Below are positions 1 through 64,000 of a stretch of 64,000 bases of DNA, piece by piece. The notes beneath the pieces are model-generated. The model worked only from the letters and a program-made list of their open reading frames with translations. It had not been told where the DNA came from and ran no database searches. Location of the stretch: assembly GCA_944363715.1 (NCBI GenBank), contig CALVUX010000003.1, positions 8,155 to 72,154 on the forward strand. The letters are read 5' to 3'. This DNA comes from an uncultured Bacilli bacterium (GTDB lineage: Bacteria; Bacillota_I; Bacilli_A; RF39; UBA660). The position numbers were made by a program, and so were the translations under genes. Each line of letters opens with the position of its first letter. Positions within the stretch are counted from its first letter, which is position 1.

Positions 1-21
1 AATATCGATGAATAATAGGAA

Positions 22-2190
22 GTGGTAAACTTGAAAAGAAAAAAGAGAAGGAAAAATAATATAAAATATAGTAAACTTTTAATAATTACTTCTCTTTTTT
101 TGTTTGCTCTAATGATTGCTAGAGTAACTCAACTAGCTTTAGCAGAGGAAGTGGATGATACAAATTTACAAGCTTTAGCAAGACAGCGTACTACAAAAAC
201 AGATATTATAAAAGCAGAACGTGGTAATATTTATAGTAGTGATGGAGAAGCTTTAGCACAAAATGTTTCTTCATATAAGTTAGTCGCTTACCTTTCTCCA
301 TCTAGAACTACTGATGAAGATGATCCACAGCATGTAGTAGATAAAGAAAAAACTGCTAGAGAATTAGCACCTATTCTTGGTGTTAGTGAAGAAGAGATTC
401 TTAAATATCTTAGTAAAGAAGGAGTTTATCAAACAGAATTTGGTAATGCTGGTAAAGGACTTACAGAACTTACTAAAGAGAAGATAGAAGCTTTAAATTT
501 ACCAGGAATAGACTTTATAGAAAGTTTTAAAAGATATTATCCTAAAGGAGACTTTGCTTCCTACATCCTAGGTTATGCTAAAGAAGAAGTTACTACTAAT
601 GAAGATGGGGAAGAAGAGACTACTATGACTGGGGAGATGGGTATTGAAAAGTATTATGATAGTACCTTAAAAGGAGAAGATGGTTATACTACCTATCAAA
701 AAGATTTACGTGGGTATAAAATAGCAGGTACTAATGAAATAAGTAAAGAAGCTAGTGATGGTAAAGATATATATCTAACTCTTAATAGTAGTATTCAGTT
801 CTTTGTAGAACAAGCATTAAGTGAAGCGGAAGCTAACTATAATTATGAATGGTTTACAATCATGATAGCAGATGCTAAGACTGGGGCAATATTAGCATCA
901 AGTACATCTCCTTCATTTGATCCTAATAAAAGAGATATTACTAATTACTTAGATATGAATGTTTCAAGTCCATATGAGCCTGGTTCTACTATGAAGATAT
1001 TTACTTATATGGCGGCAATGGAACAAGGTGTTTATAATGGTAATGAAATATACCATTCAGGTGTTTATGTAACAAGTGATGGAACTGAAATAGGAGATCA
1101 TAATAGAGCAGGTTGGGGAGATATTACTTTTGATAAAGGTTTCGCTTTATCAAGTAACGTTGGTGTTATTAATCTAATAGATCGTCATTTATCTGCAGAT
1201 ATTCTTAGAAGTTATTTTAAGAAACTAGGATTTAGTAAAAAAACAGGTATTGAACTTCCTAATGAAGCGACAGGTGAACTAGACTTTAAATATGAAACAG
1301 AAATATTTAATGCTGGATTTGGACAAGGTATTACGACAACCCCTATTCAAAATATTCAAGCTTTAACTTCTCTTACTAATGGGGGAGTTATGTTAAAACC
1401 TTATTTAGTTGAGAAAATAGTAGATCCTGATACTGGAGAAACTGTTTATGAAGGAAAAAGAACAGAAGTAGATACTGTTGCAAGTGAAACTACTGTTAAT
1501 AAGATTAGACAGTTAATGTGGGATACTGTTAATACTCCAGGTATGACAGGTGCAGGATATCGTCTCGATGGTTATAATTTAATAGGTAAGACTGGTACAG
1601 CGCAAATAGCAGATGAAAATGGAGGAGGTTACTTAACAGGAGCTTCTGATATTATTTCATCATTTGCAGGAATTTATCCTAATGATGATCCTAAAGTTAT
1701 AATCTATGCTTCAGTTAAAAGACCTGATGGAGGTAAACAGAATGTTATTTGGAAAGCTATTAAAGATATAGTCGTTAATATAAGTAAATATTATGGAACA
1801 GATCCTGATACTACAAGTGAAGAAGAATTAACTGAATATAGTTTAACATCTTATAAAAATAAAGATATAACTGCTTCTAAGACAGAATTAGAAAGTATGG
1901 GGATGTCTGTAACTGTTGTAGGTAATGGTAATAAAGTAACTAAGCAATATCCTTCTAAAGGAGATAAAGTAACAGCAGGAACAAAGGTTTTTCTTATTAC
2001 TAATGACAGTAATTTAACTGTTCCAGATGTGAATGGTCTTTCTAGTAAACAAGCGGAAGACTTATTAAAACTTCTAGGTATTAGTGTTAAATTAGAAGGT
2101 AATGGTTATGTTACAGGTCAAAGTGTTGGGGCAGGAACAACTATTACTGATAATATGGAGATAACTTTAACATTAAATCCAAAATTTTAA
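22..2190 (+). CDS. Class B penicillin-binding protein (PBP2B/FtsI-type transpeptidase) with C-terminal PASTA-like repeats
   Basis: 722-aa ORF with an N-terminal membrane anchor (LLIITSLFLFALMIA). Transpeptidase motifs STMK, SSN and KTGT occur in canonical order. Two C-terminal repeats of PASTA type (..MGMSVTVVGNG.. and ..VNGLSSKQAEDLLKLLGISVKLEGNG..). Lies upstream of ftsA-ftsZ. Confidence 0.9.
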   Translation: MVNLKRKKRRKNNIKYSKLLIITSLFLFALMIARVTQLALAEEVDDTNLQALARQRTTKTDIIKAERGNIYSSDGEALAQNVSSYKLVAYLSPSRTTDEDDPQHVVDKEKTARELAPILGVSEEEILKYLSKEGVYQTEFGNAGKGLTELTKEKIEALNLPGIDFIESFKRYYPKGDFASYILGYAKEEVTTNEDGEEETTMTGEMGIEKYYDSTLKGEDGYTTYQKDLRGYKIAGTNEISKEASDGKDIYLTLNSSIQFFVEQALSEAEANYNYEWFTIMIADAKTGAILASSTSPSFDPNKRDITNYLDMNVSSPYEPGSTMKIFTYMAAMEQGVYNGNEIYHSGVYVTSDGTEIGDHNRAGWGDITFDKGFALSSNVGVINLIDRHLSADILRSYFKKLGFSKKTGIELPNEATGELDFKYETEIFNAGFGQGITTTPIQNIQALTSLTNGGVMLKPYLVEKIVDPDTGETVYEGKRTEVDTVASETTVNKIRQLMWDTVNTPGMTGAGYRLDGYNLIGKTGTAQIADENGGGYLTGASDIISSFAGIYPNDDPKVIIYASVKRPDGGKQNVIWKAIKDIVVNISKYYGTDPDTTSEEELTEYSLTSYKNKDITASKTELESMGMSVTVVGNGNKVTKQYPSKGDKVTAGTKVFLITNDSNLTVPDVNGLSSKQAEDLLKLLGISVKLEGNGYVTGQSVGAGTTITDNMEITLTLNPKF

Positions 2191-2377
2191 AAAAAGTATG
2201 AATTTTGTAAATTGACCCTATTTTTTAGAGTCAATTTTTAATTTTCTCTAGACGAATTTAATAAATTCAGCCCTGTTTTTAACTGAATTTATAAAATTCT
2301 CTTTTTGCATTAATCCCTCTTCCATGTTAGAGTTGTAGGCATCTGTGCAGATAAATTATTTATTATGGAGGAATTAA

Positions 2378-3232
2378 ATGCAAAAAGAAGAAAAGAAAGA
2401 AAAAGAATTTTTTACACTTTTATCTGACACAACATTTAAAAGAATGTTTAAAGATGAAGATAGTAGATTCTTTTTTGAAAAAGTAATTAAGTATTATTCT
2501 AAATTAGATTTAGAAGGGTATGAATTATATGATAATGAGATAAATAGTGGAAATGTTGCAAGAGATTATAGACTAGATGTCTTATTAAAGAAGGGTAGAG
2601 ATTTTATAATAGTAGAAATGAATAAAAATGTATCAGAAAGAGTCTTAATTAAAAACAGGATGTATCTCTTTAGTATAGCTGGTGGAGGCTTAGAAAAAGG
2701 AGAAGATTTTGTTAAGATGAAAACAGTTCTAATTAACTTTAATAATAGTCTTTATAAGATAAAACCAGATGCAATTAACGTAGATTACACCTTAAGAAAT
2801 GAGAAATATAATGATGTAATAGATGATATAAAAATACACAATATTTATCTTGAAAGTCTAAAAAATGTAAGATATAATGGAAGTAACGAAGAAGAAACAT
2901 TTATGGCAATGATGGTAGCAGACTCATATGAAGAGATGAGAGAAATTGCAAATGGATGTGAGGAGGCGTTATATATCGTGGAAAAGTTAGAAAGACTAAA
3001 TGAAGATGATAAGTTTAGAACAGATTATAATGTAGAGTTAGTTAGAAGAAAAGAGATAAATTCTGCTAGACTTGATGGCTATGATGATGGTTATGATGCT
3101 GGTGCTAAAGCAGAAAAAATCTCTATTGCTAAAAATCTTCTTAATATAGGTACGTCTAAAGAAGATATAATAAAAGTTACTGGTTTAAGCGAAGAGGAGA
3201 TAAACAACTTAATAGAAGAATTAAATAGCTGA
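2378..3232 (+). CDS. Rpn-family recombination-promoting nuclease / PD-(D/E)XK transposase-like protein
   Basis: 284-aa ORF. N-terminal pattern LLSDTTFKRMFKDE...RLDVLLKKGRDFIIVEMN matches the Rpn/YhgA-like nuclease core. C-terminal AKNLLNIGTSKEDIIKVTGLSEEEI tail is typical of the family. Confidence 0.65.
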   Translation: MQKEEKKEKEFFTLLSDTTFKRMFKDEDSRFFFEKVIKYYSKLDLEGYELYDNEINSGNVARDYRLDVLLKKGRDFIIVEMNKNVSERVLIKNRMYLFSIAGGGLEKGEDFVKMKTVLINFNNSLYKIKPDAINVDYTLRNEKYNDVIDDIKIHNIYLESLKNVRYNGSNEEETFMAMMVADSYEEMREIANGCEEALYIVEKLERLNEDDKFRTDYNVELVRRKEINSARLDGYDDGYDAGAKAEKISIAKNLLNIGTSKEDIIKVTGLSEEEINNLIEELNS

Positions 3233-3245
3233 TAGCAACAAGAAT

Positions 3246-3518
3246 GCGTTATATATCGTGGATAAGTTAGAAAGACTAAATGAAGAAGATAAATTTAGAA
3301 CAGATTACAATGTATAGTTAGTTAGAAGAAAAGAGATAAACTAGACAAGGATTGATGGCTATGATGCTGGTTATGATGCTGGTTATGATGCTGGTGTTAA
3401 AGAAAGAGAAAAATCAATTGCCAAGAATCTTCTTAAATTAGGTATACCTATAGAAGTAGTATTTAAAAATACAGGACTAAGTATAGAAGAACTTGAAAAA
3501 ATAAAGAAAGAAATGTGA
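3246..3518 (+). pseudogene. 3' fragment of a second Rpn-family gene (in-frame stops)
   Basis: 3246-3518 aligns by eye with 2966-3232, the 3' end of the upstream gene. It carries stop codons (gta TAG tta; aac TAG aca) and an expanded GATGCTGGTTAT (GYDA) repeat. Confidence 0.7.
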
Positions 3519-3534
3519 TTGTTTCTTTCTTTTT
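3503..3534 (+). terminator. Rho-independent terminator
   Basis: 11-bp stem aaagaaagaaa / tttctttcttt with an 8-nt loop, followed by a T run. Confidence 0.7.
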
Positions 3535-3678
3535 AAACATATAAAACTTAAAATTTCCTTGTTTATTATCGTTAGTTTTCAAAAATGCTTGTTAAAAAAT
3601 CATTAATTATGTATAATTAATCTATAGAGTAAGAAAGGGTAAATGAACTTTGTGGCAGAAAGGTAGTGGTGTTAATTC

Positions 3679-4914
3679 ATGAATCATATCTATACAGGTC
3701 TTGATATAGGAAATGGTGAAATTAAAATAGTAGTAGTAAATGCTAATAATAGCAATTATCATGTTTTAGCATCTACCTCAGTTAAGACATTAGGATTAAA
3801 GAAGAATACAATCTATGATGAGAAAAAGCTTAAAAACACTCTTTTAAGAGCTTTAAAAAATACAGAAGAAAAGATAGGAATGAAAATTAGAGAAGTAATA
3901 TTAACTTTGCCTGCCAATAGAGCTAGTATGACTATAGAAAGTGGACTTGTTAATATAAGAGGAGAGAAAGTTACTGGTAAAGATATAGAGAATGTTATTC
4001 GTGATACTGTAGAGGATACTTATGATAATACAAGAGAGCTTGTTAGTTGTTTACCAATATCTTTTACTGTAGATGATGAAGCTAGTGTTATTAATCCTTT
4101 AGGAGAAGTTGGAGAAAAATTGTTCTTAAAGTCAGTAGTTGCAACTTCTCCAAAAGAAGAAATCTATCCTTTTATAAATCTTGTTAGAAGTATAGGAATC
4201 AATATTACTGATATTATTTATAATACGCAAGGAGATTATTATACTATTGCTACTAAAGAATTAGATAGAAAAATGGGTGCTATTATTAATATAGGTGCTG
4301 ATATTACTAGTGTTGGTGTTTTTAATAAAGGTATAATGATAAAAAACTCATATATTCCTGTTGGTAGCAGTAGTGTAGATAAAGATATTGCCTTTGTTTA
4401 TAAATTAGATTTAAAAGAAGCTAAGAGTCTAAAAGAAACTTTTGCCTTAACTTCAGCTAGATATGCAGATAACAATGATGATATTACAGTAGTAGATAAA
4501 GAAAATAAAAAAATAACTATAAATCAAACACAAATATCAGAAGTTATTGAATCAAGAATAAAAGAAATCTTAAAACTTGCAAAAAATGAAATAAATCGCT
4601 TAACAAAAAGAGAAATAAGTTATATAATTGTAGTAGGTGGTATTAGTGAGCTTGCAGGTTTTAACTATGTAGTAGAAGAAACTTTAGGTATTAAAGCTAG
4701 TTGTTTTAATATGAAAGTGCTAGGTGCTAGACATAATAAATACACAAGTGCCTTTGGAAGTTGTAAATATTTTGATAAGAAATGTATGTTAAAAGAAAAG
4801 AGCATTGATATGTTTTCTTTAGATGAAATTGAGAGTTTTATATCACCTAAGAAGAAAAATATGAATAATGATGCAATGACAAATAGATTTTTTGGTCACT
4901 TTTTTGAAAACTAA
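3679..4914 (+). CDS. ftsA: Cell division protein FtsA
   Basis: 411-aa actin-like ATPase fold pattern (GLDIGNGEIKIVV..., IINIGADITSVGVF, VVGGISEL). Immediately upstream of ftsZ. Confidence 0.9.
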   Translation: MNHIYTGLDIGNGEIKIVVVNANNSNYHVLASTSVKTLGLKKNTIYDEKKLKNTLLRALKNTEEKIGMKIREVILTLPANRASMTIESGLVNIRGEKVTGKDIENVIRDTVEDTYDNTRELVSCLPISFTVDDEASVINPLGEVGEKLFLKSVVATSPKEEIYPFINLVRSIGINITDIIYNTQGDYYTIATKELDRKMGAIINIGADITSVGVFNKGIMIKNSYIPVGSSSVDKDIAFVYKLDLKEAKSLKETFALTSARYADNNDDITVVDKENKKITINQTQISEVIESRIKEILKLAKNEINRLTKREISYIIVVGGISELAGFNYVVEETLGIKASCFNMKVLGARHNKYTSAFGSCKYFDKKCMLKEKSIDMFSLDEIESFISPKKKNMNNDAMTNRFFGHFFEN

Positions 4915-4930
4915 TTAAGGAGGAACAAAC

Positions 4931-6064
4931 ATGGGAAACGGACTAGAAATGGATCAATTAGCGAAAATAAAAGTAATCGGCTGCGGTGGCGGCGGCGGTA
5001 ATGCTGTAAATAGAATGGTAGAATCAGGGGTTAAAGGTGTAGAATTTATAGTTGCTAATACCGATTTACAAGTATTAAATAATTCTAAAGCTGATGTAAA
5101 AATTCAATTAGGAGCTAATTTAACAGATGGACTTGGAGCTGGATCTCGTCCTGATATTGGTAGAGAAGCTGCTTTAGAGTCAAAAAAAGAGTTAGAGGAT
5201 GCTTTAACTGGTGCTGATATGGTATTTATTACTTGTGGAATGGGTGGAGGAACAGGAACAGGTGCTGCTCCTGTTGTTGCAGAAATTGCTCAAGCTCTTG
5301 GTGCCTTAACAGTAGCTATTGTCACTAAGCCATTTACTTTTGAAGGAAAAAAGAGAATGGATAATGCATTAAAAGGATTAGCAGAACTTGAAAAACATGT
5401 TGATACCCTAATTGTTATTCCAAATGATCGTTTAAGAGAAATTATAGATAAAACAACACCGATGTTAGAAGCATTTAAAGAAGTAGATAATGTTTTACGT
5501 AGAGGTGTACAATCTATTTCAGATTTAATCGCTGTAGTAGGACTTGTTAACCTTGACTTTGCAGATGTTCAATCAGTAATGAAAGATTCAGGACGTGCTA
5601 TTATTGGTATTGGTATTGGTATGGGAGAAGATAGAGCTTTAGAAGCAGCTCAACAAGCGGTATCTAGTCCATTACTTGAAACTAGTATTAGTGGAGCAAC
5701 AGATGCTATTATTAATATAACTGGTGGTGTTAACCTTACTCTATTTGAAGCAGAGCAAGCTGCTGAAGTAGTAAGAGCTGCATCAGGTAATGATATTAAT
5801 ACTATATTTGGTTCTGTTATAAATGAGAATTTATCAGATGAAGTTATTGTTACAGTAATTGCTACAGGATTTAATAAGAAAGACCAAGGTGAAACTAAAC
5901 AACCAGTCTTCTCAAATGCTGCTCCTTCTAGAAGAAGTCGTGAAGAAGTATCATATGTTGCAACAATGCCTCAAAACAATAATGACGATGATGATGACGA
6001 TGGAGAGTTATTAGATGACACTGATTATGATTTTCCACCATTCTTAAGAGATAAAAACTTTTAG
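4931..6064 (+). CDS. ftsZ: Cell division GTPase FtsZ
   Basis: Tubulin signature [13 protein letters not shown] and N-terminal [17 protein letters not shown]. Acidic linker and conserved C-terminal peptide DFPPFLR. Strong RBS aaggagg. Confidence 0.98.
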
Positions 6065-6071
6065 AAATAAG

Positions 6072-6093
6072 TCTAGTGAAAACTAGATTTTTT
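6072..6093 (+). terminator. Rho-independent terminator after ftsZ
   Basis: Stem tctagt / actaga, loop gaaa, then tttttt. Confidence 0.7.
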
Positions 6094-6185
6094 CTTTCTA
6101 TTATGATGTTAATCGTTGCCTAATCTCTAAATTTAATATATACTAAGATTGATTAAATTATTATACATGAATGGAGGTGCTTCTT

Positions 6186-7334
6186 ATGAAAAAGAAAATA
6201 TCTATATTATCACTACATCTTGGATATGGTGGAGTAGAAAAAGCGATTGTATCACTTGCAAACTCTCTTGTTAAATTAAATAAATATGATATCGAAATAG
6301 TATCTATTTATAGACTTTATGATAAGCCTGTATTTGATATAGATGAAAAAGTAAAAGTTACTTATTTACTTTCATCAAAACTAAATCCTAATAGAAAAGA
6401 ATGGAGTGAAGCTTTACATAATTTAAAATTAATAAGTCTTGGAAAAGAATCTTTGAAAAGCCTTAAAATATTATATAAAAGACGTAAAAGTATGGTAGAT
6501 TATATAAAAAATACTGATGCCGATGTTATTATTTCAACTCGTGTTTTCTTAAATGAATTATTAAGTGAATATGGTAAAGATAATACTTTAAAAATAGGTT
6601 GGGAACATAATCATTATCATGATGATATGAAATATGCTACAGATGTTATTAGAAGTGCTAAAAACTTAGATTATTTTGTTTTAGTATCTAAAGGACTACA
6701 GAAGTTTTATCATAAGAAAATGCGTTCTTTTAAATGTAAATGTATCTATATACCTAATGCTATTGAAAATATTCCTAAAACTAAGAGCCCTTTAACAGAC
6801 GAACACTTAATATCAGTTGGAAGATTATCTCCTGAAAAGGGCTATTTAGATTTATTAAAAATATATCTAGATTTAAAGAATAAGAAATGTAAATGGCATT
6901 TAGATATCGTAGGAGATGGAAGTGAACGTAGTAAGTTAGAGAGATTTATTAAAGAAAATAACTTAGAAAATGATGTTACACTTCATGGCTTTAAAAATAG
7001 TAAAGAAATAGAGAAATTAATGCACAAAGCTAGTATTTATGTTATGACTAGTTATACAGAGAGTTTTGGTATAGTGTTACTTGAAGCGATGAGTAATGGC
7101 TTGCCTTGTATTGCTTTTGATTCTGCTGAAGGTGCTAAAGAGGTTATTACTTCAGGACGTGATGGATACTTAATAAAACATCGTAACTTTAAAGCAATGG
7201 AGAAAAAGATATTAGATTTAACTAAAGATATAGAGATAAGAAGAGAATTAGGTAAAAATGGAAGACGTAAAGTAAAGGGATATATTTCTGATAATGTGTG
7301 TACATCTTGGGAAAAAATAATTGAAAGAAAGTGA
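6186..7334 (+). CDS. Family 4 glycosyltransferase
   Basis: GT4/GT-B pattern (GGVEKAIVSLAN..., C-terminal E..FGIVLLEAMSNGLPCIAFD). Start moved to the ATG at 6186, which follows RBS ggaggtg. Confidence 0.8.
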   Translation: MKKKISILSLHLGYGGVEKAIVSLANSLVKLNKYDIEIVSIYRLYDKPVFDIDEKVKVTYLLSSKLNPNRKEWSEALHNLKLISLGKESLKSLKILYKRRKSMVDYIKNTDADVIISTRVFLNELLSEYGKDNTLKIGWEHNHYHDDMKYATDVIRSAKNLDYFVLVSKGLQKFYHKKMRSFKCKCIYIPNAIENIPKTKSPLTDEHLISVGRLSPEKGYLDLLKIYLDLKNKKCKWHLDIVGDGSERSKLERFIKENNLENDVTLHGFKNSKEIEKLMHKASIYVMTSYTESFGIVLLEAMSNGLPCIAFDSAEGAKEVITSGRDGYLIKHRNFKAMEKKILDLTKDIEIRRELGKNGRRKVKGYISDNVCTSWEKIIERK

Positions 7335-7813
7335 TGAAATTGAGAAAAGTAATGTTTATATCAAGTACAGGAGGACATTTAACTGAACTTTTGCAACTTG
7401 ATAGTATTATAAAAAACTATGATTATTCCCTAATAACAGAGAAGACTAAAGCGAATAATAAACTAAAAAGAAAATATAAAAATACTAACTTTCTTTTATA
7501 TGGTACTAAAGACCATAAATTAACATATCCCTTTAAATTACTTGCTAATTGTTTTATTAGTCTTTTCCTATATTTTAAATATCAACCTGATTATATCGTT
7601 ACAACAGGTGCTCATACGGCAGGACCAATGTGCTGTATCGGAAGAATCTTTGGTAGTAAAATAATCTATATAGAATCATTCGCTAATATTAAAACTAAAA
7701 CTATTACAGGTACACTTTTCTATAAGTTCCATATCGCTAATCTTTTCATAGTACAGTGGAGACCTATGTTGAAACTTTATCCTAAAGCGACATATGGAGG
7801 GTGGTGTTTCTAA
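7331..7813 (+). CDS. Alg14-like membrane subunit of a split UDP-sugar glycosyltransferase
   Basis: 160 aa with the SSTGGHLTELLQL motif typical of Alg14/PssD-like proteins. Stop overlaps the start of the Alg13-like gene (TAATG). Confidence 0.6.
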   Translation: MMKLRKVMFISSTGGHLTELLQLDSIIKNYDYSLITEKTKANNKLKRKYKNTNFLLYGTKDHKLTYPFKLLANCFISLFLYFKYQPDYIVTTGAHTAGPMCCIGRIFGSKIIYIESFANIKTKTITGTLFYKFHIANLFIVQWRPMLKLYPKATYGGWCF

Positions 7814-8613
7814 TGATTTTAGTAACTCTAGGTACACAAGATAAAAGTTTTGAAAGATTATTAAAAGCGATTGATAAAGAAATAGAAAAAGGTAATATCA
7901 AAGATAAAGTATTAGTTCAAGCAGGTTATACAAAATATAAAAGTAAAAATATGGAGATATTTAAAAGTGTCTCAAATGATAGATTAGAAGAACTTATGGA
8001 AGAAGCTTCACTTATCATTACTCATGGTGGAGTAGGTAGTATTCTAACCGCTTTAAAGCATCATAAAAAAGTAATCGCAACCCCAAGACTTTCTAAATAT
8101 AATGAACATACTAATGATCATCAAAAACAAATAATAGAAGAATTTGGTAGATTAGGTTATATTATACCTTTAAAAGATTTAACTAAGTTAGATAAAATGT
8201 TAATTAAAAGTAAAACATTTAAACCTAAAGAGTTTAATAGTAATAATGAAAACTTTAAAGAATTAATTACTAATTATATAGAAGATTCTAATCATATTAG
8301 TTGGTTTAATCGAGATAAGTTTGTTATTTTAACAGCATTACTTAATCTATTTATCTTTTACCTATTAAATCTTACAGGTATGAACATCTATTTAAACTTT
8401 ACTATTACCTACACCATCTCTTGCTTATTTATGGCTTTATTTAAAACAAAGAAACTTTCTAATATAATAACATCTATTATATGCTTTTATTTAATAGAAG
8501 GATTATCTTTATTACTACTTGTAGATAACTTACATATTGATGTTATCCTTTCTAAGTTTTTAATTAATATACTAGTAGTAATTATTTATCATTTTTTAGT
8601 TAAGAAAAATTAA
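7813..8613 (+). CDS. Alg13-like (glycosyltransferase 28 C-terminal domain) catalytic subunit fused to a C-terminal multi-helix membrane domain
   Basis: N-terminal ILVTLGTQDKSFERLL...ITHGGVGSIL pattern of Alg13/PssE-like proteins. The last ~100 aa are strongly hydrophobic (3-4 predicted helices, GtrA-like in composition). Confidence 0.6.
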   Translation: MILVTLGTQDKSFERLLKAIDKEIEKGNIKDKVLVQAGYTKYKSKNMEIFKSVSNDRLEELMEEASLIITHGGVGSILTALKHHKKVIATPRLSKYNEHTNDHQKQIIEEFGRLGYIIPLKDLTKLDKMLIKSKTFKPKEFNSNNENFKELITNYIEDSNHISWFNRDKFVILTALLNLFIFYLLNLTGMNIYLNFTITYTISCLFMALFKTKKLSNIITSIICFYLIEGLSLLLLVDNLHIDVILSKFLINILVVIIYHFLVKKN

Positions 8614-8635
8614 ATTAATTAAACAGGGGGACTTT

Positions 8636-9337
8636 ATGAATATAAATATTATCAAAGAAAAGATAAAATTACATAAATATTATCTTATAACTATAATTAT
8701 TATGCTTATAATTATCATAATTATGGGTATTTCTTTACTTACAGAAGAAAATACTACTTTTACTAATCCTTATGAAGTAAAGGTGAATCCTAATGATAAT
8801 TTCTTATTCTTAGGAGATTCTATTACAGATTTTTATCCTTTAGAAGAGTATTATGATAACTTGCCAGTTGTAAATAGTGGAATTGCTGGTAATAAGACAA
8901 TAGATATCTTAAATGATATGGAAACTAGAGTTTATCAATATAATCCTACTAAAGTCTTTTTATTAATAGGTACTAATGATTTAGATATGACTAGTGAAGA
9001 TATTGTTGATACTACTTTTAATAATATTAAAAGAATAGTAAAAGAGATAAAAGAAAATAGAAGTGAATCAACTATATATGTAGAAAGTGTTTATCCTGTA
9101 AATTCTACTTTAGAAAATAATACTGTTAATAATAGAACTAATAAGAAGATTAAAGATTTAAATAAAAAAATATCTAATTACTGTGATGGTGAAAGTTGTA
9201 ATTATATTAATTTATATGATGATTTAATAGATGATGAAGGTAATTTAAAAGAAAAGTATACTGAAGATGGCCTACATTTAAATAGTTTAGGATATGTTGT
9301 GATTACAAGAGAGTTATTACCATATTTAAATGAATAA
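8636..9337 (+). CDS. SGNH/GDSL-family hydrolase, membrane anchored
   Basis: Blocks FLGDSITD, GIAGN, GTND and DGLHLN in SGNH order. N-terminal TM helix. Confidence 0.75.
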   Translation: MNINIIKEKIKLHKYYLITIIIMLIIIIIMGISLLTEENTTFTNPYEVKVNPNDNFLFLGDSITDFYPLEEYYDNLPVVNSGIAGNKTIDILNDMETRVYQYNPTKVFLLIGTNDLDMTSEDIVDTTFNNIKRIVKEIKENRSESTIYVESVYPVNSTLENNTVNNRTNKKIKDLNKKISNYCDGESCNYINLYDDLIDDEGNLKEKYTEDGLHLNSLGYVVITRELLPYLNE

Positions 9338-10172
9338 GGAAAAAAATATGACAACATATAAGAGAATAATAGATACTTTAATTAAAGAAGATAAAGTTAA
9401 TGAATTTTATAGGTTTCAAGGATCTTATAGTTTTGAATATTTTAATATTAAAAGTAATAGGTTTGATGATAGTAACCATTATATATATTTTTCTAGAACA
9501 AGAAGTCATCATTATTACTTTACTATTAGAAGAATAAGACAGTTATTAAATAAAGTGGTATTAAATGATACTACATATAGTATTTCTAATAAAGAATTAG
9601 AAAATGAAGAGAGTTTTAAAAAGATTATTAATATAGTTCTAAATCAAGAAAACTTAAAAGGTTTAAAATCAATATCTTTAGTATGTGATAATACCTATTA
9701 TCAATTATTAAAAGAAAATAGCATTTATAATATGATAAAAAAGAATTCTCCTTATTTAATAGAAAGAGTAGATAGAAGAATATATGGAGGAGGATATGGT
9801 GTTAGTAGTGCATGGTTGGCCTTATTAAATGATTTAACTCTTTTCTCATCGTGTGTTAGAATAACCAGTATTGATATTTTAAACATTTTAAAGAATATGA
9901 GAAGAGAAAAGAAATTAACTTCACCTTGCTTGATAAGTAATATCTTAGATAATAAAGAAAGAATCTATAGACTATCAGATAATCTTTATGATGATTTTCA
10001 TAAATATAATATTATGAATGATTTAGAAACAATTTATGAACATAAATTATATTTTGAAAATAGTAGTTTTGCTACTAATCCATCTAAAAATATTAAAGAT
10101 ATTTTAGTAAATTATCAAAGAAATAGAGAAAAAGTTTTAAAATTAGTAGATACTAGTTATAAGAAATATTAG
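9330..10172 (+). CDS. Hypothetical protein
   Basis: 280-aa ORF overlapping the upstream stop. No motif recognised. Confidence 0.45.
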   Translation: MNKEKNMTTYKRIIDTLIKEDKVNEFYRFQGSYSFEYFNIKSNRFDDSNHYIYFSRTRSHHYYFTIRRIRQLLNKVVLNDTTYSISNKELENEESFKKIINIVLNQENLKGLKSISLVCDNTYYQLLKENSIYNMIKKNSPYLIERVDRRIYGGGYGVSSAWLALLNDLTLFSSCVRITSIDILNILKNMRREKKLTSPCLISNILDNKERIYRLSDNLYDDFHKYNIMNDLETIYEHKLYFENSSFATNPSKNIKDILVNYQRNREKVLKLVDTSYKKY

Positions 10173-10180
10173 AAAAGTAT

Positions 10181-10209
10181 TTGACTAGATGCGGCTTTTA
10201 TGCTAAAAT
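10181..10209 (+). promoter_or_regulatory. Sigma-A type promoter of the rplU operon
   Basis: TTGACT, 17-nt spacer, TAAAAT, with a TGn extended -10 (tatGCtaaaat). Confidence 0.65.
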
Positions 10210-10215
10210 CATATT

Positions 10216-10325
10216 GTTTGTAGCTTGTTATACCTCTATTTGAGTGAAAGCTGTAAACCGCATTGAAGAGGTAGAAATTGTTAATATGAGAACAATACCT
10301 TAAGAGCGAGTCTTTAGTTTAAAAA
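10216..10325 (+). ncRNA. Structured 5' leader upstream of rplU (putative L21-leader type element)
   Basis: ~110-nt untranslated leader with stems tacctct/agaggta and ttgtt/aacaa. Its position before rplU-prp-rpmA matches the Firmicutes L21 leader. Not verified against a covariance model. Confidence 0.4.
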
Positions 10326-10338
10326 AGGAGGTTAAAAA

Positions 10339-10641
10339 ATGTACGCAGTAATTAAAGTTGGTGGAAAACAATATCGTGTAACTGAAGGAGATGAAATCTT
10401 CGTAGAAAAGTTAAATGCTAATGCTAATGATGTTGTTACTTTTGGAGAGGTTTTAATGCTTGATTCTAAAGTTGGTTCCCCTTATTTATCTAATGTCACT
10501 GTAGAAGGTACAGTCTTAAAAAATGGTAAAGCTAAGAAAATACGTATTTTTAAGTATAAGAACAAATCTAGAAGTAACCGTAAAACTCAGGGACATAGAC
10601 AACCATATACTAAAATTAAAATTACTAAGATTAATGGTTAA
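10339..10641 (+). CDS. rplU: 50S ribosomal protein L21
   Basis: MYAVIKVGGKQYRV... canonical L21 N-terminus. Strong RBS. Confidence 0.97.
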   Translation: MYAVIKVGGKQYRVTEGDEIFVEKLNANANDVVTFGEVLMLDSKVGSPYLSNVTVEGTVLKNGKAKKIRIFKYKNKSRSNRKTQGHRQPYTKIKITKING

Positions 10642-10643
10642 TT

Positions 10644-10946
10644 ATGATTAGAGTAAAAGTAGAAAAAGAAAAAGGTTATTTTAAAAAGATAAGTATATTA
10701 GGTCATGCTATGTATGATGAATATGGTAAAGATATAGTTTGTAGTGCCGTTAGTTCTATTGTTACTACAACAATAAATGGTATTCTTACTATTGATAAAA
10801 GTACTATTACTTATCTTGCTAGTAGTAAAGGTTTAACTATTAAAGTTTTAAGTAATGATAGAATAACTCAATCTCTACTTAAAAATATGTTAAGACTACT
10901 AAAGGAATTATCATTAAAATATAAAGAAAATATTGAAATACAGTAA
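10644..10946 (+). CDS. prp: Ribosomal-processing cysteine protease Prp (YsxB family)
   Basis: 100 aa between rplU and rpmA, with GHA...DIVCSAVS catalytic His/Cys pattern. Confidence 0.85.
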   Translation: MIRVKVEKEKGYFKKISILGHAMYDEYGKDIVCSAVSSIVTTTINGILTIDKSTITYLASSKGLTIKVLSNDRITQSLLKNMLRLLKELSLKYKENIEIQ

Positions 10947-10958
10947 GGAGGGACTATA

Positions 10959-11249
10959 GTGAAATTTTTAGAATTAAATATTCAGTTATTCGCTCATAAA
11001 AAAGGACAAAGTTCTACATCTAATGGACGTGACTCTATTGGACGTAGATTAGGAGCGAAAGCTGCTGATGGAGAATATATAACTGCAGGAAGTATTATCT
11101 ATCGTCAAAGAGGAACTAAAATATTCCCAGGTACAAATGTTAAACGTGGTAATGATGATACTTTATACGCAACAGTAGATGGAATTGTTAAGTTTGAACG
11201 TAAAGGAAGAGATAAGAAACAAGCTTCTGTTTACCCAGTAAGTGAATAG
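10959..11249 (+). CDS. rpmA: 50S ribosomal protein L27 with cleavable N-terminal extension
   Basis: [26 protein letters not shown]. The extension before AHKKG is the known Prp substrate arrangement in Firmicutes. Confidence 0.97.
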
Positions 11250-11321
11250 AAAGAAAATCTCTTTCTTTTTTTCTTTTCTCTGTGATATAATATAGGAAAG
11301 TTTTGAGGGGAGTGTGTTAAT

Positions 11322-12593
11322 ATGTTTGTAGATGAAGTAACACTTAAAGTAATTGCAGGAAGTGGTGGAGATGGTTGTACTGCTTTCCGTCGTGAAAAAT
11401 ATATACCTATGGGAGGGCCATATGGAGGTAATGGAGGTCATGGCTCTGATATTATCTTTAAAGTGGATGAAGGACTTCATACCTTACTTGATTTACGTTA
11501 TCAAAAAGAGATAAAAGGTAAGAAGGGTGAGAATGGTAAAGGTAAGAATCAACATGGTAAAGGAGCGGAACCTTTAGTAGTTAAAGTTCCACAAGGAACA
11601 GTTGTAACAGATTTAGATACAGGTCTTATTCTTGCCGATTTAAAAGGTAAAAATGATTCTGCTATTATTGCAAAAGGTGGTAGAGGTGGACGTGGTAATA
11701 CTGCCTTTAAGACTCAAACTAATACCGCTCCAAACTTCTCTGAAAATGGAGAACCAGGGGAGGAAAGAACTATTAAGGTAGAACTTAAACTTCTCGCCGA
11801 TGTTGGTCTTGTTGGGCTTCCTAGTGTTGGTAAGAGTACTATTATCTCTAAAGTAAGTAAAGCTAAACCTAAGATTGCAGAGTATCACTTTACAACACTA
11901 AAACCTAATCTTGGAGTAGTACGTGCTACTAATGGTAAAACTTTTGTTATGGCAGATTTACCAGGATTAATAGAAGGTGCAAGTAAAGGAGAAGGATTAG
12001 GTGATAGATTCTTAAGACATATAGAGCGTACTAGAGTAATATTACATGTTATTGATATGGCAGGAACTGAAGGAAGAGATCCTTATGAAGATTATGTTTT
12101 AATAAATAAAGAACTTGAAGAATTTAATAAAAAACTACTTACTAAACCTATGGTTATAATTGCAAATAAAATGGATATTGAAGGTAGTATTGATAACTTA
12201 GATAAATTTAAAGAAAAAGTAAAAGATAAGAAAATCTTTGAAATAAGTGCTATTACAAGTGAAGGACTTAGTGAAGTAGTAGATTACTTAAGTGACTTAT
12301 TAGACACTATAAAAGAAGAAAATCTTTATGAAGAGGATGCTTTTGAATCTCATGTCTTATATAAATTTAAAGAAGAGAAGCCTTTTACAATTGAAAAAGA
12401 AGGGGAAGACTTTGCAATAAAGGGTGAAAAAGTAGAGAAATTATTTAGAATGACTAAGTTTACTGATGAAGGTATTAAAAGATTTAGTAATAAACTAAGA
12501 AAAATGGGTATCGATGAAGAACTTGAGAAGATGGGTGCAGTTGATGGGGATATGGTTAGAATATTAGATTTTTACTTTGAGTATCGTAAATAA
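11322..12593 (+). CDS. obg: GTPase Obg/CgtA
   Basis: Glycine-rich Obg fold (GGDGCTAFRREKY, GGNGGHG, GGRGGRGN). G motifs GLPSVGKST, DLPGLIEGA, NKMD. C-terminal OCT-like domain. Confidence 0.97.
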   Translation: MFVDEVTLKVIAGSGGDGCTAFRREKYIPMGGPYGGNGGHGSDIIFKVDEGLHTLLDLRYQKEIKGKKGENGKGKNQHGKGAEPLVVKVPQGTVVTDLDTGLILADLKGKNDSAIIAKGGRGGRGNTAFKTQTNTAPNFSENGEPGEERTIKVELKLLADVGLVGLPSVGKSTIISKVSKAKPKIAEYHFTTLKPNLGVVRATNGKTFVMADLPGLIEGASKGEGLGDRFLRHIERTRVILHVIDMAGTEGRDPYEDYVLINKELEEFNKKLLTKPMVIIANKMDIEGSIDNLDKFKEKVKDKKIFEISAITSEGLSEVVDYLSDLLDTIKEENLYEEDAFESHVLYKFKEEKPFTIEKEGEDFAIKGEKVEKLFRMTKFTDEGIKRFSNKLRKMGIDEELEKMGAVDGDMVRILDFYFEYRK

Positions 12594-13801
12594 TGCAAGA
12601 CTTAGATAGATTATTAAATCCTAATAAGAGATTTTTAGAGTATCAAGATTATCTAATAGATTTAATCGCTAGTTCCTATCATAAAAGTTTTAAAGACTTA
12701 ATCGCTACAAGAATTAAAGATGCTTTTTATTTCTTTGATTCAACTCCTGATGTTACTTATGAAAGCTTGTATAATTTAGATAGTAGTTTAGATAATTTAA
12801 AATATTATAAATCATTAATGGATGACTATATGAGTAAGGGAGAAAAGTTACAAGATGAAATAGATGATTATACTCTTAGATATTTAAAAGAACTGTTAAA
12901 TATTAGTGATGATGTATTTAATAAAAATAAAGAAGTTATTTTAGGACTTAGATTTGATGCTTTTGATAAAAAATATAAAAAATATTTAACTTATGATAAT
13001 GAAGTAAGAGACTTACTTTTAGAATTACAACAAGATTATATAGATACTTGTAAAATGATAGGAATTATTCCTTTATTAGATGAAGAAAAACTAGATGATT
13101 GTATAAACTTTCTTAAAAGACAAGATAAAGTATTAGAGAGAAATGTTATAAAAAACTCTATCTTTGGTAAAAATATCTTAGATAGATTAGGGAATATTTC
13201 TTTTTATAAGAAAATACTACTTGCAAGAGATATAGTTTACTTTGAAGATGATTTTGATTGTGATGTAACTGCCATTACATTACTATCTAAAAAATATTCT
13301 AAGACTTTTATTTCATTTCCACTTTTAAAAAAATATCATGATAGATGTCTTGATATAAATCTTTTGCATGAACTTATACATGTAAGTGAAATGAATGATA
13401 AACATTGTAGTTTTATAATAAATAAAGATTATAGTATCTTTAATGAATTTAGAACACAGGAAAAAGCGAGAAGTTTATTTAAAAGATTAAGAAAAGATAA
13501 TATTTATATCTTTGATTTAGATAATAATAATGATATTTCATATAAGAGTGCCTATGATTTATATCTATCTTTAGTTAATCCTTTATTAGATAATTATAGA
13601 GAACTTTTTGATTCTTCTGCTATCAATAATAGCCTTTCTCTTATTAATGACAATTTAGGAAAAGATAATTTTACAAATTATTGTATCTTTTTAACAGGTT
13701 TATATGAGAATGACTTTAATATGCATGGGCAATCTTTTGATAGAGATACTATAAATAAAAATAGTGATTTTATAAATAAAATGAAAACATATTCAAAATA
13801 A
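12593..13801 (+). CDS. Hypothetical protein with HExxH motif
   Basis: 402-aa ORF coupled to the obg stop. Single HELIH motif (LLHELIHVSE). No other recognisable domain. Confidence 0.45.
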   Translation: MQDLDRLLNPNKRFLEYQDYLIDLIASSYHKSFKDLIATRIKDAFYFFDSTPDVTYESLYNLDSSLDNLKYYKSLMDDYMSKGEKLQDEIDDYTLRYLKELLNISDDVFNKNKEVILGLRFDAFDKKYKKYLTYDNEVRDLLLELQQDYIDTCKMIGIIPLLDEEKLDDCINFLKRQDKVLERNVIKNSIFGKNILDRLGNISFYKKILLARDIVYFEDDFDCDVTAITLLSKKYSKTFISFPLLKKYHDRCLDINLLHELIHVSEMNDKHCSFIINKDYSIFNEFRTQEKARSLFKRLRKDNIYIFDLDNNNDISYKSAYDLYLSLVNPLLDNYRELFDSSAINNSLSLINDNLGKDNFTNYCIFLTGLYENDFNMHGQSFDRDTINKNSDFINKMKTYSK

Positions 13802-13818
13802 AAAATGTATCTTGTTCG

Positions 13819-13847
13819 ATTGATTAACATATACATTTGTGTTATTA
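13819..13847 (+). promoter_or_regulatory. Candidate sigma-A promoter for the small hydrophobic ORF
   Basis: TTGATT, 17-nt spacer, TATTAT, with TGn extension. Confidence 0.45.
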
Positions 13848-13926
13848 TTTACCTAGGAATACTTAGTAATGGGTGTTTTGCCTCTTTTCACTTCTTGATT
13901 TCAGGGGGTAGAAAGGGGACTTGCTT

Positions 13927-13995
13927 ATGACAAAAAAGGATTTTTTAATAACTATGTTAATAGTGATTATAATACTTTTAATAATATACAACTAG
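13927..13995 (+). CDS. 22-aa hydrophobic peptide (candidate type I toxin)
   Basis: MTKKDFLITMLIVIIILLIIYN. RBS aaagggga lies 8 nt upstream. Below the size cutoff of the ORF track. Confidence 0.35.
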   Translation: MTKKDFLITMLIVIIILLIIYN

Positions 13996-14114
13996 AAAAA
14001 GCACCCTATTACAACTTTGTAATTAGGGTGTTAACTTGAAAAAACACAATTTGAGGTAACACCTAACTGCAAACTAGGTATTCCTCTTTTTTATAATATG
14101 TAAATTCTCTTTAC
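13996..14114 (-). ncRNA. Candidate antisense sRNA convergent with the small ORF
   Basis: - strand promoter TTGATA-17-TAATAT with TGn extension (plus coordinates 14121-14149). The transcript would end at the 14002-14030 hairpin plus T run. Confidence 0.3.
14002..14030. terminator. Near-perfect hairpin, bidirectional terminator candidate
   Basis: caccctattacaa / ttgtaat(t)agggtg. On the - strand it is followed by ctttttct; on the + strand the T tract is poor. Confidence 0.5.
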
Positions 14115-14162
14115 ATATTCATATTATCATAAATAATTTATTTTATCAAGAGGGATGATTTT

Positions 14163-14813
14163 ATGACTTTAAATATAGATAATGAAACTTATAATTTAGA
14201 GATAGTTAAGAAAAGTACTACTAAAAATATTTATATTAGAGTTAAAGATGATTTAACTATCTATGTAACATGTAATACTTTAACTTCTAATAAAAAGATA
14301 ATGAGTGTAGTAGAAGAAAATTTAGATTCTATTAGAAAAATGATTAAGAAAGTTAAAGAAAAGATAAAATTTAATAGTGAATTTTACTATTTAGGTAAAA
14401 AATATGATATTATATATACAGAGTTTTGTGACTTTAAATTAGGTGAAAATAAAGTTTTTATTAAAAGAGGCTTTGATTTAGATAAATGGAAGAAAAAACA
14501 AGCTTTAGGTATTTTTAGTGAACATCTAGAAATGTGTTATAATAATTTTACAAGAAGTATTCCTCATCCTAAATTAAGACTTAGGAAGATGACTACTAGA
14601 TGGGGAGTATGTAATGTTAAAACTCATGTTATAACGCTTAATACAGAATTAATTACTAAAGATATTGGATGTCTTGATTATGTTATTTATCATGAGTTAA
14701 GTCACTTAATAGAAGCGAATCATTCTAAGAAGTTTTGGGCTATTGTAGAAGAGAACTGTCCTAATTATAAGAAGTGGAGAAAATTAACTAATAAATATGG
14801 AGAAGAGGAGTAG
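14163..14813 (+). CDS. YgjP-like (DUF45/M48-related) metal-dependent hydrolase
   Basis: RWGVC...VIYHELSHLIEANHSKKFW motif block characteristic of the family. Confidence 0.8.
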   Translation: MTLNIDNETYNLEIVKKSTTKNIYIRVKDDLTIYVTCNTLTSNKKIMSVVEENLDSIRKMIKKVKEKIKFNSEFYYLGKKYDIIYTEFCDFKLGENKVFIKRGFDLDKWKKKQALGIFSEHLEMCYNNFTRSIPHPKLRLRKMTTRWGVCNVKTHVITLNTELITKDIGCLDYVIYHELSHLIEANHSKKFWAIVEENCPNYKKWRKLTNKYGEEE

Positions 14814-14814
14814 T

Positions 14815-15555
14815 ATGGTTATAACTAGTTTAGATAATGAAAAAGTTAAGTACTATTATAAATTACAGAAGAAAAAGTATCGTGATTTAAATAATGAATT
14901 TATAGTAGAAGGAGAACATTTGGTATTAGAAGCTTATAAAAGCGGTGCCTTAAAAGAAATCCTATTAGAAGAAGGAGAGGTATTACCATTAGATGTAGAA
15001 CAACTTGAAGTTAGTAAAGAAGTCTTAAAAAAAATAAGTACTTTAAATTCTCCTCCTAAGATGATAGGGTTATGTGAGAAGATAATAGATACGACAATAG
15101 GTAAGAGAATACTAATATTGGATGAAATACAAGATCCAGGTAATATGGGTACTATTATTAGAAGTGCAGTTGCTTTCAACATAGATACTATTGTAATAGG
15201 AGATAATACTGTAGATGTTTATTCTCCTAAAGTAGTAAGAGCGACTCAAGGAATGATTTTTCATGTACCAATAGTCTTCTATTCAATAGATAAATTAATT
15301 CCTATATTAAAGAAATTAAAAATACCAGTACTTGCAACTAATGTTAAGTATGGTGAAGAAGTAAAGAACTTATCTCAAGATGAAAAAGATACCTTTGCCC
15401 TTATAATAGGTAATGAAGGTAATGGTGTTAATCCTAAGTATTTAGAACAAAGTGATAAATTTATCTATATACCAATGAACGATGTAGTAGAAAGTCTTAA
15501 TGTAGGGGTTGCTACTTCTATAATACTTTATGAAATGGATGAATCTAATGAATAA
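14815..15555 (+). CDS. SpoU/TrmH-family RNA 2'-O-methyltransferase
   Basis: DPGNMGTIIRSA, LIIGNEGNGV and ESLNVGVATSIILYE motifs. Start set at the ATG at 14815, after the upstream stop and RBS gaggag. Confidence 0.85.
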   Translation: MVITSLDNEKVKYYYKLQKKKYRDLNNEFIVEGEHLVLEAYKSGALKEILLEEGEVLPLDVEQLEVSKEVLKKISTLNSPPKMIGLCEKIIDTTIGKRILILDEIQDPGNMGTIIRSAVAFNIDTIVIGDNTVDVYSPKVVRATQGMIFHVPIVFYSIDKLIPILKKLKIPVLATNVKYGEEVKNLSQDEKDTFALIIGNEGNGVNPKYLEQSDKFIYIPMNDVVESLNVGVATSIILYEMDESNE

Positions 15556-16027
15556 ATTATATATAGGTAAAATAGTTAATACTCATGGTATTAAAGGAGA
15601 ACTTAGGATTAGAGATAACTTAACTACTAAACAAAGAGATGAGATATTTAAAATAGGAAGTAATTTAATTATAGAAGATAAATCTTATGAGATAACTAGT
15701 TATAGAGTTCATAAAGACTATGATATGGTTACTTTTGATGGTTTTAATAATATAAATGAAGTATTATTCTTGAAGGGTAAGAAAGTATATAAATCTAAAG
15801 AAGATATTAATCTTAATAATGAAGATATCTTAGATAGTGAACTTATAACCTATAAAGTTAAAACTACTGATAATATAGAGGGTAAGATTCTTGATGTAGA
15901 AGAGACTGGTAATAATTATAAGATACTTAGATTATTAATAAATAACAATGAAGTATTAGTTCCTTATCATAAAGAGTTTGTAAAAATAGATAGTAATAAA
16001 AAAGAAGTTATAGTTAAACTTCTATAG
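15548..16027 (+). CDS. rimM: 16S rRNA processing protein RimM
   Basis: IGKIVNTHGIKGELRI N-terminus. Upstream of trmD. Confidence 0.85.
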   Translation: MNKLYIGKIVNTHGIKGELRIRDNLTTKQRDEIFKIGSNLIIEDKSYEITSYRVHKDYDMVTFDGFNNINEVLFLKGKKVYKSKEDINLNNEDILDSELITYKVKTTDNIEGKILDVEETGNNYKILRLLINNNEVLVPYHKEFVKIDSNKKEVIVKLL

Positions 16028-16036
16028 GAGGAAATC

Positions 16037-16717
16037 ATGAAAATAGATGTATTAACCTTATTTCCTGATATGTTTAATGGTGTATTTGATGAATCTATTA
16101 TTAAAAGGGCAATTAGTAATAATTTAGTAGAAATTAATATCCATAATATTAGAGATTATAGTAATGACAATCATAAAAAAGTAGATGATACTCCTTATGG
16201 AGGAGGAGCTGGTATGGTTTTAATGTGTCAACCAATATTTGATGCTGTTAAAGCCTTAAGAAGTGATGAATCTAAAGTAATCTTATTAACTCCAAGTGGT
16301 AAGTTATACAAACAGAGTATGGCAATAGATTTATCTTTAGAAAAGCATTTAATTATTATTTGTGGTCATTATGAAGGATTTGATGAGAGAATTAAAACTA
16401 TTTGTGATATGGAAATATCTATTGGAGACTATATCTTAACAGGAGGAGAAATACCTTGTATGGTCTTAATAGATTCTATTACAAGATTAATAGATGGCGT
16501 TATAAGAAAAGAAAGTTATGAAAATGAATCATTTTCTGATAATCTGTTAGACTATCCAACTTATACAAAACCTAGAATTTATGAAGGATTAAGTGTTCCA
16601 GATGTCTTAGTTAATGGAGATCATGCCAAGATAGATAATTGGAGAAGGGAACAACAAATTAAACTAACAGAAAAAAATAGGCCTGACTTATTAAAAGGAG
16701 ATGGTTCAGTTGAATAA
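16037..16717 (+). CDS. trmD: tRNA (guanine37-N1)-methyltransferase TrmD
   Basis: IDVLTLFPDMF, DDTPYGGGAGMVL, CGHYEGFDERI. Confidence 0.96.
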   Translation: MKIDVLTLFPDMFNGVFDESIIKRAISNNLVEINIHNIRDYSNDNHKKVDDTPYGGGAGMVLMCQPIFDAVKALRSDESKVILLTPSGKLYKQSMAIDLSLEKHLIIICGHYEGFDERIKTICDMEISIGDYILTGGEIPCMVLIDSITRLIDGVIRKESYENESFSDNLLDYPTYTKPRIYEGLSVPDVLVNGDHAKIDNWRREQQIKLTEKNRPDLLKGDGSVE

Positions 16718-17120
16718 TTATTTAATAATAGAAAAGAGTTTTACTTATAATGGAGATTTAACTTTAGGAAAAGAGTTAACTATTAAGTCACACGATAACA
16801 AAGTATCTATATATAGTTTAGATATACAAAAAGTCTTTATTAGTAATAAAGTCTATAAGAAGTATTTAAAACTTTTAAAACTAGTAAACTTTTATTTAAC
16901 TAGTGATGATGATACAGGTACTGCTTATCATGAGGCCTTAAATGAAATAGAGAAGTTTAGACAATTAGTTAAAAATAAATATAGAGCTTACCTTTTAGAA
17001 AAAACTCTAAAAGAAATGTCTTTAGAACTTCAGAAAAAAGTAATGGATGCTAAGAAGAGATTAATATTTGTAGAGACAAAGAGTTATGACTATATGAACG
17101 AGAATAGAAGAAGTAAATAA
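16701..17120 (+). CDS. Hypothetical protein
   Basis: 139-aa ORF overlapping the trmD stop. It occupies the position where rplS often follows trmD but has no L19 motifs. Confidence 0.4.
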   Translation: MVQLNNYLIIEKSFTYNGDLTLGKELTIKSHDNKVSIYSLDIQKVFISNKVYKKYLKLLKLVNFYLTSDDDTGTAYHEALNEIEKFRQLVKNKYRAYLLEKTLKEMSLELQKKVMDAKKRLIFVETKSYDYMNENRRSK

Positions 17121-17179
17121 TCCTTTACTTATAAGCTTTTTTATGGTATCATAATCTAGTCATTAAAGGGGGAATTTAT

Positions 17180-18541
17180 ATGATATTAATACCAGAACAA
17201 GTAAAAGCTTTGAGAGATAAAATTAAAGAGTTGGAAGAAGAAATACAAGAGGATAAACATTTTTTTAAGGATGATGAGAGAAATCAGCTAGTTCCTAAAT
17301 TTGATAATTATGTTAATAAAGAAATGGAAATAGATAATTATAATTATTTAGTTAACCAATTAGAACATTATAAAAGAGTATTAGAAAATAGTGAATTTGT
17401 TAAAGAGTACAAAGATGACTTAGTAGATTATGGTACTAAATTCAAGATTAGATATTATGATGATGATAATATAGAAACATATACTTTAGTAGAAAATTCA
17501 GTAGGTTTGAAAAGTACATACTTTAATCAAGATAATGGATATATTAGTGTTGATGGCTATCTTGGTAAAACATTAAGAGGTAAAGGAGCAGGAGATGAAT
17601 TCTCTTATGAGGTTTCGGTAAAAGGTTCTAAGCATACAATTAAAATTACTGGTAAAATATTAGAAATAATTGCTAAAACTTCATCTGATATAAGCTATAT
17701 TACTTCAAAAACTAAAGATAGAAGAATTGCTAAAAATGTAGCGATAAAACGTAAAAAGATATATGCAAGAGGAGATAAAAAAGAACTAGATAAATTAAAT
17801 GAGATTACTTTAAGCCAATACAATTTGCTAAAAGAAGAACAACATTCTTTGGCGGTTTCTTTATCAAAGCTTGAAAAATATGAAAATAAGATAAGAGTTG
17901 GTTCGATTATAAAAATTAAAAATAACTCTGAAACGTATGAATATACAATAGTAGATAAAGAAAAGGAAGATATAGATCCATTTCATGAAATAGATGCTAA
18001 TAGTTTAATTGCCACTAAGTTATTTACTAAAAGAAAAGGTGATGAAATTAGAGGTACTTATCATTATAAAAAATGTGATAAGGATAGAACTATGAGATAT
18101 GAAGGTATAATTGTAGAAATAGATAATAGTATGATTCCTAAAGAAGAGAGTATTTACGATAATGTAAAAAATATATATGCTAGATTAAGAAGAGTTAAAA
18201 TGTTAATTGAAAAATCTAAAATTGCTACACCTCCTACTGATGGTACAATTGGTATTGGAAGTAAGGTTAGTATTATGACATTTGAAAATGGAGAAGTTCA
18301 GAATAGAAGAGTAGAGATTATTAATCATGCTGTTTCTACTGAATTAACTTCTGATTACATAGAAGCGATTAGTCCGTTAGGTAATAAACTTTTAGGATTA
18401 AAAAATAATGATTCTTTTATGTATTATTACTATGGTAAAAATGCTATATTAGGACAGGGTGTAGTTTATGATATTAATAATAATATGAATGAAACACTTG
18501 CTAAAGATCCACTTACATATCAGAAGAAAAGAAGAGGTTAG
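17180..18541 (+). CDS. GreA/GreB-like protein with N-terminal coiled coil and three tandem GreA C-terminal-like domains
   Basis: Three modules: YGTKFKIRYY..YISVDGYLGKTLRGKGAGDEF, VGSIIKIK..ANSLIATKLFTKRKGDEI, IGSKVSIMTF..EAISPLGNKLLGLKNNDSF. Each resembles the GreA C-domain block V.LGS.V...IS..SPlG.ALlGk..GD. Confidence 0.55.
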   Translation: MILIPEQVKALRDKIKELEEEIQEDKHFFKDDERNQLVPKFDNYVNKEMEIDNYNYLVNQLEHYKRVLENSEFVKEYKDDLVDYGTKFKIRYYDDDNIETYTLVENSVGLKSTYFNQDNGYISVDGYLGKTLRGKGAGDEFSYEVSVKGSKHTIKITGKILEIIAKTSSDISYITSKTKDRRIAKNVAIKRKKIYARGDKKELDKLNEITLSQYNLLKEEQHSLAVSLSKLEKYENKIRVGSIIKIKNNSETYEYTIVDKEKEDIDPFHEIDANSLIATKLFTKRKGDEIRGTYHYKKCDKDRTMRYEGIIVEIDNSMIPKEESIYDNVKNIYARLRRVKMLIEKSKIATPPTDGTIGIGSKVSIMTFENGEVQNRRVEIINHAVSTELTSDYIEAISPLGNKLLGLKNNDSFMYYYYGKNAILGQGVVYDINNNMNETLAKDPLTYQKKRRG

Positions 18542-18557
18542 ACTTCTTTTTCTATAG

Positions 18558-19682
<1,125 letters not shown>

Positions 19683-19698
19683 ATAAATCAGTTGTTTT

Positions 19699-19722
19699 AC
19701 GTCAAAACTCTTGACGTTTTTT
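19699..19722 (+). terminator. Rho-independent terminator after tgt
   Basis: acgtcaa / ttgacgt stem followed by tttttc. Confidence 0.75.
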
Positions 19723-19762
19723 CTTTTCTCTTTATATAATCTTTTTAGAAAGAAGGTATTAT

Positions 19763-20611
19763 ATGTTAATAATAGGTTCTCATGTAGGATATAAAAAAGA
19801 TAGTGGTTTGGTTGGAAGCGTAGAAGAAGCTTTAAGCTATGGAGCGAATACTTTTATGTTTTATACAGGGGCTCCTCAAAATACTATTAGAAGTAGTATT
19901 GATTTAGATAATGTTAATAAAGCTTATGTTTTGATGAGTGATAATGGTATCGATAAAAATAATGTAATAGTTCATGCTCCTTATATCATTAACCTTGCAA
20001 ATGGAGATGAAAGTAAATTTAACTTCTCATGTAATTTCTTAAGTGAAGAGTTAAAACGGGTTAATACATTTGGTTTTAAATATCTAGTTTTACATCCAGG
20101 AAGCCATGTAGGATTAGGAGTAGATGTGGGTATTTCTAATATTATTAAAGCTTTAAATCTTGTCTTAGATAAAGATAATAGTGATGTCATGATTCTTCTT
20201 GAAACAATGGCAGGTAAGGGTAGTGAAGTAGGTAGAAGTTTTGAAGAGATAAAATCTATTATAGATGGAGTTTCTAAAAAGAATAGAATTGGTGTTTGTT
20301 TAGATACATGTCATTTAAATGATGCTGGTTATGATTTGAATAACTTTGATGAGATATTAGAAACTTTTGATAAACTTATCGGTATAGATAAAATTAAATG
20401 TATTCATATTAATGATAGTAAAAATATAATTGCATCTCATAAAGATAGACATGAAAATATAGATAAAGGTACTATAGGTTTAGATACTTTAATAAAAGTA
20501 ATAGATTGTGATAAATTAAAAGATGTTCCTAAAATATTAGAAACACCTTATATAGATGGGAAATCTCCATATAAAGAAGAAATATCTTTGATTAGAAGTG
20601 TTAGTAAGTAG
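19763..20611 (+). CDS. nfo: Endonuclease IV (AP endonuclease family 2)
   Basis: HAPYIINLA, LVLHPGSH, CLDTCHLNDAGYD, HINDSK. Confidence 0.9.
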   Translation: MLIIGSHVGYKKDSGLVGSVEEALSYGANTFMFYTGAPQNTIRSSIDLDNVNKAYVLMSDNGIDKNNVIVHAPYIINLANGDESKFNFSCNFLSEELKRVNTFGFKYLVLHPGSHVGLGVDVGISNIIKALNLVLDKDNSDVMILLETMAGKGSEVGRSFEEIKSIIDGVSKKNRIGVCLDTCHLNDAGYDLNNFDEILETFDKLIGIDKIKCIHINDSKNIIASHKDRHENIDKGTIGLDTLIKVIDCDKLKDVPKILETPYIDGKSPYKEEISLIRSVSK

Positions 20612-21038
20612 TAACGGTACAAGGAGTATCAGGAATATTATTTGATTGATATAAAACTTTATTTGTTTTTGTATCTTTGCAAGTTAAGTTAATGCTGTAG
20701 CTTTCTTTTTTCTTTTCTTTTGTGTATCTAATTACAGCTTCACTGCAATCAATGTTTTCATCAGAAAATTTGTTAATTAAACTTGCATTAATTAGATCAT
20801 TATAGGTAATATCTACACATCCTGTCCAGTTTTTGACTCCTATAGAAGTTATGTCTTCTCCTTCTTTATTAACAAATATTTTTGCTGCTTCTACTAAACT
20901 ATCACCATAATATTCATATTGTCTTTTTTCGCTGTTATTTCTTAATGCAGTAATGGAAGGCATTACCATAATTAATATTAAAGCCATTATTACAATAGTA
21001 GCGAGTAACTCAATTAATGTAAATCCTTTTTTATCCAT
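20601..21038 (-). CDS. Prepilin-type N-terminal cleavage/methylation domain protein (type IV pilin/pseudopilin-like)
   Basis: MDKKGFTLIELLATIVIMALI: classic G/FTLIE prepilin signal. Its 3' end overlaps the nfo stop by 11 nt in convergent orientation. Confidence 0.8.
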   Translation of the reverse strand: MDKKGFTLIELLATIVIMALILIMVMPSITALRNNSEKRQYEYYGDSLVEAAKIFVNKEGEDITSIGVKNWTGCVDITYNDLINASLINKFSDENIDCSEAVIRYTKEKKKESYSINLTCKDTKTNKVLYQSNNIPDTPCTVTTY

Positions 21039-21079
21039 AATTTATCTCTCCTATGATAAATTATAACATAGTTTTCTTT

Positions 21080-21337
21080 TTAAAGATAAGTATTCTTTAA
21101 ATTCATGATAATAGTTGACACACCACTATAGATATCATCTCTAATATTTCCTCTTAAATTAAGTAAAATACTATTATCTTTTAATAAAATATTATAGTTT
21201 TCTTTTAAAAAATTACAAATAATAATCGCTTCATCTTCTGTTGGATAAATATTCTTACTTTCTAAGTATCCCATTACTAAATGGGAATTTAATACTTTAA
21301 TATTATTTTTAATTATTCTTTCTATCATTTTTATCAC
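21080..21337 (-). CDS. Hypothetical small protein
   Basis: 85-aa ORF upstream of the pilin-like gene on the same strand. Confidence 0.4.
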   Translation of the reverse strand: MIKMIERIIKNNIKVLNSHLVMGYLESKNIYPTEDEAIIICNFLKENYNILLKDNSILLNLRGNIRDDIYSGVSTIIMNLKNTYL

Positions 21338-21407
21338 CTTTATTTAATTTATATGTAGTAAAATAAAAAATATGTGATAAACTAGTAAGGAAAGAAGGTG
21401 TTGTAGT

Positions 21408-23489
21408 TTGAGAATAAAACAGAAAGTTAATAAGAAAAACATTAATAGAAGAGAAAGAAAATATGCTGTTAATAGAAATACTTATAAGAAAAGATTTTTC
21501 TTTTTAGGTAGTGTTTTAGTTGTTTTATTTTTAGTAATAACACTTAGACTTTATCATGTAATGTTAAGAGAACAGTCTTATTATCAAGAAGAACTTACGA
21601 CTCTTGCTACCACTGTAGTAGAAGGACCTAGTTCTCCACGTGGTAGAATACTTGATCGTAATGGAAAAGTAATAGTTGATAATAAAGCAGTTAAGACAAT
21701 TTATTATAATAAAGATAAAAGCAGAGGGACTAAAGAGGAAATAGAACTTGCTTATAAAGTTTCTAGTCATCTTAGTCTAGATTATGATAAAGTATCTGAT
21801 AGAAATAAAAGAGAGTTTTTTGTCGCTAAGAATAGTAGTGATATGGATGATAGAATAACTGATAAAGAATGGGAAAAGTATGAACAAAGAAAATTAGATA
21901 GTGATGATATATATGAACTTAAAATAGAAAGAGTGACAAATGAAGAGTTAAATGCTTTTACAGAAGAAGATGTTAAAGCTAGCTATTTATATTATTTAAT
22001 GAATAAAGGATATTCTTATGATGATAAAATTATTAAAAATGAAGATGTAACTGATGAAGAATATGCTTATATAGCAGAGAATAATGAAGATTTGCCAGGA
22101 TTTAATACAAAACTTGATTGGGAGAGAGTTTATAATTATGGAGATACTTTTAGAACTATTTTAGGTAATGTTGGGACTATTCCTAGTGAAGAGAAAGATG
22201 AATATCTTGCTAAAGGGTATTCTTTAAATGATATAGTTGGTACTAGTTATTTAGAAGAGGAGTATGAAGAATATTTAAAAGGAACAAAAGCAATATATAA
22301 GACAGTTAATTCACATGAGTTAGAGCTAGTTTCAGAAGGCAAAAGAGGTAATGATATAGTACTTACTATTGATATAGAATTACAACAACAATTAGAAGCG
22401 ATATTAAATGAAGAAATACTTGCTACTAAAGGACAACCAAATACAGAGTATTATAATAGAAGTTATGCTATTATTCAAGATCCTAATACAGGAGAGATAC
22501 TTGCTATGGCAGGTAGACAAGTAGTTAGTGATGGTAATGGAGGTTATAGGACAGTAGATTGTACTACAGGTATTATGACTGATCCAATGACAAGTGGTTC
22601 TGTTGTTAAAGGTGCTAGTATGTTAGTAGGATATAATACAGGTGCTATTAAACCAGGAGAGTATCAAGTAGATGAATGTATTAAAATAGCAGGTACACCA
22701 CAGAAATGTTCTTGGAGAACACTAGGTAGAATTAATGATATAGATGCCCTTGCTTTATCTAGTAATGTTTATCAGTTTAAAACAGCGATGAAAGTAGCAG
22801 GTGCAACTTATCAATATAATAAGCCATTAGTAATTAATGAAGAAGCTTTTGATATTTATAGAAATACTTTTAAAGAGTTTGGACTTGGTGTTGAAACAGA
22901 GATAGATTTACCAGTAGAGTCTTTAGGTTATACTAGTAGTAATAAAGCTCCAGGACTTTTACTTGACTTTGTAATGGGTCAATATGATACATATACACCA
23001 ATACAGTTATCACAGTATATTTCAACTTTTGCAAATGGTGGTAGTAGATTACAACCTCATTTATTGAAAGAAGTACATGCTTCTACTGATGATGAAAGTT
23101 TAGGGGATTTAATATATACTTTTGATGTTAATGTTTTAAATACCGTTAATACAACTCCTGAATATTTAAATAGAGTTAAAGAAGGGTTCTATGCTGTTAT
23201 GAATAAAAGTTATGGACTAGGAGTAGGTTATATAGATGATTCTCATGATCCATCAGGTAAGACAGGAACTAGTCAGAGTGCTACAGATACTAATGATGAT
23301 GATATTAATGATACAGATACAGTTTCAACTGCCTTTGTAGGTTATGCTCCAACAAATAGTCCTAAAATGTCTATAACAGTAACAAGTCCTGATTCTACTT
23401 GGGAGAACCCAAGAAATAGTTATTCAACTTTAGTTACAAGAAGAATTAGCAAAAGAGCAAGTGATGCATATTTTACTCTATATCCTTAG
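21408..23489 (+). CDS. Class B penicillin-binding protein (PBP2/transpeptidase)
   Basis: N-terminal anchor. Motifs SVVK, SSN (ALSSNVY), KTGT (SGKTGTSQ). TTG start after RBS gaaggtg. Confidence 0.85.
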   Translation: MRIKQKVNKKNINRRERKYAVNRNTYKKRFFFLGSVLVVLFLVITLRLYHVMLREQSYYQEELTTLATTVVEGPSSPRGRILDRNGKVIVDNKAVKTIYYNKDKSRGTKEEIELAYKVSSHLSLDYDKVSDRNKREFFVAKNSSDMDDRITDKEWEKYEQRKLDSDDIYELKIERVTNEELNAFTEEDVKASYLYYLMNKGYSYDDKIIKNEDVTDEEYAYIAENNEDLPGFNTKLDWERVYNYGDTFRTILGNVGTIPSEEKDEYLAKGYSLNDIVGTSYLEEEYEEYLKGTKAIYKTVNSHELELVSEGKRGNDIVLTIDIELQQQLEAILNEEILATKGQPNTEYYNRSYAIIQDPNTGEILAMAGRQVVSDGNGGYRTVDCTTGIMTDPMTSGSVVKGASMLVGYNTGAIKPGEYQVDECIKIAGTPQKCSWRTLGRINDIDALALSSNVYQFKTAMKVAGATYQYNKPLVINEEAFDIYRNTFKEFGLGVETEIDLPVESLGYTSSNKAPGLLLDFVMGQYDTYTPIQLSQYISTFANGGSRLQPHLLKEVHASTDDESLGDLIYTFDVNVLNTVNTTPEYLNRVKEGFYAVMNKSYGLGVGYIDDSHDPSGKTGTSQSATDTNDDDINDTDTVSTAFVGYAPTNSPKMSITVTSPDSTWENPRNSYSTLVTRRISKRASDAYFTLYP

Positions 23490-23526
23490 AATAATTTATT
23501 CATCTCTATAATAAAATTTTATAGAG

Positions 23527-24396
23527 GTGGTTCTTATTAAAAAGGTTATAGAAGTAATATTTGTCATGTTACTTGTTCTTTTTTCTTTTTATTATACTGA
23601 GAAAGCGATTGTGTTATTAGAATCTAATGATCCAATTATGAAAGAGATAAAAGATAAGGGTAGTGGTAAGGAAGAAGATGCCATTAATGCTAAAGTAGAA
23701 GGGGACTATTTAATACCGGGTTATAATGGTCTTGTTATAGATTTAGAAGAAAGCTTTACTAAGATGAAAGGGTATGGTAGTTATAATGATGCTCTATTAG
23801 TATTTGAAGAAGTGGAACCTACTATATCAATAGATGATTATTATGATAAATATATAAGTAGTGGTAATGGTATAAGTACTAATATTGCTTTAGTCTTTGC
23901 TGTTGATGATAGTAGTTATACTAGTAATGTTTTAAATGTTTTAAAAAATATGGGAGTAGTAGGAACATTTTTTATAGATGGTAAATTTACTGATAATAAT
24001 ACATCATTTGTAACGGATGCAGTAGTTAATGGTAATGAAGTAGAAGTACTTAGTTATGAAAAAGCTTATGATGAACTTTTATTTAAAGCATCTATTGATA
24101 AGATAAAAACACTTACTAGTACCAATCCTAAGTACTGTTATGCAACTTATGATAATGAAGAAGTATTAAATCTATGTAGTAAGTTATCTATGCATACTAT
24201 TATACCTACTTTAAGATTAGATAATAATATTTATAGTGGTGCTAAAGGTAACTTAAGAAGTGGTAGTATTATAAGTGTTAAATTAACTGAATCCAATGTC
24301 TTTGAATTAAAAGTACTGATAAACTATATAAAACAAAGAGGCTTTACTTTAGTAGCACTTGATACTCTTTTAAATGAAGCGAGAAGTGAAAAGTAA
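23527..24396 (+). CDS. Polysaccharide deacetylase-family protein (PdaB/YlxY-like), membrane anchored
   Basis: IALVFAVDDSSYTSNVLNVLKNMGVVGTFFIDG resembles the NodB-fold TFDDG...ATFF block, but is divergent. Confidence 0.5.
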   Translation: MVLIKKVIEVIFVMLLVLFSFYYTEKAIVLLESNDPIMKEIKDKGSGKEEDAINAKVEGDYLIPGYNGLVIDLEESFTKMKGYGSYNDALLVFEEVEPTISIDDYYDKYISSGNGISTNIALVFAVDDSSYTSNVLNVLKNMGVVGTFFIDGKFTDNNTSFVTDAVVNGNEVEVLSYEKAYDELLFKASIDKIKTLTSTNPKYCYATYDNEEVLNLCSKLSMHTIIPTLRLDNNIYSGAKGNLRSGSIISVKLTESNVFELKVLINYIKQRGFTLVALDTLLNEARSEK

Positions 24397-24523
24397 GGGA
24401 GAAGATATTTTATTTTTTTCGTCTATAAGGAAATTGCGTTTTTTTGATATAAATCGAATTTTTGTATTGATGAACGTATATTTTATATAGTGCACTTAAG
24501 TTATAAGAAAGAGGTTTCGTCAT

Positions 24524-24736
24524 ATGAAAATATATAGAGCATATAAATTTAGATTATATCCAACAGAAGAACAGAAAATATTAATACATAAAACTTTTGG
24601 ATGTAGTCGTTTTGTTTATAATTATTATTTAAATTATCAAAGAGAAAAAGAAGTACAAAAAGCATTTAATAAAAGTCTATCAGATGCAAGTTTAAACATA
24701 TTATTAGAAGGATTAAAGTTACATTACAAAAGTTAA
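24524..24736 (+). pseudogene. tnpB: tnpB remnant (two internal deletions, 70 codons left)
   Basis: MKIYRAYKFRLYPT...FVYNYYLNY joined to KAFNKSLSDA joined to SLNILLEGLKLHY. Each piece is collinear with the 382-aa TnpB downstream. Confidence 0.8.
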
Positions 24737-24781
24737 ATAATGTCTGATATAATAAAAAAAACAAAGATAAATAGATTATTG

Positions 24782-24894
24782 AGTACGGTAGTGTTTTAAG
24801 GAATTTAAGCCTATGGAGAATAAGGGGTACCTTATCTATGAAGTAGGAATCCTTGGAGGTAACGACAAGGGTGAAATAAAATTTATTTTATTTC
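24782..24894 (+). ncRNA. Conserved right-end RNA scaffold (candidate omega/reRNA) of the deleted element
   Basis: agtacgg..ggaatttaagcctatggagaata..taggaatccttggaggtaacgacaagg is near-identical to 26240-26350. Ends in the perfect hairpin gaaataaaat/attttatttc. Confidence 0.5.
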
Positions 24895-25047
24895 TTATTT
24901 TCTTTAATACTAGTATTAATTTTGGTAAAAATTAAATATATTTTTATATAATAGGAAATTTATACTGAAAATCGAAAAAAAGTATTGACAAACATATTTT
25001 CTAGATAGTACACTTAAGTTACAAAAGTTAAGAGAGGTGTTCGGATT

Positions 25048-26196
25048 ATGAAGATATATAAAGCATATAAATTTAGGTTATATCCAACAAATGACCAAAG
25101 GGGATTTATTAATAGAACTTTAGGATGTAAACGTTTTGTATATAATTATTATCTTAATTATTTAAAGGATAATAATGGTATAAATAGATTTGATTTACAT
25201 AAAGATTTGCCTAAATTAAAAGAAGAAAATGAATTTCTAAAAGAAGTAGATTCAACTGTATTATGTTCTGCTGTAGATGATTTATGTAAAGCTTTTAATG
25301 ATTATTATGCTAAAAGAAAAGGTTATCCTAAATTTAAAAGTAAATTTAGTAAACAGTCATATAGAACTAGTTGTATAAGAAGCAGATATAAAGAAAAAGA
25401 ATATAGTAATATAGAGGTGGATTTATTAACTAAAAATATAAAATTACCTAAATTAGGTAAAGTCAAAATAAGAGGATATAGAGATAAAGATAAAATAAAT
25501 GGTAAAATATTAAATGCAACTATATCAAAAGAAACAACAAATAAGTATTATGTTAGTGTATTAGTAGAAGAAGATATCTTAATAGAGAAAGTAACACCTA
25601 CTACTATAGTAGGAATAGACTTAGGTATAAAAGATTTAGTAATAACAAGTGATGGTATTAAATATAGTAATCCGAAAGTATTAATGAAGTTTGAAAAGAG
25701 ATTAAAAAGATTACAAAGGAAATTATCTAGACAAGTTAAAGGTAGTAAAAACTATTTAAAGACAAAAGAGAAGATAGCGAGGATACACATTAAAATAAAG
25801 AATTATAGAAAACATTATTTAAACGATATAGCAAATGAAATAGTAGATGAACATGATATTATAGTAACAGAGAATCTACTAGTAAAAGATATGTTTAAAG
25901 ATAAGAGAAAAGCATTTAATAAAAGTCTATCAGATGCGTGTGTTAGTACATTTCTTTCTTTAATGGAGTGGAAATGTAAGATAAAAGGAAAGATTTATTA
26001 TAAAATAAATACCTATTATCCAAGTAGTCAGATATGTAGTCATTGTGGATATAAGAATAGCAAGTTAAAAGATTTAAGTATAAGAGAGTATGATTGTCCA
26101 GAATGCGGCTCACATAATGATAGAGATATAAATGCTAGTTTAAACATATTATTAGAAGGATTAAAGTTACATTATAATTTAGTTAGTTTAGTATAG
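25048..26196 (+). CDS. tnpB: TnpB (IS605 OrfB-family RNA-guided endonuclease-like protein)
   Basis: N-terminal YKAYKFRLYPTNDQ HTH block. RuvC-like IVGIDLGIKDL and IIVTENLLVKDM. Zn finger CSHCGY..CPECGSHNDRDINASLNI. Confidence 0.92.
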   Translation: MKIYKAYKFRLYPTNDQRGFINRTLGCKRFVYNYYLNYLKDNNGINRFDLHKDLPKLKEENEFLKEVDSTVLCSAVDDLCKAFNDYYAKRKGYPKFKSKFSKQSYRTSCIRSRYKEKEYSNIEVDLLTKNIKLPKLGKVKIRGYRDKDKINGKILNATISKETTNKYYVSVLVEEDILIEKVTPTTIVGIDLGIKDLVITSDGIKYSNPKVLMKFEKRLKRLQRKLSRQVKGSKNYLKTKEKIARIHIKIKNYRKHYLNDIANEIVDEHDIIVTENLLVKDMFKDKRKAFNKSLSDACVSTFLSLMEWKCKIKGKIYYKINTYYPSSQICSHCGYKNSKLKDLSIREYDCPECGSHNDRDINASLNILLEGLKLHYNLVSLV

Positions 26197-26239
26197 ATAA
26201 TGTTTTAGATAAAATAACAATTTAATAAAAAAATAAATT

Positions 26240-26350
26240 AGTACGGTGGCGACCATCGGAATTTAAGCCTATGGAGAATAGGGGTTACTCTATCTAAGAA
26301 ATAGGAATCCTTGGAGGTAACGACAAGGTGAAAACAAACTTGTTTGTTTT
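26240..26350 (+). ncRNA. Conserved right-end RNA scaffold (candidate omega/reRNA) of the full element
   Basis: Same core as 24782-24894. The terminal hairpin is aaaacaaac/gtttgtttt: different sequence, same structure (compensatory changes). Confidence 0.5.
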
Positions 26351-26360
26351 ATTTGTTCTA

Positions 26361-26390
26361 AGAAACGACAAATAATTCGTTTCTTTTTTT
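26361..26390 (+). terminator. Hairpin plus T run between the IS element and spoIIGA
   Basis: agaaacga / tcgtttct stem followed by ttttttt. Confidence 0.6.
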
Positions 26391-26413
26391 ATATACTTAA
26401 AACGGTGGTAGGA

Positions 26414-27202
26414 ATGAAAGTATATTTAGATCTAATATTCTTTATTAATTTCATGTTTGATTTACTCCTTTTAATGACTGTTAGTATAGAGTGTAAAGTC
26501 TTTTCTAAAAAAAGAAGATTACTTATATCTTCATTTCTAGGAAGTCTTAGTACTTTCCTTTTATTCCTACCCTTAAATAATTTTTCTTTATTTCTTTTTA
26601 AAGTAGTAATAAGTATTATTATGATTATAGTTGGTTTCAAAATAAGCTCTAAGGAACTGTTTTTTTCTCTTATGAAGAGTCTTTATGGTAATAGTATTAT
26701 TTTAGGAGGACTTATTTACTTTTTAAATAATCAGTTTAGTTATAAACAAAAGGGATTTATCTTTATCCATGATGGGACTAGTTTAAATTTAATAATTATC
26801 TTAATAAGCAGTCCTATAATCTTTTATCTATATCATAAAATGATGAAAAACGAAAAGAAGAAAAGAGAACTACTTCATAGTGTATCTATTAGGTGTAAAA
26901 AAGGTACTATTAATACATTAGGATTCTTAGATACAGGTAATAATATTAAAGACCCTTATAAGAGAAGGGGAGTTATTCTTATTAATTCAAGTGAAATTAA
27001 TCTTAGTTTAGAAGAGTCTATTTTAGTACCTTTTAAAACAGTAGATTCTAATAGTTTACTTAGATGTATAGAAATAGAGGAATTAAAGATAGATGATAAT
27101 TTAATTACTAATAAATACCTATTAGGAGTTAGTCCTAAAAATATAGAAATAAAGGGAGCTTCTTGTATACTCCCTAATATAATAGAGGAGGAATTAAAAT
27201 GA
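26414..27202 (+). CDS. spoIIGA: Sporulation sigma-E processing aspartic peptidase SpoIIGA
   Basis: Five N-terminal hydrophobic helices. GFLDTGN catalytic motif. Directly upstream of, and overlapping, sigE. ATG at 26414 follows ggtggtagg. Confidence 0.85.
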   Translation: MKVYLDLIFFINFMFDLLLLMTVSIECKVFSKKRRLLISSFLGSLSTFLLFLPLNNFSLFLFKVVISIIMIIVGFKISSKELFFSLMKSLYGNSIILGGLIYFLNNQFSYKQKGFIFIHDGTSLNLIIILISSPIIFYLYHKMMKNEKKKRELLHSVSIRCKKGTINTLGFLDTGNNIKDPYKRRGVILINSSEINLSLEESILVPFKTVDSNSLLRCIEIEELKIDDNLITNKYLLGVSPKNIEIKGASCILPNIIEEELK

Positions 27203-27891
27203 TTAGTTTACTTTACTTAGTAGCATTTTTACTTGATAAATCTTGTGAAATATTTTATGTAGGTAGTAGTGATATCTTACCAGAACCATTATCAAAGGAA
27301 GATGAAGAAGCATATCTTGTAATGGCAATGGACGGAGATATACATGCAAGAGATGTTTTAATAGAACATAACTTAAGATTAGTAGTATTTCTTGCTAAAA
27401 AGTATGAAAATACGAAAGTAGATTTAGAAGATTTAGTTAGTATAGGGACAATTGGTCTTATTAAAGGTATAAATACTTTTAAACCAGATAAAAATATTAA
27501 GCTTGCAACTTATGCATCACGTTGTATTGATAATGAGATATTAATGTACTTAAGAAAGATTAAAAAATCTAAAACAGAAGTTAGTATAGATGCATCTCTT
27601 AGTTTAGATGCAGAAGGAAATGAATTACATTTAGAAGATATCTTAGGAACTGATGCAGATATTGTAACTAAAGGAATAGAAGAAGAGACCGATAAAAAAT
27701 TAATGTTAGATGAAGTTATGAAGTTAAATCCAAGGGATAGAGATATTATCATACTAAGATATGGTCTTATGGGACATAATGAATTAACCCAGAAGGAAGT
27801 TGCAGAACTACTTGGTATTAGTCAGTCTTATATTTCAAGAATAGAAAAGAAAGTGATTAGGAGGTTAAAGAATATAGTTAAGTATTCATAA
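27199..27891 (+). CDS. sigE: RNA polymerase sporulation sigma factor E (pro-sigma-E)
   Basis: N-terminal pro-sequence. Region 2 HNLRLVVFLAKKY..IGTIGLIKGI. Region 4 HTH TQKEVAELLGISQSYISRIEKK. Confidence 0.9.
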   Translation: MISLLYLVAFLLDKSCEIFYVGSSDILPEPLSKEDEEAYLVMAMDGDIHARDVLIEHNLRLVVFLAKKYENTKVDLEDLVSIGTIGLIKGINTFKPDKNIKLATYASRCIDNEILMYLRKIKKSKTEVSIDASLSLDAEGNELHLEDILGTDADIVTKGIEEETDKKLMLDEVMKLNPRDRDIIILRYGLMGHNELTQKEVAELLGISQSYISRIEKKVIRRLKNIVKYS

Positions 27892-28070
27892 GTTTATGAA
27901 AAGTGAAAAAGAAGAGTTAATGAAGTTGAGATATCTATATAAAATAAAACAAAATAAAGACTTAGGTCTTGTTAATAATGATATTGATTTTAAGAATAAG
28001 TATTTTAAAGACTTAGAAGAGTTTAAAAGAAAGTATATAGGAATTAAATAGAGATATTTAGTTCTTTTTA

Positions 28071-28120
28071 TTGACTTTCAGGATTTATTTTAATATAATC
28101 TAATTGATAATAATTATCAA
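28071..28120 (+). promoter_or_regulatory. Promoter with overlapping Fur/PerR-type operator
   Basis: TTGACT-17-TATAAT (28071-28099), followed by the perfect 8-1-8 palindrome TTGATAATaATTATCAA (28104-28120), which contains the 7-1-7 Fur-box core TGATAATnATTATCA. Confidence 0.7.
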
Positions 28121-28132
28121 TAAGGTGTAGAT

Positions 28133-28513
28133 ATGGAAAGAAATACAGTACAAAGACAAGAGATAATAGAAGTATTAAAAAATAACTATAATCATCCAAC
28201 TATTAAAGAGTTGTGTGAACTAGTAAGTGCTAAAAATATAGGACAAGCGACTGTTTATAGAACTGTTAATAGTTTAGTCAGTGATGATGTTATTAGAAGG
28301 ATAGATTGTCCTGATGGAGTTCATTATGATTATAGAAAAGATCATTATCACTTTTATTGTCTTAAATGCAATAAAATTACGGATGTTTTTCTTGATAATA
28401 GTCTTATAGATAATTTATTATCAGCTTCTAATTTAACTGATATTAAACATGTTAACTTAGTATTTGAAGGTATATGTGATAACTGTCAAAAACTAAATAA
28501 AGATACTTGTTAA
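28133..28513 (+). CDS. Fur-family metalloregulator (PerR-like)
   Basis: 126 aa with a winged-helix N-terminus (ATVYRTVNSL) and two CxxC pairs (CLKCNK, CDNCQ). Adjacent to rubrerythrin. Confidence 0.85.
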   Translation: MERNTVQRQEIIEVLKNNYNHPTIKELCELVSAKNIGQATVYRTVNSLVSDDVIRRIDCPDGVHYDYRKDHYHFYCLKCNKITDVFLDNSLIDNLLSASNLTDIKHVNLVFEGICDNCQKLNKDTC

Positions 28514-28608
28514 CTCTTGAAGAAAAATTTAGAAGTGTTAAAATAATAGTAGTATATTAATAGAGCTAGCTCTTTAATATAAATAATATGTAGAAAGAAG
28601 GTATATTA

Positions 28609-29151
28609 ATGGAATTAAAAGGTTCAAAAACTGAACAAAACTTAATGACTGCATTTGCAGGAGAAAGTCAAGCTCGTAATAAATACACATATTACGCATC
28701 TAAAGCTAGAAAAGATGGTTATGAACAAATAGCAGCTATTTTTGAAGAAACTGCTAATAACGAAAAGGAACATGCTAAACTTTGGTTTAAAGAATTACAT
28801 GGTGGAGATATTCCTGATACTATGACTAACTTAGAAGATGCTGCTGCTGGTGAGAACTATGAGTGGACTGATATGTATAAGAACTTTGCAGAGACTGCTA
28901 GAGAAGAAGGATTTACTCGTTTAGCATTCCTATTTGAAAGTGTAGCAAAGATTGAAAAAGAACATGAAGAAAGATATTTAACACTTCTTAAGAATGTTAA
29001 AGATGATAGAGTATTCCATAAAGATGGAGACAAGATTTGGATTTGTCGTAACTGTGGACATGTATATGTTGGTAAAGATGCACTTGATGTATGTCCAGTA
29101 TGTAATCATCCAAGAAGTTTTATGGAAGTTAAAGCTAATAACTATGAATAA
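28609..29151 (+). CDS. rbr: Rubrerythrin
   Basis: Ferritin-like diiron motifs ([24 protein letters not shown]). C-terminal rubredoxin-like CRNCGH...CPVCNHP. Confidence 0.95.
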
Positions 29152-29238
29152 AAGGACTTTTCTAAGTTCTTTTTTCTGTTATTATTAAGTTAACTAAAGA
29201 TAAGGAAAGAAGGTAAAAATATGACTAATTTAATTTAT

Positions 29239-29282
29239 CAGGGTAAAATAAATCGTCAATTCCAGGGTAAAATAAATCGTCA
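29239..29282 (+). repeat. Tandem duplication, 24-nt period, two copies of a 20-nt core
   Basis: cagggtaaaataaatcgtca occurs at 29239-29258 and 29263-29282. Confidence 0.9.
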
Positions 29283-29444
29283 TTTTTCTAAAGTTACATG
29301 TTTACAAAATGTTACCTGAGGGGGGGCATTTAACCCTAATATAAGTAATAAAATTACTTTCTTTCATTATGATATAAGAGCAGGATAGTATTATTCTGTT
29401 CTTTTTGATGGTGTGAGAAAAATAATAAAGGAGAGAAGTGAAAG

Positions 29445-31163
29445 ATGAAGAAAAAAGAAAATATTATAATAATAGTAGTGTTAGTAGTAATGATACTAGC
29501 GATAGTAGGAGTAAGTTATGCTGCTTTTAGTTATAGTAAAACAGGAAGTAAAGTAAACTCTATAACGACAGGTTCTATTACAATGACATATACTGAAACA
29601 GATAATACAATAAGTTTAAATGGAGCATTACCAACAACAGATAAGACAGGAACAGTTAGATTAAATCCAGGAGAGTACTTTGATTTTAGTGTAAGTAGTG
29701 AAATAGTAGGAGATGTAAATATAAACTATGAAATATCTGCTAAAAAAGAAGAAGGAAATACTATAGGTGGAGAATATATAAAGTTATATCTAACTAGATT
29801 AACAGATGATGGAGAAGAAGCTTTAATGGTACCTGAAACATATAATGAAGAGACAAGTGCTAATGATTATACAGGAAGACCAGTAAATGAGATGAGTCTA
29901 TATACAAGTAGTATGAACTCTAGTGAAAGTAATAACTATAGATTAAGAATGTATGTAGATGAATCATATAACCCTCAAGGAGATGGAGGAGGATTAACAT
30001 TTAGTGTAAGAATAAATGTATATGGAAAAGCAGGAGATAAGTATGTACCATTAACAACACAGAAGATATTAGAAGATAATGAGTTACAAGAAGAAACAAC
30101 TAATATGTTTAATTATGCAAGTAATGGAAGTTATATAGCATCAGTTACTGAAGAGGGGCCTCAATATGGAAGTGAACCTAGTCAAGTGACTAATGGACTA
30201 TATAGTATGAATGATGAAGATGGAGTAAGTTATTATTATAGAGGGGCAGTAACAAATAATAATGTTCAGTTTGGAGAATATGAAAGTGATTATTATGTAT
30301 ATACGATGAGATCTGCTGATGTTAATCATAATGTTTTTGCAGCATTTTATAATCTATCAAGTTGTGAGGAATATAAAAAAGCAGAAGGTCTTGCCACCGA
30401 ATGTATTCAAGAAAAACTAGCATCAGCTGGAGATAAAATGTACTGGAAGATAGTGCGGGTAAATGGAGATGGAAGTTTAAGATTAATTTATAATGGAACA
30501 AGTGCAACTCCTGATAATAGTGATTTAGCACATTCACCTGTGGTAGGAATGAGTCCATATAATTTAGATGCTGATGATCCAAAATATACGGGGTATACAT
30601 ATGATAATGGAACAGATTCGTTCATAAAGAAAGAAGTAGATACATGGTATAAAAATACATTAGGAAATACAGAATATGATAGTAAAGTAATAGGAGGAAG
30701 GTTCTGTAGTGATAGTAGTGGCTATAGAGAAGAAACAATGATGGGAGGAAATGTCTTTGCAAGTTTTGATAGATTAGGCTCAGCTATTGGAAAGTTAGCG
30801 GGATTAGAAATGCAAGAGAATGTTACACCAACGTTAAAGTGTTCATCAACAGAAGAGACATATGGAGGTTCGTATAGATTAAAAGCAGGCTTAATAACAG
30901 CAGATGAGTTAGCATTAGCAGGAGAGTCTTGGATGGTAGTAGGAAATAGTTATTTAAATCCTGGAGAAAGTGATTATTTGTATTGGAGTATGACACCGGC
31001 CGGTTTCAATCTTGGTGATGCTACTGTATGGCATGAGCATGATAGTCTCAGTAGCAAAAATGTAGGTTTCAACTATGCCGTGCGTCCAGTTATTAATGTG
31101 ACCTCTGTTAACGGATTTGCTTCAGGTGATGGGACTTCAGAAAATCCATACACAATTTTTTAA
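29445..31163 (+). CDS. Secreted or membrane-anchored protein of unknown function
   Basis: 572 aa. N-terminal anchor followed by SYAAFSYSKTGS..TTGSITMTYTE, reminiscent of TasA/camelysin-type (SipW-class) signal regions. No enzymatic motif seen. Confidence 0.55.
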   Translation: MKKKENIIIIVVLVVMILAIVGVSYAAFSYSKTGSKVNSITTGSITMTYTETDNTISLNGALPTTDKTGTVRLNPGEYFDFSVSSEIVGDVNINYEISAKKEEGNTIGGEYIKLYLTRLTDDGEEALMVPETYNEETSANDYTGRPVNEMSLYTSSMNSSESNNYRLRMYVDESYNPQGDGGGLTFSVRINVYGKAGDKYVPLTTQKILEDNELQEETTNMFNYASNGSYIASVTEEGPQYGSEPSQVTNGLYSMNDEDGVSYYYRGAVTNNNVQFGEYESDYYVYTMRSADVNHNVFAAFYNLSSCEEYKKAEGLATECIQEKLASAGDKMYWKIVRVNGDGSLRLIYNGTSATPDNSDLAHSPVVGMSPYNLDADDPKYTGYTYDNGTDSFIKKEVDTWYKNTLGNTEYDSKVIGGRFCSDSSGYREETMMGGNVFASFDRLGSAIGKLAGLEMQENVTPTLKCSSTEETYGGSYRLKAGLITADELALAGESWMVVGNSYLNPGESDYLYWSMTPAGFNLGDATVWHEHDSLSSKNVGFNYAVRPVINVTSVNGFASGDGTSENPYTIF

Positions 31164-31251
31164 AATAAAAAGGAGATTTTTCAATATCTTCTTTTTCTGT
31201 GTATTAAAATAGGTACTTTCTTGTCTTTTAGATATTCCCATTCTTTTATTT

Positions 31252-31881
31252 CTATTTCGTCTTATACTTTTCTTTTAACATATCACAAAAATTAATTGAC
31301 CAATATCTTTTATTTTCTCTTGGATATATTTTACTACTATGATCACAGGTACAATAAGCTATTAATAGATTTTTGTTTTCTTCTATTCCTTTTAATGTTA
31401 TATCAGTAGAAGCAGAACATGGCATTATAGAAAAAATATTATCAATATCTTTAATATTAGTACTAACTGTAAATTTATCTTTAATGGTAGTTATGTTTTT
31501 GCTAATTTTAAAAACATTACATTTTTCATAGATAGTTAAGTTATAATCTCTTCTTTTATGATTATCCTTAATAATTTCTGCTAGTCTTGGATAAGGGCCA
31601 CTTCCTACTTCTAAAGAGTTTCCTTTAATGAAATTAAGTTCTTCAAGCATTTTATAAAACTTAAGATATCTATCATTTTCTTCAGTGAAAACATTATATT
31701 TAGAAAGTAATGTTGCAATATTACAATTGGTACTATATCCATCATTTTCTAATAATATATCAAAACTAATTATAGAAAATAGCATTTCATATTCTTTATC
31801 ATCATATAAATATCTATGTTCTTTTAAGAACTTTAAAATATTATCTTTTTCTTTTAAGTATTTTTCTTTATCAATATACAT
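31252..31881 (-). CDS. Hypothetical protein, possible Rossmann-fold methyltransferase-like
   Basis: 209 aa. LEVGSGPYPRLA resembles SAM-binding motif I. Weak call. Confidence 0.4.
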   Translation of the reverse strand: MYIDKEKYLKEKDNILKFLKEHRYLYDDKEYEMLFSIISFDILLENDGYSTNCNIATLLSKYNVFTEENDRYLKFYKMLEELNFIKGNSLEVGSGPYPRLAEIIKDNHKRRDYNLTIYEKCNVFKISKNITTIKDKFTVSTNIKDIDNIFSIMPCSASTDITLKGIEENKNLLIAYCTCDHSSKIYPRENKRYWSINFCDMLKEKYKTK

Positions 31882-32008
31882 TTTAATCCCTCTTTTTGTT
31901 GAGTCATATTATAGTATTGTTTAGATAAAATAGCAAATAAATGTTCTTTTTCGCTTGACGTTTAAGCTATTTTTTTCTATCATATATTATGTAGATAGGA
32001 GATTATTT

Positions 32009-32545
32009 ATGGAGATTAAAAAGATAGTAACAGGGGCATTAGAAGAGAATTGTTATGTATTAAGTAAAGATGGAACATGCTTAATTGTAGATCCTGGTAG
32101 TGATAGTAAAGCTATTAAAGAACTAGTGGGGGACGATAAAATTATAGGAGTCTTAGTTACTCATGCTCATTTTGATCATATAGGGGCCTTAAGAGATTTT
32201 TTAAATTCTAATAGAAGATTAAAAATCTTTAAGAAGAGTAATCTAACTGATATGAAAGAAGTTAGTGTTGGAACTTTTAAATTTGTTCCGATAATGACTC
32301 TAGGTCATAGTAGTGATTCAGTTACCTTTTACTTTAAAGAAGATAATGCTATGTTTGTAGGAGATTTTATCTTTAGAGATACTGTTGGTAGATGTGACTT
32401 ACCTACTGGTAGTAGTGAAGAGATGGATGAATCTATTAAAAAAATTAAAGCTTATGATGATTCTATTAATCTTTATCCAGGTCATGGAGATGAAACTACT
32501 TTAGGTAGAGAAAAACAATATAATTTATATTTTATAGAGAAGTAA
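32009..32545 (+). CDS. MBL-fold metallo-hydrolase
   Basis: THAHFDHIG motif, later GHS and PGHG. Start set at the ATG at 32009 after RBS taggaga. Confidence 0.85.
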   Translation: MEIKKIVTGALEENCYVLSKDGTCLIVDPGSDSKAIKELVGDDKIIGVLVTHAHFDHIGALRDFLNSNRRLKIFKKSNLTDMKEVSVGTFKFVPIMTLGHSSDSVTFYFKEDNAMFVGDFIFRDTVGRCDLPTGSSEEMDESIKKIKAYDDSINLYPGHGDETTLGREKQYNLYFIEK

Positions 32546-32551
32546 GGAGTT

Positions 32552-32872
32552 GTGGTTATGTATATTGATTTAGTGGTATTAGTTGTTTTAATATTAGTAG
32601 TAATAATGTATTTTAGAAGATTTTCAAGCTTTGTTTATTTTATAGGAATTGTAGATATCTTCTTAAGAATATTAACATTTATTAAAAATAATATAGGTCT
32701 TCCTGACCTTGCTGCCGTTATTGATAATTATATTCCTGAAAGTATATTAGCAATTGTATCAAATTACACTGATGGAATCCTTTATACAATTATCGCTTGG
32801 GCCTATATTGTAATAATGGCTATATTCTTATTTTATAATACTAAGTTCTTTATTAAGAAAAAAAAGATATAG
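32552..32872 (+). CDS. Small integral membrane protein
   Basis: 106 aa, three hydrophobic segments. Confidence 0.4.
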   Translation: MVMYIDLVVLVVLILVVIMYFRRFSSFVYFIGIVDIFLRILTFIKNNIGLPDLAAVIDNYIPESILAIVSNYTDGILYTIIAWAYIVIMAIFLFYNTKFFIKKKKI

Positions 32873-32884
32873 GGAGGGATTATT

Positions 32885-33538
32885 TTGAAAAAAAATAATA
32901 CTTGGATAAAAGTTGTAATTATAATTATTATCTTAGAATTAGTAGTAGGAGGTATTATCTTTGCTTATAAAAAATTAAATAGTAATGATAATAGTATTTC
33001 TACTAATGATAAAGAGACTAAAGCTTTATATGAAAAAATTGCCTATAATGATGTAGAATCTTTGGATGTTATGAGTCCTAGAATTATGTTATATTATGGC
33101 TATAAAAATATGGATGTTAGTGAATCTATTAATTGTGATGTCGTTAATACTACTGATGATACTACTGGTTATAGTTGTGAAGGAATAGTTGATTTTATTC
33201 CTAGTAAGGATATTGAAAAGTCTGTTAAAGATATTTATGGACCTGATATAACTATTACACCTACTTCTTTTGAACTTGATGCCAATCATTATGCTTTTTA
33301 TGATGAGGAGATGGATGGTTATGCTATATATACTAAAGATGAAGAAGTTAGTGTAGATCCTGTTAATATGAAATTAAGTGACGCTACTTTAGATGATGAT
33401 GAAAACATTATTTTAACAGTAGAAGTTTTAGATGGTGTATTTGGAACAGTTAAAGATACTTATAAATTTACATTTACGCAAGAGAAAAATAATTATTATT
33501 TAACTAGTAAAGAAATAGTTACAAGTAAGGAGGAATAA
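32885..33538 (+). CDS. Membrane-anchored hypothetical protein
   Basis: 217 aa, N-terminal TM helix, acidic ectodomain. Confidence 0.45.
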   Translation: MKKNNTWIKVVIIIIILELVVGGIIFAYKKLNSNDNSISTNDKETKALYEKIAYNDVESLDVMSPRIMLYYGYKNMDVSESINCDVVNTTDDTTGYSCEGIVDFIPSKDIEKSVKDIYGPDITITPTSFELDANHYAFYDEEMDGYAIYTKDEEVSVDPVNMKLSDATLDDDENIILTVEVLDGVFGTVKDTYKFTFTQEKNNYYLTSKEIVTSKEE

Positions 33539-33540
33539 TT

Positions 33541-33978
33541 ATGTTTGATAAGATTAAAAGTGATATGGTAAAAGCAATGAAAGAACAAGATAAGTTCAAA
33601 CTTTCTGTTATTAGAATGATTAAGGGTTCTATTGATAAAGAACGTATTGATAAAAAAATAGAAATAACTGATGAAGTAGTTATAGATGTTCTTGCTAAAG
33701 AACTTAAAACTCGTGAAGAATCTAGATTGGAGTTTAGTAAGGCAGGTAGAACTGATTTAGTAGAAGGTTTAGATAAAGAAATCGCTATTATTAAAGAATA
33801 TCTACCAGAACCATTAACTGAAGAAGAAGTAGATAAAATAATTAGTGATGCCTTTAAAGAGACAGAAGCATCTTCTATAAAAGATATGGGTAAAGTAATG
33901 AAAGTAGTTACTCCTAAAGTTAAAGGTAGATGTGATATGAAAGAAGTATCTAGTAAAATAAAAGCGAAATTAAGTTAA
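33541..33978 (+). CDS. GatB/YqeY domain protein
   Basis: MKEQDK..LSVIRMIKG...LAKELKTREES...EIAIIKEYLPEPLTEEEV pattern typical of YqeY. Confidence 0.85.
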   Translation: MFDKIKSDMVKAMKEQDKFKLSVIRMIKGSIDKERIDKKIEITDEVVIDVLAKELKTREESRLEFSKAGRTDLVEGLDKEIAIIKEYLPEPLTEEEVDKIISDAFKETEASSIKDMGKVMKVVTPKVKGRCDMKEVSSKIKAKLS

Positions 33979-34015
33979 AAAAACTATCCTTTCTACATAT
34001 TCTATAGAAGAAAGG

Positions 34016-34732
34016 ATGGTTTTTATTATGAAGATTATCGCTCATAAAAGTAATTTGTATAATAATAAAACCTTTATTGAGTCTGTTAATAGCATAGAAG
34101 GACTAACAGGTGTTATGTTAGATATAGTTATGACTAAAGATAAGCAGGTGTTAGTGTTTTCCCCTGTTACTACTAATAAGATAACTATTAATACAATACA
34201 AAATAATAATTTAAGTGAATTAACTTATTATGATATTTTAACATTAGATGACGCTCTTAATATGTTAAATAACTTTAAAGGGAAAATTATTATTAACTTA
34301 TTACCTTTGAATGAAGCATTACTTATAGAAGATTATCAAAAGATAGTATCTAATAATTTAAGTTATACAGAGGAAGTAAAGAAAGTAACAGATAGATTTC
34401 CTAATTTAGATATTTATGTTTGTAGTAGTAGTTATAATCTTTTATATCAAATTATTAGAGTGTTTACTAATAGAAAAAATGGAGTAGTACTAAGTGAAGA
34501 TAGTGGTAGTTATATAGATGTAGATTTTTATATCTTTATACCTAGTATGTTAAATGAAAAGATAATGGCTGAACAGTTAAGTATAGGTAAAGAAGTAATG
34601 GTTAAAATGGAAGATGCTGATGATATATCTATAGTAATAAACTTTTTAGAAAAGAATAGAAAAAATAAAGAAAATTATCAATATATTACAAATCATGCGA
34701 AAATATTTTATTATAGTGTAAATAATATATAG
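34016..34732 (+). CDS. Hypothetical protein, weak glycerophosphodiester phosphodiesterase-like N-terminus
   Basis: KIIAHKSN resembles the GDPD IIAHRG start, but the catalytic residues are not clearly conserved. Confidence 0.35.
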   Translation: MVFIMKIIAHKSNLYNNKTFIESVNSIEGLTGVMLDIVMTKDKQVLVFSPVTTNKITINTIQNNNLSELTYYDILTLDDALNMLNNFKGKIIINLLPLNEALLIEDYQKIVSNNLSYTEEVKKVTDRFPNLDIYVCSSSYNLLYQIIRVFTNRKNGVVLSEDSGSYIDVDFYIFIPSMLNEKIMAEQLSIGKEVMVKMEDADDISIVINFLEKNRKNKENYQYITNHAKIFYYSVNNI

Positions 34733-34740
34733 GAGGTAGT

Positions 34741-35715
34741 ATGACAAAGGAAGAAGTATTTAAGGAACTAAAAAAATTAGATTTACCTAAAGATAAGTAT
34801 ATAGTAATTAGTGATGCAAGTTTAGTATGTCAAGATATTATAGATGAGACAGATGATATAGATCTTGCCTGTTCTAAAGAATTATTTGATTCTATTGATT
34901 GGCCTTCAAGAGTAGAATATAATTCATTAATTAAATATAAAAATATCTTTGATATTAATTATAACTTATATGATGAATCTAAGGTCGTAGAAATTGATGG
35001 TTATAGATTTATGAATTTAGAAGCATGTTATGAACTAAAAAAAGTAATGAATAAACCTAAAGATAAGAAATTAATTAAAGACTTAGAGTTAAAAGTATGT
35101 TTAAAAGATAATTATTATTTTGAAAGAAAATTACGTGATGTAGGAATTAACTTTATCGCTGGTGTTGATGAAGTAGGAAGAGGTCCTTTAGTAGGTCCTG
35201 TTGTCGCTGCTTGTGTTGTTTTACCAGAAAACTTTAATTTAGATGGTTTAACTGATTCCAAAAAGTTAAGTGAAAAAAAACGTGAATACTTTTATGATGA
35301 GATTATGAGACAAGCTTTAGGAGTAGGTGTAGGTATTATAAGTGAGAGAAAAATAGATGAAGTTAATATTTATGAAGCGACAAAGATGGCTATGAAGGAA
35401 GCGATTAACAATTGCTCATGTAAAGTAGAACACGTTTTAATAGATGCCATGAAACTAGATATAGATATTCCTACAACCTCTATTATTAAAGGAGATTTAA
35501 AAAGCATTACTATAAGTGCCGCTAGTGTTATCGCTAAAGTAACAAGAGATAGAATGTTAGATGAACTAGATAGTAAATATCCAATGTATGACTTTAAAAA
35601 TAATAAAGGTTATCCTACTAAGAAGCATTTAGATGCCATTAAAGAATATGGAATAATAGATGAACATAGGAGAAGTTATGGGCCAGTAAGTGAATATTTA
35701 GAGTTGACAAAGTAA
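34741..35715 (+). CDS. rnhB: Ribonuclease HII with ~130-aa N-terminal extension
   Basis: The RNase HII core starts near residue 135 (IAGVDEVGRGPLVGPVVAACVV, ..DSKKLS.., ..SAASVIAK..). The N-terminal domain has no RNase H motifs. Confidence 0.9.
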   Translation: MTKEEVFKELKKLDLPKDKYIVISDASLVCQDIIDETDDIDLACSKELFDSIDWPSRVEYNSLIKYKNIFDINYNLYDESKVVEIDGYRFMNLEACYELKKVMNKPKDKKLIKDLELKVCLKDNYYFERKLRDVGINFIAGVDEVGRGPLVGPVVAACVVLPENFNLDGLTDSKKLSEKKREYFYDEIMRQALGVGVGIISERKIDEVNIYEATKMAMKEAINNCSCKVEHVLIDAMKLDIDIPTTSIIKGDLKSITISAASVIAKVTRDRMLDELDSKYPMYDFKNNKGYPTKKHLDAIKEYGIIDEHRRSYGPVSEYLELTK

Positions 35716-35754
35716 TAATTCTCATGTATAAATTTGTATGAAAGAAGGGATTAG

Positions 35755-37779
35755 ATGTCTAAAAACTTAGTGATAGTGGAAAGTCCTAGTAAAAGTAAAA
35801 CTATTGAAAAATACTTAGGTAATGATTATAAAGTAGTAGCAAGCCAAGGGCATATTAGAGATTTAGCAACTACAGGACATTTAGGTCTTGGTGTTGATGT
35901 AGAAAATGGTTTTAAACCTAATTATGTACCATTAAAGGGAAAGAAAAAGATAATTACAGAGTTAAAAAAAGATGTTAAAGATGCAGAACATGTAATACTT
36001 GCAACCGACCCTGATCGTGAGGGAGAGGCAATTTCTTGGCATTTGAAAGAAGCTTTAAATATTAAAGATAAAGACTATGATAGAGTGTTATTTCATGAAA
36101 TAACTAAAGATAAAGTACTTGATGCGATTAAACATCCTACTAAAATAGATGATAACTTAGTTAAGAGTCAAGAGACTAGAAGAATACTTGATAGAATAAT
36201 TGGCTTTAGGTTATCTAAGTTATTACAGTCTAAAATAAAAGCGAAAAGCGCTGGACGTGTACAAAGTGTTGCCTTAAAACTTATTGTTGATAGAGAGCGT
36301 GAAATAGAGGCTTTTGTGCCAGAAGAGTACTTTACAATAACTGCCATTATAGAAGATACAGAGGCAAATTTATTTAAATATAAAGATGAAGATATTAAAC
36401 TTCATAATGAGTTGGAAGCTAACAAAGTATTAGAGTCTTTAGGAGATGATTATAACTTAAGTAGTATAGAAAAAAAGAAAAGAAAAAAAGCAAGCAGAGC
36501 TCCTTTTATAACATCAACTCTACAACAAGAAGCATCTACTAAGTTAGGCTTTACAGCTAAAAAGACTATGTCTATCGCTCAGAAGTTATATGAAGGTATT
36601 GATTTAGGAGATGAAACAGTTGGTCTTATTACTTATATGAGAACTGACTCTATTAGACTTTCTGATGAGTTTGTAGGTAGTGCTTTTCATTATATTGAAG
36701 AGAACTTTGGTAAAAAGTATATTGGTTATACTAAACACGCTAAGAAAACAGATAATGTTCAAGATGCGCACGAAGGAATTCGTCCTACTAGTATTTTAAG
36801 AGAACCTTTAAAAGTTAAACAATACCTATCTAATGATGAGTTTAAACTATATAGTCTAATCTATAAAAGAGCCTTAGCATCTCTTATGGCAGATGCTATT
36901 ATGGATAGCACAACATTAATATTTAATAATAATGATTATTTGTTTAAAGCAACTGGAAGTATCTTAAACTTTGATGGTTACTTAAAAGTATATAGTGATT
37001 ATGAGAAGAATGAAGATAAGATTATTCCTGAACTTATAGAAGGTAATAATTATAAAGCAAGTGACCTTTTATCTGAACAACACTTTACTAAACCACCTGC
37101 AAGATATACAGAAGCTAAGCTTATTAAAGAAATGGAAGATTTAGGAATAGGACGTCCTTCTACTTATGCTAAAACAATTGACACTATTAAAGAACGTGGT
37201 TATGTGAAAGTAGAAGAGAAAAAGTTTGTACCAACGGAAATAGGAATAGAGACAACTGATAAATTACAAGAGTTCTTTAGTGATATAATAAACGTAGAAT
37301 ATACTAAAAATATGGAAGAAGAACTTGATAAAATTGCTGATGGTAACTTGGTTTGGAATGAAGTATTAAAAGAGTTTTATGATGTTTTTGAACCACGTGT
37401 TAAGAAAGCTTTTAGTGATATGGAGAAGAAAGAAGCGGAAGAGACAGGGGAGATATGTCCAGAGTGCGGTAGTCCTTTAGTTAAAAGAACTGGTCGTTAT
37501 GGAGAATTTGTCGCTTGTTCTAACTATCCAGAATGTAAATACATAAAAAAGTCCGAGAAACAAGTAATTGAAGTATGTAATTGCCTTAAATGTGATGGTA
37601 AAATCCTAGAAAGAAAAACAAGACGAGGTAAAACATTTTATGGATGTAGTAACTTTCCTAAATGTAAAGAAGCTTATTGGGATAAACCTACTGGAGAAAA
37701 ATGTCCAAACTGTGGTGAGATGTTGATAGAAAAAGATAATAAAATAAAATGCAGTAAATGTGATTATGAGAAAGCCTAA
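35755..37779 (+). CDS. topA: DNA topoisomerase I
   Basis: Toprim LVIVESPSKSKTIEKYLG and ATDPDREGEAISWH. Active-site region YMRTDS. C-terminal zinc ribbons (CPECG.., C..CDG.., CPNCG..). Confidence 0.97.
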   Translation: MSKNLVIVESPSKSKTIEKYLGNDYKVVASQGHIRDLATTGHLGLGVDVENGFKPNYVPLKGKKKIITELKKDVKDAEHVILATDPDREGEAISWHLKEALNIKDKDYDRVLFHEITKDKVLDAIKHPTKIDDNLVKSQETRRILDRIIGFRLSKLLQSKIKAKSAGRVQSVALKLIVDREREIEAFVPEEYFTITAIIEDTEANLFKYKDEDIKLHNELEANKVLESLGDDYNLSSIEKKKRKKASRAPFITSTLQQEASTKLGFTAKKTMSIAQKLYEGIDLGDETVGLITYMRTDSIRLSDEFVGSAFHYIEENFGKKYIGYTKHAKKTDNVQDAHEGIRPTSILREPLKVKQYLSNDEFKLYSLIYKRALASLMADAIMDSTTLIFNNNDYLFKATGSILNFDGYLKVYSDYEKNEDKIIPELIEGNNYKASDLLSEQHFTKPPARYTEAKLIKEMEDLGIGRPSTYAKTIDTIKERGYVKVEEKKFVPTEIGIETTDKLQEFFSDIINVEYTKNMEEELDKIADGNLVWNEVLKEFYDVFEPRVKKAFSDMEKKEAEETGEICPECGSPLVKRTGRYGEFVACSNYPECKYIKKSEKQVIEVCNCLKCDGKILERKTRRGKTFYGCSNFPKCKEAYWDKPTGEKCPNCGEMLIEKDNKIKCSKCDYEKA

Positions 37780-37834
37780 AAGGGCTTTTTTTCTAACCTT
37801 TTTTGATATATAATTAATTAAGGTGATAAAAGAT

Positions 37835-38689
37835 ATGGAATCAAGAAGTGAGTATCAAAAAAAGAAAAGAAGAAAGAAAAAATTAAGATTTAGAAAATGG
37901 GTAATAGTAGTTTTTTTGATTTTTTTCCTTTCTATCTTTGCTGTTTCTATTAATCAAGTATATCAATGGTTAAAAGATAATAAAGAAATAGAAAATATAT
38001 CAGATGATGTAGTTAAAGATACTAAAGTAAAAGAAAAAGAAGATACCAAGAATACAGAGAATGTTAATCCTCCAGAAGATTTATCTAATGATTATTGGGA
38101 TTATATCAAAATGAATCTTTTAGAAGTTGATTTTAATGAGTTACTTAGGAAAAACCCTGATACAGTAGGGTGGATTGAGGTAAAAGGAACAAATATAAAT
38201 TACCCTATTGTCCAAACTACTGATAATAGTTATTATTTAAATCATGCTTTTGATGGATCTAAAAATGAAGCAGGTTGGGTTTTTATGGATTATAGAAATG
38301 ATTCTGTTAACTTTAATCAAAATACTATTATATATGCGCATAGTAGATTGACAGGATCTATGTTTGGAAGTTTAAAAAATATTTTAGAAAGCTCCTGGTA
38401 TACAAATAAAAACAATCATATTATAAGACTTTCTACTCCAACTGAAAATACAATGTGGCAAGTATTTAGTGTTTATACTATTCCTAAAGAAAGTTATTAT
38501 ATTACGCCTAATTTTAATAGCAATGAAGCCTATCAAGAGTTTCTAAATACAATGAAAAGCAGAAGTGAAGTAGAGTTTTCTGCAGAAGTTAATACAAATG
38601 ATAAAATATTAACTCTATCGACATGTAAAGATAATTTTGGAAATAGAGTAGTTATGCATGCTAAGTTAATAAAAAAAGAGTTAAGATAA
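37835..38689 (+). CDS. srtB: Class B sortase
   Basis: N-terminal anchor. INYPIVQTTDNSYYLNH, IIYAHS and TLSTCK motifs. ATG at 37835 follows RBS aaggtga. Confidence 0.85.
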   Translation: MESRSEYQKKKRRKKKLRFRKWVIVVFLIFFLSIFAVSINQVYQWLKDNKEIENISDDVVKDTKVKEKEDTKNTENVNPPEDLSNDYWDYIKMNLLEVDFNELLRKNPDTVGWIEVKGTNINYPIVQTTDNSYYLNHAFDGSKNEAGWVFMDYRNDSVNFNQNTIIYAHSRLTGSMFGSLKNILESSWYTNKNNHIIRLSTPTENTMWQVFSVYTIPKESYYITPNFNSNEAYQEFLNTMKSRSEVEFSAEVNTNDKILTLSTCKDNFGNRVVMHAKLIKKELR

Positions 38690-38741
38690 GGTTATAGATT
38701 TTATTTTTTGCATATAATATTAATATACTTGATATAGAAAT

Positions 38742-38770
38742 TTGACATCTTAAGATATTTAGTATATAAT
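38742..38770 (+). promoter_or_regulatory. Consensus sigma-A promoter driving the repeat array
   Basis: TTGACA (38742-38747), 17-nt spacer, TATAAT (38765-38770). Flanked by the 9-bp inverted repeat acttgatat/atatcaagt. Confidence 0.8.
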
Positions 38771-38781
38771 TAATATCAAGT

Positions 38782-38881
38782 AAATGTTCTCGCTTGTGGT
38801 TGGTGCGAGTAATAAATCATACCATTTTGTCAAATGTTCTCGCTTGTGGTTGGTGCGAGTAATAAATCATACCATATAGTA
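38782..38881 (+). ncRNA. Type III antitoxin RNA candidate: two abutting 50-nt direct repeats
   Basis: 38782-38831 and 38832-38881 are 47/50 identical (the first 44 nt are identical). Each unit has an internal CTCGC...GCGAG stem. Units begin with AAAU. Confidence 0.75.
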
Positions 38882-38887
38882 AATTAA

Positions 38888-38924
38888 AATTCCTTATTCT
38901 ATAATGAATAGGGAATTTTTTGTT
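38888..38924 (+). terminator. Rho-independent terminator between the repeats and the toxin gene
   Basis: aattccttattc / gaatagggaatt stem (one G-U pair) followed by tttttg. Confidence 0.7.
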
Positions 38925-39030
38925 TATAAGAAATTTATTAAATTTTAAAAAAATCGAATTTATGTATTGGCGAACATATTTTTAATGTAGTACACTTAAG
39001 TTACAAATATTAAGCAGAGGTGTTCGTCAT
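38925..39030 (+). promoter_or_regulatory. Solitary copy of the tnpB-element 5' leader/promoter module
   Basis: Aligns by eye with 24424-24523 and 24948-25047: tataag.aaattt...aaatcgaa...gtattgNNNaacatat...tagtacacttaagttacaa...gaggtgttcg..atgaa. Contains TTGGCG-18-TACACT (38967-38996). Confidence 0.65.
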
Positions 39031-39516
39031 ATGAAAATTAGAGAAGGATATGTTTACCATATTAAGGAAGAATATTTTAAAGATGTTAGAGATGAAAAAC
39101 TAATGAAAAATCACGAAGGTAATTTTACACGACCAAATTATTTTTGTATAAAACTAGATAATAGTGAAATATTGTGGTTTATTCCTATGAGTAGTAAAAT
39201 AGATAAATATGAGAAAATAATAGAAAAAAAGATAGAAAAATATAAAAAATGTGACACTATTGTAATCGGTAATTATAGAGGTAGAAAACACGCATTTTTA
39301 ATTCAAAATATGTTTCCTATAATTGCTAAATATATAGATCATATTGATACAGTTAACGGTAAAGCATTACAAGTACCATCCGAAACAAGACGTATAATAC
39401 TAGAAAAAGTAAATAAAGTATTTAAGTTAAAGAAAAAAGGTGTAAATTTGATTTTTCCTGATGTTGATAATATTAAAGGAATATTATTGAAAGAACTAAA
39501 AAAAGAAGAAAGTTAA
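39031..39516 (+). CDS. Type III toxin-antitoxin system toxin (ToxN/AbiQ/CptN-like endoribonuclease)
   Basis: 161 aa. N-terminal half (YHIKEEYFKDV....RPNYFCIKLDNSEILWFIPMSSK) matches the ToxN/AbiQ block (Y..YL..hD..V......RP.hGhhh.h....YhAPLSSPK) by eye. The promoter-repeats-terminator-ORF architecture is diagnostic. Confidence 0.7.
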   Translation: MKIREGYVYHIKEEYFKDVRDEKLMKNHEGNFTRPNYFCIKLDNSEILWFIPMSSKIDKYEKIIEKKIEKYKKCDTIVIGNYRGRKHAFLIQNMFPIIAKYIDHIDTVNGKALQVPSETRRIILEKVNKVFKLKKKGVNLIFPDVDNIKGILLKELKKEES

Positions 39517-39612
39517 TATTGATATTGTTTACATAAAAGAATAAATTATTATAATTTAGTTTACTTTTCTTAAATAATTTGTTATCCTTATAATAGAAAG
39601 GAGGAAGAAGTG

Positions 39613-40554
39613 ATGAAAAACTTAAAGAAAGGATTATCTATCCTAACATTTGCATTTGTTATGGTAATTTCACTAAGCGTTGTTAATGTTAATGCTGCTG
39701 ATTACGATTTAGCAACTGAAATGGGCAACCTTTTAGCTGGTAACCCTTTAACATTAACAGCAGAAGATTCATTGTCATATAATAATGAAGTGTGGTTTGG
39801 TGCTAATGGTCGTTTCACTATTAATAGTGGGGAAGTAACTTTCCAATATACTGGTGGAGTTGTTAATATTACTATTGATACAGCAGTTGGTAATAGTAAT
39901 GTAACTTTAAATGAAGGCAAACAATTTATTACACAAGTTGAAGTAGGAGCTGATAAAGCACCAGTTAATTTCACTATTAGTGATTCATCAATATTAAGTG
40001 TTAATGGTACTTTAGTAATTCCATCTGGTGCTGAAAGTATCATTGTTAATAATGGTAATCTTAATATTAATCAATCTGGTAGTCTTGAAATTAGAAACAG
40101 AGCCAATAACTATCAAGGAACAGGATTTCTTAATGTTTTTGGTAATATAGTTATTTATGGAGCTTCTGGAGATAATATTGGTAGTCAACAAATCAGGTTA
40201 CATGAAAATGCTAATGTTTATTCTGAAGCAGATATCTTAGATAATCTTACAATTTCTAAAGCTGATAGTGATACTAATACATATGAAATTGTTGAAAATA
40301 CCAATAATACTTATGAGTCTGTAACTGCTGATATAGGTTTAAGGGAATTTCCTTATGCATATACTGTAAAAGCTCAAGAGGTTGAAGAAATACCAGTAAC
40401 ACCTGGTGAAGATGAAACATCCCAAAATAATCCAACAGAAGAAGTAAAAAACGAAGAAAATCCAGAAACAAGTGATGGAATATTACTATTCTTAGGATTA
40501 ACAGTTGTAGGTTTTGCAGGTACAGCTTTAGCTTACAGAAGACTTCATAATTAA
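39613..40554 (+). CDS. Cell-wall-anchored surface protein with NPETSD sorting-signal-like C-terminus
   Basis: Signal peptide (..SLSVVNVNA). C-terminus is NPETSDG + hydrophobic helix + RRLHN. The class B sortase is encoded 1 kb upstream. Confidence 0.65.
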   Translation: MKNLKKGLSILTFAFVMVISLSVVNVNAADYDLATEMGNLLAGNPLTLTAEDSLSYNNEVWFGANGRFTINSGEVTFQYTGGVVNITIDTAVGNSNVTLNEGKQFITQVEVGADKAPVNFTISDSSILSVNGTLVIPSGAESIIVNNGNLNINQSGSLEIRNRANNYQGTGFLNVFGNIVIYGASGDNIGSQQIRLHENANVYSEADILDNLTISKADSDTNTYEIVENTNNTYESVTADIGLREFPYAYTVKAQEVEEIPVTPGEDETSQNNPTEEVKNEENPETSDGILLFLGLTVVGFAGTALAYRRLHN

Positions 40555-40562
40555 TAATAATT

Positions 40563-40590
40563 AAGGCATTGTCTAAGCAGTGCCTTTTTT
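40563..40590 (+). terminator. Rho-independent terminator
   Basis: aaggcattg / cagtgcctt stem followed by tttt. Confidence 0.7.
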
Positions 40591-40656
40591 CTTTTCTAAC
40601 AAAATTGTAAGGAAATAATCATTGATATTATGTTATCATTTAGTTGGTGATAGATA

Positions 40657-40824
40657 ATGAGACAAAAGGTTAGAGATATAGTGTTTTATATATTAGGGGT
40701 TAGTTTAACGATTCTTTTCTTTACAGTAGTAATACCAGTACTTGCAATTATAGGATTAATTAAAGTGATTTCTATGATTAGACACTTTAAAACTCATCAT
40801 AAATTTGTTAAAATAAATCCATAA
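40657..40824 (+). CDS. 55-aa membrane peptide (hypothetical)
   Basis: MRQKVRDIVFYILGVSLTILFFTVVIPVLAIIGLIKVISMIRHFKTHHKFVKINP. ggtga lies 6 nt upstream. Not in the ORF track. Confidence 0.3.
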   Translation: MRQKVRDIVFYILGVSLTILFFTVVIPVLAIIGLIKVISMIRHFKTHHKFVKINP

Positions 40825-40836
40825 GGTGATGAATTT

Positions 40837-41454
40837 ATGGAATATTTAGATTATTATGATGAAGATGGTAATTATTTAGGTTATAAGAGTCGAGATGAAG
40901 TTCATAAAGAAGGACTATGGCATAATACTGTTCATTGTTGGTTATATGAGATGGATGGTAGTGTTTACTTTCAAATAAGAAGTAGTAGTCATAAATTTTA
41001 TACGACAGCATCAGGACATGTTTTAAAAGGTGAGACTATTGAAGAGGCTTTTAGAAGGGAAATAAATGAGGAGATTGGTCTTGATATAGATAGTAGTGAT
41101 GCAACACTTGTAGATATTGTTCCATGGCGTATGGATAAAATGAAAAATGGTACTCTTATTAAAGATAGAGCGAAAGCGAATGTTTATGTTGATTTATTTG
41201 AAGGAGATTTAGATAGTTTTAGATTTGATCCTAATGAAGTATTAGGTGTTGTTAAAGTAAAGGCAAAAGATGCTTTAGATCTCTTTAAAAATGGTAAAGG
41301 AGAAATAGAAGCTGAAATAATTACTACTGAAGGTAATAAAAATGTAAAGGAAAGTAAACTAGTTAGTATAGATGATTTTTTAGTTCAAAAACACGAGAAT
41401 GCCTACGATAAGTATAAAGATGTGTTAAATAAAGTAATAGAAATTACTAAATAA
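40837..41454 (+). CDS. NUDIX hydrolase
   Basis: Complete Nudix box GHVLKGETIEEAFRREINEEIGL. Confidence 0.85.
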   Translation: MEYLDYYDEDGNYLGYKSRDEVHKEGLWHNTVHCWLYEMDGSVYFQIRSSSHKFYTTASGHVLKGETIEEAFRREINEEIGLDIDSSDATLVDIVPWRMDKMKNGTLIKDRAKANVYVDLFEGDLDSFRFDPNEVLGVVKVKAKDALDLFKNGKGEIEAEIITTEGNKNVKESKLVSIDDFLVQKHENAYDKYKDVLNKVIEITK

Positions 41455-41511
41455 GTAGTAATTTCTATTTATTTTTGGTACAATACTTTCTAAGATAGGA
41501 GATAGATAAAA

Positions 41512-44112
41512 TTGAAAGATGCTTATACTAAAAGTAGTAAGGATATTTTAGAAGAGTTAAGTAGTAAAAAAGATGGATTAAATGAAAAAGAAGTAACTAA
41601 AAGATTAGAAAAATATGGTTATAATGAAATAGAAGCTAAGAAGCCTAAAACTATATTAGAAATGGTTATAGATGGGCTTAAAGATAAGATGATTTTAATA
41701 CTTTTACTTGCATCAATTCTTTCCTTTATACTAGGAGAAGTAGCAGAAGGGGTAGTTATATTAACAATTATCTTTATAAATTCTTTGATTAGTATAATTC
41801 AAGAGAAGAAAGCAATGAATGCTATTATTGCTTTAAGAAATATGAATGCTCCTCATACTACTGTTATAAGAGGTGGTAAGAAGAAAAATATTTTAACTAA
41901 AGAAGTAGTTCTTGGAGATATTGTTTATTTAGAAGATGGTAATATTGTCCCTGCAGATATTAGATTAATAGAAGAGAATGGCTTAAAAGTAGATGAATCA
42001 TCTTTAACTGGTGAAAGTGTTCCTGTAGAAAAAGATGCTAATGTTACTTTAAATAAAAATACTACTTTAGCAGATAGAGTTAATATGGTTTACTCATCAA
42101 CTATAATATCTTATGGTACTGCTATTGGAGTTGTAGTTGGAACAGCTACTAATACAGAAGTAGGTTCTATTGCAACCATGTTAGAAGATACTGATAGTTT
42201 AGATACACCACTTAAAAGAAAACTTAATAAAGTAGGAGAAGTCTTAAGTATTATTGGTATTTTAGTCGCTATTCTTATATTTATAATAGGACTACTTTAT
42301 GGTAAAGACTTTATCTCTTTATTAATGGTTTCTATATCTTTAGCAATCTCTGTAATACCAGAAGGATTACCTGCTACGGCAACTATTGTAATGGCTTTAG
42401 GTGTATCAAGAATGGCAAAGAAAAATGCCTTAGTAAAGAAACTTCCTGCTGTTGAAGCTTTAGGTAGTGCTACTGTTATTTGTTCTGATAAGACTGGTAC
42501 TCTTACTTTAAATAAAATGACAGTTGTAAAAAGTACTTTATATAGTGATATTATTAATAAAAATGATCTTAATACTTTTAATGATGACTTAATAAAGTGT
42601 GCTTGTTTATGTAATAATGCTTATATTGATAAAGATAAAGTAATAGGTGACCCTACAGAAGGATGCTTATTAACTTATGCTAAAAATAATGGCTATGATA
42701 TTAAAGATATAAAAAGTAATAAAGTTTTATATGAACAAGCCTTTGACTCTGTTAGAAAAAGAATGAGTGCTGTCATTAAAGATAAAAAAGAATATTTACT
42801 TTATTGTAAAGGTGCTCCTGAAGAGTTAATAGATGTATGTAGTTATGCTTGTGTTGATGATAAGTTAGTTAAACTTACTAGTGAAGATAAGGATAAAATT
42901 AAAGAGTATTGTGTCACTATGTCTAGTAAGGGGTTAAGACTATTAGGCTTTGCCATGAAAAATATTAATAATCTTCCTAAAGAAGGGGATATGATAGAAG
43001 AAGATTTAACTTTTATTGGTATTATGGGAATAATTGATCCTCCTCGAGTTGAAGTTAAACACGCCATTAATACTTGTCATGAAGCAGGTATTAGAGTAAT
43101 TATGATTACAGGAGATCATAAATTAACTGCTAAAGAAATTGCTAAAGACCTTGGTATTTATAAAAATGGTGATTTAGTAGTAGATGGAGAAGAACTTAGT
43201 AAAATGAGTGATTTAAAACTTCGTAATACAATTAAAGATATTTCTGTCTTTGCAAGAGTTACTCCTCAAGATAAACTTAGAATTGTTAATGCCTTAAAGA
43301 AAAATAAAGAAATAGTTGCGATGACAGGGGATGGTGTTAATGATGCTCCTGCCTTAAAGAAAGCTGATATTGGTGTTGCAATGGGTATTACTGGTACAGA
43401 TGTTGCAAAAGATGCCGCTGCTATGATTCTTTTAGATGATAACTTTACAACTATTGAAGCAGCAGTTAAAGAAGGTAGAAGAGTATATCGTAATATTCAA
43501 AAAGTAATACAATACTTACTAGCAGGTAATATTGCAGAAGTATTAACTATATTTATATCTATGTTATTTAACTTACCAAGTCCTTTACTTGCTGTTCATA
43601 TTTTATTTATCAATCTTGTAACTGATACTCTTCCTTCCCTTGCTCTTGGAATAGATCCAGCAAGTCCTAATGTTATGAAACATAGACCAGTTAAAGAGGG
43701 TAGTCTATTTGAGCGTGGTCTTGTCTTTAGAATAGGCTTCTATGGAGTATTCCTTGCTATCATTACTTTAGTTGCATACTTTATAGGGCAGGATGATAGT
43801 TATAATGTAGGTATGACAATGGCCTTTACAGTTTTATGCCTATCACAAATATTTCATTCTCTAAATCAAAGTTCAAGTATAACATCTCTATTTAGTAAAG
43901 ACTATCCAAGAAATAAAATGTTATTCCTTTCTATGGTAGGATCAATTATTTTCCTTTTAATTGTTTTATTTGTAACACCTATAAGAGAATTCTTCTCACT
44001 TAGTGTATTAAGTGGAAATGAATGGTTAATAGTTATATTATTATCTTTATCACCAATTCTTATAGTAGAAATATTTAAAGCGATAAAAAGAAACTTAGGA
44101 ATGGATAGTTAG
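41512..44112 (+). CDS. P-type cation-transporting ATPase (Ca2+/PMCA-SERCA-like, type IIA)
   Basis: DKTGTLT phosphorylation site, TGES, MITGDH, GDGVNDAPALKKADIGVAMG, 10 TM-type hydrophobic segments. TTG start after aggaga. Confidence 0.93.
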   Translation: MKDAYTKSSKDILEELSSKKDGLNEKEVTKRLEKYGYNEIEAKKPKTILEMVIDGLKDKMILILLLASILSFILGEVAEGVVILTIIFINSLISIIQEKKAMNAIIALRNMNAPHTTVIRGGKKKNILTKEVVLGDIVYLEDGNIVPADIRLIEENGLKVDESSLTGESVPVEKDANVTLNKNTTLADRVNMVYSSTIISYGTAIGVVVGTATNTEVGSIATMLEDTDSLDTPLKRKLNKVGEVLSIIGILVAILIFIIGLLYGKDFISLLMVSISLAISVIPEGLPATATIVMALGVSRMAKKNALVKKLPAVEALGSATVICSDKTGTLTLNKMTVVKSTLYSDIINKNDLNTFNDDLIKCACLCNNAYIDKDKVIGDPTEGCLLTYAKNNGYDIKDIKSNKVLYEQAFDSVRKRMSAVIKDKKEYLLYCKGAPEELIDVCSYACVDDKLVKLTSEDKDKIKEYCVTMSSKGLRLLGFAMKNINNLPKEGDMIEEDLTFIGIMGIIDPPRVEVKHAINTCHEAGIRVIMITGDHKLTAKEIAKDLGIYKNGDLVVDGEELSKMSDLKLRNTIKDISVFARVTPQDKLRIVNALKKNKEIVAMTGDGVNDAPALKKADIGVAMGITGTDVAKDAAAMILLDDNFTTIEAAVKEGRRVYRNIQKVIQYLLAGNIAEVLTIFISMLFNLPSPLLAVHILFINLVTDTLPSLALGIDPASPNVMKHRPVKEGSLFERGLVFRIGFYGVFLAIITLVAYFIGQDDSYNVGMTMAFTVLCLSQIFHSLNQSSSITSLFSKDYPRNKMLFLSMVGSIIFLLIVLFVTPIREFFSLSVLSGNEWLIVILLSLSPILIVEIFKAIKRNLGMDS

Positions 44113-44116
44113 TATT

Positions 44117-45334
44117 ATGGTAGTAAATAAGAAGAGGATAGTTTTAAGTAATAAAATCTATCCTCTATTTGCAGGACTTTCAAGTGACCTTATCTTCTTT
44201 CTTGCTATTAATACGTTATTTTTAACTGAAGTAAAAGGATTCAGTGCTTTAGAAATTAGTTCTTTTACAACAATTAGTTTGTTAGTAATGATTATATTAA
44301 ATCCTCTAGTTATGAAAATAATTAATAAAATAGGTGCTTTAAATTCTGTAAAATTAGGGGTAATTTTTCTATTTTTAGGAGCTTTTTTAATAACTTTTGG
44401 TGTAAATTATATAACTATTTTATTAGGATATATATTCTATGAAGCATTTTATTACTTAAAAAAAATGGATACAGTTTTACTAAGAAAAAATTTATTATTC
44501 TTACACGAAGAAGAAAAACAATTAGAAATAGAGAGTTATCATTCTTTAATTTATGCTGTAGTTACTATGTTTACAACTTTTGTATCAGGCTTTCTTTTTA
44601 ATTTAAATAAATATTTACCTATGATATGTTGCCTATTTTTTTGTTTTATAAATATTATTTTGGTTAATTTTTTATATGAAGTAAAAACTCCTAATAGAGT
44701 AATAAAAAATAGTAAAAGAAAAATTAAAACAACACATTTAGTATTTTTAATCTTACTTTTATTTTCAATGACTTATGCTATTATTGATTTAGGACAAAAT
44801 AATGCGCAGTTATTTATTCAGTATAATTTAGGAAGTTTTCTTTCTATTAATGATGTAGCGATATACTTATCTATAATTATTAGTGCTTCTAGAATTACAA
44901 TAGTAATTGTTAACTATTCTTTTATAAATATCTATAATAAATATGAAAATAGAGTTTTATCTATTATATGTTATGCTTTAATATTATCATTTTCTTTAAT
45001 AATACTAGGCAGTTTTATAACTCCTAAAATAGTTGGAATTATTTTAATGAGTATAGGCTTCTGTATGTTTTTAGGAATAAAAGATCCTTTTGAAAATTAT
45101 ATTAAAGACTTATTACTTAATAATACTAATCCAACAGATCATGAAGTGGTAATAAACAAATTAAATTATGTAAGAAAAATAGGAAGACTAGTAGTTAGTA
45201 GCTTAATTACGTTGATACTTTTAAAAGATTCTCTTTTCTATGTAATGGTGTTCTTATTAGGACTTTCTTGTTTTAGTTTAGTAATTGTTTATGAAATATA
45301 TAAAATATTAAAGAAAAAGAAATATAGCAATTAA
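44117..45334 (+). CDS. Multi-pass membrane protein (MFS-like transporter)
   Basis: 405 aa, ~11-12 hydrophobic helices. No specific signature recognised. Confidence 0.5.
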   Translation: MVVNKKRIVLSNKIYPLFAGLSSDLIFFLAINTLFLTEVKGFSALEISSFTTISLLVMIILNPLVMKIINKIGALNSVKLGVIFLFLGAFLITFGVNYITILLGYIFYEAFYYLKKMDTVLLRKNLLFLHEEEKQLEIESYHSLIYAVVTMFTTFVSGFLFNLNKYLPMICCLFFCFINIILVNFLYEVKTPNRVIKNSKRKIKTTHLVFLILLLFSMTYAIIDLGQNNAQLFIQYNLGSFLSINDVAIYLSIIISASRITIVIVNYSFINIYNKYENRVLSIICYALILSFSLIILGSFITPKIVGIILMSIGFCMFLGIKDPFENYIKDLLLNNTNPTDHEVVINKLNYVRKIGRLVVSSLITLILLKDSLFYVMVFLLGLSCFSLVIVYEIYKILKKKKYSN

Positions 45335-45378
45335 ACTAAAAACACACACAAACATTGACTTGTGTGTGTTTTTAGTTT
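45333..45378 (+). terminator. 19-bp perfect hairpin terminator
   Basis: aaactaaaaacacacacaa / ttgtgtgtgtttttagttt with an 8-nt loop. The stem itself ends in T-rich sequence. Confidence 0.8.
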
Positions 45379-45400
45379 AAAATGATTGTAGGTAATAAAA

Positions 45401-45823
45401 ATGGTTTATACTCATAAAGAACTAAAGAAAAAATATGGTTCAGATTATCAAATTAATAAAGCAGTTAAAGAAGGTAAATTATATAAAATAGAATCAGGTA
45501 TTTACTCAGATAAACAAAATAACCATTATTTAGATATATTTGTAAAAAAATATCCAAATGCAATCATTTCTGGAGATAGCGCATATTATTATCATAATTT
45601 AACTGATGTGATTAAACGGAATTTGTTTAGTCAAGCAGGAATTAAAGAATATGGTTATTCTGTTACTGATTCAGTATGGCAAACTGATGATATTAGAATT
45701 ATTTGTGTAGTTGATAGTAAAACTAGAGAACATAAAATGTATAAATTGAATTATAGAAATTATAGTTTAGAAGAGTCTAGTGATAAAGAATTTTTAAGTG
45801 TAAAAATGCTAATTAAATCATAA
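45401..45823 (+). CDS. AbiEi-family (type IV TA antitoxin) N-terminal domain protein, probably a remnant
   Basis: KEGKLYKIESGIYSD....YLDIFVKKYPNAIISGDSAYYYHNLTD matches the AbiEi N-terminal pattern. The protein is short (140 aa) and no AbiEii nucleotidyltransferase follows. Confidence 0.45.
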   Translation: MVYTHKELKKKYGSDYQINKAVKEGKLYKIESGIYSDKQNNHYLDIFVKKYPNAIISGDSAYYYHNLTDVIKRNLFSQAGIKEYGYSVTDSVWQTDDIRIICVVDSKTREHKMYKLNYRNYSLEESSDKEFLSVKMLIKS

Positions 45824-45861
45824 AGACGTTTTTAATAAAATATTATACGAGGAGAGAGTGT

Positions 45862-47070
45862 ATGAAAAAAATATTATCTATTTTATTATTTATTGGAGTG
45901 TTTTTTGTTGGTACTACAAATGTAAATGCTGTACTTATTGATGATACCTTTGCTTTTGGAATATTTGAAATAGTTTGGCACGATTATGATGATAAACTAG
46001 GGTATAGACCAGATGAGATTACTTTAACTTATAGTGATAGAATTAATGTTCTTCATGACTATGAAGTTACATTTAATAAAGATGATGTTGATGTAACAAG
46101 AGTTGATGATAGGACAACTATATGGTCAGTAAGAAAACCAGGAATATATATGGATAGAATTGAAGGAGCAGAGATTTATTATACTGGAGGTGTACCAGAT
46201 CATTATAGTGTTGATGATACTGATTATCTTACAAAAGAAGATAAAACTTCGACTATAGAATTTTATATTTTACCATTTAAAACTATTACTTATACTGAAC
46301 ATTGGGATGATGGTAATGCAAGAGATACTGATAGATATTCTGCAGTTGGGATGACTGGCGATGATAATAGATATTATAGATTAAGTTGTGCTAATGAAAA
46401 AGATACTTATATAGATAAAGATACTTGTCAAAAAGAAATATATATAGAAGATGCTTATCATACTGATGAAAATGGTAATCCTCTTTTGGATAGTCCTATT
46501 CAATTCGAATATGAAATGGTTGATTACTTTATAAATTATGATTATGATATTCAAGTTGATAAAGATGGTAATATTGATGTTTATATAAAACATGAGCCAT
46601 ATCGAATTGATGATGCTAATGTAACAATAAATTGGAATGATAATGATAATAAAAATAAGAGAAGGCCTAATGAATTAACCTTAGATTTATATAATAAAGG
46701 TGTAAAAGAGCAAAGTATTACTATATCAGAAAGTGATGATTGGTCTAAAGTAATTACAAACTTATATAAAAATTATGCTTCTGGTAATCCTAGTGAGTAT
46801 AGGCTTGAAGTATCTAATACAAAAGATTATGAATTTAATATTACTGGAAATAATACAGATGGTTATGTGATAGATGCTAAATATATTGGTGAAGATATTG
46901 TTGTAAATGATGTTTCTAATGATACTGATAATTTATCTAATCAAAGTAATGTAAATTCTCAAGTTGCATTTAATCCTGATACAAGTGATTCTATAATGAT
47001 AGTGATATCTTTATTAATTATTTCATTTATGGGTATGGGGTTATCATTATATAAAATTAAGAAAAAATAA
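45862..47070 (+). CDS. Surface protein with NPDTSD sorting-signal-like C-terminus
   Basis: Signal peptide. Repeated RP(D/N)E(I/L)TL.. blocks. C-terminus is NPDTSDS + hydrophobic helix + KIKKK. Confidence 0.6.
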   Translation: MKKILSILLFIGVFFVGTTNVNAVLIDDTFAFGIFEIVWHDYDDKLGYRPDEITLTYSDRINVLHDYEVTFNKDDVDVTRVDDRTTIWSVRKPGIYMDRIEGAEIYYTGGVPDHYSVDDTDYLTKEDKTSTIEFYILPFKTITYTEHWDDGNARDTDRYSAVGMTGDDNRYYRLSCANEKDTYIDKDTCQKEIYIEDAYHTDENGNPLLDSPIQFEYEMVDYFINYDYDIQVDKDGNIDVYIKHEPYRIDDANVTINWNDNDNKNKRRPNELTLDLYNKGVKEQSITISESDDWSKVITNLYKNYASGNPSEYRLEVSNTKDYEFNITGNNTDGYVIDAKYIGEDIVVNDVSNDTDNLSNQSNVNSQVAFNPDTSDSIMIVISLLIISFMGMGLSLYKIKKK

Positions 47071-47091
47071 TATCAAATAAAGGAGTAAAAA

Positions 47092-47610
47092 ATGAGTTAT
47101 TTAAAAATGTCTTTGGGTGATACCCTAGAAGAAAAGTGGATGAACATACAATCTATTAAGAGAATAAGAAATTGGTTTAAAAAATTTGTGATTTTTGTTA
47201 ATGTTTTTGCAGCGGTTGTATTTATTATGGCTATACTTGGTGGTTCTATGGAAATGGAAGGTGTAGGAGTAATAGGTGCGATAGTTGTATTGTTATTAAT
47301 GTTAGTTTGTAATTATTTCTTTACAGTATATATTTATGGAACAATTTTTGCTTGGGGACTATTTGTTATAGATAGAAAAAATTTTATGGATAGTGTTCCA
47401 GAGCCAGTAAAAACAGAAGAAGTAATAACTGCTTATCTAATAGGCGGAGAATATTATGCTGGTTGGCTTTGTTTAACTAACTTTACATTCATATCTATTG
47501 TTCTTTGCTTCATAGTTGGTGTGTGGTTAGGAGCGATTAATGCTATTACCCATTTTAAAGAATGTAAAGATGTAGAAAGAGAAATAGAAAAGAAATATTT
47601 AAAGAAATAG
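47092..47610 (+). CDS. Integral membrane protein (hypothetical)
   Basis: 172 aa, four hydrophobic helices. Confidence 0.45.
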   Translation: MSYLKMSLGDTLEEKWMNIQSIKRIRNWFKKFVIFVNVFAAVVFIMAILGGSMEMEGVGVIGAIVVLLLMLVCNYFFTVYIYGTIFAWGLFVIDRKNFMDSVPEPVKTEEVITAYLIGGEYYAGWLCLTNFTFISIVLCFIVGVWLGAINAITHFKECKDVEREIEKKYLKK

Positions 47611-47623
47611 AGGAGTAAGAATT

Positions 47624-48202
47624 ATGTATTGTAATAAGTGTGGTAAGAAATTAAAAGAAAATAGTAAATTTTGTGAGGAATGTGGTGCGGCTATTCCTAA
47701 TAAAAATAAGAGTAATGTAAAGAAGACTTTATCTAATATAGATAAAAAGGTAGAAGAAAAATTACCTAATAATTTAAAGAAAAATAAGAATTTATTATAT
47801 ATAGGAGTAATTGTTGTAGTAGTAATTGTAGGACTATTTATATTTACTGGTAATGGTGGTAGTAGTGTTTTTGGTTATTCTGAAAATGTAAAAAAAGTTA
47901 GAGCTTGGCAAAGTATTTTACTTGAACATGAAGGAGTAACTTTAGGAGAAACAATGGACTATGCTTTATCAAATGCTAAATGGAGTGATACAACTTATGA
48001 AGGTAAAAAAGCAGTTATGTTAACAGGTGTATATAAAGATAGAAATGTTAGTATGAAAGCAATTTTTTATCCTGATTATGATGAAACAGATGAATTTTAT
48101 GCTTATTATGAAGAAGATGGAGATAGTAGAACATCTGCAGATGTTGCCTTTAGAGCAGCAGAATATGCAAGTGATGCAGCAGAGAGTTTAGGTAGAGATT
48201 AA
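47624..48202 (+). CDS. Zinc-ribbon domain membrane-anchored protein
   Basis: MYCNKCGKKL....CEECGA zinc ribbon, one TM helix, extracellular domain. Confidence 0.55.
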   Translation: MYCNKCGKKLKENSKFCEECGAAIPNKNKSNVKKTLSNIDKKVEEKLPNNLKKNKNLLYIGVIVVVVIVGLFIFTGNGGSSVFGYSENVKKVRAWQSILLEHEGVTLGETMDYALSNAKWSDTTYEGKKAVMLTGVYKDRNVSMKAIFYPDYDETDEFYAYYEEDGDSRTSADVAFRAAEYASDAAESLGRD

Positions 48203-48258
48203 ATAATAAATAATATTTTGAAACATAAACTTACTACTGGAAAGGTAGTGAGTTTTTT

Positions 48259-49515
48259 ATGTTTACAAGAGGAATAGATAAAAGAATGAAAATTATTCTT
48301 TTAATATTTAGTAGTATTTTATTAGTAATAGTCTTAAGAGTATTTTATGTTCAAGTAGTAGATTATAAGAAACTATCAAGTCTTGCTAGTGACCTTTGGA
48401 GTAGAAATTTACCTATTGAAGCATCAAGGGGTAGGATACTTGATAGAAATGGGGTAGTCCTTGCCGATAATATTACAACTACATCATTAGTCTTAATTCC
48501 TAATCAGATTAAGAATAAAAAAGAAGTAACAGAAAAACTAGCTGAGATTTTAGGAGTATCTTTTGATGAGATGAAAGAGCATGTTTATAAAGAAACATCT
48601 ATTGAAAGAGTTCATCCTGAAGGAAGAAGATTATCTTATGAAATAGCAGATAAAATAGAAGCTTTAAATTTTGATGGTGTTTATTTAGTTAAAGAGTCTA
48701 AAAGATATTATCCTTATGAAGAAATGTTATCCCATGTCTTAGGTTATGTTGGTATAGATAATCAAGGTTTATCTGGTATAGAGTTACAGTATGATGATTA
48801 TCTAACTGGAGAAAATGGAGCGATTAAGTATTTTAGTGATGCTAAGGGTAATAAACTTGAACTTACTGATTTATATATAGAACCACAGGATGGAATGAAT
48901 TTACAACTTACTATTGATATAAATATTCAAAAGTCAGTTGAAAGAGAGCTTGATAATGTTATCGATATGTTTAATCCTGATATGGCTCTTGCCGTTGTTA
49001 TGGATCCTAAAACAGGAGAGATACTTGCGATGAGTTCTAGACCTAATTTTGATCCTAATAATTACGGGAATTATTCTACTGAAGAATTATCTCGTAACCT
49101 TCCTATATGGGCTAGTTATGAACCTGGTTCTACTCAAAAGATAGTTACAACGGCAGCGGCAGTAGAAGAAGGAGTGGTTGATTTATTTAAAGATGAGTTT
49201 ACTGATACTGGTTCTGTTCAAGTAGATACTGCTAGAATTAAATGTTGGAAAGCAGGAGGACATGGCCATCAAACCTTCCTTCAAGTTTTACAAAACAGTT
49301 GTAACCCTGGGTTCGTTAAAATGGGACAGTTACTTGGAAAAGAAAGATTATTTCACTATTTAGATTTATTTGGTTTCGGCTCTAAGACAGGAATAGATTT
49401 AAATGGAGAAGGAGAAGGAATTATCTTTCCTCTTGAAAATGTTGGAAATATAGAACTTGCAACTACTGCTTTTGGACAAGGTATTAGTGTTACACCTATC
49501 CACCTTGTAGTCTAA
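48259..49515 (+). pseudogene. 3'-truncated class B penicillin-binding protein (SpoVD/FtsI-like)
   Basis: Anchor, dimerisation region, and motifs STQK and SCN are present. The ORF stops at ..AFGQGISVTPIHLVV with a double stop (taataa) before any KTG motif. About one third of a normal PBP is missing. Confidence 0.75.
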
Positions 49516-49675
49516 TAAATGATACCCTTATTATTGCTAGAGGATTAAATAGCAAATACACTAAAAAATATGATGTTGAGTATGAATATAATTGTTTTAT
49601 AGAAATATAGGTAAAATGCACAGAAATGTGTGTGTTTTCGTGGTATAATAGATAATTAAAGGAAGTGATAAATAC

Positions 49676-50980
49676 ATGAAAAAATATGAATTAGAATTAA
49701 CTGAAGATAATATTAGAAAAACAATTGAAAATAATATATTAGGAAGAAATAATAATTTAGTAATGCTAGGTAAAATGTTATTAAATCAAAATGAAAATAT
49801 TATGATTTCACTTGATGGAATATGGGGTTCTGGGAAAACATTTTTTATTAAGCAATTTGAATATTTAATAAAAAATATAGATGAATTTCCAGATAATAAA
49901 GTATTTGTTGAAAACGATAAAGAAATATTTAGAAAACTAAAAGACAATAATTTAGTTATTTATTATAATGCATGGCAAAATGATGATCATGAAGAACCTT
50001 TAGAATCGATTATGTATGCCATTTTAAATGAGTTTCCTAATCAAAAGAATCAATTAATTAGTTTTAAGGAATACAAAAAGATTGTTAAAGGATTTATATG
50101 GGATGTAATAAGGGTTGCTAGTCTTGAAAAAATTGATATGAAACATTTTGATGAGATGAAAAGTTATGAGGATATTACATCATCTATTATTACCATTGAA
50201 GAAAAGAAAGATTCATTTAATAAGTTAATTAATGAAATTTTAACTGATAATCAAAGATTAATTCTAATTGTTGATGAATTGGATAGATGTAAACCAACTT
50301 TTGCAGTTAAAATGTTAGAAACTTTAAAACATTTTTATGATAATGATAAAATTACAATTATTGTAGTAACTAATAATAGTGAATTGTCACATACTATTAA
50401 AAAGTTTTATGGTTATGAATTTGATGGTTGTGGTTATTTAAATAAATTTTATGATGCTGTAATTAGTCTAGAAATAAAAGATATAAAACAATATTTACAA
50501 AATCAATTGAATTTTTGTAATAGAACCTATCTTCCATATGATATGTCATATTTAATACTTAGATATTATAATTTTTTACTTAGAGAATGCAATAAATTTA
50601 TTACGATATATAATTTACTTAGCAGTTATATAGAAACTGAATCTGATTTCAATAGAAATGAAAATTATGTATTTTCTTGTATTTTATTACCATTAGCAAT
50701 AGCTTTAAAAATAAAACATATAGATTTATATCATCAATTTATGAATAATAAAGGAGAAAATATCATAAGAGAGTTCATTAAAGGCAGCGAACCACAAAAA
50801 GAAATGATTGATTGGATAAAGGAATTGCTTGGTAATCCAGAACAAGACTATATCGATATAATTATAGATTATTATAAACAAATATTTGATAAAACAAACT
50901 CTATTTACAGAATTAATTTTCATGATGCAATATCTTTATTAGGAACCAAACTTCAAATTGAAGATAATAAAAATAGTTAA
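49676..50980 (+). CDS. KAP-family P-loop NTPase
   Basis: Walker A LDGIWGSGKTFF. Walker B with the family-typical LILIVDELDRCKP. Confidence 0.75.
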   Translation: MKKYELELTEDNIRKTIENNILGRNNNLVMLGKMLLNQNENIMISLDGIWGSGKTFFIKQFEYLIKNIDEFPDNKVFVENDKEIFRKLKDNNLVIYYNAWQNDDHEEPLESIMYAILNEFPNQKNQLISFKEYKKIVKGFIWDVIRVASLEKIDMKHFDEMKSYEDITSSIITIEEKKDSFNKLINEILTDNQRLILIVDELDRCKPTFAVKMLETLKHFYDNDKITIIVVTNNSELSHTIKKFYGYEFDGCGYLNKFYDAVISLEIKDIKQYLQNQLNFCNRTYLPYDMSYLILRYYNFLLRECNKFITIYNLLSSYIETESDFNRNENYVFSCILLPLAIALKIKHIDLYHQFMNNKGENIIREFIKGSEPQKEMIDWIKELLGNPEQDYIDIIIDYYKQIFDKTNSIYRINFHDAISLLGTKLQIEDNKNS

Positions 50981-51129
50981 TCACTTGAGGTAATAATTGC
51001 ATATTACTTAAAAATAATATTTTAATTATAATTATGTATTTTAAGAATAAAATCATAGAAGAATTACCTAAATTTTTCTTTTTTATGATATACTATATTT
51101 AGTTATTTACTTTTGAGAGGGGTGTTTCC

Positions 51130-52017
51130 ATGAATAATTTTAACTTAAATTTATTTAAATATTTTTACTATGTTGTTTATTATAATGGTTTTACTAATGC
51201 ATCAAAAAATTTGAATATTGCCCAATCATCATTAAGTTATAATATAAAGCAATTAGAACTACAATTGGATAAAACATTGATTATTAGGGATAATAAGAAT
51301 TTTGAATTAACTGAAGATGGGTATAATTTATATGAAAATCTAAAGCCTGCTTTTAGTATTTTGAATCAAAATTTGGAACAATTTGATAATCAAAATACTG
51401 TGGAATTAACTATTGGAGTTAGACATTATTTATCAGATTTTATTTTCAAAGATTCTATAATTGAATTTATTAATACATATCCTAATATCCATATTAACAT
51501 AAAACTATATTCTAAATTGGATGTTAAAAAATTTGAAGAAGAATATGATGTGCTAATAGATTATGAAGATTATACTAATTTAATTAATACTAATAATAAA
51601 GGTTTATTATGTGTTTTAAATAATACTTTTGTTTCAGGAAAAGACCTATCTAAAAATTATGAATCAATTCAATCAATTAAAGAATTAGGAAATACAAGAT
51701 TAATATCAATGTGTCCAAATAAAAGAAATGGTAAATTTCAAAAAATGTGTTTTGAAAATGGTATTTTATTTGAAAATATTATATCAGTAAATGATAGTAT
51801 AATATCTAAAGAATTAGTAAAGAATGATTTAGGATTATGTTTTGTTAACAGAGAATTTTTTAAAGAAGAAATCGCAAATGGAGATGTAAAAGAAATTAAA
51901 GTAAAAGAACAATTGTTTAATGATAATGTATATATTGTTTATAAAAATGGTAAGAATATTAATAACATAAATAAATTCATTAGGATATTAAAAAAACAAT
52001 ATAAGGAGGAATTATAA
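51130..52017 (+). CDS. LysR-family transcriptional regulator
   Basis: N-terminal HTH FTNASKNLNIAQSSLSYNIKQLE. ~295 aa with a substrate-binding-type C-terminal part. Confidence 0.85.
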   Translation: MNNFNLNLFKYFYYVVYYNGFTNASKNLNIAQSSLSYNIKQLELQLDKTLIIRDNKNFELTEDGYNLYENLKPAFSILNQNLEQFDNQNTVELTIGVRHYLSDFIFKDSIIEFINTYPNIHINIKLYSKLDVKKFEEEYDVLIDYEDYTNLINTNNKGLLCVLNNTFVSGKDLSKNYESIQSIKELGNTRLISMCPNKRNGKFQKMCFENGILFENIISVNDSIISKELVKNDLGLCFVNREFFKEEIANGDVKEIKVKEQLFNDNVYIVYKNGKNINNINKFIRILKKQYKEEL

Positions 52018-52532
52018 TGAGTAAATGGGACTTATATGATGATAAATTTAATAATACTGGAATTGTTATAAATGATACTGATGAAATACCTGATGGTAAG
52101 TATCATTATTCTATAAATGCATGGATATTAAATTCAAAAAAACAATTATTATTAATACGAAATACTTTAAATTATAATATTCATTATCCTGGTTTTTGGA
52201 GTAGTATAAATGGAAATGTTTTAAGTGGTGAAAGTTCAACTGAAACGTGTATTAAAACTATTAATTCAAAAATAGGAATAAAAATCACAGATTCTGAAAT
52301 GAAAACTATCGATAAAAAATTACGTGATCCTTATCATTATATTTATGAAACCTATATTGTTAATAAAGATATTGATTTAAATGAAATATGTTTTATAGAT
52401 AATACAGCTGTTCAAGCTAAATGGATAGATTTAAAAGAATTATATAACATGATTGAAAACGGTGAAATTGCATGGGTGTTAATTCCAAGAATAGAAGAAT
52501 ATGTAATACCATTAATGAAAGAGACTAATTGA
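52017..52532 (+). CDS. Nudix-fold protein with degenerate Nudix box
   Basis: GNVLSGESSTETCIKTINSKIGI occupies the Nudix-box position, but RE is replaced by KT and EE by SK. Start overlaps the lysR stop. Confidence 0.5.
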   Translation: MSKWDLYDDKFNNTGIVINDTDEIPDGKYHYSINAWILNSKKQLLLIRNTLNYNIHYPGFWSSINGNVLSGESSTETCIKTINSKIGIKITDSEMKTIDKKLRDPYHYIYETYIVNKDIDLNEICFIDNTAVQAKWIDLKELYNMIENGEIAWVLIPRIEEYVIPLMKETN

Positions 52533-52550
52533 TTAAATTAGTCTTTTATT
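52522..52550 (+). terminator. Terminator after the lysR/Nudix-like pair
   Basis: agactaatt / aattagtct stem followed by tttatt. Confidence 0.55.
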
Positions 52551-52638
52551 ATTAGTTTTTTCTATATATTTTATCGAAAATTTGAATGATTAAATTACAC
52601 TTTACTATTATATAATATTCATAGGTAGGTGGGATAGT

Positions 52639-54159
52639 ATGCAAAATATGCCAGATTCATTGAAAAGAATAATAGAAATGAGTCCAAATTTGGAACACCG
52701 TGTCAGAGGATTACCAAATTTAGGTGAAAATTTAATTGATGGACAGTTTTCTATAGAAGTAAGTAAAATTTATGATGCCTTTGGATTATATGGAAATGAA
52801 TTATATTCACTTGAAAACGAAAGAATTAGAAATATTTCATCGAGATCACTTGGTGGTGGTAGTCCGATGAGAACATCTGCATTTCCTTTATGTAAAGAAG
52901 CTTTAATTAATATAATCAGCAGTGATGAACTTTCTGATTATCCTATGGCTGCAGGTGATGAAGAATCAAGAAAAATAATTTTAGAATATCTAAAGCAAGA
53001 AGGATTCAAAAGTAATAATGGTTTATCAGAAGATAATATTATTTTTACAGTATCTTCAACACATGCTTTTAATATTATTTCAAGTATTATTGCTAGGCCA
53101 CATGATGTAATATTAATGACAGGTCCTAATTATGGTCTATTTACTTTTGTTCCTGAACGAATTTCTGGTGCAACTGTTGAGATTTTGCCATTATCCGAAG
53201 AAGATAATTGGTATGTTAATCCACAAAAATTATCAAAAAGGATTGATGAAATTAATACAGATTTAAAAGCTAAATATGGTGAATCTTTGGAATACACACC
53301 AAAAGTTGTTGCATTTTTAAATGAAAATCCACATAATCCTTTAGGAAAAGTAATGAATGAGAATAATAAAAAAATACTTGAAGGTATTGGAAATGTGTGT
53401 TTATCAAAAGGTGTATTTGTTATAGATGATCTGATATATAGAGATTTAACATATGATAGAGATAATCTAGCAAAGCCAATGGCTTCTTATGAAAATTTTT
53501 TTGATAATACAATAACAATAACTGGTTTATCAAAATCTTATGGTTTAGCATCAATTAGATCTGGTATGGTAGTTGCAAATGAGATAATTATCATGGCAAT
53601 AAGAAATAAGATTTTTCAAACAATGGATTCCTCACCAGTATTGCAAGGTAGAGCGTTAGCTGGGGCATTTAATGCATCTGAAAGAAGAAAAAAAGAATAT
53701 GGTAACTACTTCAATCCTATTATTGAAGAATATAAATATCGTTTAGAATTATTGAAAGCATTAATTAATGGATTAGATTTTATTGATGATAGCAGTTTAA
53801 GAAAAAAAATAGAAAATGATATAAGAAATTATGCTTTTGGCAATAATATAAATCAAATATTAGATGGAATACCAAATGTTGACTTTGTAAATGGAACATT
53901 ACCAGATTCAGGATTTTTTGAAATGTTGGATTTTACTAAATTAAAGAATAAAGTTGCAGAAAATGGAAGAATAATTAGTAATGAAAAAGAATTACTTAAA
54001 TATATGTATGAACAAGAGAAAATTAAACTCATTTTAGGACAATCGATATCCTGGCCAAACGAAGAACAACTTATTGGAAGAGTTACAACAGCATTATCAA
54101 GGGAAGATTTAGTTGAACATTTTAGTGCAATGAATAAATGTTTAAGAAAGTTGAGATAA
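52639..54159 (+). CDS. PLP-dependent aminotransferase, class I/II fold
   Basis: NENPHNPLGKV (NPxNPxG block) and SKSYGLASIRSG (PLP-lysine block). 506 aa with an N-terminal extension. Confidence 0.85.
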   Translation: MQNMPDSLKRIIEMSPNLEHRVRGLPNLGENLIDGQFSIEVSKIYDAFGLYGNELYSLENERIRNISSRSLGGGSPMRTSAFPLCKEALINIISSDELSDYPMAAGDEESRKIILEYLKQEGFKSNNGLSEDNIIFTVSSTHAFNIISSIIARPHDVILMTGPNYGLFTFVPERISGATVEILPLSEEDNWYVNPQKLSKRIDEINTDLKAKYGESLEYTPKVVAFLNENPHNPLGKVMNENNKKILEGIGNVCLSKGVFVIDDLIYRDLTYDRDNLAKPMASYENFFDNTITITGLSKSYGLASIRSGMVVANEIIIMAIRNKIFQTMDSSPVLQGRALAGAFNASERRKKEYGNYFNPIIEEYKYRLELLKALINGLDFIDDSSLRKKIENDIRNYAFGNNINQILDGIPNVDFVNGTLPDSGFFEMLDFTKLKNKVAENGRIISNEKELLKYMYEQEKIKLILGQSISWPNEEQLIGRVTTALSREDLVEHFSAMNKCLRKLR

Positions 54160-54161
54160 TT

Positions 54162-55058
54162 ATGAAAAAGGTAGGAATTGTATCTTGTGATAAGTGGATA
54201 GACAAATTGGAAGAAGATAATAACTTAAAAAATGCATTAATAAATCTAGGAATAGATGCTAAAATTATATCTTGGCAACAACCATTAGAAGAAAAGTATG
54301 ATTTATTAGTTTTAAAATCGGTATGGGGATATCAAAATTTTTATAAAGAATTTAAAAACTGGCTATTATATGTTAAGAATAATAATATTCCATTAGTTAA
54401 TGATGTTGATATGGTTTTAAATAATATTATGAAGGATATTCAATTTAATATTTTAGAAAAAAATAATGTTGATTTCATAGATACAATATTTTTAGATCAA
54501 TCCAAATTATTAAATAAGAACATATTTGAAATGTTGGATGATAAATCATATGTTTTTAAACCAACAATCTCAGGCAGTGGTGAAAATACTTATCTAGTAA
54601 CAAATTCTAATGATAAATCTGTACCAAATACAATCCAAAAAGAAGATATAGTAAAAATATATAATAAAATGTTGGATGATAATAGTTATTGTAAAATAAT
54701 GATTCAACCATTTATTTCAGAGATAAGTAATGGGGAATATTCATGTATCTTTATAGACGGGAAACTAACTCATACAATGTTAAGATTTCCAAATATATTT
54801 CATGAAAAAAGGAGACCTTATTTAGTTGATAATGTTCCAGATAGCATTATACAACTTGCGAGAGTTGTGGAGAGAATCAAAGAATTTAATAATTATTTAT
54901 ATATGCGAGTTGATATGGTTTTAGTTAATAGTAAGGCAAAAATAATGGAAGTTGAGTTAGCTGATCCAGATCTTTTAACAAAATATATTGATGATTCAAA
55001 TGTTAAGTCAAATGTTATTAAGACTTTTGCAAAAAAAATCGAAAGGAGAGTTAGATAA
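54162..55058 (+). CDS. ATP-grasp domain protein (RimK/ligase-like)
   Basis: YVFKPTISGSGENTYLV and MRVDMVLVNSKAKIMEVELADPDL resemble the ATP-grasp KP..GsgG and R.D....g...hEhN..P blocks. Start is 3 nt after the upstream stop. Confidence 0.55.
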   Translation: MKKVGIVSCDKWIDKLEEDNNLKNALINLGIDAKIISWQQPLEEKYDLLVLKSVWGYQNFYKEFKNWLLYVKNNNIPLVNDVDMVLNNIMKDIQFNILEKNNVDFIDTIFLDQSKLLNKNIFEMLDDKSYVFKPTISGSGENTYLVTNSNDKSVPNTIQKEDIVKIYNKMLDDNSYCKIMIQPFISEISNGEYSCIFIDGKLTHTMLRFPNIFHEKRRPYLVDNVPDSIIQLARVVERIKEFNNYLYMRVDMVLVNSKAKIMEVELADPDLLTKYIDDSNVKSNVIKTFAKKIERRVR

Positions 55059-55059
55059 G

Positions 55060-55773
55060 ATGAAAACATACAAAATAGTTTTAACTGGTGGACCTTGTGG
55101 TGGTAAGACAGATTCTATAGACTTTTTATCAAAAAAACTAATTGAGCAAGACTATTCGGTAAAGATAGTTAATGAAACTGCTAATTCTCTTTTGAAATTA
55201 GGATATATGCCAAGCGTAAATATATCTACATTTGATTTTCAAAATTTATTGTTTAAAATTCAGTTTCTAAATGAATATATGTCTGAAGGGAAGTCAAATA
55301 TTTTATTATGTGATAGAGGTCTTTTTGATGGCAAGGTATATATAGATGAAAGTGATTTTCAAAAAATATTAGATTTAAATAAAGTTAAAGAAAAAGAAAT
55401 CTCTTCAACCTATGATGGCGCTCTATATTTTAGAAGTATCTCATACGAATACCCTAATGAATTTTCAAAAAAAAGAATTTATGAAAGCCCAGAAGTTGGT
55501 AGAATTAGGGATGAACGTTGTAAAGAAATCTGGATAGATAAAATAGTTCCTTGTATTTATGATAATTTGGATGGTTTTGAAAATAAACAAAAGATAATAT
55601 ATTTAACTTTAAAAAAACAATTAGAATATTTAAAGCAAATCAAATCTTATAAATTATCCGATTATTATGATATTGAATACTTTAAATATATATATAACGG
55701 AATTAATGATATTTTAGCAAAAAATGATATATCTGATGATATAAAGATAAAAACAAGGGGGTTAATAAGATGA
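55060..55773 (+). CDS. AAA_28/NadR-kinase-like P-loop ATPase
   Basis: KIVLTGGPCGGKT Walker A, followed by VNETANSLL, as in AAA_28-type proteins. RBS aaaggagag. Confidence 0.55.
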   Translation: MKTYKIVLTGGPCGGKTDSIDFLSKKLIEQDYSVKIVNETANSLLKLGYMPSVNISTFDFQNLLFKIQFLNEYMSEGKSNILLCDRGLFDGKVYIDESDFQKILDLNKVKEKEISSTYDGALYFRSISYEYPNEFSKKRIYESPEVGRIRDERCKEIWIDKIVPCIYDNLDGFENKQKIIYLTLKKQLEYLKQIKSYKLSDYYDIEYFKYIYNGINDILAKNDISDDIKIKTRGLIR

Positions 55774-57026
55774 CAACATTATTATATTTTGAAGAGTACG
55801 AATCAAATTTATCTCATGAATTATTAAAACGAAAAGATATTAATCCAATAATTATAAGAACAAATAAAAATATGAAGTTTTTTAACGAAAGTTATCTTGA
55901 ATCGACTAAAAATGTTTTAAATTATGTTATTGATTATTATAATGATATAGATAACGAGGTTTTAAAATTTAAAAATTGGTTGAAGGATAATGATATAAAA
56001 ATTGACTATTTTTTAAATGATTCAGAGTATTACTTAGAATTTTCTAATAGATTTGCAAGGAAATTAGGATTATATGCTTTAACAGATGAGCAAATATGTT
56101 GGGTAAGAGATAAAGTTGATATGAAAAAAAGATTTCGAGAAATAGGTTTAGATAGAGTTGATTTTAGAGAAATTAATAGTAAAGACGAACTTAAAAAATT
56201 TTTTGTAGATAATGGAAGCAAGAAAATTATTTTTAAACCTAGAAGAGGTATGAATAGTATTGAAACTTATATGATAAATTCATTAGAAGATATAGATGGC
56301 TTAGAAATAGATATTATACCCGGAAAATATATGGCTGAAGATTTCTGTTACGATCATGAATGGTCTATAGAAAGTTTAGTACAAGATGGTAAAGTATTAG
56401 ATTCGTATGTTACATATATTCCAAATCCAACTATATGGGCATCCATTTCAAACGATTTAAATTGTCATATGACTGTTCCTAAAATACCATCATATTTTAA
56501 ATTTGTTCCTAAAGAGTTTATTCAACAAATAGTATCTGGTATGAATTTAAAAGATGGAGCAATGACTATAGAAGTTTTTATAAGCAATGATGGAAATATT
56601 AAGGCAAGCGAACTTGGATGGAGATTACCGGGGTGTCAAGCTACTTTAAATCATAGTTATTCATATGGAATTGATATTTATAACTTACTATTAGACATTG
56701 CAATTCATAAAAAAGTTAATTTAAAGTATCAAGATAAAATTGTTAGTGTAGGCGATTTATATCTACCAAATAAGGAAGGAATTATTGAACAAATAACACC
56801 ATTAGAAGAATTACTGAAAATGGATGGTGTCATTGATGGTGAATTATTTACAAAAATTGGTGAATATCAAAAGAAAAGAAGAGTAGGAAATGATGCATCT
56901 GGCTGGGTTCAAGTTTTAGGTGAAAATGAGTTTGATACATTACAAAAAATGCAAAAAATATATGATATCTTTGAAATAGAAGTTTCAAATGATATGGGAG
57001 GTAAAAAATATGTTAAAAAAATATAA
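55770..57026 (+). CDS. ATP-grasp domain protein (carboxylate-amine / L-amino-acid ligase-like)
   Basis: 418 aa. KIIFKPRRGMNSIETYMI and MTIEVFISNDGNIKASELGWRLPG blocks. ATGA overlap with the upstream gene. Confidence 0.65.
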   Translation: MTTLLYFEEYESNLSHELLKRKDINPIIIRTNKNMKFFNESYLESTKNVLNYVIDYYNDIDNEVLKFKNWLKDNDIKIDYFLNDSEYYLEFSNRFARKLGLYALTDEQICWVRDKVDMKKRFREIGLDRVDFREINSKDELKKFFVDNGSKKIIFKPRRGMNSIETYMINSLEDIDGLEIDIIPGKYMAEDFCYDHEWSIESLVQDGKVLDSYVTYIPNPTIWASISNDLNCHMTVPKIPSYFKFVPKEFIQQIVSGMNLKDGAMTIEVFISNDGNIKASELGWRLPGCQATLNHSYSYGIDIYNLLLDIAIHKKVNLKYQDKIVSVGDLYLPNKEGIIEQITPLEELLKMDGVIDGELFTKIGEYQKKRRVGNDASGWVQVLGENEFDTLQKMQKIYDIFEIEVSNDMGGKKYVKKI

Positions 57027-57789
57027 ACAATACTTGTTGATTTTATTATTTACTATATTGATGACGGCTGGTTGTTCAAACAAGTTAAATATTATTAATA
57101 CTAAAGATGATTTAAATAATAAAACTATTGGTGTATATACAGGTTCAGAGTATGATACTATTGCTAAGGTTAATATAATAAATGCTAATATTTTATATTA
57201 TAATAGTTATAGTGATCAAATATCTGCATTAAAATCTGGTAAAATAGATGGCTTTTTAACAGATGAACCATTAGCCAAAGAAATAATTAAAGAACATGGT
57301 GATTTAAAAATATTAGATGAAAAACTTACTGGGGATAGTTATGCATTTGCGATTAATCCTTCAAAACAAGATTTGCAAAATGAGATTAATAGAGTTTTAA
57401 GTGAAATGAAACAAAATGGTAAATTACAAGAATTAGAAGAAAAATGGATGGGGAATGATGAAAGTAAAAAAGAACTAGATAATTATAATTATGATGATTC
57501 AAAAGGAACTATTAAATTTGCTACTGTATCAGGTTCTGCTCCATTTGCATATATGAAAAACAATAAAATTGTTGGATATGATATTGATGTAATAAATTAT
57601 ATATGTAAAGAATTAGGTTATAAGCTAGAAGTTATAGAAATGTCATTTGATGGAATAATTCCAGCATTAAAATCTGGTAAAGTTGATGTTTCTGGATGTT
57701 CTATTATTGTAACTGAAGAAAGAAAAAAATCTGTTTTATTTTCTGAACCTGATTATACTGGTGGAATAGTTGTTATAACTAGGAGATAG
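57010..57789 (+). CDS. Amino-acid ABC transporter substrate-binding lipoprotein, circularly permuted
   Basis: Lipobox LMTAGCS. Residues ~45-155 align with the C-terminal half of GlnH-type binding proteins (..KTIGVYTGS..GKIDGFLTD..YAFAINP..LQELEEKWMG). Residues ~172-266 align with the N-terminal half (..APFAYM..GYDIDVINYICKELGYKLEV..FDGIIPALKSGKVDV..TEERKKSVLFSEP). Confidence 0.8.
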   Translation: MLKKYKQYLLILLFTILMTAGCSNKLNIINTKDDLNNKTIGVYTGSEYDTIAKVNIINANILYYNSYSDQISALKSGKIDGFLTDEPLAKEIIKEHGDLKILDEKLTGDSYAFAINPSKQDLQNEINRVLSEMKQNGKLQELEEKWMGNDESKKELDNYNYDDSKGTIKFATVSGSAPFAYMKNNKIVGYDIDVINYICKELGYKLEVIEMSFDGIIPALKSGKVDVSGCSIIVTEERKKSVLFSEPDYTGGIVVITRR

Positions 57790-57791
57790 AA

Positions 57792-58568
57792 ATGAAGAAT
57801 CAAAATAAATGGATAAAAGCCATAATTATTTTATTTATATTGATATTAGTTTTAATTTATAATAAAGAAAATATAATAAAACTTTTTAGTAGCATATATA
57901 GTAGTTTTATAAGAACGGTTATTGATGAAAAAAGATATATTCTGTTTTTGAACGGATTAAAATCAACATTATTAATTTCATTTTTATCAATTATTATTGG
58001 TACTTTATTTGGATTTATTCTATTCTTGTTACACAGATCTAAAATTAAGATTTTAAAAATAATATCATTAGTGTTAGTAAGATTTTTGCAAGGTGTTCCA
58101 GTAACTGTTTTACTATTAACATTCTATTTTGGAATTTTTGGGTCAATAAATATTGAACCCATTATAGTAGCAGTTATAGCATTTTCAATATATTTTTCTG
58201 CATATGTTTGTGAAATTATAAAAGGTGCTTTTTCCTCAATAAATAGGACTCAAATTGATTCGGCGTATGCACTAGGTTTTACAAAAATTCAAACATTTAA
58301 ATACATAGTTTTTCCTCAAGTGCTTTCATATGTTATACCTGTTTATAAAAATGAAAGTGTTTCATTAATAAAATCTACTTCTATAGCGGGTTATATATCT
58401 ATAATGGAATTAACTAAAGCAAGTGATATTATTAGAAATAGAACATATGAAGCTTTTTTTCCGTTGATATTTACTGCGCTAATATATTTCATAATTTGTT
58501 ATGTTTTTTGTAAACTATTGGATTTAATATATAAAAAAATAAATCCTAGGATGGTGAAAAAATCATGA
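57792..58568 (+). CDS. Amino-acid ABC transporter permease
   Basis: Polar amino-acid permease pattern (..IIKGAFSSINRTQIDSAYALGFTK..FKYIVFPQ..). Multiple TM helices. Confidence 0.85.
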   Translation: MKNQNKWIKAIIILFILILVLIYNKENIIKLFSSIYSSFIRTVIDEKRYILFLNGLKSTLLISFLSIIIGTLFGFILFLLHRSKIKILKIISLVLVRFLQGVPVTVLLLTFYFGIFGSINIEPIIVAVIAFSIYFSAYVCEIIKGAFSSINRTQIDSAYALGFTKIQTFKYIVFPQVLSYVIPVYKNESVSLIKSTSIAGYISIMELTKASDIIRNRTYEAFFPLIFTALIYFIICYVFCKLLDLIYKKINPRMVKKS

Positions 58569-59227
58569 AAAAAGAATTTATATTAGAATTTGAAAATGTT
58601 ACAAAATATTATGGTAATGATCTAGTATTTAGTAATGTTAATTTAAAAATTAAAAAAGGCGATGTAATTGCTTTGACTGGTAAAAGTGGATGTGGTAAAA
58701 GTACGTTATTGAAATGCATAAATCGCTTAGAACATATCAATGATGGAAAAATAAAATTTAAAGGTATCGATATTTCTGAAATATCAATGGTTCAATTAAG
58801 GCAAAAAATTGGAATGGTTTTTCAAGATTATAATTTATTTGAACACTTAACTGTGTTAGATAATTTAATAATCGGATTAATTAAAATAAAAAAAATTTCT
58901 CGAGATGAGAGTATTCATAAAGCATTAAATATGTTAAAGAAATTAGATTTAATTGATAAAAAAGATAATTATCCAAATGAATTATCAGGTGGTCAGAAGC
59001 AAAGAGTAGCCATTGCTAGAACATTATTAATGAAACCAGATATTATATTGTTAGATGAACCAACAAGCGCATTAGATAAAGAAATGAAAGATAGTGTATT
59101 GAATTTAATTAAAAAAATTGTAGAAGAAAATATGACATTAATTATAGTTTCACATGAGGAAGAATTTATAAAAAATGTTTCAGATCAAATATATGTATTA
59201 AAAAACAATTGTGTGGAGATGAAATAG
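58565..59227 (+). CDS. Amino-acid ABC transporter ATP-binding protein
   Basis: Walker A GKSGCGKST, signature LSGGQKQRVAIAR, Walker B ILLDEPTSALD. Confidence 0.95.
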   Translation: MKKEFILEFENVTKYYGNDLVFSNVNLKIKKGDVIALTGKSGCGKSTLLKCINRLEHINDGKIKFKGIDISEISMVQLRQKIGMVFQDYNLFEHLTVLDNLIIGLIKIKKISRDESIHKALNMLKKLDLIDKKDNYPNELSGGQKQRVAIARTLLMKPDIILLDEPTSALDKEMKDSVLNLIKKIVEENMTLIIVSHEEEFIKNVSDQIYVLKNNCVEMK

Positions 59228-59228
59228 A

Positions 59229-60167
59229 ATGAATGAATTAGAATTATATAAAGGTAATCGTATTACATTAATGGCGTGTTCAAGTTGCAATGCAAAATGT
59301 AGTGATTGCTACATAGGATATACAGGTAATAGAACACCAGATGATTTGTATAACATAGCATATTTATTAATGAATGATGGAAAACATGTTAGAATAGATG
59401 GTGCTGAGGTATTAACTAATTTAGATTACCTAAAAACATTAAAATTAGTTGGTCAAAATTGGATAATGACAAATGGATTTCGAATTTATAGTGAACCAGA
59501 TATTATCGATTTATTAAGGGACAATAATATAGATACTGTTTACATGTCATATCATTATGGTATTCAAGAAGATATAAATTCTATTTCTTTGACTATTGTT
59601 GAAGATGTTATTAAATTACTTAATAAAAATAATTTCAATATATATTTAAATTGTACTTTAACAAATAGAAATTACAAGGATATTAAATATATCGCTGAAA
59701 AAACATATCAACTTGGTGCGAAAGGAGTTGGATTCAATAAAATATTTCAACAAGGAAAGGCAAAAAATATTGAAAATTTAGATTTAACTAAAGAACAGTC
59801 AAAAGAGTTTTTTGAAGATTTAAATTATCTTAGAAATCATCATGATAAAAATGAATTTTATATTACTAGAGGAGGTTCATTAGGACACGATACATTTAAA
59901 GGAAAGGATAATTTTAGATGTAATGCTGGGAATAATCATGTGATGATAGCTCCAGATTCTAAAGTTTATGGTTGTAATGCAATATGTAGGCCTGGATATG
60001 AAATAGGAGAGTTTATCAATAATAAAGTTTACTTATATAAAAAATTTTATCATGATGAGTCAGTTTGTTTAGCAGAGTTACTTGGTTATTTAAATGAGGA
60101 TAATATGGATAATTTGACATATGACAAATATCCGGTTTTAGTAAAAAAATATAGTAATAAAAAGTAG
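59229..60167 (+). CDS. Radical SAM enzyme with C-terminal Cys-rich (SPASM/twitch-like) region
   Basis: CNAKCSDCY (CxxxCxxC) near the N-terminus. C-terminal RCNAGNNHVMIAPDSKVYGCNAIC cluster. Confidence 0.85.
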   Translation: MNELELYKGNRITLMACSSCNAKCSDCYIGYTGNRTPDDLYNIAYLLMNDGKHVRIDGAEVLTNLDYLKTLKLVGQNWIMTNGFRIYSEPDIIDLLRDNNIDTVYMSYHYGIQEDINSISLTIVEDVIKLLNKNNFNIYLNCTLTNRNYKDIKYIAEKTYQLGAKGVGFNKIFQQGKAKNIENLDLTKEQSKEFFEDLNYLRNHHDKNEFYITRGGSLGHDTFKGKDNFRCNAGNNHVMIAPDSKVYGCNAICRPGYEIGEFINNKVYLYKKFYHDESVCLAELLGYLNEDNMDNLTYDKYPVLVKKYSNKK

Positions 60168-60178
60168 GTGAAATATTT

Positions 60179-61318
60179 ATGTTAAGCATAGAAGATTATA
60201 ATAGTAAAGAAATTGATGGAAGAATTAAATTGTCTAATAGATTCATTAGAGCGTTTAGACCTAAATTATTTGAAAATGGTGGTTTTCCAACTACTGTACA
60301 AAAAGAAGAAGAGTTAGTTAGATATATTGATAGTATGCATGCATATAGTTTTGAAAGTCATTATAATGATTTGTGTGGTGGTATAACTGAGAAAGAATTT
60401 TCTTTGTTGAAAAAAACTACAAACGATATACATGATATGACAACTAGAAAATATAATGCTGATTTTCTTGTGAAGGCACCTATGATTGCTTCTATATGTG
60501 AGAAACGAATAATTGAAGCAGCATTAGGCAGTACTGATGAAAAAAGAATATTTGAGATTGGTGGAGGATCAGGTACTTTAGGATGTCTTTTGTTAGAAGA
60601 TAATATAAAGTATTCTGCAACAGATGTAACTCAAGCATTCTATTTAATTCAAAATAGGTTATTTGATTATATTACTAATGGTGATATTAATGAATTAGTT
60701 AATCAGGATTTAAATATTAATTCAAAATGTATTCATTTACCATATTGGAAATTATGGGAGATGAGAGAAAATCCAATAGATATTGATTTAGTAGTTTCTA
60801 ATCATGCACTTTTAGAAATGAGTCCAAATTCTTTGAGATTTTATTTAAATTTTTGTAAAAATGCAATGGGAAATAGTAAAGATGGATTATTTGTTTTTCA
60901 AGGTGGAGGCTGGCGAATTGATCAAACTCTAATAGATTTAATAGAATTATTTGATGAATATGGTTTTTATTTAAAATATTTTGATCATAGTAAAGAAATA
61001 GCTGGATTTTCTTTGAAAGAAGGTTCTGTAAAAAAAGAAGTACTTTTAGCATTAAAAGAGTTATTGATTAATGGTGTTGATAAAGAAAAAATATATGCTC
61101 TAGGTTCTCATATTAATTCAAGATTAAATTCAAGTCAAATTTTCTATTGTGGTGATGTAGGAGATAGAATGAATTCTGCTTTTCACAAGATTTCAACTGA
61201 AAATAAAGTTGATATAGAATGTGTAAAAAAATATTATGATAGTTTTTATGCAAAAAATGATTCTCCGGATGATGAATTTGCAGAATATATATCGTGTAAG
61301 AAAAAAATAATGAGGTGA
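60179..61318 (+). CDS. Class I SAM-dependent methyltransferase-like protein
   Basis: IFEIGGGSGTLGCLLLED (motif I), YSATDV (acidic post-I), DLVVSNHALLEM (motif II/III region). Confidence 0.55.
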   Translation: MLSIEDYNSKEIDGRIKLSNRFIRAFRPKLFENGGFPTTVQKEEELVRYIDSMHAYSFESHYNDLCGGITEKEFSLLKKTTNDIHDMTTRKYNADFLVKAPMIASICEKRIIEAALGSTDEKRIFEIGGGSGTLGCLLLEDNIKYSATDVTQAFYLIQNRLFDYITNGDINELVNQDLNINSKCIHLPYWKLWEMRENPIDIDLVVSNHALLEMSPNSLRFYLNFCKNAMGNSKDGLFVFQGGGWRIDQTLIDLIELFDEYGFYLKYFDHSKEIAGFSLKEGSVKKEVLLALKELLINGVDKEKIYALGSHINSRLNSSQIFYCGDVGDRMNSAFHKISTENKVDIECVKKYYDSFYAKNDSPDDEFAEYISCKKKIMR

Positions 61319-61965
61319 TTAATGTGAAGACACTTATATTTATTGGCGGTGCAACGGCATGTGGTAAAAGTACATTGGCAAATAGTTTGAATGAAAAAAT
61401 TCCAAATAGTATTAAATATAGAAGACATCAAGGTTTCTTTGATATTGCTTCGAAAAAGAGTATTCCTAAAAATGAAATTTATAGATGTATAACCTCTGAG
61501 CAAGTAGATGATTGGTTTGTAAATATATGTGATAATTCAGAAGTCGTTATTTCAGATGTACATTATGCTATTCAAATGAGTAGAAATGGCATAGATTCTA
61601 ATCACAATGTTGACATACACCAAAATTATGTTCCAACTATTTCAATTGATTTATTAAATAATATTTCATCGAAAAATATTCAAATAGTTGCAGTATTCCT
61701 TACATGTCCTCCTCAACAATGTTTGAATAGAGCAATTTCTAGATATAATGAATCTAAAAAAGATTTTCGAAATATTTCTATTGAAGATGCTACTATTGAA
61801 AATTTTTCAGAAGAGAAGGAATGGAATAATATTTTATTGACAGGTCTTGCAGATGGATTAAAATTGAATTCTGAGAAATTTTCAGTTGAACAATTAACTG
61901 ATCAATGCTTAGAACATTTAAAAAAATATGAAGAAATTACACTGAAAAAAATAAAAAAATTATAA
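61315..61965 (+). CDS. P-loop kinase-like protein
   Basis: LIFIGGATACGKSTLANSL Walker A. Size and layout resemble small-molecule/nucleoside kinases. The true start may be the in-frame GTG at 61324. Confidence 0.5.
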   Translation: MINVKTLIFIGGATACGKSTLANSLNEKIPNSIKYRRHQGFFDIASKKSIPKNEIYRCITSEQVDDWFVNICDNSEVVISDVHYAIQMSRNGIDSNHNVDIHQNYVPTISIDLLNNISSKNIQIVAVFLTCPPQQCLNRAISRYNESKKDFRNISIEDATIENFSEEKEWNNILLTGLADGLKLNSEKFSVEQLTDQCLEHLKKYEEITLKKIKKL

Positions 61966-61998
61966 ATCATGGTATAATTAATACGAGGTGGTCGTAAA

Positions 61999-62517
61999 AT
62001 GAAAGAAACAATATATAATTATGATTATTTAAAGGATGAAGATATAACTGAAGTTGTTATAAGAACTAAAGCATTAATAATTAATAGTAAAAACATAATT
62101 TTAGGAAATGAGAATAATATATATCAATTTCCAGGAGGCCATTTAGAGGAAAATGAAACTTTTGAAGAATGCTTAAAGCGTGAAGTTTTAGAAGAAACTG
62201 GTATAGAGATTGATGATAATGAAATAAAAAGACCTTTTATGAAAGTTACTTATTTAAACAAAGATTGGCCATCAATTGGGAAAAATAGAAAATCTGAAAT
62301 ATATTATTATTTAATTGAAACTAGTAAAAATCCAAATATGAGTAAGGTAAAATATACTGAACATGAAAAACTAGGTAATTTTAAAATTGAATCTATTCCT
62401 TTGAGCGAATCAATAAGTGTTATTGAAAATAACATTTCAAAAAATGAAAAAAATAAAGTTATAGCACCAGATATGATAATGGCCATAACAGAGTATTTAC
62501 ATCAGAGTGAAGATTAA
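61999..62517 (+). CDS. NUDIX hydrolase
   Basis: Complete Nudix box GHLEENETFEECLKREVLEETGI. Confidence 0.85.
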   Translation: MKETIYNYDYLKDEDITEVVIRTKALIINSKNIILGNENNIYQFPGGHLEENETFEECLKREVLEETGIEIDDNEIKRPFMKVTYLNKDWPSIGKNRKSEIYYYLIETSKNPNMSKVKYTEHEKLGNFKIESIPLSESISVIENNISKNEKNKVIAPDMIMAITEYLHQSED

Positions 62518-62518
62518 A

Positions 62519-63055
62519 ATGAAATTTGAAGAGAAAATATATAATACTGATAATTTAAGTATTAAAGATATTGATGAAAAAACAACACGTGCAAGAGCCA
62601 TTATTGTTAATTCAAATAAAGAAGTATTGATGTGTTATTCGAATGGTAGTAATCATTATGAGTTTCCGGGAGATCATTTAGAATTTGGTGAAAATTTAAT
62701 TGAAGGTTTAAAACGAGAATTATTAGAAGAAACGGGAATAGAAATAGAAAAAGAAAATGCTACACCTTTTTATTCTATAAAGTACTATTGTAAAAATTAT
62801 CATGGTACTGGTAAAAATAGATTAGTTGAAATATATTTTTTTTTGGTTTATACAGATTTATCCTATGATGTATTAAAAATAAAACTAGATGAAAATGAAA
62901 TATATAAAAATTATGAATGTAGATATATTGGTATTGAAAAATTAAAGAACATATTATTTGAAAATAAACAAACTACTAGAGAAACTAATAGTTCATTGGA
63001 CGATACAATTTTAGTATACGAAGAGTTTTTATCTAGAAATAATTATGGGGGATAG
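62519..63055 (+). CDS. NUDIX hydrolase (paralogue of the preceding gene)
   Basis: FPGDHLEFGENLIEGLKRELLEETGI: Nudix box with Asp replacing the first Gly. Same overall layout as the 61999 product. Confidence 0.8.
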   Translation: MKFEEKIYNTDNLSIKDIDEKTTRARAIIVNSNKEVLMCYSNGSNHYEFPGDHLEFGENLIEGLKRELLEETGIEIEKENATPFYSIKYYCKNYHGTGKNRLVEIYFFLVYTDLSYDVLKIKLDENEIYKNYECRYIGIEKLKNILFENKQTTRETNSSLDDTILVYEEFLSRNNYGG

Positions 63056-63135
63056 TCTGAAAATATAAAAAAACTTATTTTATAGAATTAGATAAAAAAG
63101 GGCAGACTTTCCCTTACCCCATAAAAGGTCAAAAA

Positions 63136-64000
63136 TTAAATAGTTAAATTATTGGCATTCTGATTAATTAAATTAATTAATTCTTCCAATGTAAGGCCCA
63201 AAGATAATAATCGTTTAAGTGATTGATTGAAATTATTTTTGGTATATTTAATTCTATCTTCAACAGGTGTTTCAACAGAAGCTAAATCAACAGGATTCCA
63301 AACTTCACCAGTTTCAAACATATTATAGATAGCAACTAAAATTTTTCTAGCAATTGCAATAATCGCACGTTTCTTACCGCGACGTTTAGAAAGTTTCTCA
63401 TATTTCTTTGCATAGTAAGTGTTAGTTTTATCTTTAACAGCATTGTGAGTAATTTCAACAAGATATGGTTTAAGATAAACACCGGCACGAGAGATTTTAA
63501 CAGATTTTTTCTTGCCAGCAGATTCATTACAACCAGGAGCAAGCCCAGCCCAAGAAGTAAGGCGGTAATGAGATTTAAATTGAGAAACATCATTACTAAT
63601 TTCTGATAAAACACCAATTGCTGAATTTCTATCAATACCAGGAATTGTACAAAGTAAGTCGATGTAAGATTCGTAAGGTGTAACTAAAGAATCAATTATA
63701 TAATTTAATTTACTTATTTGATTATTAAGATAATCAATATGTTCTTTGATAATATTAATTCTTAGTTTTTGTTTGTAAGTGAATTGTATGCCATCAATAG
63801 AAGATAAAATATCTTCGTCAGAAGATTTGCATTTTTTACTAATACAATTTATAATATCCTCATCTGAGAAATTATCATTATTCATAATGATATTAATAAT
63901 AGATTGTGAAGATTTACCAAAGATATCGGAAAAAACCATATCTAATTTGCAATTACCAACAGTAAGAGCATTAGTAAATCTATTTTTCTCAGATGATTTG
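63136..64000 (-). mobile_element. IS110-family transposase gene, 5' part runs off the window
   Basis: C-terminal Transposase_20-type block LLCTIPGIDRNSAIGVLSEI...LTSWAGLAPGCNESAGKKKS..ISRAGVYLKPYLVE. The - strand frame stays open from 63939 to 64000 (..NALTVGNCKLDMVFSDIFG), so the listed Met is internal. Confidence 0.85.

Follow-up and report, generated by a model that had tools for sequence, protein, structure and literature searches.

The window, i.e. the whole 64,000-nucleotide stretch of DNA that was analyzed (uncultured Bacilli bacterium, contig CALVUX010000003.1), carries on one strand a promoter, two abutting repeats, an intrinsic terminator, a spacer and the ORF of a 161-aa protein, the latter already described in an earlier note on this DNA. 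Coordinates of all features are given in Table 1.

Table 1 Features of the cptIN locus; positions are counted from the first nucleotide of the window
Feature	Position	Strand	Remarks
cptIN cassette, approximate extent	38690..39558	+	~0.87 kb; carried by some strains of the species-level population and lacking in others
cptIN promoter, sigma-70-type	38742..38770	+	12/12 consensus match
cptIN −35 and −10 elements	TTGACA 38742-38747; TATAAT 38765-38770		17-nt spacer
CptI antitoxin repeat 1	38782..38831	+	50 nt; S1/S2 pseudoknot pairs backed by covariation
Repeat 1, S1 arms	CUCGC 38789-38793 / GCGAG 38805-38809	+	recurs 50 nt further on in repeat 2
Repeat 1, S2 arms	GUGGU 38796-38800 / ACCAU 38821-38825	+	
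Repeat 1, A-rich loop L2	38810-38820	+	UAAUAAAUCAU
CptI antitoxin repeat 2	38832..38881	+	50 nt; pseudoknot core identical to repeat 1
Intrinsic terminator	38886..38925	+	14-bp stem 38886-38919, then T-run; between antitoxin repeats and cptN
Terminator-to-cptN spacer	38926..39030	+	contains Shine-Dalgarno GAGGTG 39017-39022
cptN	39031..39516	+	161 aa; predicted CptN-family endoribonuclease toxin (sequence and model)

The TTGACA-17-TATAAT promoter of the earlier note was confirmed at every consensus position and ranked best among 18 promoter-like sites in a 1.4-kb scan; transcription would start at ~38777-38779, 3-5 nt 5′ of the first repeat junction. A near-consensus TTGACA/TATAAT pair was found in most related loci, equidistant from repeat 1. 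The terminator was the sole terminator-like site in the region (0.3 expected), its 14-pair stem being directly followed by TTTTTTGTTT, and the hairpin was present in both MFE and centroid structures. Hairpin and T-run had previously been placed at 38888-38924 and were retained, with the start of the stem shifted to 38886; both were present at this position in 28/28 related loci examined, with differing stem sequences. By analogy with ToxIN, the terminator is presumed to be leaky, which would leave the antitoxin RNA in excess over the toxin mRNA. The sequence GAGGTG precedes the cptN start codon ATG by 8 nt, and the gap between repeats and cptN start amounts to ~150 nt in the window, most relatives having ~57-66 nt. 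The long spacer was also considered as the place of another promoter serving cptN, but no plus-strand promoter-like site was detected there. At the level of the sequence, a single promoter 5′ of the repeats and a putative Rho-independent terminator ahead of the toxin gene were thus found. Because the majority of 58 independent genome loci show the identical order, the arrangement of promoter, repeats, terminator and ORF is not due to chance.

These 58 loci, from species-representative relatives, constituted the related set, and repeats were counted in the 54 of them whose upstream DNA was readable over 120 nt or more. Two repeat units of 46-50 nt were located 5′ of the toxin gene in 45/54 loci, and another repeat type (45/46 nt) was found in 4 more. 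Absence of the repeats from loci that keep the ORF had been named beforehand as an argument against a toxin-antitoxin locus, and these counts speak to the contrary. Repeats and cptN were found together in many unrelated genomic contexts; tblastn against GenBank phages returned no matches. In the window, the tandem repeats lie directly 5′ of the toxin gene on the same strand, as two 50-nt units plus a third junction. With 50 nt, the repeat is 2 nt above the range of the 2012 cptIN survey (40-48 nt, 1.9-3.4 copies; PMC3401426), a small deviation that counts against the CptIN reading. The CptIN branch suggested for the locus agreed with every test run.

The description of the repeats as abutting 50-nt units with 94% (47/50) identity, a CTCGC/GCGAG stem and an AAAU start was correct in every respect, all three mismatches falling within the last 6 nt, i.e. 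the 3′ tail. As a third AAAT follows at 38882-38885 (AAAU junction), both units have identical flanking junctions; the AAA is kept at 3/3 unit boundaries in the window and also in relatives (N-AAA-U). Repeat 1 is laid out in the order 5′ tail, S1 5′ arm, S2 5′ arm, S1 3′ arm, L2, S2 3′ arm and 3′ tail. The cleavage register was placed according to CptI of Eubacterium rectale, which is cut GA|AAG (PMC4627078), so that the processed units would be 38783-38832 for repeat 1 and 38833-38882 for repeat 2. Tandem Repeats Finder reported nothing at the repeats, because there are just two copies.

An H-type pseudoknot (S1 CUCGC/GCGAG, S2 GUGGU/ACCAU, L2 UAAUAAAU) was evaluated over 57 distinct repeat units, in which 95.4% of cells were paired, compared with only 32-57% in slid-partner controls. 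Double changes were observed in 6/10 pseudoknot pairs (all 5 of S2 and 1 of S1), pair 8-29 of S1 alternating among C-G, G-C and U-A, and the observed covariation score was reached by 0/500 shuffles. A natural compensated form of S2 is GUGAU/AUCAU. The L2 loop was nearly invariant among the units. Covariation thus argues for one H-type pseudoknot per repeat with a long A-rich L2.

Profile searches and a structural superposition, both proposed in the earlier note, gave concordant results for the 161-aa protein. The NCBIfam equivalog NF047359 'CptIN family toxin' was matched at 176.5 bits (E 3e-52; cut-off 90; residues 6-150 of 161), and the CptN structure 4RMO_A at E 1.1e-24 (residues 3-146, about 34% identity). 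Pfam ToxN_toxin (PF13958), which stands for the ToxIN family including AbiQ, reached 20.9 bits (E 4.3e-4; N-terminal 103 residues only); being below the cut-off of 25, Pfam alone would leave the toxin unassigned. In PADLOC, no meaningful match was obtained, only a weak one to NsnC (E 0.0077). An AF2 model calculated from a 72-sequence alignment had a pLDDT of 90.5 and a pTM of 0.87; an earlier AlphaFold model from 17 close homologues (pLDDT 42.7) was left out of the fold search. The top PDB match in Foldseek was again 4RMO_A (E 2.6e-12, TM 0.80/0.83, rmsd 2.6 Å), followed by AbiQ (TM 0.68), ToxN (0.56) and MazF (~0.47). The protein is hence homologous to CptN by sequence and is predicted by the model to share its fold, i.e. 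a Kid-like twisted antiparallel β-sheet with four helices and a short H4. The N-terminal likeness to ToxN/AbiQ/CptN that had been remarked upon was narrowed to CptN specifically, ToxN and AbiQ being merely structural cousins; the toxin is a distant relative of the ToxIN family, outside its membership.

Among 427 CptN homologues found, many residues were invariant, and those invariant across the 72 aligned homologues are intact in the window, including G6-H10, S54 and the AFLxQN block. According to the alignment with 4RMO_A, from which the triad was mapped, Ser54-Ser55-Lys56 corresponds to the SSR motif of E. rectale CptN; Ser54-Ser55 are conserved, and Lys56, which replaces the triad Arg, is nearly invariant in the window's subfamily. 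Asp81, Ser85 and Tyr104 of E. rectale CptN, which specify the scissile adenine, align with Arg83, His87 and Asp106. As these residues and the triad Arg are replaced, substrate recognition may differ from that of the E. rectale toxin.

On the basis of the NF047359 and 4RMO_A matches, the predicted fold, the co-occurrence with repeats and the covariation, the locus very probably represents an intact CptIN-family type III (RNA-protein) toxin-antitoxin module, its function being assigned by homology; this agrees with the type III reading put forward before. One strong promoter would yield a transcript of two 50-nt CptI repeats, most transcripts would end at the hairpin terminator and a minority would reach cptN, so that antitoxin RNA would be in excess, as in ToxIN. 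CptN, as a Kid/MazF-fold endoribonuclease, would cleave the precursor at the N-A|A-A-U junctions after 38782, 38832 and 38882 and thereby release 50-nt RNAs, each of which is expected to fold into the H-type pseudoknot seen in the covariation, with L2 along S1. The single-stranded RNA tails would plug the active site of CptN in a closed protein-RNA complex, probably of 2:2 stoichiometry after the E. rectale system. Upon a stop of transcription or loss of the RNA, free CptN would cut cellular RNA and cause growth arrest.

The closest known systems are CptIN of E. rectale (4RMO; Rao et al. 2015, PMC4627078) and the cptIN family (Blower et al. 2012, PMC3401426), in which the toxin cuts the precursor after the junction A to give a 2′,3′-cyclic phosphate, is neutralized only by its cognate repeat RNA and forms a closed heterotetrameric RNP. 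In the E. rectale locus, as in the window, a promoter is followed by about 2 long repeats, then by a terminator and the toxin gene; the chromosomal site in a gut Firmicute and the AAA at the unit junction are likewise shared. Both CptI RNAs have the same order of pseudoknot elements and an AUAAAU in a long A-rich L2, where A29U and ΔU30 abolish antitoxicity in the E. rectale RNA (PMC4627078). Its layout (tail 6, S1 5, L1 2, S2 5, linker 3, S1′ 5, L2 9, S2′ 5, tail 5) compares with 6-5-2-5-4-5-11-5-7 in the window, whose repeat is 50 rather than 45 nt long because L2 and the 3′ tail are each extended by 2 nt and the S2-S1′ linker by 1 nt. The stems of the two RNAs differ entirely in sequence, SSK stands for SSR in the toxin, and the junction, read from the DNA in the case of the window, is GUCA|AAU instead of UUGA|AAG.

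Other type III systems are less similar. ToxIN of Pectobacterium atrosepticum, Bacillus thuringiensis and E. coli likewise has a toxin that processes its own repeat RNA into inhibitory pseudoknots, a terminator between antitoxin and toxin, and a related Kid/MazF-like RNase fold, but the toxin belongs to another family (TM 0.56 to B. thuringiensis ToxN, 4ATO), ToxI consists of a larger number of shorter units (about 34-36 nt), and the complex is a 3:3 triangle. AbiQ/antiQ of Lactococcus lactis (4GLK), a proven anti-phage system, contains a Firmicute type III toxin that was the second-best type III structural match, but showed no sequence similarity to the window toxin in the searches used and is placed in the ToxN family. 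TenpIN of Photorhabdus luminescens (PMC12283969) resembles the window in its long repeats (39-57 nt) of low copy number (about 2) with a conserved RNA A-stretch, which are sometimes non-identical, as in relatives of the window locus; its toxin is of another family and did not match the window protein in any search.

Candidate roles are either post-segregational, addictive stabilization of the cassette or abortive infection. The latter, proposed for the locus as a type III system, is well documented in the case of ToxIN, AbiQ and TenpIN. For CptIN, by contrast, toxicity, rescue and plasmid stabilization only, and never phage defense, have been demonstrated. In E. coli, CptIN stabilized a plasmid and conferred no resistance against 6, then >200, coliphages (PMC3401426, PMC4627078). 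The genes flanking cptIN have housekeeping or surface functions and do not form a defense island.

Informative empty sites were obtained via srtB homologue look-ups. In L141 and L059, which lack cptIN, homology to the window ends at 38679/38689, and in L141 it restarts at 39559. An insertion had been deduced from the position between srtB and a likely sortase substrate; it does not follow merely from that position, but is supported by the presence/absence polymorphism among strains. The exact locus occurs in samples such as ERR4096351. A TopA-based metagenome scan for empty sites was discarded, as it returned mostly relatives of ≤74% identity without srtB altogether, which say little on cptIN because srtB itself is missing. 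In six independent sister-strain assemblies (L146-L151), the A7 run at 39224-39230 is one A short, which breaks cptN into ORFs of 67 and 68 aa, with both repeats intact; the two small ORFs after srtB were considered as a different toxin-antitoxin pair and rejected, being the halves of the frameshifted cptN. In the 90% cluster of the window protein, 67-aa forms occur on 51 contigs and the listed 161-aa forms on ~26. Since frameshifted cptN is frequent in sister strains, the toxin is dispensable in the window's population and possibly decaying there.

These data bear on the alternative that the locus is CptIN by descent, but now a decaying remnant, with an inactive or harmless toxin and repeats kept by inertia. 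The split genes of L146-L151 beside intact repeats, the higher contig count of the 67-aa forms and the lack of conservation of the adenine-specifying residues would be in keeping with such a state. Yet the ORF of the window is of full length with all invariant residues intact, the pseudoknot core is identical in both repeats, promoter, Shine-Dalgarno sequence and terminator are all of consensus quality, and repeated independent knock-outs are what would be expected of an intact toxin that is active and costly. A remnant was hence considered improbable. Still less credence is given to the repeats being some other cis element 5′ of a stand-alone RNase gene, such as an operator array, an attenuator/leader or an independent sRNA gene. 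An Rfam E-value scan assigned no family to the repeats and gave sub-threshold matches on the terminator hairpin, the best being the PyrG leader, and nested MFE folding of the precursor mispaired the S2 arms between units without recovering the two S1 hairpins; as MFE folding cannot represent pseudoknots, this failure carries no weight. Pseudoknot covariation within each unit is not expected of a DNA operator, the unit architecture and AUAAAU loop match crystallized CptI (PMC4627078), the repeats travel with cptN through many unrelated contexts, and such repeats neutralize the cognate toxin in three tested CptIN systems (PMC3401426, PMC4627078). An intact CptIN module is accordingly the preferred reading.

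With this reading, a hypothetical 161-aa protein and a seemingly empty 340-bp intergenic region become a putative complete type III module. The locus had been called invisible to ORF calling, which applies to the antitoxin RNA, given the Rfam and PADLOC results above, but not to the toxin ORF, which is called as a gene in the usual way and is covered by a curated NCBI model; for the window, from an uncultured low-GC gut bacterium, the gain is annotation, not discovery. To a thinly studied family, whose CptI RNAs could not be aligned by Blower et al. 2012, are added a covariation-backed consensus pseudoknot for the 49-50-nt CptI subfamily, evidence for cptIN as a strain-variable ~0.87-kb cassette and evidence of repeated toxin inactivation in natural populations.

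As a separate observation, in at least 22/58 of the species-representative relatives the conserved C-terminus requires a +1 frameshift at a CGG codon that is invariant and extremely rare; the site corresponds to the border of codons 136 and 137 in the window (39438/39439). In L017-type loci, the surrounding sequence reads TCA AAA CGG AAT AAA. Without the shift, their C-terminal segment (GINLIFPDVD and the last helix) is not made. It is conceivable, though rather doubtful, that in the 49-50-nt-repeat subfamily, to which the window cptIN would belong, recoding or slippage adjusts toxin output at two cptN sites, the CGG codon and the A7 run, where strains of the window's own species switch the toxin off. 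In that case the toxin, otherwise checked translationally, would be in its 'fused, on' state in the window, and it would be the first recoding-controlled type III toxin.

The locus belongs to the known CptIN family, its repeat being slightly longer than first described, and the type III toxin-antitoxin call of the earlier note was essentially correct, as judged by the CptN toxin, the conserved operon layout and pseudoknot covariation. The 161-aa protein was matched by the NCBIfam equivalog model NF047359 ('type III toxin-antitoxin system CptIN family toxin') at E 3e-52 and 176.5 bits over residues 6-150 (cut-off 90 bits), the match to Pfam ToxN_toxin was sub-threshold (20.9 bits, cut-off 25), and the PADLOC models gave no meaningful match. 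The sole solved structure matched by sequence was 4RMO_A, CptN of Eubacterium rectale (CptN_Er), at E 1.1e-24. AlphaFold input of 17 close homologues gave pLDDT 42.7, and 72 homologues gave pLDDT 90.5 and pTM 0.87. The superposition on CptN proposed beforehand was obtained with this model: the top match in Foldseek against the PDB was 4RMO_A (E 2.6e-12, TM 0.80/0.83, rmsd 2.6 Å, 34% identity), with AbiQ (TM 0.68), ToxN_Bt (0.56) and MazF/CcdB (~0.45) well below it. The earlier likening to ToxN, AbiQ and CptN together was therefore narrowed: family model, 4RMO_A match and fold bear out CptN, the sub-threshold Pfam score and lower TM values speak against a generic ToxN/AbiQ, and the window protein is a CptN rather than the latter.

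In the 4RMO alignment, Ser54-Ser55-Lys56 of the window protein take the place of the SSR stretch of CptN_Er, and Arg83, His87 and Asp106 align with Asp81, Ser85 and Tyr104, the residues that determine which adenine is cut in E. rectale (PMC4627078). Within the subfamily of the window protein Asp106 was invariant and Arg83 and His87 nearly invariant (homologue alignments). Judged from these alignments, the catalytic core looks retained and substrate recognition probably differs from that of CptN_Er.

On reading of 38500-39700, promoter, repeats, terminator and ORF were all present as the earlier note had claimed (table). The repeat units were 47/50 identical at 50-nt spacing (repeat finder), with all three mismatches within the last six bases; each opens with AAAT, and the same four bases recur directly after unit 2, at 38882. 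With two copies only, the repeats escaped Tandem Repeats Finder. The consensus scan found 1 terminator-like site vs 0.3 expected, and ORF calling of 38690-39030 gave no overlapping ORF of ≥40 aa on either strand.

Features of the cptIN locus in the window and of related loci (L-numbers denote related genome loci or contigs)
Feature	Position	Strand	Details	Basis
Promoter	TTGACA 38742-38747; TATAAT 38765-38770	+	17-nt spacer	consensus scan 12/12
Repeat unit 1	38782-38831	+	50 nt	sequence and repeat finder
Stem S1, unit 1	38789-38793 with 38805-38809	+	CUCGC with GCGAG	pseudoknot test
Stem S2, unit 1	38796-38800 with 38821-38825	+	GUGGU with ACCAU	pseudoknot test
Repeat unit 2	38832-38881	+	50 nt, abuts unit 1	sequence and repeat finder
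Terminator	38886-38919	+	hairpin, long but GC-poor, then TTTTTTGTTT	terminator scan
cptN ORF	39031-39516	+	161 aa; GAGGTG 8 nt 5' of ATG	ORF call
Extra-C site	39438/39439		nt 408 of cptN, between codons 136 and 137 equivalents	
Extra-C loci			L010, L012-L014, L017, L018, L020-L026, L028, L030-L034, L038, L042, L044	
Promoter-like motif and inverted repeat	L141 4415-4500; L142 6750-6830; L146 ~5215-5280; L059 7473-7563			

CptN homologues numbered 427 at E<1e-5, and scanning a single genome for each species yielded 58 cptN loci, all in gut or rumen Clostridia/Bacilli MAGs. Where upstream sequence sufficed, the best tandem repeat was approximately two-copy and 46-50 nt long in nearly all loci, and 45 loci had two repeat units in an anchored search. 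A near-consensus TTGACA/TATAAT pair lay almost always 5' of unit 1, its 3' end ~10 nt short of the first AAA junction, a strong hairpin with T-run always lay 3' of unit 2, its stem sequence varying by locus, and the array ended 45-155 nt before the start codon. Repeats thus accompany the toxin gene, and the counter-argument named beforehand, orthologous loci retaining the ORF alone, is not borne out. The repeat-to-start gap was ~125-155 nt in the window (spacer 38926-39030), L001, L012 and L016 vs ~57-66 nt in most relatives; neither promoter nor ORF was detected in the ~90 extra bases 3' of the terminator in the long-gap loci.

For the antitoxin RNA, 57 distinct repeat units were aligned and a two-stem pseudoknot (stems S1 and S2, loops L1 and L2) was tested. 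Standard pairs filled 95.4% of cells across the 57 units vs 32-57% with the 3' partners slid by 1-3 columns, and 0/500 shuffles reached a covariation score as high as observed. The outer S1 pair varied between C-G (35), G-C (13) and U-A (6), and both-side changes were seen in 5/5 S2 pairs, e.g. G-C/A-U at 18-44 and G-C/U-A at 19-43; conservation across the aligned units was highest in L2 (UAAUAAAU). Nested MFE folding of the precursor mispaired S2 arms between units, and Rfam contains no family for the CptI repeat RNA of the window. Compensatory S2 differences often separate two units of one locus (L002, L007, L010, L015, L017, L036 and others), as in L002 (GUGGU/ACCAU vs GUGAU/AUCAU) and L017 (AUGG/CCAU vs AUAG/CUAU), a further example being CUGGA/UCCAG vs CCAGG/CCUGG; at such loci each unit keeps its own pseudoknot, and cross-pairing between units would be weakened. 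The pseudoknot cores of the two window units are identical.

Element order is the same in the crystallised 45-nt antitoxin RNA of E. rectale, CptI_Er, whose sequence was derived from the CptI-WT primer (PMC4627078; AAGUUUACCACUGACCGAUAUGUGGUAUAUAAAUGGUCGGGUUGA). Its lengths are tail 6, S1 5, L1 2, S2 5, linker 3, S1' 5, L2 9, S2' 5 and tail 5, the corresponding lengths in the window repeat being 6-5-2-5-4-5-11-5-7. Both carry AUAAAU in the A-rich L2 loop, which forms an A-minor twist in CptI_Er, where A29U or deltaU30 abolishes antitoxicity (PMC4627078). Cleavage of CptI_Er falls between GA and AAG, 3' of A45, and produces a cyclic phosphate end (PMC4627078); by analogy, the RNA of the window would be cut behind the leading A of every AAA (after 38782, 38832 and 38882), and processed units would span 38783-38832 and 38833-38882.

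Toxin homology in sequence and fold, operon architecture, its conservation in relatives and pseudoknot pairing are demonstrated for the window locus. By analogy with the family (PMC3401426, PMC4627078), antitoxin excess would result from a leaky terminator, CptN would process its own RNA inhibitor, active sites would be sequestered in a closed RNP, probably 2:2, and loss of RNA supply would free the RNase. The type III class stood, and the abortive-infection role attached to it does not transfer automatically to CptIN: cptIN_Er gave no phage resistance against >200 coliphages (PMC4627078), and the window neighbourhood (rnhB, topA, srtB, surface protein, NUDIX hydrolase, P-type ATPase) is not a defence island. 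On the other hand, cptIN_Er raised plasmid retention from ~50% to 100% (PMC4627078).

These gene neighbours recur in only L001 and L003 among the 58 loci, and the module therefore occupies many contexts; in relatives with TopA at ≤74% identity, srtB is missing too. Contigs of the same species-level population were traced via SrtB homologues at 88-100% identity. L141 runs from topA-srtB directly into surface-protein genes without cptIN and matches the window (95-96% nt) up to 38679 and again from 39559; L059 behaves likewise, homology ending at 38689. In L142 an rve-family IS (rve/HTH_Tnp_1; 4356-5882) lies between srtB and cptIN, and in L143 and L144 a UPF0236 transposase block, including a 428-aa gene, is inserted just 5' of the cptIN promoter. 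Because of these absences and insertions, the ~0.87-kb module is read as a cassette that some strains carry and others lack, in a slot prone to recombination. The earlier description as an insertion holds as a presence/absence difference among same-population strains, which may reflect gain or loss, and no mobility gene or flanking repeat belonging to the cassette was found.

The short gap from srtB to the cptIN promoter (38690-38741 and equivalents) is an insertion hotspot. Variability at the slot was compared in L001, L003, L141 and L148. The 314-aa surface protein gene 3' of cptIN (39610-40554) is hypervariable between strains in its central part (39594-40431), with 32% aa identity between L001 and the window although TopA and CptN are each 98% identical; in further strains one or two different surface-protein genes are found there, e.g. 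a 440-aa Big_2 protein in L141, and SrtB is unusually polymorphic (80-100%). The 314-aa protein has no Pfam domain and ends (40459-40551) in NPETSDG, a hydrophobic segment and then RRLHN. This is a sorting signal of the NPxT type and would suit a substrate of a class B sortase. A promoter-like motif, TTGACTTAAnyCTAAAnnTTTAGTATG, with an inverted repeat (GAAGATAAGG...CTTATC) after it, is conserved 5' of the differing surface-protein genes and may represent a leader or regulatory element common to them.

In the 2012 survey cptIN was found on chromosomes only (PMC3401426). Three IMG/VR contigs predicted to be viral (L138-L140) carried a complete module with 43% identical CptN and two non-identical 46-nt repeats, and 35-42% CptN relatives, with hypothetical-protein annotation, were present on seven plasmids; on the small plasmid pCP346-91 of Clostridium perfringens (L152, NZ_CP075965.1 9083-9586; 40% identity) five alternating 47/50-nt repeats precede the gene. 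GenBank phages gave no CptN match.

Two side results merit follow-up: toxin inactivation at the population level and, in relatives, a candidate +1 frameshift. In the six sister-strain assemblies L146-L151, each from an independent sample, an A7 run (39224-39230) has lost one A, which breaks cptN into ORFs of 67 and 68 aa, with both repeats intact; in the 90% protein cluster, 67-aa forms occurred on 51 contigs and the listed 161-aa forms on ~26. Recurrent knock-out of the toxin, or phase variation, may underlie this shift. A single extra C (...AAA CGG AAT... vs ...AAA GGA ATT... in contiguous relatives) ends the 0-frame at 138-148 aa in at least 22 of the 58 species-representative loci. Window cptN is contiguous, so the verdict on its locus is unchanged. 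Within the literature library searched, no paper connected ribosomal frameshifting to type III toxin-antitoxin systems. In the extra-C loci the +1 frame is stop-free and encodes the conserved C-terminus GINLIFPDVD..LL.EL; differences in this segment concentrate at third codon positions (738/360/1316), and its synonymous:non-synonymous ratio (1082:887) is no lower than that of the in-frame control upstream (744:865). The CGG at the site is invariant, at only 0.17-0.23 per 1000 codons in these genomes, and the site looks like a candidate for programmed +1 frameshifting at a hungry codon.

Follow-up and report, generated by a model that had tools for sequence, protein, structure and literature searches.

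The leader of a cptIN-family toxin gene as a probable remnant of a tnpB insertion sequence

We conclude that the leader of a cptN toxin gene, at 38920-39030 of the window (the whole 64,000-nucleotide stretch of DNA analysed here, in which all features described lie on the forward strand), is probably the fossil left end of a tnpB-only insertion sequence (IS) of the IS200/IS605 family. The element would have inserted at the terminator that precedes the toxin gene and would later have lost its body by deletion. We give this reading a probability of about 0.7. The leader matches living copies of the IS from their terminal nucleotides to their start codon, and comparison with related loci indicates that the sequence moved from the IS to the toxin gene.

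The toxin gene (39031..39516) encodes 161 aa and lies behind a predicted RNA antitoxin, cptI. A promoter scan placed the antitoxin promoter, P1, at 38742..38770 (TTGACA-17-TATAAT, 12/12 matches). It is followed by an array of two abutting 50-nt direct repeats that are 94% identical (38782..38881), which a direct-repeat search found and Tandem Repeats Finder missed, and then by an intrinsic terminator with a 14-pair stem, a 6-nt loop and a T-run (38886..38924, that is, 38886-38919 plus the T-run). Arrays homologous to these repeats lie 5' of about 65 related toxin genes. Against the NCBIfam CptIN model NF047359 the toxin scores 176.5 bits (cut-off 90), and a profile built from its relatives matches the CptN structure 4RMO with an E value of 1.8e-30; the Pfam model ToxN_toxin gives a weak match only. 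Its sequence assigns the locus to the cptIN family of type III toxin-antitoxin or abortive-infection systems, and the locus fits cptIN in all sequence-testable features but the spacing between terminator and toxin. Like cptIN (Blower et al., 2012, PMC3401426; 4RMO), it combines a CptN toxin with about two tandem repeats of about 50 nt, a terminator and a strong upstream promoter. Unlike cptIN, it has a gap of 106 nt before the toxin, outside the short norm of 25-45 nt seen in its relatives, and an IS left end that brings promoter-like hexamers and a ribosome-binding site occupies this gap. The usual spacing between type III components is about 1-50 bp, and a few longer gaps have been left unexplained (PMC3401426).

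The leader has three parts. The outer part (38920..38966), GTTTATAAGAAATTT...AAATCGAATTTATGTA, is collinear with the tip of living IS copies, (G/A)TCTATAAGGAAATTGCG...AAAATCGAATTTATGTA, and is decayed: a candidate left-end hairpin has lost its GCG/CG arms, and a candidate subterminal pairing, AAATTGCG...CGAATTT in living copies, is degraded. The core is a promoter-like module, P2 (38967..38996), consisting of a -35 hexamer TTGGCG (38967-38972), an 18-nt spacer and a -10 hexamer TACACT (38991-38996). It is followed by an IS-derived 5' untranslated region (38997..39030) with the Shine-Dalgarno sequence AGAGGTG at 39016-39022, which is of the same type as in the IS variants L164 and L177.

An earlier note on this DNA, made from the letters alone, had pointed to a leader common to the toxin gene and both tnpB copies in the window. 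Formal alignment and BLAST of the whole 1.40-Mb assembly agree. Positions 38915-39040 align upstream of all tnpB copies of the genome, nine sites in total (two each on contigs C3, C7 and C30, one each on C6, C13 and C39), with 73-83% identity over 84-126 nt and E values from 1e-9 to 1e-20. Smith-Waterman scores against these regions were 69-101, compared with 17.5-19.7 (sd 2.6-3.2) for dinucleotide shuffles; because 0 of 500 shuffles attained the observed scores, the similarity is far above the AT-rich background, which had been set beforehand as the test of the claim. The sequence blocks listed in the note as shared, the TTGGCG-18-TACACT pair, the Shine-Dalgarno sequence and the fusion at the start codon are all present in the alignment. 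Similarity sets in at about 38920, directly 3' of the terminator T-run, and ends after ATGAAAAT (39038). A search 3' of the toxin for a tnpB gene, a guide-RNA region or a right end matched only AT-rich noise, and the note was right that this is not a simple cargo-carrying IS. The leader is collinear with the left end of tnpB-only (IS1341-like) IS200/IS605 elements all the way from their terminal nucleotides to the start codon of tnpB, and like them it lies beside the preferred T-run target; unlike them, it is without tnpB, guide RNA and right end, and its outer part has decayed. By these features it is a solo left end, or remnant, and not an element.

Two copies of the IS lie in tandem in the window and served as references. 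The second (24948..26358; tnpB at 25048-26196) is a full tnpB-only IS200/IS605-family element that closes ...TTTATTTGTTC at its right end, and the window tnpB product, 382 aa long, passes TnpB models. The first (24418..24900) is a miniature deletion derivative; what is left of it is the left end, 41 codons of tnpB together with the 3' end of that gene, and the guide-RNA/right end. In alignments of independent copies, the left end opens (A/G)T(C/A)TATAAGGAAA or ATATAATAGGAAA directly behind a T-run and contains TTGAC(G/A)-18-TACACT, a 5' untranslated region and a Shine-Dalgarno sequence, and the right end consists of a guide-RNA scaffold and a terminal hairpin that closes ...TTATGTTCT or ...TTTGTTC. 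The joined flanks of the tandem (24418-26358), used as an empty-site query, confirmed the right-end boundary ...TTTGTTC; a clean empty site for this tandem was not obtained, its left intergenic flank being too diverged. Internal deletions are common in this IS (24418-24900, L022, L024 and L035). Most of tnpB is missing from these miniature derivatives, which have both ends, including the guide-RNA/right end, and resemble non-autonomous elements. We also compared right-end hairpins at 26300-26358 and 24860-24900 of the window and in the genome copies on C7, C6, C13 and C39. The terminal hairpin differs between two IS subfamilies in both arms (GAAATAAAAT/ATTTTATTTC versus AAAACAAAC/GTTTGTTTT), implying that the stem has been preserved by compensatory change. 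As for a helper transposase, the sole IS200-like tnpA in the genome (C12:8786-9145) has ends unrelated to those of the tnpB IS.

The position of the leader is also that of an IS left end. We collected 60 more tnpB left ends (L129-L188) from 36 genomes of the same genus; 54 have a recognisable tip, and 45 of these 54 lie at most 14 nt from a run of at least four Ts, many of them behind unrelated terminator-like hairpins. The two copies in the window show the same setting, at 24400-24425 and 24920-24950. The IS family therefore lands just 3' of intrinsic terminators, and the pattern suggests that it has a T-rich target or TAM and systematically favours sites where transcription units end. The toxin leader starts in this same left-end register behind the antitoxin terminator, whose T-run would be the point of insertion.

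The direction of transfer can be read from relatives of both partners. A toxin-profile scan of reference genomes gave 80 cptN loci, in gut MAGs labelled Clostridia, Lachnospiraceae, Bacilli and others, and almost all of them have the layout of repeats, terminator, a leader of 25-45 nt and ATG. The distance from the end of the repeats to the ATG is bimodal, at 43-76 nt versus 111-139 nt. The nearest toxins outside the genus, 75% (L040), 73% (L042 and L043) and 64% (L044) identical, are without the module. On the IS side, tnpB lineages that are 62% (G033) and 49% (G023) identical to the window tnpB retain both the tip (ATAAGGAAAG and AATAGGAAAG, respectively) and the -35 block (TTGACAAAC and TTGCAAAC). 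Short leaders in the outgroups and a left-end architecture kept in distant tnpB lineages together imply that the IS is the original home of the module, which is a derived feature of the toxin locus, so that on sequence grounds the transfer ran from IS to toxin, as the earlier note had proposed. The resemblance can be very close: the leader of the orthologous toxin gene in G019 is identical at 105 of 111 positions (95%) to a living IS left end in G016 (L164), ACAAATATTAAGCAGAGGTGTTCG included.

The junction itself lies in the start region of the gene. Outgroup toxin genes start ATGGAAAT or ATGCAAAT (in longer form ATGGAAATA or ATGCAAATT), tnpB genes start ATGAAAAT or ATGGAAAT (in longer form ATGAAAATA or ATGGAAATA), and the fused toxin gene starts ATGAAAATT. 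An ATGnAAAT microhomology, 7/8 nt, is common to the tnpB and toxin start regions, and the comparison places the crossover within it, the point of fusion between tnpB and toxin sequence lying at 39031-39038. Codon 2 of the toxin (Lys) probably comes from tnpB.

These observations suggest a simple history. A copy of this tnpB-only IS, which is abundant in the genus, would have inserted behind the terminator that parts the cptI repeats from cptN. A later deletion, which would have ended in the microhomology, would then have taken out tnpB and the guide-RNA/right end along with the short leader that the toxin originally had. The remnant would comprise an inward-facing promoter, a 5' untranslated region, a Shine-Dalgarno sequence and a start codon, probably with codon 2, all in frame with cptN. 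By this route the toxin would have gained a second, terminator-independent transcription start and a new translation start region. The output of P2 would add to read-through from the strong antitoxin promoter, with a presumed effect on toxin dosage and perhaps the uncoupling of the toxin:antitoxin ratio that the earlier note had raised. The proposed intermediate, a complete IS between antitoxin terminator and toxin, was not seen in any of about 100 toxin loci.

The arrangement extends well beyond this genome. All genomes compared were draft MAGs. Of the 36 other members of the genus that were searched, 26 have homologues of the toxin (27/37 including this genome), and sampling of 24 genera revealed none outside this one. 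The full-length module is present at the orthologous locus in G019, G020 and G032, with 90-93% nucleotide identity; because the same junctions occur in these three other independent assemblies, they are not an assembly artefact. The arrangement predates the divergence of the four species. A BLAST search of the genus with the module gave 91 hits, 52 of them upstream of tnpB, 15 upstream of toxin homologues and 24 in other contexts, mostly contig ends or deletion derivatives. A further form is found in 11 paralogous toxins (about 50% protein identity), which carry a 42-nt core only, 85-98% identical. The core also stands before a dinD homologue (NF008573, 348 bits) in two species (L030, G010:C52; L031, G029:C14) and before a recX homologue in one (L033, G004:C117). 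In both cases the gene lies directly 3' of a terminator, that of secA in the case of dinD, and the dinD gene of L031 is frameshifted or truncated. The description of the toxin copy as solitary thus stands for this genome, where it is the sole strong copy without tnpB behind it, but not for the genus, where the module precedes many toxin genes. Nor is it a one-off: at least three more species have it at the orthologous locus, and its core stands before other cptN clades, dinD and recX.

On the toxin tree, where leader classes were assigned by eye from leader alignments, long leaders turn up in a number of distinct clades, each of which sits among relatives with short leaders: that of the window, L006/L046, L066/L093/L095, L009-L012 with L019, the C18 type, and L071. 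The C18 type is found in this genome, outside the window, where C18:1-1500 (minus strand) holds two tandem cptIN loci. In the upstream one, the 5' half of the toxin gene has been deleted between short ttcta(t)aa repeats, a microhomology deletion. The downstream one is intact; its toxin is 47% identical, and its leader of about 95 nt is weakly similar to the IS left end (score 39 versus 20.8±3.3 for shuffles, 1 of 500 of which reached it).

The alternative that survives best, although we consider it unlikely, is homologous recombination or gene conversion, by which an IS left end or another toxin leader would have overwritten a leader that held an older core, with no fresh insertion and deletion. 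Recombination of this kind does occur. In G021 (C3:12400-16400, about 580-2170; L189), a promoter, two antitoxin repeats and a terminator are followed by the 5' part of a toxin-type leader, which passes within the core into an IS 5' untranslated region; an intact 378-aa tnpB and a right end come next, then dnaG, and there is no toxin. A crossover between the core of a toxin leader and that of the left end of an IS lying 3' of the toxin would yield such a locus, which shows that the module copies in IS and toxin leaders recombine. In addition, the spacer of this genome (G000), AACATATTTTTAATGTAG, has three changes of its own that match the toxin clade of L095 and not its own orthologues; the two cores are identical at 41 of 42 positions, and these spacer states suggest conversion from another toxin clade. 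TTGGCG also occurs in the diverged core of a relative that is 62% identical (L006/L046). Three long-leader toxin types have a common 3' leader, TTGGGGGTGT..., that is not IS-like, implying that some of the spread was probably recombination among paralogues and not fresh capture.

Nevertheless, conversion accounts less well for the leader as a whole. The IS match extends from the terminal tip by the T-run as far as the start codon and takes in the IS-type Shine-Dalgarno sequence. Conversion needs flanking homology, and the short-leader outgroups offer none. Moreover, the core-bearing relative falls, on the toxin tree, outside the clade that holds the short-leader toxins L040 and L043. We therefore prefer insertion followed by deletion.

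A broader interpretation, which we regard as doubtful, is that the left end is a portable, recombination-prone promoter cassette that has been wired to cptN several times and is able to swap toxin for tnpB behind the same array. If true, it would tie defence loci with RNA antitoxins functionally to the RNA-guided nucleases of transposons. One regulator might, for example, control both through the conserved 42-nt core, or insertion of the IS at toxin-antitoxin terminators might be favoured by selection, and the leaders would not be accidental scars.

We also considered that the block has been kept as a regulated promoter or operator, for example one responsive to DNA damage, that joins tnpB, cptN, dinD and recX, with IS descent secondary. 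The occurrence of the core before dinD and recX favours this idea, as do its high identity across toxin clades with so little protein identity and the presence within it of CGAACATATTTTTA, a 12/14 match to the candidate LexA box of the lexA gene itself, CGAACAGATGTTTA. We find it very improbable, however. The second half-site is without the conserved G, and many IS copies carry CAAAC instead of CGAAC. The recX gene of this genome has a different promoter, without a LexA box, implying that the recX case is a species-specific acquisition. The positions of dinD and recX directly behind terminators are, moreover, what random IS landings predict. A LexA/SOS operator in the module was accordingly rejected: only the left half-site, CGAAC, is there, and the GAAC-N4-GTTC palindrome is not. 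The candidate boxes of this genome, CGAACAGATGTTTA and CGAAGATTTGTTTG before lexA and TGAACTTTTGTTCG before recA (C1:39275-39400; C8:26550-26600), have both halves.

Hardly more credible is the reverse transfer that the earlier note had raised as its alternative, in which a leader native to the cptIN lineage was captured by an ancestor of the IS as its left end. The module is common to both contexts, and recombination could in principle go either way. Against this, seventy-odd cptN loci across Clostridia and Bacilli are without the module, the tip and the -35 block are kept in tnpB lineages down to 49% identity, and a tip beside a T-run is an insertion signature seen at dozens of unrelated sites; short-leader outgroups and an old left-end architecture thus count against the capture of a toxin leader by the IS. 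Finally, chance similarity between AT-rich sequences, or a chimera made at a repeat during assembly, which might be suspected in a metagenome-assembled draft of 27% G+C, can safely be set aside, since no shuffle attained the alignment scores, the junctions recur in three other assemblies, and an assembler would not be misled by local IS copies that are only 76-83% identical.

If the leader is an IS left end, as we favour, its promoter-like core may still act on the toxin gene. P2 has 8/12 hexamer matches and falls below the threshold of the promoter scan; the hexamers of the orthologues and of the IS have 9-10/12. The -35 hexamer is TTGACG in G019, G032 and the IS, a weakened TTGGCG here and TTAACG in G020, where the -10 is also changed, to TACATT. 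Indeed, orthologous toxin leaders (L002-L004, compared with window positions 38967-38996) differ chiefly in the promoter hexamers, and the 5' untranslated region (38 nt) is invariant in the four species. Hexamer positions and spacing are conserved across diverged module types, and a P2-type pair is the only plausible promoter for tnpB. Gene-flanking sequences in IS605 elements act as strong promoters (bioRxiv 10.64898/2026.09.24.754181). From the hexamer conservation, the want of any other plausible tnpB promoter, the analogy with IS605 and the invariant 5' untranslated region, we infer that P2 is active. Between species, the leader diverges faster (93-95% identity) than the coding sequence (96.5-97.5%) or the block of promoter, repeats and terminator (97-99%), a pattern that fits relaxed constraint and the tuning or attenuation of a harmful toxin's promoter equally.

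RNA pairing can shield transposase translation from read-through transcripts, as in the fold-back inhibition of IS10 and the stem-loop of IS200. The toxin leader resembles these systems in a 9-bp pairing of the -35 region with bases just 3' of the Shine-Dalgarno sequence, which is possible only in read-through RNA. It differs from them in that, over 32 left ends, pairing (64.9%) was not above that of shuffles and there was no covariation. Fold-back silencing of read-through transcripts is therefore not supported.

The earlier note had assumed that canonical type III toxins are expressed by read-through only, a premise that is doubtful for this branch. An extended -10 motif, TGnTAnnnT, is present a short way 3' of the terminator in 21 of 49 short-leader relatives, in 20 of them 17-28 nt before the ATG, compared with 7.4±2.6 in shuffles, although the test is a generous one because the 49 leaders are mutually related. 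The motif suggests that short-leader cptIN loci have a promoter close to the toxin even without the IS module. Its carriers in the Bacilli branch are L007, L008, L065, L075, L078, L080-L082, L085, L088, L090, L091, L094, L096, L097, L102, L109, L114 and L117.

IS-borne promoters that activate neighbouring genes, and solo-end remnants, are a general phenomenon (PMC9330008). The present case resembles these in that a transposon-derived promoter, whose activity we take to be likely, has been placed before a host gene. It differs in that the promoter is the inward-facing one of the transposon's own gene, exposed by deletion of the body, and not an outward-facing or hybrid promoter; in that the fusion reaches the start codon; and in its recurrence specifically at type III toxin genes. 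In the literature that we searched, there was no earlier description of a type III toxin gene joined to the left end of an IS605 element. Promoter donation by IS being well known, what is new is the in-frame fusion of promoter and translation start to a type III toxin, its recurrence at type III loci, made likely by the terminator preference of the IS, and the reciprocal swap of toxin for tnpB. Overall, this is a real yet fairly ordinary case of a transposon donating a promoter. Its practical value is modest, comprising a set of promoter variants (TTGACG, TTGGCG and TTAACG) and a caution for the annotation of type III loci.

Type III systems, cptIN included, are thought to set the ratio of toxin to antitoxin by one promoter and a leaky terminator (PMC3401426). 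Here, the toxin has received from an IS left end a second, putative promoter as well as a new ribosome-binding site, an arrangement that has outlived speciation. Because related toxins have similar modules or a short extended -10, the single-promoter model may not hold for this branch of cptIN. More generally, the data portray a lineage of the IS605 family whose members settle behind terminators, leave left ends on their own there and undergo recombination with these remnants. For tnpB elements this would be a simple way to rewire host genes, and the swap of toxin for tnpB in another species may exemplify such rewiring.

Follow-up and report, generated by a model that had tools for sequence, protein, structure and literature searches.

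A LysR-headed operon carried by a mobile element in an uncultured gut Bacilli bacterium, and its possible role in making an aminoacylated nucleoside- or sugar-phosphate-derived metabolite

The 64,000-nucleotide stretch of contig CALVUX010000003.1 that was analysed, called the window here, carries twelve closely packed open reading frames between positions 52639 and 63055, and all twelve were present in an ORF check. These and all other features with coordinates below are on the + strand, except for one transposase gene. On recounting the junctions, gaps of 2 nt were found at 54159/54162 and 57789/57792 and of 1 nt at 55058/55060, 59227/59229 and 62517/62519; neighbouring genes overlap by 4 nt at 55770, 58565 and 61315 and by 17 nt at 57010, and the wider gaps are 11 nt (60167/60179) and 33 nt (61965/61999). 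A purine-rich, Shine-Dalgarno-like run lies 5' of most starts, no terminator-like site was found on the + strand within the block, and no intergenic gap exceeds 106 nt. The ORF, junction and profile checks thus confirmed the twelve co-directional genes, junctions and domain classes listed in the first-pass annotation, and the exact tight junctions without an internal terminator support its proposal of a single tightly coupled unit. The unit is, however, not limited to twelve genes because a LysR gene and a pseudo-Nudix gene also belong to it, and in relatives a HAD phosphatase gene follows the last Nudix gene.

The LysR-type transcriptional regulator (51130-52017; Pfam HTH_1 and LysR_substrate) is at the head of the cluster and has the same position in 20 loci of one locus comparison, in agreement with the earlier suggestion that the operon has its own regulator. 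Its stop is overlapped by the start of nudA (52017-52532; Pfam NUDIX, 29 bits), a third Nudix-fold gene that had been missed when two were counted. The Nudix box of NudA is degenerate (RE to KT and EE to SK), as it is in every Bacilli orthologue, and its dN/dS is 0.13. In two loci (L042 and L067) the aminotransferase is fused to a Nudix domain that is homologous to NudA but active, with an intact box. NudA probably has no catalytic role and binds a ligand as a partner of the aminotransferase or of the regulator.

The first of the twelve genes (52639-54159) codes for a 506-residue PLP-dependent enzyme of the class I aminotransferase fold (Aminotran_1_2, 91 bits) with N- and C-terminal extensions, the profile of which matches aspartate, prephenate and aromatic aminotransferases. 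Its invariant residues N233, D264, Y267, S298-K299, R307 and R481 would, judging from sequence motifs, fit the class I catalytic set. Two ATP-grasp ligases are encoded in the block. ATP-grasp 1 (54162-55058; PF27100 DcsG_N family) is a distant homologue of the D-cycloserine synthetase DcsG: NCBIfam DcsG is its best match at 63.7 bits against a cut-off of 360, and its profile scores 75 bits against PDB 6JIL. Of the core genes it diverges most across variants (44-80% identity). ATP-grasp 2 (55770-57026) is of the L-amino-acid-ligase type, with LAL_C2 at 25.7 bits and ATP-grasp_4 at 22.9 bits, both under cut-off. Its profile matches the L-amino acid ligase 4WD3 at 70 bits and BacD at 49 bits. The genes from 57010 to 59227 code for a polar-amino-acid ABC importer (SBP_bac_3, BPD_transp_1 and ABC_tran by Pfam and NCBIfam), which consists of a lipoprotein binding protein (57010-57789), a permease (57792-58568) and an ATPase (58565-59227). 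The binding protein is circularly permuted, such that residues 160-258 correspond to residues 4-103 of AncQR and residues 29-148 to residues 109-232. It retains the TEER and TD motifs that bind alpha-amino acids and is nearest to glutamine, arginine and lysine binders.

The radical SAM enzyme (59229-60167) has a CX3CX2C motif and three invariant C-terminal cysteines (the invariant cysteines are C17, C20, C24, C27, C231, C249 and C280). The C-terminal pattern fits a twitch-like domain with one auxiliary cluster and not the full SPASM domain that had been offered as the other option. The motif begins at residue 20 and the protein lacks an N-terminal peptide-recognition domain. The folds nearest to its AF2 model (pLDDT 90.5) are SkfB, SuiB, DesII, viperin, anSME and BlsE, with TM up to 0.66. 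Although the gene is intact in the window, it is a clean indel of about 990 bp relative to L055, is absent from the commonest relatives, carries a nonsense mutation at 59601 in three siblings that are 99.8% identical (L064-66), and has a paralogue that was independently pseudogenised in L052/53. It has therefore been lost repeatedly while the remaining genes stayed intact, and it is an optional tailoring enzyme and not a core enzyme as first thought; being dispensable, it cannot carry out the oxidation that would supply the aminotransferase.

The remaining enzymes, namely, a methyltransferase, kinases, Nudix hydrolases and a HAD phosphatase, were assigned at the family level. The class I SAM-dependent methyltransferase (60179-61318; 379 aa) has a GxGxG motif and a Rossmann fold in its AF2 model (pLDDT 90.7). 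It scores 41.3 bits, against a cut-off of 44, with TIGR04371 (NanM, putative sugar O-methyltransferase), a model matched by 16 of the 42 members of its family. In Foldseek its Rossmann core alone was matched (TM up to 0.37), with TDP-sugar C-methyltransferases at the top, and its accessory regions had no structural match. The AAA_28 (NadR-kinase-like) P-loop protein (55060-55773; Pfam AAA_28, 49 bits) is restricted to the window-type variant, with orthologues only in L010, L055-58 and L064-66, and no relative was found among PDB sequences. The P-loop kinase-like protein (61315-61965; Pfam AAA_18) has weak similarity to deoxynucleoside, guanylate and nicotinamide-riboside kinases and marginal PDB matches, and is no orthologue of the Tmk-like kinase in other variants. 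Nud1 (61999-62517; Pfam NUDIX, 48 bits) has a canonical box, and in Nud2 (62519-63055; 41 bits) the first glycine of the box is aspartate and the REx2EE residues are intact. The two are paralogues (38% identity, E 8e-31), and their nearest structures are generic MutT/NUDT1-type hydrolases of NTP or NDP-X.

The operon is cargo of a large-serine-recombinase element of about 15 kb inserted in a class B penicillin-binding protein (PBP) gene. What had been called a truncated PBP gene (48259-49515) is indeed incomplete, but it is really the left half of a split gene, with PBP_dimer and the first 168 of the 299 positions of the transpeptidase domain. Its reading frame ends in AFGQGISVTPIH, then, past the break, LVV and the stop, and the left junction of the element is at about 49505-49525. 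The right half, beginning with TTIQQITAISAVINGG and carrying PASTA, was found past the recombinase in both L016 and L061. In PBPs that are intact the sequence is GQGISVTPIQQ(I/V)TAVS..VNGG, so the split falls within the GQGISVTPIQQ motif. Similarly, the segment is accessory, but the IS110-family transposase gene (63136-64000, - strand; Transposase_20) that was taken as its other boundary is a secondary insertion that separates genes 12 and 13. This gene is cut by the window end and is 428 codons long in L062 and L064. Beyond it in these two loci lie the thirteenth gene, which codes for the HAD phosphatase (392 aa) and is outside the window, then small ORFs, a large serine recombinase (553 aa) and the right half of the PBP gene. 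In L055 nud2 and the HAD gene are separated by 1 nt. The element is 89-96% identical between hosts and the flanking PBP gene just 66-71%, and one chromosomal site holds alternative 3' modules. Two insertion sites fall in the division/cell-wall gene cluster. GNAT and MFS genes flank one variant, and AbiE genes are near the cluster in siblings.

Immediately inside the left junction is a variable slot, occupied in the window by a KAP-family P-loop NTPase gene (49676-50980; Pfam KAP_NTPase, 110 bits; PADLOC PDC-S20, 154 bits), by a protein kinase gene in L055 and by a DDE transposase gene in L059, and empty in L016 and L060. The NTPase is a candidate single-gene defence protein outside the pathway.

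The core order, namely, LysR, pseudo-Nudix, aminotransferase, DcsG-like ATP-grasp, LAL-type ATP-grasp and ABC importer, is shared by 30 or more related loci, every one of them from a metagenome or MAG and most with the label Bacilli or 'Tenericutes'. Thus, the genes are syntenic and not scattered in other genomes, with the radical SAM gene optional. DcsG-like relatives number 487, and for the closest allele 126 blocks are listed. The 3' module is variable, with APH or P-loop kinases and with or without a radical SAM enzyme, a nucleoside phosphorylase and a methyltransferase; one shared position holds a Tmk/dNK-like kinase, a PNP_UDP_1 phosphorylase or an NTP-transferase-like gene, depending on the variant. 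All variants have at least two kinases and end with Nudix and Cof-type HAD genes, and a sister cluster family has NTP_transferase and a PIG-L deacetylase. Each of the 13 genes that are also present in a 96%-identical relative has a dN/dS of 0.07-0.34. Since synteny is found in dozens of independent loci and dN/dS is low, the block is more than a chance assembly. The operon is an orphan as to its function but not as to its distribution because relatives are common in gut metagenomes. That it matches no described pathway was borne out: no NCBIfam equivalog model reached its cut-off with the operon enzymes, all scores being far below, PADLOC models gave no significant match to them (weak ones only, E 1e-4 to 1e-10), and a literature search for this gene combination found no paper describing such a pathway.

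The best explanation is that the block is a LysR-controlled biosynthetic operon carried as mobile-element cargo in an uncultured low-GC gut bacterium of the Bacillus class. Tentatively, and at somewhat less than an even chance, we propose that it makes a small aminoacylated metabolite derived from a nucleoside or sugar phosphate, with cryptic phosphorylation on the way. All the chemical steps are deduced from homology at the level of families, from synteny and from a single gene fusion. The importer would take up the building block, a polar alpha-amino acid, the binding protein keeping the alpha-carboxylate and alpha-amino contacts. Two kinases, here the AAA_28 protein and the P-loop kinase and in other variants two APH-type kinases with or without a Tmk-like kinase, would convert a nucleoside- or sugar-like scaffold to a phosphate or a nucleotide-linked diphosphate, which the radical SAM enzyme and the methyltransferase could modify as optional tailoring. 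The aminotransferase would install or process an amino group together with NudA, the homologue of which is fused to it in the sister cluster family, and the two ATP-grasp enzymes would form one or two amide bonds through an acyl-phosphate, joining the imported amino acid to the scaffold. Nud1 and Nud2 would then cut the diphosphate and the HAD phosphatase would take off the last phosphate, releasing a small aminoacylated metabolite of the amino-sugar or nucleoside type, of which the swappable 3' module may give chemical variants. Such a product would most likely be an antimetabolite used in competition. The resemblance to the logic of peptidyl-nucleoside and dipeptide antimetabolites with cryptic phosphorylation, pointed out in the first-pass annotation, is supported by two precedents. 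The puromycin route proceeds by oxidation, transamination, Nudix and phosphatase steps and then aminoacylation (PMC11641026), and the pseudouridimycin route uses a kinase, an oxidase, an aminotransferase and two ATP-grasp ligases (PMC10127198).

This proposal is supported by the tight junctions, low dN/dS, conserved synteny, profile matches to DcsG, LAL and BacD, the importer contacts, the Nudix-aminotransferase fusion and the accessory, mobile and mosaic nature of the cluster. A nucleotide or sugar-phosphate flavour is suggested by the Nudix and HAD ends, the two or more kinases, the swaps among phosphorylase, NTP-transferase and Tmk genes, the PIG-L sister family, and a methyltransferase nearest to sugar methyltransferase models and folds. 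On the other hand, it is weakened because most variants, the window's included, have no exporter or obvious self-resistance gene and their sole transporter imports, because the genes of the window's variant include no enzyme forming a glycosidic or nucleoside bond, and because the kinases, Nudix proteins, HAD phosphatase and methyltransferase are placed at the family level. The dispensable radical SAM gene and decay in siblings also count against it.

The operon may in fact be a decaying remnant that is no longer productive in this strain, which we consider rather unlikely. The IS110 insertion cuts the HAD gene off from the operon, and because of this uncoupling the pathway may be impaired here; moreover, the siblings have either the nonsense allele or a 10.6-kb deletion from LysR through the first ~90 methyltransferase codons. 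However, the twelve ORFs, LysR and NudA are all intact in the window, dN/dS is low against the 96%-identical relative, and the HAD gene beyond the IS is still intact in siblings.

The membership of the aminotransferase in the alpha-amino-acid class I group and its presumed alpha-carboxylate arginine, which suit an amino acid as substrate better than a ketone of a sugar or nucleoside, also weaken our proposal and raise the question whether the product is a di- or tripeptide antimetabolite that derives from amino acids alone, of the same type as bacilysin, rhizocticin or tabtoxin. In that case the aminotransferase would turn a keto acid into a non-proteinogenic alpha-amino acid that the two ATP-grasp enzymes join to the imported one, and the kinases, Nudix enzymes and HAD phosphatase would not work on any nucleotide-like scaffold but would add phosphate to the product and remove it again, to protect the cell itself or to activate the product. 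Matches of the LAL-type ligase to RizA-like and BacD structures agree with this, as does a binding protein predicted from its motifs to be specific for alpha-amino acids, and the six-gene core is all amino-acid enzymology while the phosphate-handling module varies. Nevertheless, this explanation is unlikely because the annotation contains no genes for an unusual keto-acid skeleton (prephenate-pathway, PEP mutase or similar), because the fusion and the sister family's NTP_transferase and PIG-L point to nucleotide-linked sugar chemistry, and because the nucleoside phosphorylase and the Tmk/dNK-like kinases are left unexplained.

An importer without an exporter, under a LysR regulator typical of metabolic operons, would also be expected if the imported amino acid or amino-acid conjugate were either converted for the cell's own use to an intracellular metabolite, such as a thiol-, cofactor-, solute- or envelope-precursor-like compound, or salvaged, and were not made into a secreted antibiotic. 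Bacillithiol and mycothiol synthesis uses a deacetylase and an ATP-dependent amino-acid ligase, a likeness strengthened by PIG-L in the sister family, and the two insertion sites in the division/cell-wall gene cluster are in line with this. We regard such a role as quite unlikely because mobile carriage, patchy spread, the exchange of 3' modules, and deletion and pseudogenes at the level of strains are unexpected for a housekeeping metabolite, and two ATP-consuming ligases speak against catabolism.

It is very improbable that the operon is an anti-phage system making chain-terminating modified nucleotides with a viperin-like radical SAM enzyme and kinases: the predicted radical SAM model has viperins among its nearest folds, the candidate defence gene for the KAP NTPase (PDC-S20) adjoins the cluster and AbiE is near in siblings, but the operon enzymes have no significant PADLOC match, the auxiliary-cluster cysteines are absent from viperins, the radical SAM enzyme is dispensable, and the ligases, aminotransferase and importer would be left without a role. 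Finally, a RiPP cluster, with a ribosomally made precursor peptide that is matured by the radical SAM and ATP-grasp enzymes, is barely conceivable, even though the models and structures nearest to the radical SAM enzyme include the maturases SkfB, SuiB, AlbA and PapB and ATP-grasp enzymes are also found in graspetide pathways, because a precursor gene would not fit in the gaps, the radical SAM enzyme is optional and has no peptide-recognition domain, and the ATP-grasp enzymes match small-molecule ligases.

All twelve plus-strand open reading frames that the first-pass annotation had placed at 52639-63055 were found, the junctions it gave are exact (five gaps of 1-2 nt, overlaps of 4, 17, 4, and 4 nt, and longer gaps of 11 and 33 nt), and the domain classes it assigned to the proteins were borne out with Pfam and NCBIfam. 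The genes encode, in order, an aminotransferase, two ATP-grasp ligases with an AAA_28 P-loop protein between them, a three-gene amino acid importer, a radical SAM enzyme (rSAM), a methyltransferase (MT), an AAA_18 P-loop kinase, and two Nudix proteins, Nud1 and Nud2. The first gene has a class I/II aminotransferase domain and its product, at 506 aa, is the largest protein of the operon. Another Nudix-fold gene, nudA (52017-52532), lies between the LysR and aminotransferase genes, its start overlapping the LysR stop codon by one base. A Shine-Dalgarno-like purine run precedes most operon starts and no terminator-like site was found on the plus strand inside the operon block. GC is ~25% across the operon region, at which the promoter scan was uninformative (127 sites against 135 expected), and an Rfam scan of 48000-64000 gave no RNA family and no riboswitch. 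Although all twelve genes are present, the unit does not end with them: in the loci L055-58, the closest relatives free of the insertion sequence, a HAD gene begins 1 nt past Nud2, and the operon therefore has HAD as a thirteenth gene that has been uncoupled by IS110 in the lineage of the window. Similarly, the IS110 that had been taken as a boundary of the accessory segment is present, but the HAD gene, a recombinase gene, and half of a PBP gene continue past it. This continuation beyond the window end was read from contigs 99.8% identical to the window (L064-66 and L061-63), in which the complete IS110 (428 aa, minus strand) is followed by a gene for a Cof-type HAD phosphatase (392 aa), three small ORFs, a large serine recombinase gene (553 aa), the right half of the PBP gene (transpeptidase positions 186-298 and one PASTA domain), mraY, and then ftsW/spoVE.

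A ~15-kb element interrupts the class B PBP gene beside mraY and ftsW, within GQGISVTPIQQ. The left half, PBP-N, is at 48259-49515 in the window, at 400-1668 in locus L016, and at 6238-7494 in L061, and the right half, PBP-C, is at 16521-17126 in L016 and at 16934-17500 in L061. PBP-N ends in AFGQGISVTPIH, followed across the junction by LVV and a stop codon (GISVTPIH and then LVV in the motif part), while PBP-C, read upstream of its called start, begins with TTIQQITAISAVINGG, and the two halves together give an intact reading frame. Intact PBPs of other metagenomes read FGQGISVTPIQQ(I/V)TAVS..VNGG with GISVTPIQQ within, and the rejoined site, attB, is expected to be …GTTACACCTATYCAACAAATAACAGC…. 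The same arrangement of PBP-N, cluster, recombinase, PBP-C, mraY, and ftsW is found in L016, which is from a different species. In L016 and L061 the gene for the 553-aa protein, which has Resolvase and Recombinase domains (and a Zn ribbon), ends within the in-frame region of PBP-C, past the window end. The whole operon block is cargo of this ~15-kb recombinase element, which has no phage genes. No viral contig encoding a relative of the L-amino-acid ligase (LAL) of the operon was found, a megablast search with the block gave no hit among PLSDB plasmids, and no gene of the element has an oxidoreductase domain by Pfam. Just inside the left junction is a variable slot that holds a gene for a KAP-family NTPase in the window (49676-50980; PADLOC PDC-S20, 154 bits), a gene for a 434-aa Ser/Thr-kinase-like protein in L055, and a DDE transposase gene in L059, and that is empty in L016 and L060. 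A second variable region lies beside the element, between the MFS and PBP genes, where the window (45401-48202) has four genes, including those for a Cna_B-domain protein and a zinc-ribbon membrane protein, and its near-identical siblings (L061:4228-6165) have AbiEi/AbiEii and a 152-aa Nudix protein. Also outside the element is a stand-alone Nudix gene (205 aa) at 40837-41454, upstream of a P-type ATPase gene.

The split PBP has one PASTA domain and its gene is upstream of mraY and ftsW/spoVE, which is compatible with its being SpoVD but is not proof of it. Known gene-intervening elements of spore formers are skin in sigK, SPbeta in spsM, and gin in gerE (PMC5595907, PMC4191935). In those elements, as here, the host gene is split in the middle of a domain and a large serine recombinase gene abuts one junction; gin, like the window element, has no phage structural genes (PMC5595907), and the hosts here carry sporulation genes just as the known elements belong to spore formers. 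Unlike them, the window element targets a class B PBP gene and carries a metabolic operon of 13 kb. In the literature searched we found no intervening element described for a PBP gene or spoVD. An intact PBP gene of the same species, that is, the empty site, was not found in the one collection of JGI metagenomes scanned, and an anchor-only search gave only intact PBPs of other species.

A scan of one genome per species gave 47 loci, nearly all of them in MAGs, and roughly two-thirds carry the label Bacilli, 'Tenericutes', or Bacillales. For the DcsG-like ligase there are 487 relatives, and 126 collection blocks list the allele class to which the window belongs. The neighbourhoods in these other genomes bear out a linked gene set, the same core being kept in the same order in 23 of the loci compared. 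This core consists of LysR, NudA, the aminotransferase, the DcsG-like ligase, the LAL-type ligase, and the binding protein, permease, and ATPase of the importer. What follows it is variable. The common variant (L003) has APH kinase, rSAM, APH kinase, Tmk/dNK-like kinase, Nudix, and HAD; in L016 and L059 a PNP_UDP_1 phosphorylase and a 188-aa protein replace the Tmk-like kinase; L013 has an NTP-transferase-like gene and a second Nudix gene, with GNAT and MFS genes upstream; L002 has both rSAM subtypes; and the window type, with AAA_28 added, has rSAM, MT, P-loop kinase, two Nudix proteins, and HAD. The phosphate-handling module is swappable, with Nudix and HAD always last and at least two kinases in every variant. 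In L003-L005 (10001-10927 and flanks) the cluster lies between ftsQ/divIB and ftsA-ftsZ-spoIIGA-sigE, a site that differs from the PBP site but is again within a division/cell-wall gene cluster, with no recombinase in view; in these loci an unassigned 388-aa gene follows HAD.

All 13 genes shared with L055 have dN/dS values of 0.07-0.34. The LysR, NudA, aminotransferase, and transporter of the window are 77-93% identical to those of L016 while its LAL is nearer to those of L003 and L010, close relatives with the same chromosomal flank have a different 3' module, and the element is 89-96% identical between hosts whereas the flanking PBP DNA is only 66-71% identical. Taken together, these mosaic identities, swapped modules, and contrast between element and flank indicate that the cluster moves horizontally and recombines. 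The rSAM is dispensable. Its gene is absent from L055-58 as a clean indel of ~990 bp; in L064-66, three independent contigs that are 99.8% identical to the window, a G to T change at window position 59601 gives a stop at codon 125; and in L052/53 a paralogous rSAM gene and the adjacent APH kinase gene are riddled with stops while the remaining genes are open. We considered that the rSAM could be a dehydrogenase feeding the aminotransferase, as in BtrN/BtrS or Pur10/Pur4, and rejected this because the rSAM gene is lost while the aminotransferase is still under selection. A larger loss is seen in the sibling strains L061-L063, which lack 10.6 kb (window 49805-60446), a stretch that begins within the KAP gene and ends at about MT codon 90. 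This deletion removes most of the KAP gene, LysR, NudA, nine operon genes, and the first ~90 MT codons, and leaves the P-loop kinase, Nud1, Nud2, IS110, and HAD.

The aminotransferase profile matches aspartate, prephenate, and aromatic aminotransferases. Its invariant residues N233, D264, Y267, S298-K299, R307, and R481 would fit the class I catalytic set, including the arginine that binds the alpha-carboxylate, if the motif assignment is right. For ligase 1 (54162..55058) the best model is the D-cycloserine synthetase DcsG, with 63.7 bits against a cut-off of 360 (NCBIfam NF058666), and its profile scores 75 bits against the DcsG structure 6JIL. Ligase 2 (55770..57026) is below threshold for both LAL_C2 (25.7 bits, cut-off 29.4) and ATP-grasp_4 (22.9 bits, cut-off 27). 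In profile comparison it scores 70 bits against the L-amino acid ligase of PDB 4WD3, which we take to be RizA, and 49 bits against BacD. The importer consists of an SBP_bac_3 binding protein, a BPD_transp_1 permease, and an ABC_tran ATPase, and by sequence is of the polar amino acid (PAAT) type. Its binding lipoprotein (57010-57789) is atypical: the C-terminal half of the SBP_bac_3 fold precedes the N-terminal half, which makes the protein a naturally occurring circular permutant. Against a canonical Gln/Arg binder, residues 29-148 match positions 109-232 and residues 160-258 match positions 4-103. The permutation is conserved in all cluster relatives. That the protein aligns contiguously across the C-half of the first and the N-half of the second domain of the tandem GlnP suggests that the permutation arose from tandem duplication. 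The TEER and TD motifs, which presumably hold the alpha-carboxylate and alpha-amino groups, are retained. The Nudix box of NudA is degenerate (RE to KT, EE to SK) in the window and in every Bacilli orthologue, and despite this NudA is under purifying selection (dN/dS 0.13). Nud1 and Nud2, which are 38% identical, have a canonical box and a box with Asp for the first Gly, respectively, and their nearest structures are generic NTP or NDP-X hydrolases.

The rSAM has the invariant cysteines C17, C20, C24, C27, C231, C249, and C280, of which C20, C24, and C27 form CX3CX2C. The SPASM/twitch-like cysteine cluster noticed earlier holds in that there are C-terminal ligands, but their number fits one auxiliary cluster and not the seven-cysteine SPASM motif; the enzyme is predicted to be of the twitch type with a single auxiliary Fe-S cluster. 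Its AF2 model is confident (pLDDT 90.5), and the Foldseek neighbours are SkfB, SuiB, DesII, viperins, anSME, and BlsE at the superfamily level (TM <= 0.66), SkfB also being the best PDB sequence match (38 bits). SkfB, anSME, DesII, BlsE, and this rSAM share CX3CX2C, a partial TIM barrel, and C-terminal cysteines for one auxiliary cluster, but there is no match at the family level among twitch/SPASM enzymes, and the family is small and distinct, with 57 sequences among 5.8 billion. The MT is a weakly scoring class I enzyme whose best family model is NanM, a 'putative sugar O-methyltransferase', just under the cut-off. Its AF2 model is also confident (pLDDT 90.7) and has neighbours only for the Rossmann core, the top ones being TDP-sugar C-methyltransferases. 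Since both confident models have neighbours only at the superfamily level, no substrate can be assigned from them. PDB sequence searches with the MT, AAA_28, and P-loop kinase gave nothing significant, and those with the APH and Nudix profiles gave generic matches only.

A sister cluster family, listed in 81 blocks, was found in Clostridia-like MAGs (L042, L067/68) on a carrier that has MobA/MobL and a serine recombinase. The order is NTP_transferase, Nudix::aminotransferase fusion, PIG-L deacetylase, aminotransferase, DcsG-like ligase, LAL-like ligase, B12-rSAM, rSAM, and M24 peptidase, and there is no importer. The fusion gene is at L042:1436-3460 and L067:5818-7812. Its Nudix domain, a homologue of NudA (E 8e-16), retains an intact box, REVKEELGV, and the fusion links the Nudix-fold protein and the aminotransferase in function. 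PIG-L enzymes act on N-acetyl-amino-sugar-like compounds, and together with NTP_transferase the PIG-L gene suggests that the scaffold of the sister family is of this kind and NDP-activated.

No characterised pathway was matched, in agreement with the first-pass annotation: neither the family models nor the literature searched describe this combination of enzymes. The nearest logic is that of puromycin-type clusters (pur, ata, cst, ADG), with the Pur10 dehydrogenase, Pur4 aminotransferase, Pur7 Nudix protein, Pur3 phosphatase, ligation by Pur6, and methyltransferases (PMC11641026), and that of pseudouridimycin, with the PumH kinase, PumI oxidase, PumG aminotransferase, and PumK/PumM ATP-grasp ligases (PMC10127198). 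We propose that a scaffold would be phosphorylated or nucleotide-activated and tailored by the rSAM and MT, an amino group would be installed or processed by the PLP enzyme, an imported amino acid would be joined to the scaffold by the two ATP-grasp enzymes, and the phosphates would then be stripped by Nudix and HAD. This route would share with the puromycin type the modification of a scaffold while it is a nucleotide, an amino group from a PLP enzyme, phosphate removal by a Nudix protein and then a monophosphatase, attachment of an amino acid, and tailoring by methyltransferases. The Nudix and HAD that end every variant may correspond to Pur7 and Pur3, and the GNAT and MFS genes of one variant are a further likeness. 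The differences are a class I aminotransferase, ATP-grasp amide bonds, dedicated kinases, an importer, and an anaerobic gut Firmicute as host; moreover, the Pur10-type NAD-dependent nucleotide dehydrogenase is not present by Pfam, nor, judged from the description of Pur6, is its ~84-kDa synthetase, the largest operon protein being 506 aa (PMC11641026). Common to pseudouridimycin and the operon are two ATP-grasp amide ligases, an aminotransferase, and a P-loop kinase in one small cluster. The operon has no pseudouridine synthase (PumJ), flavin oxidase (PumI), N-hydroxylase, or amidinotransferase, and PumG is a class III aminotransferase whereas that of the operon is class I. Phosphorylated intermediates are proposed for the operon as for pseudouridimycin and for polyoxin/nikkomycin, where phosphorylation is cryptic. 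Polyoxin and nikkomycin use the enolpyruvyl-UMP transferase NikO/PolA feeding an rSAM C-C cyclase; the rSAM here is optional and its role would be unrelated to PolH/NikJ, and the reported absence of an enolpyruvyl transferase was upheld, no EPSP-synthase-fold protein (NikO/PolA type) being found in the operon by Pfam. Because the defining homologues of the puromycin and pseudouridimycin families are absent, we say that the operon may work like these pathways and not that it is a member of them.

Three features speak against a modified scaffold: the cluster encodes an importer and no exporter, its aminotransferase belongs to the alpha-amino-acid group, and an enzyme that would form the scaffold is missing from the window variant. 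For these reasons two other products are kept alive. One is a dipeptide antimetabolite made of amino acids only. Ligase 2 matches the BacD and 4WD3 ligases of the LAL dipeptide antibiotics and, as in those systems, there is an aminotransferase alongside the ligase, bacilysin synthesis also encoding one, BacF. Against this, the skeleton-forming genes of those antibiotics (bacABCG, PEP mutase) are not in the operon, which has in addition the DcsG-like ligase, kinases, Nudix proteins, HAD, and importer. Ligase 1 is a full-length homologue of DcsG (6JIL) in the same Pfam family, DcsG_N, but it fails the DcsG equivalog, the dcsA-E genes are absent, and this family is broad with members elsewhere in unrelated contexts. 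The other is an intracellular metabolite made from the imported amino acid. A role in defence is unlikely: in a PADLOC scan of ten proteins (KAP, NudA, and eight operon enzymes, namely the aminotransferase, both ATP-grasp ligases, AAA_28, the rSAM, the MT, the P-loop kinase, and Nud1) only KAP matched a defence model, and the nine cluster proteins gave no hits or marginal ones. A RiPP cluster is also unlikely because a precursor gene would not fit into the operon and the rSAM has no recognition domain.

Returning to the aminoacylated scaffold, we give only a small chance to its fullest form, in which uncultured gut Bacilli would carry modular, horizontally exchanged cassettes that make a new class of aminoacylated amino-sugar or nucleoside antimetabolites by oxygen-independent chemistry, each with an ATP-grasp pair, a Nudix-partnered aminotransferase, interchangeable kinase, rSAM, and phosphorylase modules, and a permuted amino acid receptor, and in which the cassette resides in a serine-recombinase element that splits a SpoVD-like PBP gene, with its excision tied to sporulation. 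Were this so, release of the product could be tied to sporulation too. Small biosynthetic operons that rely on ATP-grasp enzymes and travel on mobile elements are already known in kind; what is new, in each case as a variation on a known kind, is the set of enzymes, its modular variants, the pairing with a pseudo-Nudix protein, the permutation of the receptor, and a carrier that splits a PBP gene. A new antimetabolite of the aminoacylated nucleoside or sugar type, if that is what the operon makes, would represent a natural-product family from poorly mined, uncultured gut commensals. The swapped 3' modules, with or without rSAM, are ready-made natural variants that could be compared by heterologous expression, and the carrier element, here loaded with a metabolic operon, adds a class B PBP gene to the targets of serine-recombinase intervening elements. 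Testable oddities at the protein level are the pseudo-Nudix/aminotransferase pair, fused in relatives, the permuted binding protein, and the distinct twitch-type rSAM family. Distant members of that rSAM family (30-41% identity) are found in two other conserved contexts. In L006/L007 and L030 the gene lies between one for a class II aaRS paralogue (357 aa) and one for an aaRS of 488 aa, together with S66 (MccF-like) peptidase and MT genes, and in L036-L038, L028, and L050 the order is LysR, HAD, a Tmk-like kinase, an MBL-fold protein, a U32 peptidase, an MT, and a second rSAM.
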